Below, piece by piece: positions 1-64,000 of a stretch of 64,000 nucleotides of DNA (position 1 is its first letter; each line of letters begins with the position of its first letter). This stretch comes from Zootoca vivipara (lineage: Eukaryota): positions 41,974,001-42,038,000 of the forward strand of contig NC_083288.1 of assembly GCF_963506605.1 (NCBI RefSeq). Direction: 5' to 3'. The notes under the pieces were generated by a model, which saw only the letters and a list, made by a program, of their open reading frames with translations, had not been told where the DNA came from and did no database searches. A program made the position numbers and the translations under genes.

Positions 1-11788: not shown

Positions 11789-12789
11789 TTCTAAAGACCT
11801 TCACAGAATACCCTCCAAAAAAGCTATCTAAACAGCTATGCTTTTGATTTCATGGAGAAGGGTGGATAGCAAATTTAAATAATGACAACAGCAAAAACAT
11901 ACAAATTTAACCAGCAAATGCTTAATCAAAATCAACAATGACACTTCTTTTTGAAACTGATATTATGGCACTTTGGTTTTTATTTCCTATGCAGAAGCTT
12001 GAGATTGAATCACAGTTATTACTCCCTGACAATGATGAAAACATCCTAGGCAATCAAAAAATAAAGAGATCAAGCACATGAAAATATAACATGTAATCAA
12101 ATAAACTGAGTATGCATATTTAACCAAAATATCAATGTTCAAATAAATAACATCAATACACATGATAATACAATAGTGTTTGTTTTTGTGTGTGTGTGAA
12201 TGAAATGTTGTATGCAACTTAAATGTAATATAGTTGGTGAGCTTCTCCATAGACCAGAAGACTAGTAGTGGCTCTGCAAATATTTTGGGGTGGGGTGGGT
12301 GAGAGAGTCAGCAGTGAAATCTGAAGTGGGTAACATAAAGACATACAGACATAATTGTATTTGTAGCATCATGATGCTTGGATAATTGTCAAGGTTTAAA
12401 CCCTCCCACCCAGCCCAACTCTCTGATGGAAAAGTAATGGCGCCTCTACAGAGTCCTAACCTTGACATTTTCCAGTTTGAAGAAAGTGGAAAAGGAAGAC
12501 CAAGAGAACAAAGGAGGCATTGGCAAAATCCATTTAAGGTATAATATGCAGATTGACTCATGAGAACAGTGTCATCAATAAGCTACAGTGTTAACCCTCT
12601 CAACACTGATTTTCATCTGGCAAAGTTACAGAGGTGGAGGCTTAGTCATTGTTTCAGAGACTATATATCTCCCCCCCCCCCTTCAGCTATGTGGTTCTCT
12701 GGCACCACCCTCAGATCTACCTCAACCCCACTGAACCCCACTCTCTCTAAGGTGTAGAGCCCTGAACTGGATTTCTATTAGGCCTTTTA

Positions 12790-13330
12790 AAACTTATTTA
12801 TTTTTCTGCCTTCACTGATATTGAATGAGTCCCACCTCAGTCAGCAGTCACCCACAATTTTATCGATCACAGAGATAATAAATGATATTACAGTAGTTCA
12901 GTGCAAAGGAGCGTATGGTTTCGGTTACATACTTAAGATGTGACTTCGGTTCATATGAACACTCCTACCTACTCTACCATCCTAAATATATCCAGGCTAA
13001 ATATACACTCACCATTTGTCCCAAAAAACCATGACCATTAATAACACTGACCCCACTCTATCTCACTAATGCTGCCACAGCTCCCCAAACACTCTACCCC
13101 ACCCCCATGAAACTCCAACTACCACTGTTCCTTTCAACTAAAACCCAGCAGTAGTCAATTTCCCTATCAAAATTCTTATCCAATTGCTATTTACTTCCAA
13201 CAATCCAAGCACAATCTCTCCCTCTCCTCAGCCTAACACCTTAATTCAACTATTATACAACCTGAACAAGAGACGATGCACATACTTTTGTAAACCAAGA
13301 AAATCTTTAATAAACATTATTTGAAATGCA
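12790..13330 (+). mobile_element. Probable LINE 3' UTR fragment
   Basis: C/A-rich tract ending TTGTAAACC...AATAAACA; family not identified. Confidence 0.35.
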
Positions 13331-13356
13331 CTGCACTGGCTTCCAGCTTTCTTTCC

Positions 13357-13415
<59 letters not shown>

Positions 13416-13447
13416 AAACTCATCTATATATTTAGCAATATTTAGTG

Positions 13448-13504
<57 letters not shown>
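13357..13504. repeat. Compound microsatellites (GAAA)n, (TA)n, (CA)n
   Basis: Direct observation. Confidence 0.95.
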
Positions 13505-13506
<2 letters not shown>

Positions 13507-13683
13507 TCACATACTAGTTTACTGTAATTACTCTAATATTTACACACTTTCATTTATATATACACCAGACCATCAGAGGCTCCAACTCCCATCAGTCCCA
13601 GGAGGTTTGGCCAATGGTCAGGGATGATGGAAGTTGAAGTCAATACAGCATATAAAATGTCAAACATGTAAAACAACAAGTTG

Positions 13684-14052
13684 GTTGCAAAGTACAAATC
13701 CACTCTACTAGACTTAAGTGCAAATTAAAGGTAAATTGGGTTGGGGGGGATTTCCTTTACAAGTTCTCAGAGTTTTCTGTCTTTCACTCACTGGAGACAT
13801 GAGAGCAGTAACAGCGGAAACAAACTCCCTTTGCAATCACAGTCATGCAATTCCTTAATGCCCAGAGCACCCGTTTGCCTCACCAAGATCCAAATGGATA
13901 AATTAAGATGTCTTTTCATTGTTCTCATTTTCTGGCTTGCAGAGAGCATTCGATGTTGTTGAGTGACAATAGAACACCACGTCTCACTTCTCATTCCAAG
14001 ATGTGATCAGTTGGGGAGAGACATTCTCCGTACAACTTCAGACTGAGTAAGT
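13684..14052 (+). promoter_or_regulatory. Paralogous OR4D-type promoter/first non-coding exon, copy C (for OR at 18213)
   Basis: Aligns with copies A and B; donor GA|GTAAGT at 14047; tandem TAGTAG acceptor at 18202-18207. Confidence 0.55.
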
Positions 14053-14619
14053 AAAGAGCAAGTGAAACGAACAAGGCTGATGGGGGGAGACCTGAAACAA
14101 ATTTTCTAATCATTTCCCCCCCTTCATACAGAAACCATCATGTTCTCCAGATGTTGCCAGACTACAACTCCCCTTATCACTGACCATGTTGGCTGGGACT
14201 GATGGGAGTTGGAGTTGAATAATATTTAAAGGGCATCTCATTGACTATAGTTGTTCTATTTCTGTTATAGTATTTGTGGTGATATGCCTGTTGTCTTTGA
14301 CCATGGAGTTTTCTTGGCAGGGATACTGGAGTGGCTTGCAAGTTCCTTCTCCAGGTGATAGATGCCTTGGGGTTTAAGGATTTTAGGGGTAGGTTTTGAT
14401 TATTTCACAATATTGTCAATTGTCTCTTGTCAAGCACAGAAGAAGGGCTGGCCCTACCATTAGGCAAAATGAGGCAACTGCTTCAGGTGGCCAACTAAAT
14501 CCAGATGATGATGATGATGATTATAATGATGGGAGGTGGTAGCAGCACCTATCAGTTATCTCCCTGCTCTGGAGATCAAAGCAATGTGTGCCACCCAGCC
14601 TGTCTTGCAAGAGAGAAAG

Positions 14620-14795
14620 GGTCATAGCTCAGTGAAAGAACAACCACTTTGCATGCAGAAACTCCCAGATTCAATCCCTGGCATTGCCAGGAAGGGTAGG
14701 GAAGCCCTGAAGAGCCACTGCCAATCAGTGTAGACAATACTGAGCCATATTGACCTGTAGGTCTGAGTCAGAACAAGGCAGATTCCTATGTTTCT
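14620..14795 (+). mobile_element. tRNA-derived SINE (Squam3-like)
   Basis: GGTCATAGCTCAGTG A-box, GATTCAATCC B-box, body CACTGCCAATCAGTGTAGACAATACTGAGC; related copies ~25150, ~40850, ~59195. Confidence 0.7.
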
Positions 14796-16434
14796 ATGTA
14801 CATAGTCTGCTAAACTAGTCTGCTGCCATCAGGTACAATGGAGGAGGATACTCTCCCATTGCCAACGTCAACTGCTAGCCCAGTCAGTTTCATTCGGAGA
14901 AAAAGCAAGGCAGAGAGGGACACACAGAGAAAGCAGAGAGTGAGCTCTAAAACCATAGCAACACTCTAGAAGTACCAAAATAGCAAAGTCAAAGGTGACT
15001 AAAGGGTTGCATCTTTCTTCAGGCCAAGGAAGCTGGCGTTTGTCCACAGGCAGCTTTCCGGTTCATGTGGAGAGCATGACTAAACCATTTCTGGTGCAAC
15101 GGAACTCCATGACGGAAACCAGAGCACACAGAAACACTGTTTACCTTCACAACGCAGCAGTGCCTTTACCATAACCCTGTTAGAGGTTAGACTGTCCCCA
15201 TAGGTGAAGCAATGGACTTTGAATTGCTGTTGTCCAGATATTTTGGACTGCAACATCCATCACAGTACTGTACAGCCATACTTACCTGAACAGATTGGGA
15301 TGGTGGGGAATCAAAAACATCTTGAGGATGCCAGGATAGGAAAGGCTGCCTTAGAGTGTTTTGACAGTGGGTCTCTGACTTACATAGTTGTAAGTAAACA
15401 ACTTCTAAAGGAAATCAAAGCTGAATAAGTGCTGCACTTCTCAAATTCTCACTGCTCAGGGGCATGAAGTGATTGTGACAAAATGAAATGAAATGGGACA
15501 AGAATTTTATACAAGCATAGTTAAACCAAGCAGAGACAAAACATTCTCACAGGGAGCTGAAGGCACCTGACAGAGGGGTAGCTGCTTGTTGTATTTTCAT
15601 CTTTCTGGGGTTTTCAAGCTTGTACATTTCAGAAGCCTACACAGCCTGTTGAACCAGATTGCCTGGATTTGGTTCCCTTTGGAACAAGATCCCTGGAGGC
15701 TTTCTGTAATATGTGTGTTTATTTAAAAATATACAATCTGAACAGAGGGGAAAGCAAGCATACTAGCAGACTGTCAAGGTCCACTGTACCCCCCTCAGGT
15801 TCCCAGTGAACATTTCCAGACTTGTTTATTGTGCATGTATCCTGATTTTTCTGTGGGGAGGATAGGCAGCATTGCATCAACGAAGTGTAAACTCACACTT
15901 TCCTCTGCATTTTCTTCATGACAGAAAGTGCAATATTTTGGGAAGCGTATTGTACTGCAAGACCTCCAAACAGCTGTAATTGCTCAAGATGAGTTTGCCA
16001 GAATGTGACCGACTCTAATCTGAAAATAGCAACACTCTAGAAGTGCCAAGAAAGAACTCTTCATCTCAGATATTCCTTAGCCATTTGAAAAGTGAGTTGT
16101 TGATAACAGTCAACCAATCTTCCAATCAAATGCAACATTGGGCTGCTTCTTTGGGACTAATAGGCAATTCTTTGGCAATTTCTCCTGGCTCCATTAACCC
16201 TCTCTTCTCCAGCAACTCATCCCCCCCCCCATTTTACAATATGGATAGAATTTTAAAATGTCTTACTGCAGAACTATATATGCTTTAAAAAGTCAAATAA
16301 ACTCTCCAGGTGCATAAAGGATGCAATTCAGTTCACACTTTTCCTGCCCCATTGAACACAGTGGAATCAATCAAGACAGTGCAATCCTATCCATGCCTAA
16401 CCAGAGGAAACAGGGTAGAGCAGAGCCCTGAAAC

Positions 16435-16822
16435 TGTGGGAACGTTTATATAATTTAGCAGAGTTTAAACGATCCCCTGTTTGAGTTTATGCAGTGACAA
16501 GCGGGTTGCTAACTCGTTTCAGTCCTGTCAATAATTATATCTTCCTGGTTGATAATCCCTTTCTGTCCCTCTTAAAGAAAACACATATGAATCTGAATCA
16601 TATTAACACAAACTACTTTACTTTCTGATTCATTCAGGTTTACAGAGTTGTTCCTGAAGGCAGGTTTAGGTTTCCTAACAGATAAACTATATACTAGATA
16701 GTAGTGAGTCATGAGAAAATTGCAGCAACCGACCAAAAAACCAAGTGACAAAACTGCCTGGCATACAGAGGCAGTTAGTCCTCTCAGAACGTTGGACTTG
16801 ACTGACAGCCTTATATCCCACA
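16435..16822 (-). mobile_element. Solo LTR (388 bp)
   Basis: TGTGGGA...TCCCACA termini, 5-bp TSD GAAAC, empty site in paralogous copy at ~26286; strand from AGTAAA signal on minus strand. Confidence 0.85.
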
Positions 16823-16893
16823 GAAACGGCCCTTGTCACATCTCAGCTACTCCTATTCCTGGAAAGGAATAGCTTGGCCACAATGGTGTAGGC

Positions 16894-17029
16894 CAGGCTT
16901 CCCCAAACTTCGGCCCTCCAGATGTTTTGGACTACAATTCCCATCTTCCCTGACTACTGGTCCTGTTAGCTAGGGATCATGGGAGTTGTAGGCCAAAACA
17001 TCTGGAGGGCCGCAGTTTGGGGATGCCTG
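16894..17029. mobile_element. hAT-type MITE
   Basis: TIRs; TSD GTGTAGGC; empty site in paralogue at ~26349. Confidence 0.9.
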
Positions 17030-17054
17030 GTGTAGGCTTTGGTATCCTCTAGAC

Positions 17055-17190
17055 CAGGCATCCCCAAACTGCGGCCCTCCAGATGTTTTGGCCTACAACT
17101 CCCATGATCCCTAGCTAACAGGACCAGTGGTCGGGGAAGATGGGAATTGTAGTCCAAAACATCTGGAGGGCCGAAGTTTGGGGATGCCTG
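17055..17190. mobile_element. hAT-type MITE, inverted relative to neighbour
   Basis: TIRs; TSD CTCTAGAC. Confidence 0.9.
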
Positions 17191-17826
17191 CTCTAGACCA
17201 TATCCTCCAATTGCCAAAAAGATGCAGGGACAACCATGAAAATGTTTAAGCTATTGTGGGACCAGGTTATTTTAAGCAGTATCTTCACCAAATTAAGGCA
17301 GTGCCACCAGGATTTTTGGAAGACTTTATGACCCACCCTATTCCTCTGATAGTAGTATGGTGAATGGTTTATAGGAAATAATTATCATGATCAGTGCAAT
17401 TTTTCTAGAAAAAGAGATGTTGGAACTCACCATGAACACCTCCCTTGTTCTCTTATAATGACAACGGTATCCACCTGAGAGTGGACGGAACTGAGTTCCG
17501 GCAAGTTCCAGCTGAAAAAAAGCCCTGATATGATTATCGTGCTATTATCACTCTACACTGAAGTCATTCATTTACTCAAACCATAGAGGAGATTTATGGG
17601 CTACTACTAAAATGAGGCTGCATTTTAAGCTGCATTTTAAGCTGCATTTTAAGCCGTATTTTAGTTGTTTGTTTGTTTGTTTGTTTGTTTGTTGTTTCTA
17701 TTACGCTTTATTGTAATTCATATTTGGTGTTAGCTGCCAGGGAGGGCGGGGTATAAAAAAAAATATTATTATTAACATTTATTAAATGTGTCATATTTAT
17801 TTATTTCAGTGGATTTACTCTAAATA

Positions 17827-18068
17827 CAGTGGTACCTCTAGTTACAAACTCAATTCATTCTGGAGGTGTGTTCTTAACCTGAAACTGTTCTTAACTAGGG
17901 GCGCAGCTTTCGCTAATGGGGCCTCTTGCTGCCGTTGCGCCGCTGGCACACAATTTCTGTTCTCATCCAGGGGCAAAGTTCTCAACTCAAGGTAACTCTT
18001 CGAGGTTAGCGGAGTTTGTAACCTGAAGCGTTTGTAACCTGAGGTGTTTGTAACTCGACGTACCACTG
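17827..18068. mobile_element. Tc1/mariner (Tigger-like) MITE
   Basis: TA|CAGTGGTACCTC...GTACCACTG|TA. Confidence 0.85.
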
Positions 18069-18212
18069 TAGATTCCCCACCACCACCATTTCTTCCTGTA
18101 GCTCATTTTATGATGTTGTAATGATTTAATTGTATATCACCAAGATATTGTTTAATGAGCTAGCAAATTATAAATAACTAAATAAATCTCTCTCCACACT
18201 TTAGTAGGAAAA

Positions 18213-19157
18213 ATGGAGAACTTGGAAGGAAACTACACTCGAGTCAGTGAATTCCTCTTGGCAGCCCTTTCCCCATCATGGCAGTCCCAAGCCGCTCTCT
18301 TTGTGGTCTTCCTCCTGGTCTACACAGCAACCCTAGCAGGAAACACCCTCATCATGCTGACAGTGACCTCTGACCCCCGGCTGAGCACACCCATGTACTT
18401 CCTGCTGGGTAACCTCTCCTTCCTGGATCTTTGCTACTCTACCATCACAGCCCCTAAGATGTTGATGGACTTCTTGGTCGAGAAAAGGAGCATCTCCTTT
18501 GATGCCTGCATGGCTCAACTCTTTTTCCTACATTTTGTGGGTGCTGCTGAGATGTTCCTCCTCACCATCATGGCCTATGACAGGTACGTGGCCATCTGCA
18601 AGCCTCTGCACTATCCCAATATCATGAACAGGCAGCTCTGCAGCTGGTTGGTGGCAGCTTCTTGGACCGGAGGCTTCATCCACTCCATGGTCCAGACCAT
18701 CCTTACTATGAGGTTGCCCTTCTGTGGACCTAACCAAGTGGACAACTTCTTCTGTGATGTCCCACCTGTCATTAAGCTGGCCTGCACTGATACCTATGTT
18801 ATTGAACTCCTCATGGTCTCCAACAGTGGTCTCATCTCAAGCAGCTGCTTTGTCATCCTGGTGACCTCCTACGCCACTATTCTGGTGAGGATCCGCTCCC
18901 CTGAGGGACGGCGCAAAGCACTCAATGTCTGTGCCTCCCACCTAACTGTGGTGACATTGTTCTTTGGCCCCTGCATCTTTATCTATGCCAGGCCTTTTTC
19001 CACTTTCTCAGTAGATAAGCTGGTCTCTGTCCTTTACAATATCATCACCCCCATGCTGAATCCATTGATCTACACTCTGAGAAACAAAGATGTGAAGTCA
19101 GCCATGAGGAAGCTGAGAAGCAAGGAAACAATTTCTGGTGGGAAGGTAGACATGTGA
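18213..19157 (+). CDS. Olfactory receptor, family 4 (OR4D-like), 314 aa
   Basis: Complete OR motifs PMYFLLGNLS, MAYDRYVAICKPLHY, FCGPN..DNFFCDVP, KALNVCASH, PMLNPLIYTLRNK. Confidence 0.97.
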   Translation: MENLEGNYTRVSEFLLAALSPSWQSQAALFVVFLLVYTATLAGNTLIMLTVTSDPRLSTPMYFLLGNLSFLDLCYSTITAPKMLMDFLVEKRSISFDACMAQLFFLHFVGAAEMFLLTIMAYDRYVAICKPLHYPNIMNRQLCSWLVAASWTGGFIHSMVQTILTMRLPFCGPNQVDNFFCDVPPVIKLACTDTYVIELLMVSNSGLISSSCFVILVTSYATILVRIRSPEGRRKALNVCASHLTVVTLFFGPCIFIYARPFSTFSVDKLVSVLYNIITPMLNPLIYTLRNKDVKSAMRKLRSKETISGGKVDM

Positions 19158-19832
19158 TTCCCTGGATTCCTCCCTATAAAGACATTCACAGCAGCTAAGA
19201 TGTGCAAAGTGTGTAACTGGAGAGTCTCCAAAGTAATTATCAATTCAATCAGATTTTATTCGACCGTCAGTCAGAAATAAACATCTATCCATACAAAAAT
19301 TAAAACATCTAAGCATCTAAAGGAACTTAAACTTAAACCAACAATAAGAAGTAGACTATGCATTTAAACCCATGTCAATGCTGTCAATTTTGACTTTACG
19401 ACGCTTAAGGGCCAGGAAAAAAAATCTGGCCACCAAGGAGGCTGTTGGTCCAGTAAACTAGATCAGCAGAAACAAAACCTGTCTTTGTCTGGCTACAGGG
19501 CTACGTTGTCATAGGAGTGGAAATATGAGTTTTTGTCTAAGATCTGCATAGAATGAAGTAATTATCGAAACAGCCATGAATTGATAAATAGTGAGATGCT
19601 TTGACTCCTCTGATATATGATTTTATGACCCATCCTATTTTTTTGCTAGTAAGGTGGATGGTTTATAGGAAATCATTATCATGATCACTGCTATTTTTCT
19701 AGAAGAAGAAATGCTGGCATTCACCCTGAACACCTCCGTTGTTCTCTTATGACATTGGCACCCACCTGAGAGCTGCTGGAACTGAGTTCCAGTGAGTTCC
19801 AGCTGAAAAAAGCCCTGTAATGATTATCATAT

Positions 19833-20110
19833 GGGACGCGGGTGGCGCTGTGGGTTAAACCACAGAGCCTAGGGCTTGCTGATCAGAAGGTCGGCGGTAC
19901 AAATCCCGCAAGTGCAAGTAGATAAATAGGTACCGCTACAGCGGGAAGGTAAACGGCGTTTCCGTGTGCTGCTCTGGTTCACCAGAAGCAGCTTTGTCAT
20001 GCTGGCCACATGACCTGGAAGCTGTACGCTGGCTCCCTCAGCCAATAATGCGAGATGAGTGCTGCAACCCCAGAATCGGTCGTGAGTGGACCTAATGGTC
20101 AGGTGTCCCG
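19833..20110 (+). mobile_element. Sauria SINE with internal deletion
   Basis: GGGACGCGGGTGGCGCTGTGGGTTAAACC head; flanking ATGATTATCAT / ATGAATATCAT. Confidence 0.9.
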
Positions 20111-20464
20111 TTATGAATATCATGCTATTATTACTCTACACTGAAATCATTCATTCATTCAAGCCATAAGGAAGTATCTGAAGTTCAATACATTTCTGAG
20201 TATTCCATCATGTGCTAGTTTGGGTTGGTGGGTATAATCATCGAAAACACTAGGTTGGGGCAGGCTGGCATACATTTAATTCATTTAACGAAACTTTATT
20301 ATTACTACCCACATGTACAAACAAGAAGAGCTATTATTTACATTGTGTGTTGAGGTTTAATAAATGAGACAATTAAATGGGGAAGTGACTAGAAAATGGG
20401 ATTGTCAAAATGGGATCATCAATATCTTGAAGGACCACTGAAATAAAAGAAATTGGCTATTGCT

Positions 20465-20634
20465 AACTTTTTTTAATGAGGTCTTCTGGGATCAGTAGAA
20501 GGTGTTTTTTTCTGGGCTCAGTATATTCTTGGATGCACTTCTTCCATAAGCAATATAAATATGAGGATGAGGAAGAGGAAGATTTCTTCTGCCGGAAGGG
20601 CTGTCTGCAAATTGAAGGGCAACAAAGGGTAAGT
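20465..20634 (+). promoter_or_regulatory. OR4N-type promoter/first exon copy 1: homeodomain+O/E composite, TATA-like box, donor
   Basis: AACTTTTTTTAATGAGGTCTTCTGGGA at 20465-20491; TATAAA ~20554; GG|GTAAGT at 20629. Confidence 0.65.
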
Positions 20635-21126
20635 ATCTCATCTTTGCTCTTTTTACATTGTCTTTTGCATGGCTTTAGTTTTCATCCCTTGCTACTCTTG
20701 CTAAGGGGACAGTCATTACTTTCAATGCAAAAATTTGAAGGAATTTGTATTAAAATGATTTTGTTTCGGACTCTTTTTCTAAACAAATATCAAACTGATG
20801 TTGAAATGTGGGAAACTCAATTTAAGATAGGAAAAATGAGAAACCAAGAAACTGAAAATGACAAATCCTTCTGCCCCTCGTCCCTGAGCTCTGCATGTAT
20901 GGCCAGCAGTACCTTTTACAAAAAGGGAGGAAGCTGCCTCAGATGGCAAATGCTGGAGGGTGGGAAATGTGGAGGACAGAACTGGGTTTTCCATATGGTC
21001 TGCCCTTTGCCTCCTAAGCTGTTTGTAGTTGATGCCTAGTTGAGGATTCTCTGGTATCAAAGTAAAGTTAAGATGCCAGTTTTTCAGCAGCTGTGTTTCG
21101 TATTGTGCGGGGGGAACCATCTTATT

Positions 21127-21262
21127 CAGGCTTCCTCAACCTCAGCAATCCATATGTTTTTTGCCTACAACTCCCATGATCCCTAGCTAGCAGGACCGGT
21201 GGTTAGGGATGATGGGAATTGTAGTCTGAAAACATCTGGAGGGCCAAGGGTGAGGAAGCCTG
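21127..21262. mobile_element. hAT-type MITE
   Basis: CAGGCTTCCTCA...TGAGGAAGCCTG; TSD ATCTTATT; shared with 28473-28606, empty at ~38915. Confidence 0.9.
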
Positions 21263-22392
21263 ATCTTATTCCTCTCTTCAGGCTGCAAAAGGTTTTCAGT
21301 CAGATCTGACCATTTCATCATGGTCTTGAGAATCTCTGTGGTTGGAGGAAGGAAGGTTTAGGGTCCACCAGCAGCAGCAACAGCAGCACTGGATCTCAGT
21401 TTTATTAGCCTTCGATTTGGGGGATGGGCCATAACTCAGTGGTAATCTGTTTTGCACTTCAGAAGGTCCCAGGCTCAATCCATTCAGATAAGTGCAGTTT
21501 TCAAAGGATGGTTGTGTTGTGATTTGCTTTGTCTTTCTGAAAGTGCAAATGTGATCTATTTGGCTTTAACTGCACATGGAACTGAATTTCTCCTCTTCAC
21601 TATCAGTGACATCATGTTCAGATCACAGAGGACTCGCTGTGATCCATCTGCTGGGTTTAGTTTTCTGAACAATATGCAAATCAAAGAAAAGACAACCTTT
21701 GAAATTCTCACCTGTTTGAATTTTGCAGTGTAGGAATTAGAGTCAGCTAAGTCCTACTCAGAGTTGACCCATTGAAATTAATGAACAAAAGATTACATGT
21801 CCAATAATTTTAATGTCTCTGCACTGAGTATGACTAGAGGTGAATACCATCCTAGTCCTACACCTAATTAATATGTACAAAACAGCTTATAATACAGTAA
21901 AATGTCCATTGAAATGCACATAAGTGAAAATAATATTTAACGGAATTGATTGGATCAAAGGAAATTGTTTCGCAAAAAATGTGTGTATATTTTGCAAAAT
22001 TGCATACAAAAATATGTACATTAGGAGAAATTTGCAATAAAATGATGATATATATTCATGTGGTTTTCTTTAAAAAAAAATCATGGACTGATGTGTAAAT
22101 ATAGAGAATTTAAGATTGGAAAGATGAGAAACTGAGAGAACCTGAAACTGATAGATCTACCCATCTATAACTGAATTGCAAAGGAAATACTTTTCCTATC
22201 ATCATAACCATATTCCTTCTGTAAATTTGTCTGAATGTGAAGAGAAAATGAAGTATGAAAAAAGAAATAGTGGCATCAGAAGGGGGGGGGGGAACCAGAC
22301 ATGTATGTATGATACAATTGCTTGTATGAATGTTGTACTCTTGCATCAGTGCTGCATGTGTCCCTGATTCCTATTTCTAGGTAAATGCAATA

Positions 22393-22742
22393 AAGGTAAA
22401 GGGACCCCTGACCATTAGGTCCAGTAATGACCGACTCTGGGGTTGCGCGCTCATCTCACATTATTGGCCAAGGGAGCCGGCGTATAGCTTCCAGGTCATG
22501 TGGCCAGCATGACAAAGCTGCTTCTGGCAAACCAGAGCAGCACATGGAAACGCCGTTTACCTTCCCGCTGTAGCGGTTCCTATTTATCTACTTGCATTTT
22601 GACGTGCTTTCGAACTGCTAGGTTGGCAGGAGCTGGGACCAAGCAATGGGAGCTCACCCCATCACAGGGATTCGAACCACCGACCTTCTGATCAGCAAGC
22701 CCTAGGCTCAGTGGTTTAACCACAGCGCCACCTGTGTCCCTG
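22393..22742 (-). mobile_element. Sauria SINE, full length
   Basis: 13-bp TSD GGTAAATGCAATA; ACCTTT tail on minus strand. Confidence 0.92.
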
Positions 22743-22910
22743 GGTAAATGCAATACATGCATATAGGTGTTATCACACTTGGGAATAGAGAACAACAAGG
22801 AAAGGATTGTTTGGTTTGGCTTGTTTGCAATTATATTCAACCTTCCATCCAAGGAGCTCAAGAAGCCATACATGGTTTCCTCCCAACTCATTTAGCTCTC
22901 ACTACCCTGT

Positions 22911-23272
22911 GACGTGGGTGGTGCTGTGGTGTAAACCACAGAGCCTTGGGCTTGGCAATCGGAAGGTTGGCGGTTCGAATCGCTGCAATGGTAAGCTCCC
23001 GTTGCTCGGTCCCAGCTCCTGCCTCCCAAAAGTTTGAAAGTGCAAGTAGATAAATAGGTACCGCTCCGGCAGGAAGGTAAACGGTGCTTCTGTGCACTGC
23101 TCTGGTTTTGCCAGAAGCAGCTTAGTCATGATGGCTACATGACCCGGAAAAAACTGTCTGCGGAAAAACACTGGCTCCCTTGGCCAGAAAAGCGAGAGGA
23201 GTGCCACAACCAACCCCAGAGTCATTCACGACTGGACTTAATTGTTAGGGGTCCTTTAACTTTACCTTTTTT
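22911..23272 (+). mobile_element. Sauria SINE
   Basis: TSD TACCCTGTGA; paralogous copy at ~29160-29537. Confidence 0.9.
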
Positions 23273-23871
23273 TACCCTGTGAGGGAGGTACTTCTGGATT
23301 CATTGCTTAGAGGCCATTCAGCCTCTATTTAGAAAAACCCCAAGGAAGAAGAGTCCACCACCTCTTGTGGGAGTCTGTTCCACTGCTAAGCTGCTCGTAG
23401 TTACAGAAAAATTTTCTGAATGTCTCCCAGGTCCTAATCCCACACTCTAACCACTACAAAACACTGGCTCTGGAATACCTATTGAATGCAGGTGAACTTT
23501 TAGGAACAAACATTGTCAAGTGTAAGACATGCAATTAGGCCTGGAGATTCCATCCCGTGGACATATTCCATGAAAATCGGTTGGTCTAGACATATTTTAA
23601 CCCTCCAGTCCCATTGGACCACATATCACTGAGACATCTAACCTACATCAAACCTACAGTATACAGTGCTGTTATGCAATCACCATTTCTCTGTGCAAAA
23701 GCCACAGAATCTTAATGTAAGCTGAACTTCTGAGCTACTTTGATCTACTTCTGGCCAGCCTACCAAATGGTTCCATTTATAACAAGGTGTATAAAAAGGA
23801 GCAGAGGTATTGCAATCAATTATTGCTAAGCAATCCGAATATAATTGTTTTGCAGGACTACATTTGCAAGG

Positions 23872-24795
23872 ATGGAAAATGGGAATCACACTGTTGTGAA
23901 AGAGTTTGTTATCCAGGGATTGTCACATCTCTGGGAGATGCAGCTATTCCTTTGTGTTCTTCTCCTGCTCTTCTACATCATCATCCTACCTGCAAACTTT
24001 GTCATCATTCTGACAATCTGTAAGGACCCCCACCTGGGATCCCCCATATTTTTCTTCTTAGCCAACCTGGCCTTCATGGATATCTGCTACAGCTGTGTCA
24101 CTCCACCAAAGCTCAAGGCTAACATATTCTCTGGCTGCAGGACTATATCATATCTGGGATGTATCACTCAGATTTTTTTCATTCATTTTCTTGGTGGAGC
24201 TGAGATGTTCCTTCTCATTGCCATGGCCATTGACCGGTATGTGGCCATCTGCCAGCCACTGCGCTATGGTACTATGGTGACCCAAGTAGTCTGCTGGGGT
24301 ATGCTGGTATGTTCATGGGTTGGAGGATTCCTGCACTCCATAATCCAGGTCATTCTCATCATCCCTCTGCCATTCTGTGGCCCCAATGAGCTCAACAACT
24401 TCTTCTGTGATGTGAGCCAGATCATTAAGCTGGCTTGCACCAGCACTTACATATTAGAATTTTTCATGTTTGTTAGCAGTGGCCTGGGAAGTGCTGGATG
24501 TTTCATCCTCCTCCTCATCTCTTATGGGGCACTGCTAGTAAAGGTGAGGACAGGCTCAAGCCATGGAAAGAACAAAGCCTCGTCTACGTGCATCACCCAC
24601 ATCATCATCGCCTGCATCATGTTTGGTCCAGCCATCTACATCTACTGCCGTCCCTTCCAGGACTATCCCTTTGACAAGGTGGTGGCCTTTTTCCACACCG
24701 TGGTCTTCCCTCTGATGAACCCCATGATCTACACACTGAGGAACAAGGAGATAAAAGTTGCTATGTGGAGACTCATGAAGAAATATAAAAATTAG
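23872..24795 (+). CDS. Olfactory receptor, family 4 (OR4N/OR4M-like), 307 aa
   Basis: NHT site, MAIDRYVAIC, KNKASSTCITH, DKVVAFFHTV, PLMNPMIYTLRNKE; acceptor TTTTGCAG ends 23855. Confidence 0.93.
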   Translation: MENGNHTVVKEFVIQGLSHLWEMQLFLCVLLLLFYIIILPANFVIILTICKDPHLGSPIFFFLANLAFMDICYSCVTPPKLKANIFSGCRTISYLGCITQIFFIHFLGGAEMFLLIAMAIDRYVAICQPLRYGTMVTQVVCWGMLVCSWVGGFLHSIIQVILIIPLPFCGPNELNNFFCDVSQIIKLACTSTYILEFFMFVSSGLGSAGCFILLLISYGALLVKVRTGSSHGKNKASSTCITHIIIACIMFGPAIYIYCRPFQDYPFDKVVAFFHTVVFPLMNPMIYTLRNKEIKVAMWRLMKKYKN

Positions 24796-26373
24796 TCCCT
24801 CTTCCCAGGATTCATGGGGCACAGGCTAGACAGCACCCTTTTCTTACACTCCAATGAATGTATATATCCAGGTGACCATGGATATTTTAGACCCCATCTT
24901 TTTTCCACAGAGGATACAAAACCTTTATAAAAAACAAAAACATAATAAAAGCAATAAAAGTATTGGTGTTTTGGTCATGTTCTAAAATATGCGTCTTCTT
25001 TGGGGAGTGCCAAGAAGGAGCAAATCCTTTTCCTGTGTACTGCCCCCAGAAAATCATCATGGCACCCCTCCTTACCATACAACCAGTCGATTCCCTTCTC
25101 TGGAGATCAAAGCTGTGTGTGCCTCACAGCCTGTCTTGCAAGAGAGAGGGTCTTAGCTCAGTGAAAGAGCACATAGACACTCCCAGGTTCAACCCCTAGT
25201 CTTGCCAGGAAGTGTATGGATGTCCTGGAGAGCAACAGTCAAACAGTGTAGACAATACTAAGTCAGAATGGCCTGTAGATCTGAGTCAGTACAAGGCAGA
25301 ATCCCATGCTTCTACGCAGTCACTAAACTAGTCCACTGCCATCAGGTACAATAGAGGAGGATACGCCCTCCCCCTTGGCCAAAGTCAACTGCTAGTCCAA
25401 TCAGTTTCATTCGGAGAGAAAGCAAGGCAGAGAGGGACACACAGGGAAACCAGAGAGTGACCTCTATAACCATAAGGTAAGGCTGAAGACCCTGGGATGG
25501 TTAAGTCCAGTCAAAGACCACTATGGGGTTGTGGCGCTCATCTTGCTTCAGGCTGAGGGAGCTGGCATTTGTTCACAGACAACCTTCCATGTCATGTGGC
25601 CAGCATGACTAAATCACTTCTGAAGCAATGGAACACCGTGACAGAAAGAAGAGTGCATGGAATTGCCGTTTAGCTTCCCACTGCAGCCGTACCTTTACTA
25701 TAACCATATTAGGGTTGTTGACTATCCCCATAGGCACCTGATCCCGAAGCAATGGGCTTTGAATTGAGGTTGTCCAGATATTTTGGACTGCAACAACCAT
25801 TACAACACAGCCACGCTTACCTGAACTGATTGGAGTGGTGAATTGAAAATATCTTGAGGACGCCAGGATAGGAAAGGCTGCCTTATAGTGTTTTGACAGT
25901 GGGTCTCTGACTTACATAGTTGTAAAAAAACAACAACACACATTCCAAAATGATATCAACATTCAGTGACTTCCTTCTAAAGGAAATCAAAGCTGAATAA
26001 GTGCTGCACTTCTCAAATTCTCACTACTCAGGGGCATGACGTGATTGTGACAAAATGAAATGAAATGGGACAAGATTTTTATATAAGCATAGTTGAACCA
26101 AGCAGAGACAAAAAAATTCTTACAGGGAGCTGAAGGCATCTGACAGAGGGGTAACTGCTTGTCATATTTTCATCTTTCTGGGGTGCACCCCTTTCCTGTC
26201 CCATTGAGCACATTGGAATCAATCAAGATTAACCGTTCAATCCTATCCATGTCTACCCAGAAGAAACAGGGTAGAACAGAGCCTTGAAATGGCCCTTGTC
26301 ACATCTCAGCTACTCCTATTCCTGGAAAGGAATAGCTTGGCCACGTTGGTGTAGGCTTTCGTATCTTCTAGAC

Positions 26374-26508
26374 CAGGCATCCCCAAACTCAGCCCTCCAG
26401 ATGTTTTGGAACTACAATTCCCATCATCCCTGACCACTGGTCCTGTTAGCTAGGGATGCTGGGAGTTGTAGTCCAAAACGTCTGGAGGCCCGAGTTTGGG
26501 GATGCCTG
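26374..26508. mobile_element. hAT-type MITE
   Basis: TIRs; TSD TTCTAGAC both sides. Confidence 0.9.
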
Positions 26509-27104
26509 TTCTAGACCATATCCTCCAATTGCCAAAAAGATGCAGGGACAACCATGAAAATATTTAAGCCATCACGGGACCAGGTTATTTTAAGCAGTAT
26601 CTTCACCAAATTAAGGCTTTTAGCATAGTGGCACCAGGATTTTGGGAAGACTTTATGACCCACCCTATTCCTCTGATAGTATGGTGAATGGTTTATAGCA
26701 AATAATTATCTTGATCGGTGCAATTTTTCTAGAAAAAGAGATGTTGGAACTCACCATGAACACCTCCCTTGTTCTCTTATAATGACAACGGTGCCCACCT
26801 GAGAATGGACGGAACTGAGTTCCAGCAAGTTCCAGCTGAAAAAAAGCCCTGATATGATTATCGTGCTATTATCACTCTACACTGAAGTCATTCATTTACT
26901 CAAACCATAGAGGAGATTTATGGGCTACTACTAAAATGAGGCTGCATTTTAAGATGTATTTTAAGCCGCGTTTTCATTGTTTGTTTGTTTGTTTGTTTGT
27001 TGTTTGTTTGTTTGTTGTTGTTTCCATTACGCTTTATTGTAATTCATATTTTGTGTTAGCTGCCCTGAGCCCGGCCTTGGCCAGGGAGGGCGGGGTATAA
27101 ATAA

Positions 27105-27151
<47 letters not shown>

Positions 27152-27429
27152 TTTATTTATTTATTAAATGTGTCATGTTTATTTATTTCAGTGGATCTAC
27201 TCTGAGTACAGTGGTACCTCTAGTTACAAACTCAATTCATTCTGGAGGTGCGTTCTTAACCTGAAACTGTTCTTAACTAGGGGCGCGGCTTTCGCTAATG
27301 GGGCCTCTTGCTGCTGGCACACGATTTCGGTTCTCATCCTGGGGCAAAGTTCTCAACTCGAGGTAACTCTTCGAGGTTAGCGGAGTTAGTAACCTGAAGC
27401 ATTTGTAACCTGAGGTGTTTGTAACTGCT

Positions 27430-27591
27430 AACTTTTTTAATGAGGTCCTCTGGGATCAGTGGAAGGTGTTTCTTCTGGGCTCAGTATATCCTTGGATGCA
27501 CTTCTTCCATTAGCAATATAACTATGGGGATGAGGAAGATTTCTTCTGCCAGAAGAGCTGTCTACAAATTGAAGGGCAACAAAGGGTAAGT
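27430..27591 (+). promoter_or_regulatory. OR4N-type promoter/first exon copy 2
   Basis: AACTTTTTTAATGAGGTCCTCTGGGA at 27430-27455; GG|GTAAGT at 27586. Confidence 0.65.
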
Positions 27592-28472
27592 GTCTCATCT
27601 TTGCTCTTTTTACATTGTCTTTTTTCATGGCTTTAGTTTTCCTCCTTTGCTCCTCTATTGATCATTTGGCTCAATTTGGATACCAGCTGCTGGAAGCAAT
27701 AGGAGGGAGAATGCTGTTGTCCTGCTTGCTGTCATTGAGAAGATGCTGGACTAGATGGGCCACTGGCCTGATCCCGCACACCCTTCCTATGTTCTTGCTA
27801 ATCACTACTAAGGAAACAAAGAGACTGTAGAAGGGGTCTGGTGGAAGATCAGGATGGGAGGCATGGTGGCTGCTTTTTTCTGACTGCCTCAAGCCTTTAT
27901 GGCAGATTTGGCTAAACTGCAACCCTACAGCTCTTGTTCAGCTCTCACCAGCTCCAGGTACCCTGGTCAGTGGTTAGAGATGGTGACATTTGTAATCCAG
28001 CAATATTTAGAGGACTAGTAGTTTCCTACTCTTGCTTTAAGGGGACAGTCATTACTTTCAATGGAAAAATTTGAAGGAATTTGTATTAAAATGCTGATTG
28101 ATTTTGTTTAGGACTCTTTTTCTAAACAAATATCAAACTGATGTTGAAATGTGGGAAACTCAATTTAAGATAGGAAAAATGAGAAACCAAGAAACTGAAA
28201 ATGACAAATCCTTCTGCCCCTCGTCCCTGAGCTCTGCATGTATGGCCAGCAGTACCTTTTACACAAAGGGAGGAAGCTGCCTCAGATGGCAAATGCTGGA
28301 GGGTGGGAAATATGGAGGACAGAAGTGGGTGTGCCATATGGTCTGCCCTTTGCCTCCTAAGCTAGTTGTAGTTGATGTGTAGTTGAGGATTCTCTGGTAT
28401 CAAAGTAAAGTTAAGATGCCAGTTTTGTCAGCAGCTGTGTTTGGTATTGTGCGGGGGGGGAACCATCTTACT

Positions 28473-28606
28473 CAGGCTTCCTCAACCTCGGCCCTCCAGA
28501 TGTTTTTGGCCAGAACCCCCATGATCCCTAGCTAGCAGGACCAGTGGTCAGGGATAATGGGAATTGTAGTCTGAAAACATCTGGAGGGCGAGGTTGAGGA
28601 AGCCTG
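28473..28606. mobile_element. hAT-type MITE (paralogue of 21127-21262)
   Basis: TIRs, degenerate TSD ATCTTACT / ATCGTATT. Confidence 0.88.
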
Positions 28607-29159
28607 ATCGTATTCATCTCTTCAGGCTGCAAAAGGTTTTCAGTCAGATCTGACCATTCTACCATGGTCTTGAGAATCTCTGTGGTTGGAGGAAGGAAGG
28701 CTTAGGGTCCACCAGCAGCAGCAATAGCAGCACTGGATCTCAGTTTTATTAGCCTTAGATTTGGGGAATGGGCCATAACTCAATGGTGATCTGTTTTGCA
28801 CTTCAGAAGGTCCAAGGCTCAATCCATTCGGATAAGTGCAGGTTTCAAAGGATGGTTGTGATGTGATTTGTTTATGGTTTCTGAAAGTGCAAATGTGATC
28901 AATTTGGCTTTAACTGCACACTGAACTGAATTGCTCCTCTTCACTATCAGTGACATCATGTTCAGATCACAGAGGACTCCATGTGACTCATCTGCTGGGT
29001 TTAGTTTTCTGAAAAATATGCAAATCAAAGAAAAGACAACCTTTGAAATTTTCCCCTGTTTGAATTTTACAGTGTAGGAATTATAGTCAGCTAAGTTCCT
29101 ACTCAGAGTTGACCCACTGAAATTAAAGAAGATTAATACAGGGCATACATGGTTTTCCC

Positions 29160-29537
29160 CGGGTGGCGGATGGCGCTGTCGTGTAAAGCACTGAACCTTG
29201 GGCTTGCCAATCGGAAGGTCGGCGGTTCAAATCCCCGCGACAGGATGAGCTCCCGTTGCTCGGCCCCAGCTCCTGCCCACCTAGCAGTTCGAAAGCACGT
29301 CAAAGTGCAAGTAGATAAATAGGTACCACTCTGGCAGGAAGGTAAACGGTGTTTCTGTGCACTGCTCTGGTTTTGCCAGAAGCAGCTTACTCATGATGGT
29401 TACATGACCCGGAAAAACTGTCTGCAGAAAAACGCTGGCTCCCTTGGCCAGAAAAGTGAGAGGAGTGCCACAACCAACCCCAGAGTCATTCACGACTGGA
29501 CTTAACTGTCAGGGGTTCTTTAACTTTACCTTTTTTT
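29160..29537 (+). mobile_element. Sauria SINE
   Basis: Paralogue of 22911-23272. Confidence 0.9.
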
Positions 29538-30119
29538 ACCCTGTGAGGGAGGTACTTCTGGATTCATTGATTAGAGGCCTTCCAACCTCTATTTAGAAAA
29601 ACCCCAAGGAAGAAGAGTCCACCACCTCTTGTGGGTGTCTGTTCCACTGCTAAACAGCTCTTAGTGAAAGAAAGTTTTTCTGAATGTCTCCCAGGTCCTA
29701 ATCCCACACTCTAACCACTACAAAACACTGGCTCTGGAATATCTATTGAATGCAGGTGAATTTTTAGGAACAAACATGGTCAAGTGTAAGACAAGAAATT
29801 AGGGCTGGAGATTCTATCCTGTGGACATATTCCTTGAAAATCTGTTGTTCTAGACATATTTTCACCCTCCAATCCAGCTGGACCACCTATCACTGAGACA
29901 TCTAACCCATACAGTGCTGTTAGTCTATCACCATTTTTCTGTGCAAAAGCCACAGAATCTGAATGTAAGCTTAACTTGTGAGCTACTTTGATCTACTTCT
30001 GGCCAGCCTACCAAATGGTTCCATTTATAACAAGGTGTATAAAAAGGAGCAGAGGTGTTGCCATCATTTATTGTTTAACATTTCAAATATAATTGTTTTG
30101 CAGGACTACATTTTCAAGG

Positions 30120-31043
30120 ATGGAAAATGGGAATCACACTGTAGTGAAAGAGTTTGTTATCCAGGGGTTGTCACAGCTCTGGCAGATGCAGCTATTCCTT
30201 TGTGTTCTTCTCCTGCTCTTCTACATCATCATCCTACCTGCAAACTTTGTCATCATTCTGACAATCTGTAAGGACCCCCATCTGGGATCCCCCATGTTTT
30301 TCTTCTTAGCCAACCTGGCCTTCTTGGACATCTGCTACAGCTGTGTCACTCCACCAAAGCTCATGGCTAACATATTCTCTGGCCGCAGAACTATATCATA
30401 TCTGGGATGTATCACTCAGATTTTTTTCATTCATTTTCTTGGTGCAGCTGAGATGTTCCTTCTCATTGCCATGGCCATTGACCGGTATGTGGCCATCTGC
30501 CAGCCACTGCGCTATGGTACTATGGTGACCCAAGTAGTCTGCTGGGGTATGCTGGTATGTTCATGGGTTGGAGGGTTCCTGCACTCCATAATCCAGGTCA
30601 TTCTCATCATCCCTCTCCCATTCTGTGGTCCCAATGAGCTCGACAACTTCTTCTGTGATATCACCCAGATCATTAAGCTGGCTTGCACCAGCACTTACAT
30701 ATTAGAATTTTTCATGTTTGTTAGCAGTGGCCTGGTAAGTACTGCATGTTTCATCCTCCTCCTCATCTCTTATGGGGCCCTGCTAATAAAGGTGAGAACA
30801 AGTTCAAGCCATGGAAAGAACAAAGCCTCGTCTACGTGCATCACCCACATCATAATCGCCTGCATCATGTTTGGTCCAGCCATCTACATCTACTGCCGTC
30901 CCTTCCAGGATTATCCCTTTGACAAGGTGGTGGCCTTTTTCCACACTGTGGTCTTCCCTCTGATGAACCCCATGATCTACACACTGAGGAACAAGGAGAT
31001 AAAAGTTGCTATGTGGAGACTGATGAAGAAATATAAAAAATAG
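30120..31043 (+). CDS. Olfactory receptor, family 4 (OR4N/OR4M-like), 307 aa
   Basis: Close paralogue of 23872 gene; PMFFFLANLA, MAIDRYVAIC, ELDNFFCD, PLMNPMIYTLRNKE. Confidence 0.96.
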   Translation: MENGNHTVVKEFVIQGLSQLWQMQLFLCVLLLLFYIIILPANFVIILTICKDPHLGSPMFFFLANLAFLDICYSCVTPPKLMANIFSGRRTISYLGCITQIFFIHFLGAAEMFLLIAMAIDRYVAICQPLRYGTMVTQVVCWGMLVCSWVGGFLHSIIQVILIIPLPFCGPNELDNFFCDITQIIKLACTSTYILEFFMFVSSGLVSTACFILLLISYGALLIKVRTSSSHGKNKASSTCITHIIIACIMFGPAIYIYCRPFQDYPFDKVVAFFHTVVFPLMNPMIYTLRNKEIKVAMWRLMKKYKK

Positions 31044-31579
31044 TGATTTCACAATCAGTCCCTCTTCCCAAGATTCATCGGGTATTGGGCTAGACAGTGT
31101 AAAAAAAGCAAGGGAAAGAATTGCAGGAGGTAAAAAATTATAGACCAATCTCATTATTAAATTGTGTTTATAAATTATTTTCAAATATCTTAGCAAATAG
31201 AATGAAAGGTATAATGTTAGAGATAATACCTCAAGATCGATCAGGATTAATTCCAGGGAGACAGCTGAAAAATAATATAAGAAATATAAGAGACATAATT
31301 GAATATTTAGAGGTAAGAAATGAAAAACAGGCAGCCATGATGCTTATTGATGCAGAAAAAGTGTTTGATAATGTTTCGTGGGCCTTCATGTTGAAAGTCT
31401 TGGAAGAGAATAATTTTGGAAAATCTTTTAAAAGGGGAATATTCAGAGCAGAACACAAGATCAATAATATTACTATGAAAGAATGTAAAATAATGAAGGG
31501 AACAAGACAAGGATATCTGCTGTCACCACTATTGTTTATTTTAGTATTAGACGTGCTGGTGAGGAATATAAGGGCAGAT

Positions 31580-33535
31580 ACGAGAGCTCCGTGGAGCGAT
31601 CGAGAGCCAGCGGAGTGGAGTCGCGGGAGCCATTTTTGGGTTTCATCTTACCTCCTTGAAGTGAAGCTCCGAGTCCTCAGCCTGCAAGTGGCGGATTCTT
31701 CCAAGAAAATAAAAGACTTGTACAAAGTAAGTCAAATCTCAATTCGGACCTTAAAAAATTTAAATTTGAAGATAGGAAGAGATTTTAAAGCAACGGAAGC
31801 CGATCTCTTCCAAATGGTAAATCGGGAGGCGTATTAAATATTCCTGAGCTGAAAAGGGAAAAAGTTCTTTTTTAGATTGTGGACCCGAGAGAAAGAAAGA
31901 CTTTTCCAAACCTTCCTAGCCCCCGGTGTCAATACCCCTTGAGGTTCAGCAGCAATAAGGGGAAGGACGTTTTGACAGCTGTCAAATGCTGTCAAACTGC
32001 TATAGGATTAAAAAAATTGATTTTATTGCTGTGGACTGTAAAAACTGATTGAAGAGGATTTAGAAGTAATTTAAGTGGAATTTAAATCTGAAATCTAATG
32101 AAGTCTAAGACAAAGGATAAGATCAGCCAAGATGGAGCCGACAACGTGGTAGAGAGGAATTTTCCAGCATTCTTTGGCCCTTATCTCTGGCCTGCCTGTG
32201 GTTAAGTTAACTATGAAAACAAGGTTTTCTCAAGCCTTCCAGGAGGCTGTGTTGAACTATCTACAAACATGGGAAGATATTTACAAGGAACGGCAATGCC
32301 TAAATCCAACAGAAATGGTGAATGAGGTGCAAGATCAAGATTTAGAGGACAATTTTGATGCTGAGACTGTGTGTGAGAAGCAACAATTTGAGGATAACTT
32401 TGAGACTGATTTGGACTCAAAAAAACATGTGTTGGATGATGAAAAACAAAAATTTGAACAAAGAGATGAGGCCGACAAGGAGAAGCAAAGTGAAGAGAAG
32501 ATTGATGAAAATGGAAATCCTGGAAAGACTGAAATGTGGAGTGGTGTTAGTGAAGGGAGGGATAGGCAGGAAGAGGGGCGTGCAAAGGTCTGGAAGTGGA
32601 TGTGGGAAAGGACTGGTGTGGGGTGAAAATTTTAGTTTAAGGTTTTTTTTTTCTGTGTTGATGAATAACGGTGTCTGAATCTTGGCCTGCTAAATGGTAT
32701 GCTGATCCAATGGGGGGAAGGGACATTGGGAGGGGGGGAAAAAGAGATTTTTTTAAAAAAAAAAAGTTTAGGGTTAATAGTTTTCTGGAGGGGTAAAAGA
32801 ATGGCCTGGGAAACATGTTAAAGTTTGTTTTTAATGTTCTTGGTGACTAGAGATGGGTCTGGGTAGAGAACTGCCTGTCTCCCTCTCTCTACTCTTGGCA
32901 TCCAGTGACAGGGGGTGTATGGAGGGGGGAGGGAGGGGTGGAAGGAAACCCAGACTCAAAAATGGAACCTTTTGACTGCTGAACCCCTCGGGTCACCCTA
33001 GTGGCAGGAGGGGACTCGGAGGGGGGCAGCATGAAGAAGGAGGAGGATTGAGTTAATATAATAAGAATTAGATTTTGAATTAGATTAGGAAACTCGCCAA
33101 AATTAATTGAAGAAGCTAGGAATTCCAGGAGGAAGAGANNNNNNNNNNNNNNNNNNNNNNNNNNNNNNNNNNNNNNNNNNNNNNNNNNNNNNNNNNNNNN
33201 NNNNNNNNNNNNNNNNNNNNNNNNNNNNNNNNNNNNNNNNNNNNNNNNNNNNNNNNNNNNNNNNNNNNNNNNNNNATTAGCTGGGGGATAAGCCAAACCC
33301 CAGAGCTCCTCCGCCTCTGTCCTCTCAGTGGCAGGGGGGGGGATGAGGGGGGAGGAAGGAGGGGGGAGGTTAAACCCAGCCTAAAAATGGACCCCTTTGT
33401 TTCTCAATGCCCATGGGTATCACTGGTGGCAGAAGTGGTCTTGTGGGTGGAGGGAAAATGAAGGGACAGAATTTATGGTATATGTTGTGTATGTGTTGTC
33501 TTTATAAAATCAATAAAATATTATATATATAAAAA
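31580..33535 (+). mobile_element. Unclassified non-autonomous retroposon inserted in L1
   Basis: 18-bp TSD AGGAATATAAGGGCAGAT (31562-79, 33536-53); CpG-rich 5' end; AATAAA plus A tail; no RT; spans the gap. Confidence 0.75.
33139..33275. other. Assembly gap (N run)
   Basis: 137 N. Confidence 1.
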
Positions 33536-34436
33536 AGGAATATAAGGGCAGATGAAACAATTAGAGGAATCAAAGTAGGCAATAAAACCTACAATTTGAA
33601 AGCATTTGCGGATGATTTGGTAATCATGGTGGAAGAACCAATGAATTCTTTAGTGAAAGTATTAGGAAAAATACATCACTTTGGCCAAGTGTCAGGTTTT
33701 AAACTGAATAAAAGTAAAACCAAACTAATAGAGCAAAATAAACAAGAGATACAAGAGAGGATAGGAATAAATATTCATTAAAAAGTGAAATATTTGGGGA
33801 TATGGCTAACAACAAAGAATAGTAATATATTTAAAGATAACTATGAAAAAACATGGAAAGAAATAAAAAGAAATTTGGAGATTTGGGGAAGAATGAATAT
33901 GTCACTGTTAGGAAGGATATCGGTAATTAAAATGAATGTGCTGCCAAAAATGCTATTTTTATTTCAATCAATTCTGGTGATTAGCAATGTTAATTGCTTC
34001 AAAGAATGGCAGAAAGACATTTCAAGATTCATCTGGAGAGGGAAGAAGCCAAGAATAAAGTATAAATGATTAGCAGACAATAAAGATAGAGGAGGCTTCT
34101 CTCTACCAGATTTTAAATTATATTATGAAGCTTCTTGCATTTGCTGGATCTGGGATTAGACAACATTTTTTTAAAAATATGGATCTATTGGATTTAGGAC
34201 ATGATAATAGATTTGGCTGTCATACGTATTTATGGTATCAAATGACAAAAATACATAAACATTTTCATAATCATATAATAAGAAAGGCGATTTTTAAAGT
34301 TTTTGGAGAAATATATGGATTTGTTAGAACAAAAAGCATCTTGGTGGCTTTCCCCATTGGAAGCAATATTGGTTAAAAAGTTAAATATGGAAACCAATTG
34401 GGTAACATATAGAGTTGTTTATTGAAATGGATAACC

Positions 34437-36362
34437 TCGGTCTTACCTAAAATTCGATTCTTGTTCCAAATGCTACCAATTATAGGGAAAAAAGAAATAT
34501 TTGAAATGTGGAAAAGAAATTTAAGCAAGAATACAATATAGATTGTTGACGGATATAAAAGAGAGAGGAGGATGGGGAGTTCCAGATCTCAAATCATATT
34601 ATGCCTCGGCATGTCTTTGTTGGATTAAAGATTGGATGGTGTTAGAAAATAAGAAACTATTGGATTTAGAAGGCTTCAGAAATATTGCAGGGTGGCACAC
34701 ATATCTCTTACAAGATCAGAAAAAAGAATACAAAGAATTTACAGGCCATGTAATTAAAAAACCTTTATTCAAAGTATGGGAGGACTATAAGAACCTATTA
34801 GAACCTAAAATACCATGGTGGGCCTCCCCGCTAGAAATGACTGCATTGAGAAGCCAACCAAAAGGAGGGAAATGGTTGACATATCAAGTGTTATTAATAA
34901 AAGAAGAAAATCAATTTATATTAAAACCATACCACCAAATTCAAAATCACTGTGCAAGCTGGTTCCAATATTATCAATTAAAGAGTGTGTTCAAAAAAAC
35001 ATAAAGAGATTGGGTTTATAGAAAATAAATCAAAATTGCAAGAATTATTAATAGATAATATAAATAAACCATTATCAAAGTTATATAAATATTTATTGCA
35101 ATGGGAGTTGAAAGACGAGGAGGTAAAGAGCACAATGATAAATTGGGCGCAAGATATAGGAAGACCGATATATAGAACACAATGGGATAAATTGTGGATA
35201 GAAAGCATGAGATTTACAGCCTGCATGGTGATTAAAGAAAATATGATGAAGCTTATCTATAAATGGCATCTAACACCAGAGATATTGACCAAAATCTATA
35301 AATCCAAATCTAATAATTGCTGGAAGTGCCGTGAAAAAGTGGGAAGCTATTACCACTGTTGGTGGCAATGTATAAAAATACATGAGTTCTGGAACAAAGT
35401 ATATGAAAAAAACAAAAAAGATGCTGAAAATCACATTTGGTAAAAGACCAGAAATATTTTTATTGAGTATATCCTGGAGAATATACCCAAAGATAGAGAA
35501 AATATATTCCTATATGTGATTGCGGTGGCCCGACTGCTTATTGTACAGAAATGGAAGGGGAAAGAAGTTCCAACAATACAAGATTGGCATGTTAAATTAG
35601 TCGAATTTATGAACCTAGCCAAAATGATGGCTACTATAAGAAATATAGTGAAGTGAAGCTGAGGCTCCAATACTTTGGCCACCTCATGAGAAGAGAAGAC
35701 TCCCTGGAAAAGACCCTGATGTTGGGAAAGATGGAGGGCACAAGGAGAAGGGGACGACAGAGGATGAGATGGTTGGACAGTGTTCTCGAAGCTACGGACA
35801 TGAGTTTGACCAAACTGCGGGAGGCAGTGCAAGACAGGAGTGCCTGGCGTGCTATGGTCCATGGGGTCACGAAGAGTCGGACACGACTAAACGACTAAAC
35901 AACAACAACTATAAGAAATGTTCCCAAACAAAAAAAAAAAATGAGTGGAAATATGTGGAGGATTACTTGAACAAAGAGGGTATTGAAACAAAATTGGTGA
36001 TCTGCCTAAATTAAGATACACATAAAGTGATGTATTTGAAAGGTTGTGTAAGCCAAAACCCCTTAGGGGGCGTTGTTGTATGAATAAATTAAGAAAAGTG
36101 AGCGAATGGAAATTGGTGAAGGAAGTGATACACAAACAATTGGAAGTAGCTTTTAAGTTTTAATCCCCCCTCCTTTTTCTTTCCTTTTTCCTTTGTTTCT
36201 TTGTTTATTGCTCTCCTTAATTCTTTTATAATTTGTATATTTTTATGTATATTATATTATTTTATATCTCCTTTTTTGCTTGTTTATGTTTGTAATTTCT
36301 TTTTCTGCCTGTTTTTGTTATATTTTAAGGAAGTTAAATAAAGATGGTTTTAATTTAAAAAA
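34437..36362 (+). mobile_element. Second L1-clade 3' fragment nested in the first
   Basis: 13-bp TSD GAAATGGATAACC; RGGWGVPDLKSYY and CWKC...HCWWQC motifs; A tail. Confidence 0.9.
35645..35907 (+). mobile_element. BovB LINE 3' fragment nested in the second L1
   Basis: KLRLQYFGHLMRREDSLEKTLMLGK; (CAA)n tail; TSD ACTATAAGAAAT. Confidence 0.95.
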
Positions 36363-37685
36363 GAAATGGATAACCAACTAAAATTGAAAGACTTCCAAGA
36401 AGTAAGAAAGAAAGTAACCAATTGGTTACAATATTTCTACTGTAGTTAAATGAAACATTTTAAAATGATAGAAAGAAAGGATTTACCTACCTATGAAATT
36501 TCAAAATTGCAGAGAGAAATAATAGAAAGGGCACTAAAGTGTTATCAAAAATGTACAATTTGCTGTTGGAATGGGAAACTAAGCATCAAGAGGTCAAATC
36601 CATAGTGATAAAGTGGGAAAATCCACTCTACTTCCCTGTGGGGAGGATTTGCGGTGGACCACGTGGCCACCCACTCCTCCCTGGGGGCGGGGGAGAAAGC
36701 CCCGTGTCACCCGGAGGTTCCTGGCCACATCATTCGCCAGCCAGCCAATTCGCTCGCTGGGTGGGGCGTCGCCGTGACCCATTTAAACTGAGGCGCAAGC
36801 CAGAGAGTTTCCTCTTGGCACACTATACAAATGATAGAATGGGAACGGCTTTGGAAGAGGGATTTGAAATTTATGGCTTGTAAATTACATGAAAATTATC
36901 TGAAAATGATGTATAGGTGGTATTTGACACCGGTTAAATTAGAAAAATGTATAAATCAAGAGAAAACAAATGTTGGAAATGTAAAGAATTAGAAGGCACG
37001 TTTTATGATATGTGGTAGCAATGTAAAGTCGTTAAAAGGTTTTGGGAAATGATATATAATGAATTGGGGAAAAATACTGAAATTAACCTTTATTAAAACA
37101 ACAACAACCTGAAGCCTTCTTATTAGGAATTACAGGAATGGACATACCTAGAAAATACAAAAATCTCTTAATGTATGTGACTACATCCACTTGGATAGTG
37201 TTAGCTCAGCATTGGAAAGAAGAGTGGCAAATTAAGTTAATGGAATATGTGGAAATGGCTAAATAAACTGGAAATCTCCTAAAGCAACAACAAATTTAGG
37301 AATGAATGGAATATGTTTATTGCATATATATCAAAGCAATGAATACAAGTAAATACATCAGCATAATTTTTGAAACACCTGCAATGTAATGGGAGAGTAT
37401 AAAATTGGATACAGATAGAAAAACAAAATAATACGGACATGCAAAATTAATGGAACCAGGGGAAGGAGTGGAGGGAGTCAAGGAATTCAAGGAATTCCAA
37501 ATTTGAATTGATATTGGATATGTAAATATTTTTTCTTTTTCTTTTCTATTTTTTCTGTTTTTCCTTTAAAAAAATTTTTTGATGTTTATTTTTTGTGAAG
37601 TTTGTTACTGTGAAAATTAATAAAAAATAATAATCATAATCATTTAACAAAACTGTTATTAATACCCATAGCCCATAGCCATGGA

Positions 37686-37872
37686 CAGTCATACCTCGGT
37701 TTAAGTACGCTTCGGTTTGAGCACTTTCAGTTTAAGTACTGCACGGATGCATCTGGAACGGATTAATCCACTTTCCATTACTTTCAAAGGGAAAGTTCGC
37801 TTCAGGTTAAGTATGCTTCAGGTTAAGTACAGACTTCCAGAACCATTGTGTACTTAAACCAAGGTACCACTG
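37686..37872. mobile_element. Tc1/mariner (Tigger-like) MITE
   Basis: CAGTCATACCTCGGTTTAAG...CTTAAACCAAGGTACCACTG|TA. Confidence 0.8.
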
Positions 37873-38065
37873 TATGCATCATAAAATTAATTCCTGTACA
37901 AAAAAGGAGAGCTATTATTTATTATTTTCAGTGTTTAGGTTTTTGTTTTTTAAAAAAAGAGAGACAATTAATCAGGGAAGTGACTAGAAAATGGGATTGT
38001 CAAACCACATGCTGATCCTCAATATCTTTGAAGCACCACTGAAATAAAAGAAATTGGCTTTTGCT

Positions 38066-38227
38066 AACTTTTTTAATGAGGTCCTCTGGGATCAGTGGAA
38101 GGTGTTTCTTCTGGGCTCACTATATCCTTGGATGCACTTCTTCCATAAGCAATATAAATATGAGGATGAGGAAGATTTCTTCTGCCGGAAGGGCTGTCTG
38201 CAAATTGAAGGGCAACAAAGGGTAAAT
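38066..38227 (+). promoter_or_regulatory. OR4N-type promoter/first exon copy 3 (of pseudogene)
   Basis: AACTTTTTTAATGAGGTCCTCTGGGA at 38066-38091; donor weakened to GTAAAT at 38222. Confidence 0.6.
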
Positions 38228-39517
38228 GTTTGCCTCATCTCTGCTCTTTTTTACATTGTCTTTTTGCATGGCTTGAGTTTTCCTCCCTTGCTCCTCTACT
38301 GATCATTCAGCTCACTTTGGATAGCAGTTGATGGAAGCCATAGGAGGGGAGAGTGCTGTTGTCCTGCTTGCTGGCATCTGGTGGGCCACACTGAGAAGAA
38401 GATGCTGCACTGGCCTGATCCTGCAGGCTCTTCTTATGTGCTTAACTTCCTTGCTAATCACTACTAAGGAAGCAAAGAGAACTTGGAGGAGGGGTCTGGT
38501 GGAGGATCAGAATGGGAGGCATAGAAGGAATTTGTATTAAAATGATGCTTGATTTTGATTAGAGCTCTTTTTAAAACAATTATCAAACTGATTTTGAAAA
38601 GTGGGGAGTGGAATTTAAGATAGGGAAAATGAGAAACCAAGAAACCAAAAATGACAAATCCTTCTGTCCCTACTCTGTCCCGAGCCCTGCAAGAATGGCA
38701 AGCATTACCATTTAGGCAAAGTGATGAAGCTGCCTCAGGTGGCAGATGCTGGGTGGGAAATGTGGAGGACAGAATTGGGTGTGCCATATTGCTTGCACTT
38801 TGCCTCCTAAGCTGGTTGTAGTTGATGTGTAGTTGAGGATTCTCTGGTATCAAAGCAAAGTTAAGTTGCCAGTTTTGTCAGCAGCTGTGTGTAGTATTGG
38901 GGGAGGGGGGCACCATCTTATTCATCTCTTCAGGCAGCAAAAGGTTTTCATCCAGATCTCACCATTCTATCATGGTCTTGAGAATCTCTGTGGTTGGAGG
39001 AACAAAGGTTTAGGGTCCACCACCACCAACAGCAGCAGCAGTACTGGATCTCAGTCTTCTTAGCCTTAGATTTGGGGAATGGGCCATAACTCAGTGGTAA
39101 TCTGTTTTGCCCTTCCAGGCTCAATCCATTTGGATAAGTCAAGTACATGTGTCAAATGATAGTTGTGTTATGGTTTGCTTATTGGTTCTGAAATTGCAAA
39201 TGTAATTGATTTGGCTTTAACTGCACACTGAACTGAAATTCTCCACTTCACTCTCAGTGACATCTTCAGATCACAGAGGACTCTATGTGACTCATCTCCT
39301 GGGTTTAGTTTTCTGGACATTTTTTAGCCCTCCAGTCCAGATGGACCACCTATCACTGAGACATCTAACCCATACAGTGCTGGTAGGCAATCATCATTTC
39401 TCTGTGGAAAAGCCACAGAATCTGAATGTAAGCTTAACTTGTGAGCTACTTTGATCTACTTCTGGCCAGCCTACCAAATGGTTCCATTTATAACAAGGTG
39501 TATAAAAAGGAGCAGAG

Positions 39518-39834
39518 GTGGCCTGGTAAGTGCTGCATGTTTCATCCTCCTCCTCATCTCTTATGGGGCACTGCTAATAAAGGTGAGGACAAGCTCAAGC
39601 TGTGAAAAGAACAAAGCCTCATCTACGTGCATCACCCACATCATCATTGCCTGCATCATGTTTGCTCCAGCCATCTACATCAACTGCCATCCCTTCCAGG
39701 ACTATCCCTTTGACAAGGTGGTGGCCTTTTTCCACACCATGGTCTTCCCTCTGATGAATCCCATGATCTACACACTGAGGAACAAGGAGATAAAAGTTGC
39801 TATGTGGAGACTGATGAAGAAATATAAAAATTAG
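39518..39834 (+). pseudogene. OR4N-like pseudogene lacking acceptor, ATG and first ~202 codons
   Basis: Intron sequence AGCAGAGGTG fused to TM5 sequence GCCTGGTAAG; 672 bp missing relative to 30058-30729. Confidence 0.95.
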
Positions 39835-40340
39835 TGATTTTGCAATCAGTCCCTCTTCCCAAGATTCATGGGGCTCAGGGTTTTCATGGATGTGTAGATC
39901 TTATGCAAATAGGGTAGACATCATCGCTTTCTGACACTCCAATGAATTTATATTGGAGAACATGGATACTGTTTTGTGTTCCTTGTAGGAACCATGGTAT
40001 TAACATGACAAAAATCATAAATATCATATATAAATATTGCCAAATAAAAAATGCCCCTCTTTTTTCACCGAGAGAGCAAAACCTTTATTTTAAAAAATAA
40101 AAACAATCAATCTCCTTGGGGAATGTAGCAGAGGAGAAAATCCATATCCTGTGTACTGCCCCCAGAAAATCATCATGGTGCCCCCTCCTTACCATACTTT
40201 CCTACGCATGTTTATGCAAATATATTTACTTCCCAATAACTGTACTTAGGATTGCAAAATGGGGTTGTCAGCCACAAGCTTCTAATCAACATCCTCGAAG
40301 TAGCCTTGAAGTATTGAAAATAAATGAAAAAGAAGTTTGG

Positions 40341-40521
40341 TTTTTAATAAGGCCCTTGGTAGCCTGTGGATGAGGTGTACCCAAGGGTCTAGCTTATCCT
40401 TTGATACACACCTCCCCACCTTCAGCTCTCCCAGGGCCAGAAGTAAGATAGCTAGGGAGGATGAGGAGACCTTCTGCTGCCTCAAGGGCTGTCATACACT
40501 TGGTGGCAGCAAGGGGTAAGT
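40341..40521 (+). promoter_or_regulatory. Promoter/first exon of OR at 42816
   Basis: TTTTTAATAAGGCCCTTGGTA composite, further O/E-like CCCAAGGG and TCCCAGGG, donor GG|GTAAGT at 40516; aligns with 47659-47843. Confidence 0.6.
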
Positions 40522-40569
40522 GGCAGCTACATCTTCACACTTCAGCCTTCTCTTTCTCCCACTATACAT

Positions 40570-40632
40570 CTTCCTTCCTTCCTTCCTTCCTTCCTTCCTT
40601 CCTTCCTTCCTTCCTTCCTTCCTTCCTTCCTT
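40570..40632. repeat. (TTCC)n microsatellite
   Basis: Direct observation. Confidence 0.95.
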
Positions 40633-41472
40633 CTGCAAGAAAGCAAGAGGAGCAGCAAGACGAATAGGGTGAGAGAGCTGGTGGCTGTATTCACTCCATA
40701 GCCACAAGGGTGGGATGGGCAAGGTTCTTGAATTCTCTCTGCTACCAATAGTGAAGTGGTAGCCATAGCTGCCAAGTTCTCCCTTTTTTTTAAGGGAAAT
40801 TCCCTTATGCTGAATAGGTTTCCTCGCGAGAAAAGGGAAAACTTGGCAGCTATGGTGGTAGCACACCTGCCTTTCATGCAGAAGGCCACAGATTCAACCT
40901 CTGGGTTCTCCAGGTAGGCCTAGGGAAGACTCCTGTCTAAAATCCTGGATAGCAACTGCCAGTCAGTGCAGATAATACCAAGCTAGATAGACCATCTTCT
41001 TATGCTCTGCTTCTTCTCCTCATCAAATCAATACTAATTTGTTCATCTATACTGTTTTTCTCTCATTAGGAAACATACACTCATTGTTTTCTATGTTGCA
41101 AAAGATAGTCTAAAACTTGCATACATTTTAAAGAGAGAAGAACAATCATGCCTTTTCTCTTGGAGGAATTGGGATTCAAAAATAGAAAGGTAATATTTTG
41201 AGGTCCCTCTTCTGGAAAATTCATGTGTTTGCATAATTTCTGCTTCACAGGTCCATAATGTGGGTATCTGGGAGAGAACCTTTATGTATGTGTATCTATT
41301 TCCTGTGATTATTCATTCCCATTATTTATACATGGAATGGAATTGCAAGGTTCAGCATATTTGCTTTATTTACAAATATCCAAGCAAAGAATGACAGAAG
41401 CAAGCAGGCGCTCCTAAAGCAGGCAATAAATATTCAGAGAACAACTTCTGTGCTCTCTTAACTCCAGTTAGG

Positions 41473-41951
41473 TGCCAGGGTGCCTTCAGAATGCACCGAG
41501 TCCCCTAACATACAGTACCACAGTGGGGAAGAAATGAATTGGCCACAGCCTGGGGAGATAGGAAATACTGCTACCGATGGTGACGGGGAACCAGGAACGA
41601 GCAGGGAGGGTTTAGATTCCCAGCACACGGAGGGAGAGGAGGGGGCACAGGGAAGAGAACAGGGGATTTCTCAGACCATGCAAGGGTTAAGCTCTGGATG
41701 GAGGAGGTGCCACAGCCTGCCTCTCCTGCACAAGGAGGGCTGAAAGAGTGTGTGTCGAAAAACTTTCCCGCCTTTGCTGCTAGAAAAGGAGTCGGAAATC
41801 ACTGGAGCCAACTGCCAATAGTGAGGAGAGCGGTGATGGCTAGGTCTCGTACTGCTTTGTGTAAATAGTTGTAAATAAAAGCTATAGAAACGACAAACTG
41901 TTGTTGCTGCTACTGCTTCTGCGTGAAGAGAACAACTGCACGTCCCTGACA
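41473..41951 (+). mobile_element. Solo LTR (479 bp)
   Basis: TGCCAGGG...CCCTGACA termini, 5-bp TSD TTAGG, AATAAA ~41875. Confidence 0.8.
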
Positions 41952-42317
41952 TTAGGCACTATAAGCAGATGATCTCTCTAAACTAACATTTTTGCTCGTT
42001 CTCTCTACCTACATCTGCCCCCAGCTGGATATTTCTTATCTCTTCCTGTATCTAATTCAAAAGATGTATATCTCTCTCATATATTGCCCAGAGAAGGAGA
42101 GAGTTCATGGCACACTGAGCACTCAGCCGAAACTATTAGCACACCAGTAACCTAACAAGGAGGACATTAGTAGCTAATCATAACATTATTTCTACTGTAT
42201 TAAGTGGGGCAGCAAGTGAAAGAGCACTAAAATATGAAATGCACAGATGAGCCTCAAACTGATGCTTATTAAATAGAAATTTCACCACTCTATTTTTCCT
42301 CATTTTTTTTATTTCAG

Positions 42318-42368
42318 TCAATGACCCTCCTTGCAATCCTTTCACTAAAACAGGGAGGGCATTTGGAG
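42318..42368 (+). other. Predicted 51-nt internal 5'-UTR exon of OR at 42816
   Basis: TTTTTTTTATTTCAG acceptor and GAG|GTGAGT donor. Confidence 0.5.
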
Positions 42369-42815
42369 GTGAGTGCTCAGCAGAAGCTGAACTGAATGCT
42401 GAATCCCTCTTGGAGGAGCATGCTTTCTCCCAGATATAATCACACTGAGACTCTGAGTTTAGGAAAACAAGGAAGCCAGTGTTTATTAGAGAAAATACAT
42501 GTTAGGTGAAAAGAGATTACCAAGCTTTAGTCAAGAAAGTGCAGCTATTTCTGGCACTTTGAAAACTATACCAGTATGATAAACTTCTTTTCAATTGAAA
42601 TTGACTTTTCATTTGCCTTTTGAAAAAGCAACAGCTGGACAAGATACCCAAATGATAACTGGACCCCTGCTTTCTTACAAACCAGCCAACCAATGGGTTG
42701 TATGCACTGTTTATATAACCTTGAGGTGAAACTGGGGAAGGGGAAACCCACCTTGTAGATGTTTCCTGTTTAACATCTCCACCATTATTTGACTGCAGAG
42801 CTATGCACTCTAAAA

Positions 42816-43769
42816 ATGGAACAATGGAACCATACAGTAGTGGAGATGGGACAACTGAACCATACAGTAGTGGCAGAGTTTGTTCTCCAGGGATTATCAC
42901 AGATCTGGGAGCTGCAGCTGTTCCTCTGTTGTCTCCTCCTGCTCTTCTATGTCATCATCCTACCAGGAAACATCCTTATCATTGTGACCATTTTGAAATA
43001 TTCCCATCTGGGATCCCCCATGTTTTTCTTCTTGGCCAATTTGGCTTTGATGGACATCTGCTATAGCTGTGTCACCCCTCCAAAGATGATAGCCAACTTC
43101 TTGGCTGGCTGCAGAACCATCTCCTACAGGGGCTGCATTGCTCAGCTTTTCTTCATTCATTTTCTGGGTGGGGCCGAGATCAACCTCCTTATTGCCATGG
43201 CTGTGGATCGGTATGTAGCCATCTGCCACCCACTGCACTATGCCACTGTGATGACCAGGGTGGTTTGCTGGACATTAGTTGTAGGTTCATGGGCAGGAGG
43301 ATTCATACATTCTATAATCCAGGTGATTCTCATCATACCACTTCCTTTCTGTGGCCCCAATGAACTGGACAATTTCTTTTGTGACATCACCCAGATCGTC
43401 AAGCTGGCTTGCACCAACACTTATGCATTAGAATTTGTCATGTTTGTTAATAGTGGTCTGGTCACTACTGGATGTTTCATCCTCCTCCTCATTTCATATG
43501 GGGCTTTGCTGGTCAAGGTGAGGACAGGCTCGGGTCAAGGGAAGAGCAAAGCCTCCTCTACATGCATCACCCACATCATCATTGTCTTCATCATGTTTGG
43601 TCCGGCTATCTACATCTACTGCCGTCCCTTCCAAGATTTCCCCTTCGACAAGATAGTGGCTTTTTTCCACACTGTGGTCTTTCCTTTGATGAACCCCACA
43701 ATCTACACACTGAGAAACAAGGAGATCAAAGTTGCTATGTGGAGACTGATGATGAAGTATAAAATTTAG
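42816..43769 (+). CDS. Olfactory receptor, family 4 (OR4N/OR4M-like), 317 aa, duplicated N-terminal decapeptide
   Basis: PGN, PMFFFLANLA, MAVDRYVAICHPLHY, KASSTCITH, PLMNPTIYTLRNKE; alternative ATG at 42846. Confidence 0.96.
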   Translation: MEQWNHTVVEMGQLNHTVVAEFVLQGLSQIWELQLFLCCLLLLFYVIILPGNILIIVTILKYSHLGSPMFFFLANLALMDICYSCVTPPKMIANFLAGCRTISYRGCIAQLFFIHFLGGAEINLLIAMAVDRYVAICHPLHYATVMTRVVCWTLVVGSWAGGFIHSIIQVILIIPLPFCGPNELDNFFCDITQIVKLACTNTYALEFVMFVNSGLVTTGCFILLLISYGALLVKVRTGSGQGKSKASSTCITHIIIVFIMFGPAIYIYCRPFQDFPFDKIVAFFHTVVFPLMNPTIYTLRNKEIKVAMWRLMMKYKI

Positions 43770-45393
43770 GCAGGTATCTGAAAGGAGAGTCTATTGCTTC
43801 AGTGATCACTTTTATTTTACCTTATCATCCCAGTTTCTTGGGCCAATGTTGTAGTAACACAGTAGTGCCTTTATAGTGAGTACATACAAGGTAAATTTTA
43901 AGGGTGATATGAAATGAAGTATTTCTATGAAATAAAGTGATAAACGTGGGTGAAATGGATTTTCAGCACTGTAGTCTAATGAATTAACTGTGTAGTAAAG
44001 CTAGCACATATTTTTAATAACTTTGGAATAACTTGCCAAAACCAATCAAATCTTCATGCTGGAAAATGTTAGCTATTTTTGAGTCATTCAGATTGGTGCT
44101 GCGGTTTCACTCCCAAACCTTTGTGGTAAAATAGACTTCTTAAACAAAACTTGAAGGTGAATCTTTACTTGTCAGGATGGCAACAACTGAACAAGTTGTA
44201 TTATTTATATATTGAGTTCAATACAATTTATTTCTCTCCCTTGAGCCCAAGAGAGGGTTGAGTCTTCTTGCTTCAAAAACACACACTTTCATAGCAATGC
44301 ATAAATCATTAGTCCTTTGCTTGGCTGTCTTCATAATCCCCCCCCCCCCCCGACACAGCCTGCTTGAAGTCTTCACACTCCCATGTTCTCAGGCAACAAA
44401 ATGACAGCAAGACACCCCCACCCTCACATTTAACACACCCCCACCCTCACACACACACTTTTAAAGGCAGTTAACAAGTTAACATTCAGCATATCTGTGA
44501 CCTTGATTGGAGCCGCCTGCTTTGCAACTGTTACATTAATGTACATGTTCTTTACCCCGGTACAATTTATGATTTGTAAAATACATTTTCTACCAAATAC
44601 AGCACAAAACTAACAAGAAACACTTGAAGCACATTTGTTTTCTTCACATCTTCCTCCTTGCACACTCCTCTAAGTGTTGGAAATGTTGAGAACATTCTCC
44701 TAATAATGATGAGTATTTGTAATAAGTAAAGTTTATCAACCTTTGTTCTAATCATTAGACATTCTAGGAATATTCAAGTGTAATCTATGGAGCAGAGGTG
44801 GGTATGTTGTGATCCTCAAGACTTTGCTGGACTCCAACTCCCATCATTCCTGACCAATGGCCATGCTAGCTGAAGCTGATGGGAATTGGTGTCCAGTGAC
44901 ACATCGTTGGGGTTCATGTGCCTAAACCTCCTATAGAGGAACCCTGTATTATTAAAATTGCACAGAAAACAAAGAACTGATAGATTTTTGTGCAATCCAA
45001 ACTCATGATCTACCTATATTGAATGCCCTGATACCCTTTCTCCATATAGCTGTGCTTGATCTGATATGTAGAGATCTTTCCTAATCTGATTAATTAATGA
45101 GGGTTTCTGGAAGCTTTTCTGTGTGAAAGAAACAAGCAGAAGGTTCATGATGTTTGGGTTATTCCTTTAGAGAAGTTGAGCAGGAACGTAGGAAGGGGGG
45201 TGATTCGCACCGGGTGTCATCCCTGAGGGTGGGTGACAAAAAGGCACATGCAGCAAACTCCGGCCACTGAAGCTGGTTGAAACTGGTTCTTTTATCTCTT
45301 CTGTCAAGGTCATGCTCACTATAATAATGCCAGAAGGAGCCCGGGTTTCACTTTCCTTTCTGTCTTTCTTTCCTTCTGGTGTGGTGTTCTGTA

Positions 45394-45604
45394 CAGTGGT
45401 ACCTCGGGTTACGAACACGAGCCATTCCGGGACGCAGTCCGAACCCCGAAATGGCCATAACCCGAAGTGCCATTTTGCACATGCGCAAACTGCGATTTCC
45501 ACGATTTCCGCGCTTTGCGCATGCGCAGAAGATGTGCACGGTGAAAATACTTCTGGGTTTGTGGAGTTCGTAACCCGAGGTGTTCATAACCCGAGGTACG
45601 ACTG
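45394..45604. mobile_element. Tc1/mariner (Tigger-like) MITE, CpG-rich
   Basis: TA|CAGTGGTACCTCGGGTTA...TAACCCGAGGTACGACTG|TA. Confidence 0.9.
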
Positions 45605-45921
45605 TACATAGTATGCTTAGTGTTAAGGTTTAGACTTAGGATAATTTATTATAAATTTAAATTCAGTCTGCTGCAACTGGAGTTCTTATGGACTGTGCCA
45701 ATCCTGAATGTATTGGATTTCTGACCATTATCCTCATTTCCCTTCAGTAGCAGTAAAGCTCTGCTGGCTGAAATACAATTGCCTCTTGTCTATTTACTGG
45801 GAATCCTACAACGTGTTTAAGTTTTTACTCTGCTAACTATACGTTGGAGTTCTGCTCTGGATCATATTGAGTAGAATTTCATGACAGTAGCCAGTCATAT
45901 TTTACTATTTAATAGCACCAC

Positions 45922-46133
45922 CAGGGCCGGCTCTACGGTCAGGCTGGGTGGCACAGGGCGCCACGGCGCCGGCCCGGCAGGGGGGGGGGCGCCACACAGC
46001 TGTGCCTGCCCACCTGCCGACCACTCCGCCGCGCAGGAAGCCCGCCCGCCTGTCGCGCTGGAAAACGGGGCGATGGCGGAGGGAACCATCACACCACGGC
46101 GCCAGGGCGCCAAAGGTGCTGAAGACGGCCCTG
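45922..46133. mobile_element. GC-rich hAT-type MITE
   Basis: CAGGGCCG...CGGCCCTG TIRs; 8-bp TSD AGCACCAC. Confidence 0.9.
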
Positions 46134-46174
46134 AGCACCACAAAGCCAAATTAGGCAACACTAATCTAAATAAC

Positions 46175-46327
46175 GATGACAAAGGACGAGATGGTTGGAC
46201 AGTGTTCTCGAAGCTACGAACATGAGTTTGACCAAACTGCGGGAGGCAGTGGAAGACAGGAGTGCCTGGCGTGCTATGGTCCATGGGGTCACGAAGAGTC
46301 GGACACGACTAAACGACTAAACAACAA
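46175..46327 (+). mobile_element. BovB LINE 3' fragment
   Basis: BovB tail; 13-bp TSD TAATCTAAATAAC. Confidence 0.93.
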
Positions 46328-46754
46328 TAATCTAAATAACCAATCATACAACTTCCCTGTAAGATATGGCTACATAAGATATGACAATTAGAATAAGATC
46401 TATTATTTGATTATTGATGTAAACCCCCAAAAGGTATTTTTCATTGTTATAAAAAAATACCTCTATCTTCAGTACATTTTACTTTATTTTATATTATTTT
46501 TATTTTATTGCTTTGGCTAGTGGCTGATGCAAATAAAGATTCTTCTGATTCTACATGAGAATGTTTCAGTGCTAGTTCATAACTGGGGTAATGCATTCTG
46601 CCAATGTGGAAAAGAGCAAATTTCTTCACTGCTGATAAGGATCCAGGGCAGGCCAGCACAACAGGCCTGACAGGATTTCAGAGCCCATCAAGCAAAAGCG
46701 GAGTCATCAAAAAGGCAGGAGTCAAAGAGTGACAACCCAACTAACAGTTGCAGT

Positions 46755-47049
46755 CAGTGCCGGATTTACATATAAGCTAAACAAGCTATAGCTTAGGGCC
46801 CCACTCTCTTGGGGCCCCCCAAAAATGTAAAGGAAAAAATATAAGATAAAAAACAAATAATGTAAAACCTACACACAGGAACAGTGTTTCGGGTTGTTTA
46901 TGGACCTATTAGGTCCATAAATTACCATATAGCATATATTCAACACAAAAAACAACAACCATTTGTTGTTGACAAAGGACAGCTGGACATATAAAGGGCC
47001 CCATTACCTTCAGTAGCTTAGGGCCTCATCAAACCTAAATCTGGCCCTG
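46755..47049. mobile_element. Non-autonomous DNA transposon (hAT-like)
   Basis: CAGTGCCGGATTTA...TAAATCTGGCCCTG TIRs; flanking GTTGCAGT repeat. Confidence 0.8.
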
Positions 47050-47062
47050 GGTTGCAGTAGAC

Positions 47063-47185
47063 CAGGCTTCCTCAACCTCTGCCCTCCAGATGTTTCGAGA
47101 CTACAATTCCCACCATCCCTGTTAGCTAGGGATCATGGGAGTTGTAGGCCAAAAACATCTGGAGGGCTAAGGTTGAGGAAGCCTG
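47063..47185. mobile_element. hAT-type MITE
   Basis: CAGGCTTCCTCAACC TIRs; TSD CAGTAGAC / CAGAAGAC. Confidence 0.88.
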
Positions 47186-47658
47186 CAGAAGACTGATCAA
47201 AAGTAGATGAGAGAAATTAACAATAATGCAACAATCATGTCAGCGAAAGCCAGGGATTATTCAGTCTCTAGTGTTGTTGGGCAAATGTTAACTCAGGGGT
47301 AGGAAACCTCTGTCCCATGGGTCAACCTTGTTCCTCCAGGGAGTCCAAGATGACTCATGAGGCCATCTTCTGCAAACCACACCCACTTGTCCATCATCTT
47401 ATGTACTTGGGTGACATCACCTGATGAGTGGAACAGTGGGGTTCAATCCTGTTGGTGGTCTGCTTTGTCAGCATATTGCCTGAAGATTCAAGGGGCAGCA
47501 CGAGCTATTTGAAATCCCTGTTTTAAACAGCCCCATGCTACTTTTGAACCTCCAAAAACTGATAATTTATAGGACTTCCAAACAGCCCCACATTGTACTT
47601 TGAAGTCCTGGCAGTTGAAGCTTCACAGCTGATTTTTCAATAAAGCCCTTGGTGCTAT

Positions 47659-47843
47659 CTTTTTAATAAGGTCCTTGGGAGGCAATGGAAGGAGCTGCTC
47701 CTAAGGGCCCTGGATGTCCTTGAATAGGCAACTTCTTCTCCCCACTTTTGGCTCTCCTAGGGCCAGAAGCAATATAGCCATGGAGATGGATGAGGGAGTC
47801 TAGGGGTGCCTCAAGGACTGCCAGAAAATTAAGGAAGGTAATT
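47659..47843 (+). promoter_or_regulatory. Promoter/first exon of OR at 49580
   Basis: CTTTTTAATAAGGTCCTTGGGAG composite; CTCCTAAGGG and CTCCTAGGG O/E-like sites; AG|GTAATT donor at 47838. Confidence 0.6.
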
Positions 47844-49579
47844 GGGGATTGGCAAGAGGCAGTTTTCTCTCAATTCTACATCCCTTTCCTTATCCTTCCT
47901 TGTTCTTCTGCAGCTCTTCTTGGGGGGAAGAATAAGTTGAACTGTTTTTTGGCTCCATTCTTTCTTTCACTATAGCCCTTAAAGGAACAGGCACATTCCC
48001 TTCTGGACAAGGACTTTCTGGACAAGCACCTACAACACTTTAACCCATATATGAGTATTGGCACATCGTTTTTAAACAAAAGAAAGCATAGATATTGGGG
48101 GGGATACTTGCAAAAATGTGAAAAGTGGGAGAAATACATAGAAAAATGTGTACAAATTTTCATGTGAACTTTTTTTTTAAGGAGAGTTCACACACTGGTG
48201 TGGAAATTGGGGGAGTGAATTTAATATTTGGAAAATGAGCAGCAGAGAGAGAAAAATCAATGGATCTATCCATTTCTAGGTTACTCAGAACGTAAGCATA
48301 CAAGAGTGAAGATCTGATCAGGAAGGAAACTAGGAATCATTTTCTTCCCTTACAATGAGGAGCCCATTGGTTGTTGTTAGGTTGTATCGATTCAGGGGGT
48401 CTAAGAGCTGAACTGTTAGATTTGCTAAATTATGCCATAGAGATCCCTGTGCTGTAGTTCCTATTGACTGAAATCACACACCAGTTTTTGGCTGAAATCA
48501 CTACTAAGAAGGTTTGAATTCCACTAAGATCTTGCCTCGTGCTTGGCCATTTCTGTGGACAAGAATCACACATGGGTGCTGGAATCACACAAGAGTGATC
48601 CTGACCTGCTGTATTTATTAGCTAAAGCTGCGGAGACCAAATGGATCGACATGAGCCTTTTTCCTGCTCCCTGCTGCTTGTAGTACTGCAACACACCCAA
48701 TTTTGGGGAGAATTGATCAGAGCTTCCTGCTGGCACTTGCTGGAATGGTATAACTTTGCACCTGGGTGGAACACAAAGGAATAATCAACTGCATCACTGG
48801 AGTACCTGTGAGTAAGGCCAAGGAACACACCCTTTCATTACCACATCTAGACCTTGAGAGGAAGTGGGAACGTTTGAAGTTGGTGGCAACTTTGTGGTTT
48901 TGTCTATGTTAATTTATGTTTTTGTCTGTGTTACTAGTGTCTTGATGCTGTCACTTGCTGATTTATATGAATAGTGTTGTTTGGCAATACACAAACAGGA
49001 TCAGATTTAAGAATTAAGGGAGCTTTTGATGGAGCTTTGAGGAAGGTGATGGCCCATTTGCAGAGGGGAGAATAAATTTTACCAACAGCCAGGAAAGAGC
49101 TTATAGTTTATGGATTCCACATTAGTTAACCTTTGCTCTTCCTGATGTTTCTGAACTACAACGCCTGTCCTTCAATGACAACATGGCTAATGGAAGTTGT
49201 AGACTAACAACATTTGGAGACCCACAGGTCCCCTACCCTGATCTAACAATCAAAACTCTATCTATTTTTAAAATATATTCTGGAGTTATAAGAAGTACTG
49301 CATAAGATTTTGGAAGTTCTAAAACAGATTGTACAGGTTTCCTTATCTGCCAAACTCACCCCTTCCTTTTCCATAAATGACGTCCCACAGAGATATGCCA
49401 CATCATCTACACTTCTCTGTGCAAAATTCAGTTGATCCAGACATAACTTAGAAGGTTCATCTTTTCTTGGCCAGCCTACTAACTGGCTGCATGTAGAGGA
49501 ATGCATACAAGTGAGGGGGAGGGAATTCTGTGATAAATGTCTTCATCATTGTTCCATTTCAAGGCTATAATCTGCAAGG

Positions 49580-50524
49580 ATGGAAAATGGGACTCATACA
49601 GTAGTGGTCGAGTTTGTTCTCCAGGGAATATCACAGATCTGGTTGGTGCAGCTGTTCCTCTGTACCCTACTCCTGCTCTTCTATGCCATCATCCTACCTG
49701 GAAATGTCCTCATCATTATGACAATTAGGCATGACCCCCATTTGGGATCCCCCATGTTTTTCCTCTTGGCCAACCTGGCTTTCATGGACATCTGCTACAG
49801 CTGTGTCACAACTCCGAAGATCATAGCCAACTTCTTGGCTGGCTGCAGAACCATCTCCTACAGAGGCTGCATGGCTCAGCTTTTTTTCATTCATTTCCTT
49901 GGTGGGGCAGAGATCATTCTCCTTATTTCCATGGCTGTGGATCGCTATGTGGCCATCTGCCACCCACTGCACTATGTCACTGTGGTGACAAGGGTGGTTT
50001 GCTGGGCTATGCTGCTGTGTGCATGGGCTGCAGGTTTCATACACTCCATGATACAAGTCATTCTCATTGCCCCACTGCCTTTTTGTGGCCCCAATGAGTT
50101 GGACAACTTCTTTTGTGACATCACCCAGATCATCAAGCTGGCTTGCACCAACACTTATACATTAGAGTTTGTCATGTTTGTCAACAGTGGTTTGGTCACA
50201 ATTGCATCTTTCCTCCTCCTCCTCATCTCTTATTTGGCCCTCCTTGTCAAGGTGAGGAAGGGCTCAAGCCAAGGAAAGAAGAAAGCCTCCTCTACATGCA
50301 TCACCCACATCATCATTATCTTCATTATGTTTGGCCCAGCTATCTATATCTATTGCCGTCCTTTCCAGGACCACCCGTTTGACAAGGTGGTGGCCTTTTT
50401 CCACACTGTGATCTTCCCTGTGATGAACCCCATGATCTATACACTGAGGAACAAGGAGATCAAAGTTGCTATGTGGAAACTGCTGAAAAAAATATACCAA
50501 AATCTCCAGACAAGTGAAAGATAA
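49580..50524 (+). CDS. Olfactory receptor, family 4 (OR4N/OR4M-like), 314 aa
   Basis: NGT site, PMFFLLANLA, MAVDRYVAICHPLHY, KASSTCITH, PVMNPMIYTLRNKE. Confidence 0.97.
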   Translation: MENGTHTVVVEFVLQGISQIWLVQLFLCTLLLLFYAIILPGNVLIIMTIRHDPHLGSPMFFLLANLAFMDICYSCVTTPKIIANFLAGCRTISYRGCMAQLFFIHFLGGAEIILLISMAVDRYVAICHPLHYVTVVTRVVCWAMLLCAWAAGFIHSMIQVILIAPLPFCGPNELDNFFCDITQIIKLACTNTYTLEFVMFVNSGLVTIASFLLLLISYLALLVKVRKGSSQGKKKASSTCITHIIIIFIMFGPAIYIYCRPFQDHPFDKVVAFFHTVIFPVMNPMIYTLRNKEIKVAMWKLLKKIYQNLQTSER

Positions 50525-50543
50525 CGATATCATAGTATTGCAA

Positions 50544-50949
50544 TACCATAAAGAAGGCTGATCGCCAAAGAATTGATGCTTTTGAATTATGGTGCTGGAG
50601 GAGACTCTTGAGAGTCCCATGGACTGCAAGTAGATCAAACCTATCCATTCTGAAGTAAATCAGCCCTGAGTGCTCACTGGAAGGACAAATCCTGAAGCTG
50701 AGGCCCCAAATACTTTGGCCACGTCATGAGAAGAGAAGACTCACTAGAAAAGACCCTGATATTGGGAAAGATGGAGGGCACAAGGAGAAGGGGATGACAG
50801 AGGATGAGATGGTTGGACAGTGTTCTCGAAACTACGAACATGAATTTGATGAAACTGCGGGAGGCAATGGAAGACAGGAGTGCCTGATGTGCTCTGGTCC
50901 ATGGGGTCACAAAGAGTCGGACATGACTAAACGATTAAACAACAACAAA
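50544..50949 (+). mobile_element. BovB LINE 3' fragment 20 bp after the OR stop
   Basis: TIKKADRQRIDAFELWCWRRLLRVPW motif; (CAA) tail; TSD ATTGCAA. Confidence 0.95.
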
Positions 50950-51061
50950 ATTGCAAAACTTGCTTTTATTCTTATGCTTTCTTGCACTTAATCATTATTC
51001 ACCAGATTTCTTACACCCCCTTTGCTTAGTGAATTCCAGAGACTGCAGTAGATTAACAGTA

Positions 51062-51772
51062 CAGTGGTACCCTGGTTTTCAAACAGCTTAGTTCACGAAC
51101 AACTTGGAAACTGAACGTTGCAAAACCGGAAGTAGGTGTTCTGGTTTGCGAACTTTTTTTCAGAAGCTGAACATGCTCCGTTTTGAGTCCCTCTGTTTCC
51201 CTTTTGAGTTGCTAATTTGCTTCCCTCTGTGTTTCCTGTTGCACTGCTAATTTGCACCCCCCATTGTAATTCAAGCCTTCCATTTCCGATTGCAGTGTTC
51301 TGAGCTGATATTTGGAGCTGATATTTGGTGTTTTTTTGCTACAGGATTTGTTTTGCCTTTTTTGTTTTGAAGCTTTTTCAGTTAATTTGTTTATGTGACT
51401 GTGTGGATCCCAGTTCAGCTACTGATTGATTGATTGTGTGACTGCAGAAATGGTTAAAAGCCCCCCCCATGCAAACAATGACTATCAACAGTGCAGATAA
51501 GAGAAAACAATTAATTTTTATTATCTATAATACTGTTTTATTTATTTTATAGTATATTACTTTTATTATTGCTTTCCTTTTATGGATCAATGGTCTCGTT
51601 AGATAGTAAAATTCATGTTAAATTGCTGTTTTAGAGGTTGTTTTTAAAAGTCTGGAATGGATTAATCTATTTTGCATTATTTTCTAAGGGAAAGCACACC
51701 TTGGTTTTGGAATGCCTTGGTTTTGGAACAGTCTTCCGGAACGGATTAAGTTTGAGAACCAAGGTACCACTG
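51062..51772. mobile_element. Tc1/mariner (Tigger-like) non-autonomous element
   Basis: TA|CAGTGGTACCCTGGTT...AACCAAGGTACCACTG|TA. Confidence 0.88.
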
Positions 51773-54049
51773 TAACACTTTTATTGTCTAAAAGTAACTA
51801 TACAACAGCCCTAACAAACTTACTGCTGCAGATCATATTTGTGCACCAGTCCTTCTGCCCTAGTCCTAGTTTCATTTTCCATGTCATACCATATAAGCCA
51901 TTGCCTCTCTGTTCAGGATCACCTGTCACCACATTTAATCTAAACTACAAGTCACACAAACATATTTTAACAGCTTCCCATCCTTGAGGTGGTGAGTGGA
52001 TGATCAGTCACCTCTAATAACACCTGGGGACTATTCTGCCCCATTACTGGTTGCTATTTCTATCTAAACAATTAATAATCTCTGTATTGTGCAGGTTTCC
52101 TATTCACCCCGCCTCTAGAGGTGACCACCTCCATGTTCAAAGATGGGAAGCAAGCTTCTATAGGTGGTTTCTGGGCCTGGGCTTCTGTTGATGTTCCAAG
52201 ATCTTGGCATGTTGACAAGCTTTGCTCTTTTGATTGTATGGTTCAACATAATTCTGACATAAGTTGCATATGTCTTCTGCTCCTTCTAAATGGGCAGCAA
52301 GGCCTATAAAGGTTGCCAATTTCTCCACCAGCACATGAACGTGACCCGTCTTACAGTCTTCAAGCATGTGGCTGGTGAAGAGGGTGGCCAGCATGGCATG
52401 GTGGAACTAGCCATCATGTTCTCACAACCACCTCAGATGTGCTTTTGATATCTGAAGAAGTGTGTCTTCATCCCCCTGTGTATACAAAGCTGCATGTGAA
52501 GCTTTATAGACAAGTTCTAAAAAGGAAGTTCTACAGGAAAGGCGGCTTTCTCTCTCCACATGCATTCATTCTGTCCTTGATTAATGTATGGAAAAGGACT
52601 ATATGTTGAATCTCAGTGTGGGAACCTCTGGTTGCCTGATTATGGAGTTAGCTCCCTATCTCTCTGCTCAGCCTGCTTTGCAAGGCAGACGATGATATGT
52701 TTTAATTTCCTTAAATCTTTAAGCACAAACATATTATACTGCATGGGAAGATCCATAGTAACACATAACAATTATCCATACGGTAGTTGCATATTGTTTG
52801 CCAACTTCATGGTGTAATAACTAATAGCTTGCCAAAGTAATCACACATTAAGGCTGGGCAAGACTTGGTGTGGTATTCAACTAGTTTGAGCAGATCCATT
52901 GAAATTAATGAGCATGATTAAGTAAAGTCCATTACTTGCAACAGGTCTACTCTGAGTAAAATATAGTTGGATGCCACATGTGAAGCCAATCCGCTCCATT
53001 CCTTCATGTGTACACTATAGTCCATCTGTGGACTCTACTTCCTTTACTCTTCATAATGAAGAGTGTTTCTAATAAATAAACTTGTATGACAATTCTCCAT
53101 CATCTAATCTATTTCTTATGCCACTTTGTTATGGATATGCAGGTGGAGACTGCAGTGGGTCCCCATAGTATTAAGGTTACACACAAGGCAAAGTGTTGGT
53201 AACTTTTGAAAGCCTAATAAGATACTACCTGAAAGGCATGGACAATGTTCATCTACACTTCTTGATCCCGTCATCCAATAATGTCTAGTCAGGTACATGT
53301 TATGAGTCATTGCACTGAGTTAGGGTTACCATATTTTGAAGAGCAAAAAAGAGGACTCTATAACGACTCTTATTTTAAATACCTCTGTTATATGTAGGCT
53401 ATAGAAGCTGTGATATATTGCTGAGGGGGGCAGGAGAAGAGAAGAAGAAAGCAAGTCTTCAGCCACCAGTTATGCCTATGTCTCATCCAGAAATTATAGC
53501 CAAAGACATTTTTGCAAATTTAAAAAATCCATCCGGACAAAAAGTTTACCCCTAAAAAAGAGGATATGTCCTGGAAAAAGAGGACACATGGCAACCCTAA
53601 CTGAGCAGACAGATTCACACCATACATTTAAAGCACATTCAGCACACATCTACAGCACATGGCTTCCCCCAAAGAATCCTGAGAACTGTAGTTTGTTATG
53701 GATGATAGGAACTGTAGCTCTGTGAGGTGGAACTAGAGCTCCCAGGAAGCTACTACAGTATGTACTTTAAACCTGAAGAAATGTGAGCTTTGCATTCAAG
53801 TTTAATTCTAGTTTTTACATCATCATCATCAGGCTGGGAGAACCGCCAGGTTTGCAAAAATACAACAATAAAATGCAAAATAACCTTAGGGGAAGGCACC
53901 CCCCCAAAAAAACCCCCCACATAACTCTGCTGATTAAGTACTGAGCATGTTCACCAGCCTAGGGGTTCTAAATTCCTTTTTGAGTGGAAAGGGGAAGGAA
54001 TGGAATATCCTGAAGTAAGGCATGGCTAGTTGAAACAGTGCACAAATGG

Positions 54050-54390
54050 TTGTAAATTTTTCTCCATGGACACGCTCTTCTGCCTTATTCCTTGGATAAA
54101 TGGTTGTTGGACTAGGGCCCAGATCAAGGCCTACTGCTTCACCATTTCCAATCCCATCCCAGAGTTCACCTGCACTTTCTCCATCTGATTCACTATGCAA
54201 ACTTTTTAATGAGCTCCCTGAAGACTGATAGCTGGGGTGTCTCTGCCTTGAGTCTCTTGAGCTCTTACTATGGCAGCTTCCAGTATCTGTGTGCCAAGGC
54301 CTTTAGATGAGCAGGGAAGTATTTTGTTATTCCCAAAGAGGAAAAGAATGTGACCCTTTTCACTGCCCTTTACCCCAGAGGAAGAATAAG
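54050..54390. promoter_or_regulatory. Candidate OR enhancer or distal promoter with exact H/P-element 13-mer
   Basis: AACTTTTTAATGA at 54200-54212 followed by GCTCCCTGAAG; several more O/E-like sites within 200 bp. Confidence 0.55.
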
Positions 54391-55149
54391 GAATTGGTTC
54401 TTTTTTTCTTTCCTTCCTTACAATGTTCAGATTTTAGTTATTATTTTTTCAGGTTGCAGGGCTAGATCTTCAACAATCAAAAGCATTTTGTCCTCACTCA
54501 CACATCCCTGATCACACATACATTATGTGTTAACTCATGTGTAAGCCCATGCTGCCACAGAGGTGTGATATGAGCAAGATCTTGGGCCCACAGTTTTGCC
54601 ACAAGGCAGGGGTGTTCAGCTATGTTAGTCAGAGATGAAACAATGAGAAAACAAAGAAAGCCAGGCAAGCTGTTGATCATTATCGTTCTGTTTGCAAGCA
54701 GACTCCCACTGACCATGCAAGGAGAAGAAGGGACCAGAACAAAAGCATGTTAGAATTTTTTAACCCTCAGATAGTACCCACCCTTGTAACAGAAAAGCTA
54801 CCCCCAAAATGGCAGAGAAAAGGGTTGTACCTGTAAATCAGGACACACTCAGATTTCATGTTTCTCCAGCATATTTACGAGTCTGTTAATCAAGATGCTT
54901 GACAATACCTTTTTCCAAACCAGTTTGAGATACCCTTTGAAACAGTGAATACATTGACTCCAGAATCCATTTTCAAGCACCTGTTTATTCATACATTGAT
55001 ACCGGTAGCTGCTCTTTGGGCAAATCTGTGGGGATAGTTATCAATACTTGTTAAACCAGAGGGGAAGCTTGGGAAGGATTTCCTGCTATGTGGCTGGAGG
55101 AGTCTCAGTGCTGACTAGGGGTTAAACATGACTGTTGTATTGCTCTCTG

Positions 55150-56000
55150 TTTACAGCTCAGGCTTTACTGGTAAAGCAGGTTCTCTCCATAGGAGAGAGC
55201 ATGGGTTGCGGCTGGGCTAACAAGACGACCCAGGGCCTTGGGGGGTGGGTCTGATATTTGGCTTTGATTGGTGGTTTAATTGTTGCTGGGGATTTTTTCC
55301 TTGTTGCAATTTGATGATTGACAGCCCTTGCTTGGTTTAAGCTGAAGGAGCAGTTTGTGCTACCTCTTTGCTGCTTGCTTCGAATCTCCCGCCCACCCTC
55401 CGCTTCATTTAGGCCCCTTTGCTTGACCTTGCAGTGCCTGTCTAGGTGGTCGCCTGTATTCAGGGGCCTGGTAGGAATTTTGCCATTTGACTGATTGGCT
55501 GGTGTCAGGTGGTTTTTGCCTACCATGCTGCAATTAGTCACAACTTGTAAGGTTGCGGTTAGTCATTGGTTCAAATAATTGGTCGAGGGGTACGGATTTT
55601 GGCTGGGCCTGACCCTCATGTGATTGCTGCTGCCATATAGAAGTATTCCGTTAAAGGAATCCGGGGCTCCACATGTTTGTCTGTTTATCCCCGCTAGGGG
55701 TCAGGACCACGCATGAGCCTCGGGGAGCATCTGGGGAGAGGACAAAGAAGGGCTTGTGCCCCCTGCCCTGTCCTCTCTCAGGGGGTGCTGACTTACTGAC
55801 TCCCCTACTAGGCTAGAGGGAGTCAGATCTGTCCCAGGCGGGAGACAGATGGCTGGGAACCAATGACTAAGCAACCACTCACATTTAATTGATTGTATTT
55901 TAATAAAAAAGTTGTGGCCAAATTTTAATGCCAAAAACCTTAACAAAATTATGGTGTCTGTGTGAGTTATTGGGGGGTCCTCTTGGTGCCTCGGCACGCA
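55150..56000. mobile_element. Unclassified interspersed repeat
   Basis: GC/CpG-elevated block with AATAAA near its right end; termini and TSD not resolved. Confidence 0.35.
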
Positions 56001-56285
56001 AAAAATGATATTTCATTAATTTTTCCATAACAGTTACAAGCTGGTCACTGAGGATATGTGCACCATATATTTTTAAAAGTACATTTAACACACATTTCTC
56101 CCCTCAAAGAATAATGGACCCTGTAGAACAGGGAATAGGTTACTGAGAGCTATAGCTCTGTGAGGTGTAACAGTGCCCCAAATTATTTGTGGGAAACAAT
56201 GTGCTTTGAATGTACTTTAAAGGTATAGTGTGTATGTAGCCAGAGTCCCCATTAAAGTTAAAGATAAATTGGCATATTATTATTA

Positions 56286-56640
56286 AAAGGTAAAGGGACC
56301 CCTGACCATTAGGTCCAGTCGTGACCGACTCTGGGGTTGCGGCGCTCATCTCGTGTTATTGGCTGAGGGAGCCGGCGTACAGCTTCAAGGTCATGTGGCC
56401 AGCATGACAAAGCCGCTTCTGGCAAACCAGAGCAGCACACACAGAAATGCTGTTTACCTTCCCGCTGTAGTGGTACCTATTTATCCACTTGCACTTTGAC
56501 GTGCTTTCGAATTGCTAGGTTGGCAGGAGCTGGGACCGAGCAACAGGAGCTCACCCCTTTGCAGGGATACGAACCACTGACCTTCTGATCAGCAAGCCCT
56601 AGGCTCTGTTGTTTAACCCACAGCACCACCCGTGTCCCCT
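56286..56640 (-). mobile_element. Sauria SINE, full length
   Basis: Same sequence as 22393-22742; inserted in an ATT-repeat target. Confidence 0.92.
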
Positions 56641-57164
56641 ATTATTATTACAAAGCATCAAAATGGCATCAGAAAGTCAAATGGCTGTCACAGGGCTTAT
56701 GGAAGCCTGGACTGTGTAAAATGTGTGGGTCTGGGATTACACATCTTTTCTCTCCTCCAAAAATAATCATTTGTTGTTGTTGTTGTTGTTTAGTCGTGTC
56801 CGACTCTTCGTGACATACTCTTGGAGAAACAAAACTCTGATCTACATAGATCTTCAAGATAAGATTCTGGAGGCAGAACATGGAATCATTTAAATGTAGT
56901 GGTCCAGTATTTTTTGATATAGTTTTAATGGAAGGGCAACAATGATTCCCCATTTCCCCATTTGTGAATTTCTGCCTGAAAATGGTTTAAGGCTAGGCAC
57001 ATATTCAGAGCAGTGAACATTTGATCCACCACTCAGAGGTCAGTATTTTGGGTACATGGGTACCTGCATGTTTCTAGTGACATATGTAACAGGGTTGCCA
57101 GATCACCTGAGCACCTGGGTAATGATATAGCCACAAAATGTCTTGATAATATTAATATGATATA

Positions 57165-57230
57165 CTTCCTTCCTTCCTTCCTTCCTTCCTTCCTTCCTTC
57201 CTTCCTTCCTTCCTTCCTTCCTTCCTTCCT
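57165..57230. repeat. (TTCC)n microsatellite
   Basis: Direct observation. Confidence 0.95.
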
Positions 57231-57309
57231 GATTAATAGAACTGGAGATTATTCAATTGGTTGAGTGCACACACATAGTTCAGAGATTACCCTGTTTTTG
57301 ATCCCTTGC

Positions 57310-58340
57310 CACCTACCCAAGAAACCAAATGAGAAGTCAAACCAACCAACGATGCACCCCTGAGGACAGCTGTGTGTCACATCCCTTAGTGATAAAGTAT
57401 TGTTTTCTTCTCTAGCACCATTGGAGCAGATAACACACAACTAATGCAGTCAAGCAGATATATCATCCAAATAGATATTGTCATCCACACACCAGCCACA
57501 GGCAGAGGAAGGAACTGGATCAAGCAGCTCCATGCTGATGATGATCAGGACAGAAGAAGTTGCTGTAGCAACCTCAAGGAATTTCTGTTGGATTTTGGAG
57601 GTGGGTGAGAAACCATTTGAGGATGTATTGCATTTTTCCAGAAGGCAGGTGGAAAACAATGGGAGGAATGACATATTGCAAACATCTCCAAAGAGCTCTC
57701 CAGCCATTTCCATCAACTAATCTTCCCTTTCCCATTCTCTAACTTCACATGCCTTTTGGTGGATAGACTGCTGAGGAACACTGGAGTAGTGTGAAGACTG
57801 GTCAATATTATTATCATGTAATTGTCCATCCAGAACACTGGAGACTACATAATATACCCAGTTTCTGATATGGCATGCCTCTAAGAGGTCTACTGCACTC
57901 GTGTTATATTTGTGGGTTTCCTCTAGGCATTGGTTAACCATGGCAGAATACTCACCTTGCCACAGTCTGATCTGTAATAGAATAGTCCCAGGATGCTTTC
58001 AGTAGACTGAGGTTTGGGCAGTTGTGTTCCTTGCTAAGTGAGAATATAAGAATGTGAGAAATTAGAACTGTCATTCTACATCAGTCAGCAACTGCATACC
58101 CATGGCAGTTTGTTCAATTTTCCTGGTGTTTCCCTGTTGATTTCTGCATGTAATTGGAGCTTTCACATGACATAAAAGCCACTTCAAGAACTATAGAGGA
58201 ATATAGTGAATATTGAGTGCTCATTTCCGTATTAGTTGCAAATGATTTTTTTTCCCTCTGGAAAGGAATAACATGGAAACTAGGACTAAACAGCACTATG
58301 GTTCTGGAAGTGATATTTGTAAAATATCATGTGAATGCAG
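57310..58340 (+). repeat. Non-coding block paralogous to 62825-64000 (upstream region of OR4K-like genes)
   Basis: Collinear anchors GAAGTCAAACCAA, GGAGCAGATAA, GGCAGAGGAAG, ACAGAAGAAG, GAGCTTTCAC. Confidence 0.8.
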
Positions 58341-58866
58341 AAATCAACAGTTCGAGAAATGGGGAAATGGAATAAACTGTAGTGTGATTGCAGCTTGTGA
58401 CATCAGGCTGAGCACTCTGACTTCTTATGGTGACTAACCAGGTGTTTCTTTGGAAAGGAAACACAAAATAGGGGAAGATAATGCATCTGGCCTATTAATA
58501 ATTAAATCAGAGCAACACACAATTTTAAGGTAAGTCTTTGCACGACAAAAAAGAAGTGGATACAGTTCAGTAATGAACATAGACAATGAATCTATCATAT
58601 CCACCTCTCTGTGTGTGCACATTCCTGTGATGCAGTCTCAGTCAAACCCCCTGCCGGTGAAGCTGATGCTAAATGAAACCACTGCGTAAGGGCACATGGC
58701 AGCTACCACTTTCTTCTCCATGGGCTCCTCTGTGTGGTAACTTCTCCTTGGAATCTTCTCTAATCTCCTTCTGCAGATCTGGAGTACCCAAATGGGTAGT
58801 TCTTCAGATATTCCACAAATTTAGATTGTATTTTGGAAAGTGGTCTGCTTCTTAGGAAGATAGATA

Positions 58867-59110
58867 CAGTGGTACCTCTACTTACGAATTTAATGCGTTC
58901 CGAACACACATTTGTAAGTCGGAAAAAATTGTAAGTCGAATCCCATAGGAATGCATTGGGAGAAAAAAATTGTAAGTCGAAGCAACCCTATCTAAATATT
59001 CATAAGTAGAAAAAAATCCTATCTAAACAGCATCCAAGATGGCCGATGGAGCTCCATTCGTAAGTAGAAACATTCGTAAGTAGAGTTATTCGTAAGTAGA
59101 GGTACCACTG
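58867..59110. mobile_element. Tc1/mariner (Tigger-like) MITE
   Basis: TA|CAGTGGTACCTCTACTTACGAAT...ATTCGTAAGTAGAGGTACCACTG|TA. Confidence 0.92.
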
Positions 59111-59194
59111 TAGTTGGAAAGGTGATGATGATGATGATGATGATGTGTGTGTTGTAGGACAATATATTTTAGAGGAGCTGCATTGATGGGGAAG

Positions 59195-59385
59195 GGCCAT
59201 AGCTCACTAGTAGAGCATCTGCTTTCCATTAAGAAGATCCCAGGTGCAATCCCTGGCAACTCCAAGTAGGAGTGTGAATTTTCTCCTCTAAAACTCTGAA
59301 AAACCACTGCCAGTCAGTGTAAACTATACTGAGCTATATGAACTAATGGTCTGACTCAATATAAGGCACCTTGCTGTTTTCCTAA
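59195..59385 (+). mobile_element. tRNA-derived SINE (Squam3-like)
   Basis: GGGCCATAGCTCACTAGTAGAGCATCTGC head; CACTGCCAGTCAGTGTA body. Confidence 0.75.
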
Positions 59386-59716
59386 AAGAGGTGTGTGTTT
59401 GCACCACAGCCCTTCAGATATCTGTTGAATTAGATTGGACAATGGTCAGGGGTAAGGAGCTGGACTCTGCAGAGCCGCAGGTTCTCAACTCCTGGTGCAG
59501 ATAATACTGAGTTGGATAGAGGAATGGACTTAGTATATGTCATCTTCCTATGTTCCTATGGATAATGTATGAACAATTAGGACTGGGGTCCCAGGACCCA
59601 GTCAAGAATAATGGCAGCTGACACATAGCTACACCCTTTGCTAAGGCTATAATGGAAGTATCTCATTACCACCTTTTTCTCTCTTTCCAGTTTTTACAGT
59701 GATTTGCAAGAAGACA

Positions 59717-60676
59717 ATGGCATGGGGAAACCAGACAATGGTGAATGAGTTTGTCCTTCTGGGCCTCTCTGAAATTTGGGAGGTCCAATTGGTCTTCTTT
59801 ATCGTCTTCCTCCTCCTCTACGTGGCTACTTTCTTCATCAACATTCTCATCCTCTCAGCTATTTTCAGATGTCGCCATCTTTCAGACTCACCCATGTTCT
59901 TTCTCCTGGGTCATTTGGCTTTCCTGGACCTCTGCCTGTCCTCCTTTGCCACTCCAAGATCTCTTTTTGATTTCCTCGCCCAACACCATGTCATTTCCTT
60001 CCATGGTTGCATGGCACAAATCTTTTTTCTTCATCTCTTTGGGGGCAGTGAGATGCTCCTGCTGATAGCCATGGCCTATGACCGGTATGTGGCCATCTCC
60101 CACCCTCTCCATTATGCCACACTCATGAATCGGCGGCGATGCATGGGGCTTGTGCTAGCCTGCTGGACTGGTGGGCTCCTCCACACCACTGTGCAATTGG
60201 TTTTTACAATTAATGCACTTTTCTGTGGACCCAATCTTGTGCACAATTTCTTCTGTGACATCCCCTTTGTCATTAAGTTGGCCTGCACTGACACATACCT
60301 CCTGGAAGTCATGATGGTCACCAACAGTGGCATTATGTCACTAATGTCTTTTGTTGCTCTGCTTCTCTCATATGGATTCATTCTTTATACCATCTGCTCT
60401 ATGCCCCACTCTAAAAGGACCACAAAGACTGCTTCCACATGTACCTCTCACCTCATTGTGGTTACCATGTACTTTGGGCCAATTATGTTTATTTACCTGC
60501 AGCCATACAGTCAATTCATGGCCGATAAAGTGCTCTGCATCTTCTACACCTGTTTCACCCCCTTGCTGAACCCAACTATCTATGCTTTGAAGAACAAGGA
60601 GATGAAGGTTGCTATGGGAAGTCTGCTGGCAAGGCTTTCTGGGAAGGTTTCCACTCAAGGCCAGCCCTATCATTAG
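59717..60676 (+). CDS. Olfactory receptor, family 4 (OR4K/OR4F-like), 319 aa
   Basis: NQT site, SPMFFLLGHLAFLDLCLSSFATP, MAYDRYVAISHPLHY, STCTSH, PLLNPTIYALKNKEM; acceptors ending 59690 and 59699. Confidence 0.95.
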   Translation: MAWGNQTMVNEFVLLGLSEIWEVQLVFFIVFLLLYVATFFINILILSAIFRCRHLSDSPMFFLLGHLAFLDLCLSSFATPRSLFDFLAQHHVISFHGCMAQIFFLHLFGGSEMLLLIAMAYDRYVAISHPLHYATLMNRRRCMGLVLACWTGGLLHTTVQLVFTINALFCGPNLVHNFFCDIPFVIKLACTDTYLLEVMMVTNSGIMSLMSFVALLLSYGFILYTICSMPHSKRTTKTASTCTSHLIVVTMYFGPIMFIYLQPYSQFMADKVLCIFYTCFTPLLNPTIYALKNKEMKVAMGSLLARLSGKVSTQGQPYH

Positions 60677-60771
60677 TCAGCATGAGATGGCCACTTCGAG
60701 CAGCTTATTTTGGTTGTCACAAAAGAGAGGCAAAATCAATAGTTATTTAATTTTACTGCTCACAGTGTGGA

Positions 60772-60861
60772 GAACCCAACTATCTATGCATTAAAAAACA
60801 AAGAAATGGAGGCTGTCATTGGCAGTCTGTTGGCAAGGATTTCTGGACAGGTCTCCACTTA
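60772..60861 (+). pseudogene. Diverged duplicate of the OR C-terminus (NPTIYALKNKEMEAVIGSLLARISGQVST*)
   Basis: Aligns with 60568-60657 at 204-bp offset; similarity continues into the 3' flank to ~60980. Confidence 0.85.
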
Positions 60862-61459
60862 GGAATGAACACAGCACTAGGCAGCCCAAAGCCGCCACCT
60901 CTTGAAATTGAATTTGGGTGTCACGAAAGAGCAACAAATTTAATTTACTGATCTTCTTGCATTTATACATGGGGTGGAGAAAGTGGTTAGGGAGAAGTTT
61001 TTCTCCTTTTCTCCTTATTCTAGAACCCGGGCTCATACAGTGGAGCTGAAAATGAAGTGCTTCCTTACACAGCGCACAGCTGATGGGTGGGGAAGCTAAG
61101 CTTTAAAAAGTCTTTTAAATAAACCTTATTCAACATTAGCTCCACCCCACCCCTAAATTGATTTGGGCCTGGATGTAGACCAGATGTTCTCTGGGTAGCC
61201 CCGGGTCAAATGGGGTGCTGGGTTCCACCCTAGGATTTCTTTTATTTTCTACCTCAGCTACCAAAATAACCTGACCAGCCACTGGTGTGCAAAGACCTAT
61301 GCAGCTTGGGGACCAGGATACCAGAAAGACCATCACATCCCTTATTTACTAGGCCAGGGCATCTGGCATGTATCATTTTATCGGGAGGTCCTGAATATTG
61401 TTTTTAATCCAATCAGTACTTATTGATGTTTTAATAAATATTCTATTCTCCTTTACATC

Positions 61460-61680
61460 TACAGGTGTGGCAGTTGATGTGCTAGACCAGTGTCTGGCTT
61501 TGGTAATAGACTGGATGAGAGCCAATAAGCTGAACCTCAATCCAGATAATACAGAGGTGCTGTTAGTAGGTGGTTCCCTAGACAGGTTGGATGGGAGACT
61601 GCTTCCTCTTTTGGGGGTTACTCTCCCTGTGAAGGAGCAGGTACATAACTTGGTGGTGCTCCAGGACTCATTCACTAGGA
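61460..61680 (+). mobile_element. L2-type LINE RT fragment
   Basis: VLDQCLALVIDWMRANKLNLNPDNTEVLLVG. Confidence 0.8.
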
Positions 61681-61798
61681 AGCGTTCGAGGTATCTGGGG
61701 GTACCAATTGCCCATAATTTGAACAAAGTTGTAGCAGTCTAATTAGAGAACGGTTTGTTTGTTTATTTATTTATTTGTTCCTTAGTTTTTATTATATA

Positions 61799-62696
61799 CT
61801 AGCTGACCCGGCCACGCGTTGCTGTGGTCCTTTCCTGTGACAAAAACAAAAGGGTTAAAAACAGGACCACATTATCTACCTGGCCCTGCAAGGGCCTGGC
61901 AACAAAAGGCGCGTTCTGAAGCACCCGAGTTGTTCAGTTCCATAAAAATTCCAGGAAGTGGCAAGGGGAAGGTAGGGGGTTCTAAATCGGGGGGGGGATT
62001 GGGCACTGCAAATATCTGAGGACATGGTTGTTGTTATTGTTTTTAAAAAAGACGTAGAGGGTTGCATTCAGTCGTAGTATACGTGAAATGGAGGGGAATA
62101 GCCCCCCTTCAGATCCCCCTGAGCCTCAGAGTCCCTCTGATTCGAGGCGAGATACTGTGGAGATGGCAGGTTTCATCCCTGTGTGTCCCCCCCCACCCTG
62201 TTCTGACCCATTACGTATCCCTACTCCCTATTCGGCCCCCACCCCAGGCAGGCCCTTACCTCCACTTGGCAATGTTGGTTTTTTGGTGGGGGATTTTTTG
62301 GGGGGGGTGTAGTGGTGCTAAATGGTAAAGTAAAAACCCCTTGCCATGCAGGGGCCTACATAAATCAAAGGCTGTGCTGCGGCCTGATAATGGCCGCTTT
62401 GGTGGTTTCAGTTGCTTGGTTGATGATGTCATTTGGTTTGTGGGTGTGGCTTAAATTTCACAGGAAGGGAGGGGGTGGAGGAGGGTATAACACCACTTGA
62501 GGGCGCTGTTTGACTTGGTGGAAAACCAGGTCTGTATCTGCCCAGGTGTGTGATTTGAGGGATTTTTGTCCCCAACAACGCTTGGGGAGTGGCCTGGATC
62601 GTTGTGTCAAAATTTCAGGATGATCGGTCAAGCGGTTACGGAGAAAAGTGGAACCTGCAGTTTCACGATTTTTAGATTTTTATATATATAGATAGA
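61799..62696 (-). mobile_element. Non-autonomous Helitron
   Basis: Minus strand A|TCTATCTATATATATA...hairpin (GACCACAGC-AAC-GCGTGGCC)...CTAG|T; no TSD. Confidence 0.85.
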
Positions 62697-62993
62697 TTTT
62701 TCTCCTCCTCCCCTAATTAGAGGTGGATATCATTCCATTCAGATAGGTGGTAGAATCACACACATTTGGGACAGGGAGAGAAAATCACACCCCTATTTAC
62801 CCTCCTTTTTTTAAATCTCCTACCATCTACCCAGAAAACCAAACCTGAAGTCAAACCAAGGCACAATGCAGCCTTGAGGGCAGCTGCATAAATCTTGCTT
62901 TAGTGACAAAAGTATTACTTTCCTCCCTCTTGCTCTGTAAGAGCAGATAAGGCACTAACTAAAGCAGCCCCCTTTGGGGGGGATGAGCAATTA

Positions 62994-62996
<3 letters not shown>

Positions 62997-63037
<41 letters not shown>
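62997..63037. repeat. (CA)n microsatellite
   Basis: Direct observation. Confidence 0.95.
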
Positions 63038-63038
<1 letters not shown>

Positions 63039-64000
63039 CACTGTCTCTTGATTTGCTCTTTAGCCTGCCTTTCAAGCAGAGATCACATCCACACAGATAA
63101 CTCATCCCCACACCACTCATAGGCAGAGGAAGAAACTGAATCAAACAGTGCCATGCTGATGCTGAACTGAACAGAAGAAGCTGCTCCAGAAAACTTCAAA
63201 GAATCTCTGCTGGGATTTGCAGGTGATATAGACCATTTGAGGGGGTGTTAGGTTTGTCCAAACACAAGTGCCTTTGGGAAGAATGACACGTTGCAGACTC
63301 CTTCAAGGAGCTCTTCAGCAGTTTCTGCCACCTAAACTTCTCATTTCCAACTCCAGCACCGCACATGTCTTTTGGTGGTTGAATTACTGATGGAATATGG
63401 GGCAACATGGGAACTGGTCAGCATTGTTGTGACATACTCATTCATCCAGAAGACTGGAGAATATGTATTACATTGAGTACTGGGGCGACATGCCTCTGAT
63501 TGTTAGGGAACAGCAGCGGGAGAGGGCTTATTGTATTAATGTCCTTTTTGTGGGTTTCCTATAGGTGCCATCAAAAGGCAAAACACTCAGTGATATGGGC
63601 ACAGCCTGGTCAATAATGGTTTGGGTCCAGCATGTTGTTGGAATCCTTAGGTTGGGGAACTGGTGTTCTTTGCAAAGTGAAATATAAGATCTTAAGAAAT
63701 CAGAGCTACCATTTCAGATCAGACTGTGGCTTGTATATGCATGTTTATTCCACTTTCCCAACAGTTCCCTAACTGTTATTTTTTACATTACATTTGAGCT
63801 TTCACGTGATGCAAAATCCACTTTCAAAATAATAGAGAAATATAGCATAGGTTTAGCACTTATTTCAATACTATTTCCAATGATTCCCCCATGTCCCCGG
63901 CAGCAAATAACATAGAAATTAGCACTAAAGTTTGTGCCATATTCTAGTGTAGGTCTGAAAGTGCCTTTTGCATTGTATGAAAACTCAAAGATAATGTGAA

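Follow-up and report, generated by a model that had tools for sequence, protein, structure and literature searches.

The closest described systems come from mouse, where olfactory receptor (OR) promoters carry homeodomain and O/E sites (PMC5318403). The 13-mer AACTTTTTAATGA is known there as the "extended homeodomain sequence", found in the class II OR elements H and P and in the P3 promoter, as a preliminary description of the present locus had correctly stated; in that species it is thus active in a promoter as well as in enhancers (PMC7804114). The core H, P and J elements combine several homeodomain sites with an O/E site within 190-330 bp, and the HD1 site of the J element is described as distinct from, yet cooperating with, a composite motif (PMC7804114). 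The 21-mer ACATAACTTTTTAATGAGTCT has been multimerized as the x21 gene-choice enhancer (bioRxiv 10.1101/2021.09.28.462154; PMC8213819). Greek Islands are marked by adjacent Lhx2 and Ebf sites in fixed register (PMC5608512), again in line with the preliminary description, and the same laboratory later wrote the composite as WWAHDRRBHHHHNDRDD with a 1-bp spacer (PMC11643329). About half of the mouse Greek Islands have just one strong composite, several have no separate Ebf motif, and 63 islands stand against more than 1000 OR genes (PMC5608512). Composites are reported to be depleted from mouse OR promoters (PMC5608512, PMC11643329). Our literature search found no reptile OR promoter or enhancer. 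Homeodomain plus O/E control of OR genes is of a known kind, and what is new here is the exact mouse word in a squamate cluster.

The window that we analyzed is a 64,000-nt stretch of the Zootoca vivipara genome (NC_083288.1, positions 41,974,001 to 42,038,000), numbered from its first letter. It is an OR cluster lying entirely on the plus strand and made up of seven intact OR genes plus a truncated one. The last OR gene finds its best protein match in Podarcis muralis "olfactory receptor 4K3-like" (93% identity), with other lacertids at ~75-78%; orthologues were identified in Podarcis, Lacerta and Zootoca. The preliminary description had singled out an interval between the last two OR genes as a candidate lizard OR-choice enhancer or distal promoter, and its features are as follows.

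54050..54390, no strand assigned: flagged interval, unique sequence without a further homeodomain core and with O/E-like words only at chance level
54200..54212, plus strand: extended homeodomain 13-mer AACTTTTTAATGA, exact; with the next G it makes the 14-mer common to the mouse x21 unit
54207..54224, plus strand: composite-type site TAATGAG-C-TCCCTGAAGA, consisting of homeodomain core, 1-bp spacer and O/E-like 10-mer

The 13-mer is indeed exact, on the plus strand, and directly followed on its 3′ side by GCTCCCTGAAG, and it lies 3.68 kb 3′ of the stop of OR 49580-50524 and 5.5 kb 5′ of OR ORF 59699 (ATG 59717), in agreement with the 3.7 and 5.5 kb given earlier. By composition, the exact word is expected 0.007-0.009 times per window. 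The 10-mer TCCCTGAAGA is O/E-like with 6/8 matches, its TCCC half being perfect and its AAGA half weak (GGGA in the consensus). The sequence TAATGAGCTCCCTGAAG at 54207-54223 fits the published composite pattern WWAHDRRBHHHHNDRDD with the 1-bp spacer, in the register of the five module sites described below; run with fuzznuc, this pattern is very degenerate and gives 203 matches in the window versus ~146 by chance. Among TAATKR sites, only ~3-5% are in the composite register, and the exact 13-mer and the register are jointly expected ~3e-4 times per window, a figure to be read with the composite criterion having been applied after the fact and many OR-cluster windows having been scanned, so that meeting the exact 13-mer once in some OR cluster would be no great surprise. 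Across the window, neither a stringent form of the composite pattern (9 versus 8.6 expected) nor TTTAATGA (7 versus 5.1 expected) is enriched.

Around the composite, further sites are scarce. The 341 bp of the flagged interval hold one TAAT/ATTA versus a mean of 3.3 for that length, and the nearest others are at 53933 and 54440. Three O/E-like sites reach 6/8 against TCCCNNGGGA (54061, 54215 and 54373), a number matched by 9% of sliding windows, and none within 54050-54390 reaches 7/8. The five further O/E-like words listed in the preliminary description are all where it placed them, but their number is at chance level and they add nothing. The interval therefore contains one good composite site and not a motif cluster.

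The non-repetitive look of the region held up, as self-BLAST found no other copy of 54050-54390 in the window, TRF no tandem repeat and Rfam no match. Three RNA-seq runs from this species, of unstated tissue, were also mapped over 54000-59999, together with one small run. Depth was 0 on 54000-54999 and equally 0 on the OR coding exon, and these runs are hence uninformative about olfactory transcription and about a start site. High depth was confined to two stretches, 56286-56640 and 58865-59150, both of them interspersed repeats of high copy number; about six more copies of the first, 75-91% identical, lie elsewhere in the window, and the reads on both show many variants and loose ends, i.e. 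transcription from many loci. Zero depth at the site while true repeats pile up argues against a young high-copy repeat there, and with self-BLAST, TRF and Rfam also leaving 54.0-55.0 kb clean, a repeat or transposon origin was rejected; an old low-copy element may have given rise to this sequence. A separate stretch, 55200-55999, has low coverage, with the first mate mostly on the minus strand and fixed differences from the window. Its reads probably come from a related copy elsewhere or from an unannotated transcript, and its two minus-strand ORFs have no Pfam match. A hidden gene in 50.6-59.6 kb was rejected as well: tblastn found no OR remnant between 54.2 and 59.7 kb, and no Pfam match was obtained for the 8 of 14 ORFs of at least 70 aa that were scanned in 50.6-59.65 kb.

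The main new fact beyond the preliminary description is that the word is not unique to 54.2 kb. TTTTAATRAGBYCC has five copies in the window, all on the gene (plus) strand, versus 0.01 expected; four of them, together with a one-mismatch copy at 20472, head conserved modules, and the fifth is the 54.2-kb site. Likewise, TTTAATGAGNTCC with at most one mismatch is present in six copies, all on the plus strand, versus 0.55 expected. Apart from the matches at 54205 and 58889, the copies of the word head five mutually homologous modules, at 20472, 27436, 38072, 40342 and 47662. The match at 58889 (TTTAATGCGTTCC) was set aside as spurious, since it lies within the high-copy repeat 58865-59150 and cannot be aligned with the others. 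A one-mismatch form of the 13-mer, CACTTTTTAATGA at 33775-33787 on the minus strand, sits in AT-rich DNA with no O/E-like site after it and was treated as a chance match; it is ~500 bp from an N run (33139-33275). The five modules, termed B-type, are these.

20461..20634, plus strand: module of OR 23845 (ATG 23872), with CTAACTTTTTTTAATGAGGTCTTCTGGGA, TATA-like AATATAAATA and donor AGG/GTAAGT at 20629
27426..27591, plus strand: module of OR 30093 (ATG 30120), with TGCTAACTTTTTTAATGAGGTCCTCTGGGA (O/E 7/8), a TATA-like box and donor AGG/GTAAGT at 27586
38062..38227, plus strand: module of the truncated OR pseudogene 39487-39879, with a composite identical to that of 27426 and a degraded donor, GTAAAT (38222)
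40330..40521, plus strand: module of OR 42789 (ATG 42816), with TTTTTAATAAGGCCCTTGGTA and donor GGG/GTAAGT at 40516
47630..47843, plus strand: module of OR 49580, with composite-like sites at 47638 and 47664 (CTTTTTAATAAGGTCCTTGGGA), TATA-like AATATAG and donor AAG/GTAATT at 47838

Homology among the modules is strong, as nhmmer recovered all five at E values of 7e-24 to 2e-97. Every copy of a single OR subfamily, five in all, has one of them 1.4-3.4 kb upstream; the four intact members (23845, 30093, 42789 and 49580) are 77-95% identical in protein and the fifth is the truncated 39487-39879. The parts of the modules follow a constant order: a T-run, TAAT[G/A]AGG and an O/E-like 10-mer (TCCTCTGGGA matching 7/8), then a TATA-like AGCAATATA[A/G] ~80 bp past the composite and a splice donor ~65 bp further on. 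In intact modules the donors score 7.7-10 on a heuristic matrix at about +150, and in each coding exon of the subfamily an AG acceptor precedes the ATG by 16-20 nt. With a composite, a TATA-like box and a GTAAGT-type donor in each, the modules look like OR proximal promoters with a short 5′ non-coding exon, an anatomy that agrees with the homeodomain and O/E content of mouse OR promoters. Homology extends over 150-250 bp downstream of the composite and, between module lineages, starts exactly at it. The composite is also the most conserved 20-column block, with 15/20 columns identical across three module lineages versus 30% overall. This conservation suggests that the word is under selection in this lizard, where the motif appears to be real regulatory vocabulary.

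Several local features of the modules and of the other genes in the cluster may be recorded here. The pseudogene 39487-39879 has lost ~630 bp of the 5′ part of its coding sequence, and the composite of its module is intact. At 47638-47660, a second composite-like site (GATTTTTCAATAAAGCCCTTGGTGC) stands 26 bp upstream of the main one, as if the motif had been duplicated locally in tandem. Position 27426 is the junction of two duplicated segments: 26347-27426 is homologous to 17028-18055, upstream of OR 18213, and the sequence from 27426 onward is homologous to 20461 and 38062, with the breakpoint exactly at the 5′ edge of the composite. In the two ORs of the other subfamily (10811 and 18213), TTTAATGA is found at 10760-10767 and 18151-18158, 50-60 bp before the ATG, and is followed by a TATAAATA-like run, an arrangement suggestive of a promoter immediately next to the coding exon. 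Of the seven TTTAATGA copies in the window, six share the strand of the genes, and of these, five lie just 5′ of OR coding exons or within promoter-like modules. A block of ~0.6-2.3 kb is present in three copies (100-700, 4500-5100 and 13620-14220) of 66-73% identity; 7/8 O/E-like sites occur in two of them (230 and 4688) and the donor-like sequence GA/GTGAGTAAG in all three, and the block may represent an upstream exon of the 10811/18213 subfamily.

Compared with the modules, the 54.2-kb copy has the same strand and register (TGCAAACTTTTTAATGAGCTCCC versus TGCTAACTTTTTTAATGAGGTCCT), and the closest pair of sequences is TGCTAACTTTTTTAATGAGGTCC in a module and TGCAAACTTTTTAATGAGCTCC at 54.2 kb. 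In a weight matrix built from the five module sites alone, 54207 is the top non-module match on both strands of the window. The likeness ends with the word. Unlike the modules, the 54.2-kb copy has no downstream homology, no TATA-like box, no GTAAGT-type donor above background and no OR coding exon 1.4-3.4 kb downstream. A whole-window nhmmer search with the modules did not find it, and a module search limited to 54000-54600 aligned only a 46-bp core at 5.4 bits; the BLAST similarity of the site to the module core is not significant (E = 3.4). Alignments of the flanks of 54207 with module flanks are no better than those of shuffled sequences, and one nominally significant flank match was rejected as a low-complexity TTCC run. 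The site as a diverged paralogue of a B-type module was consequently rejected except for the 46-bp core. No TATA-like box is present 80-130 bp downstream of the composite, where all five modules have one. The nearest donor scoring at least 7 on the heuristic matrix is at 54563 (7.3), 358 bp from the site, with a background rate of 1.6 such donors per kb.

The OR gene that follows the site has an upstream region of its own.

57291..58535, plus strand: own upstream block of the OR4K-like gene, of which 57291-58290 is duplicated at 62804-63929
59670..60676, plus strand: OR4K3-like coding exon, with polypyrimidine tract, AG acceptors ending at 59690 and 59699, ATG at 59717 and stop at 60676

In the duplicated part of the block, a TATA-like box near 58045 is conserved and 58253 marks an O/E site matching 7/8; beyond that part come a homeodomain cluster (58494-58506) and the strongest donor of the region, AAG/GTAAGT at 58530. 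Its duplicate at 62804-63929 presumably precedes the next paralogue. As had been described, neither copy of the block includes the 13-mer site, and the module weight matrix found no equivalent site in the paralogous interval 60.7-62.8 kb. On this sequence evidence, OR 59717 would not need the 54.2-kb site.

How the 54.2-kb copy is best read depends on what is made of a word that also sits in promoters, both in the modules here and in mouse P3, and that therefore does not by itself tell an enhancer from a promoter. It might be the proximal promoter of an unannotated 5′ non-coding exon, with transcription starting 50-150 bp past 54207 and splicing over ~5.2 kb to 59690/59699, or the exon might once have served a gene since lost. 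Sibling ORs do have promoter-like modules headed by this word, five in all, on the same strand and 1.4-3.4 kb upstream; the clear acceptors of the coding exon at 59699 imply that an upstream exon is needed, and 5.5 kb would not be unusual for the first intron of an OR gene. Against these points, the site has no TATA-like box at the module-equivalent place, its nearest acceptable donor does not rise above background and lies 358 bp away where intact modules have theirs at about +150, and its flanks have no homology to the modules. The OR4K-like gene, moreover, has its own duplicated block complete with TATA-like box, O/E site, homeodomain cluster and donor, there is no OR remnant between 54.2 and 59.7 kb, and the paralogous 60.7-62.8 kb holds no equivalent site. 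Missing anatomy and the downstream gene's own block thus disfavor a promoter, and we consider the two variants improbable even when taken together; the earlier label of distal promoter is not supported. A similarly low probability attaches to a genuine H/P- or Greek-Island-type OR-choice enhancer that would recruit Lhx2, Ebf and Ldb1 and raise OR choice cluster-wide. Such an element would account for the exact mouse H/P word, the 14-mer held in common with the x21 unit, the fit to the published composite register, the AACTTTTTAAT held in common with the validated Sfaktiria probe, and the intergenic position, which is within an OR cluster but not in the duplicated promoter blocks; a single strong composite would also be no anomaly, given that about half of mouse Greek Islands have just one and several have no separate Ebf motif. 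The H, P and J cores, on the other hand, are multi-site within 190-330 bp, whereas the 341 bp here have one TAAT and no O/E site of at least 7/8, and by the mouse numbers such enhancers are ~20 times rarer in OR clusters than promoters. A single site with a weak O/E part (6/8), among O/E-like words at chance level, disfavors a full enhancer of either type, and the designation as a lizard OR-choice enhancer is not supported in turn.

The site might also have no function at all, being a chance occurrence or a dead remnant in which an AT-rich 13-mer is followed by a coincidental TCCC. Extrapolating the per-base rate to a genome this large predicts 13-mer copies of the order of a hundred or more, and the present one is solitary, with other O/E-like words at chance level, a 6/8 O/E part, no enrichment of TTTAATGA or of the stringent composite in the window, and neither flank homology nor promoter anatomy. 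At the scale of this window, however, pure chance is unlikely: the exact word and the composite register are jointly very rare per window, strand and register match five conserved module sites, and no non-module sequence in the window matches their matrix better. An old neutral relic of a module is also unlikely, as it should not have kept the 24-bp core once all flank similarity had become unrecognizable. We therefore regard absence of function as unlikely, if well short of negligible. Our preference, a tentative one, goes to a solitary Lhx2/Ebf-type composite site that is likely bound and has at most a weak distal effect. The 54.2-kb copy is probably a real solitary site of this type, and 54200-54224 would be a lone copy of the word used at the 5′ edge of the neighboring subfamily's promoter-like modules, in other words an orphan promoter-type site rather than a multi-site H/P or Greek-Island enhancer. 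In olfactory neurons, we infer, it most likely binds the lizard homeodomain factor of Lhx2 type strongly and a factor of Ebf type weakly. Any activity would be that of a weak distal element with one site, serving the OR genes on either side; the mouse 21-mer boosts choice in arrays of 5 or 9 tandem copies, so that a single copy may have little effect.

The five promoter-like modules are a more solid and useful result than the flagged site, and from them the start sites and first exons of lacertid OR genes can be predicted concretely. Should the composite word be functional in this lizard, the Lhx2/Ebf logic of receptor choice would be common to mammals and squamates down to the exact 13-base word, and this small cluster, with five promoter copies and one orphan, would offer a convenient test of how a promoter-type site becomes a stand-alone enhancer. 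A bolder proposal is that the composite grammar predates the mammal-sauropsid split, that in lacertids it sits in OR promoters, which it is reported to avoid in mouse, as well as in the orphan copy, and that this copy is a working reptile OR-choice enhancer derived from, or converged on, a promoter core. All of this holding jointly seems improbable to us; were it true, the locus would be a snapshot of Greek-Island-type enhancers being born from OR promoters.

Set beside the known systems, the 54.2-kb site has 13/13 identity to the word in the mouse P element, H element and P3 (Olfr713) promoter, where it likewise lies in an OR cluster and on the gene strand. In mouse the word is shared between an enhancer, the P element, and the P3 promoter; in the lizard it is shared between promoter-like modules and an intergenic site. 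The H and P elements have extra homeodomain and O/E sites in a core of 190-320 bp and are functionally proven, whereas the lizard locus has one copy and is known from its sequence. Of the features of these elements, it thus has the extended homeodomain site and not the several homeodomain sites in a core of ~200-330 bp; of those of an OR promoter, it has neither the TATA-like box ~100 bp downstream nor homology to sibling promoters. The x21 unit shares 14/14 bases with the 54.2-kb site and is used in mouse as 5 or 9 tandem copies, as against the single copy here. A near-identical extended homeodomain word, HD1 (AAACTTTTAATGA), is found inside the J element, the OR enhancer of mouse class I; the J element differs in that its core of 330 bp contains four homeodomain sites and is conserved between platypus and human, and no such homeodomain cluster exists at 54.2 kb. 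With the Greek Island composite (Monahan et al. 2017), the site has in common the homeodomain core, one intervening base and an Ebf-like site of a pyrimidine run and a purine run, a pattern that is very degenerate and in which the Ebf 3′ half here is AAGA. The 5′ flank AACTTTTTAAT is also common to the validated Sfaktiria probe (...AACTTTTTAATTGATCTCCAAGGAA...). While composites are reportedly depleted from OR promoters in mouse, the best composites of this lizard cluster lie within promoter-like modules, which suggests a possible difference between the two lineages in where this composite is used.
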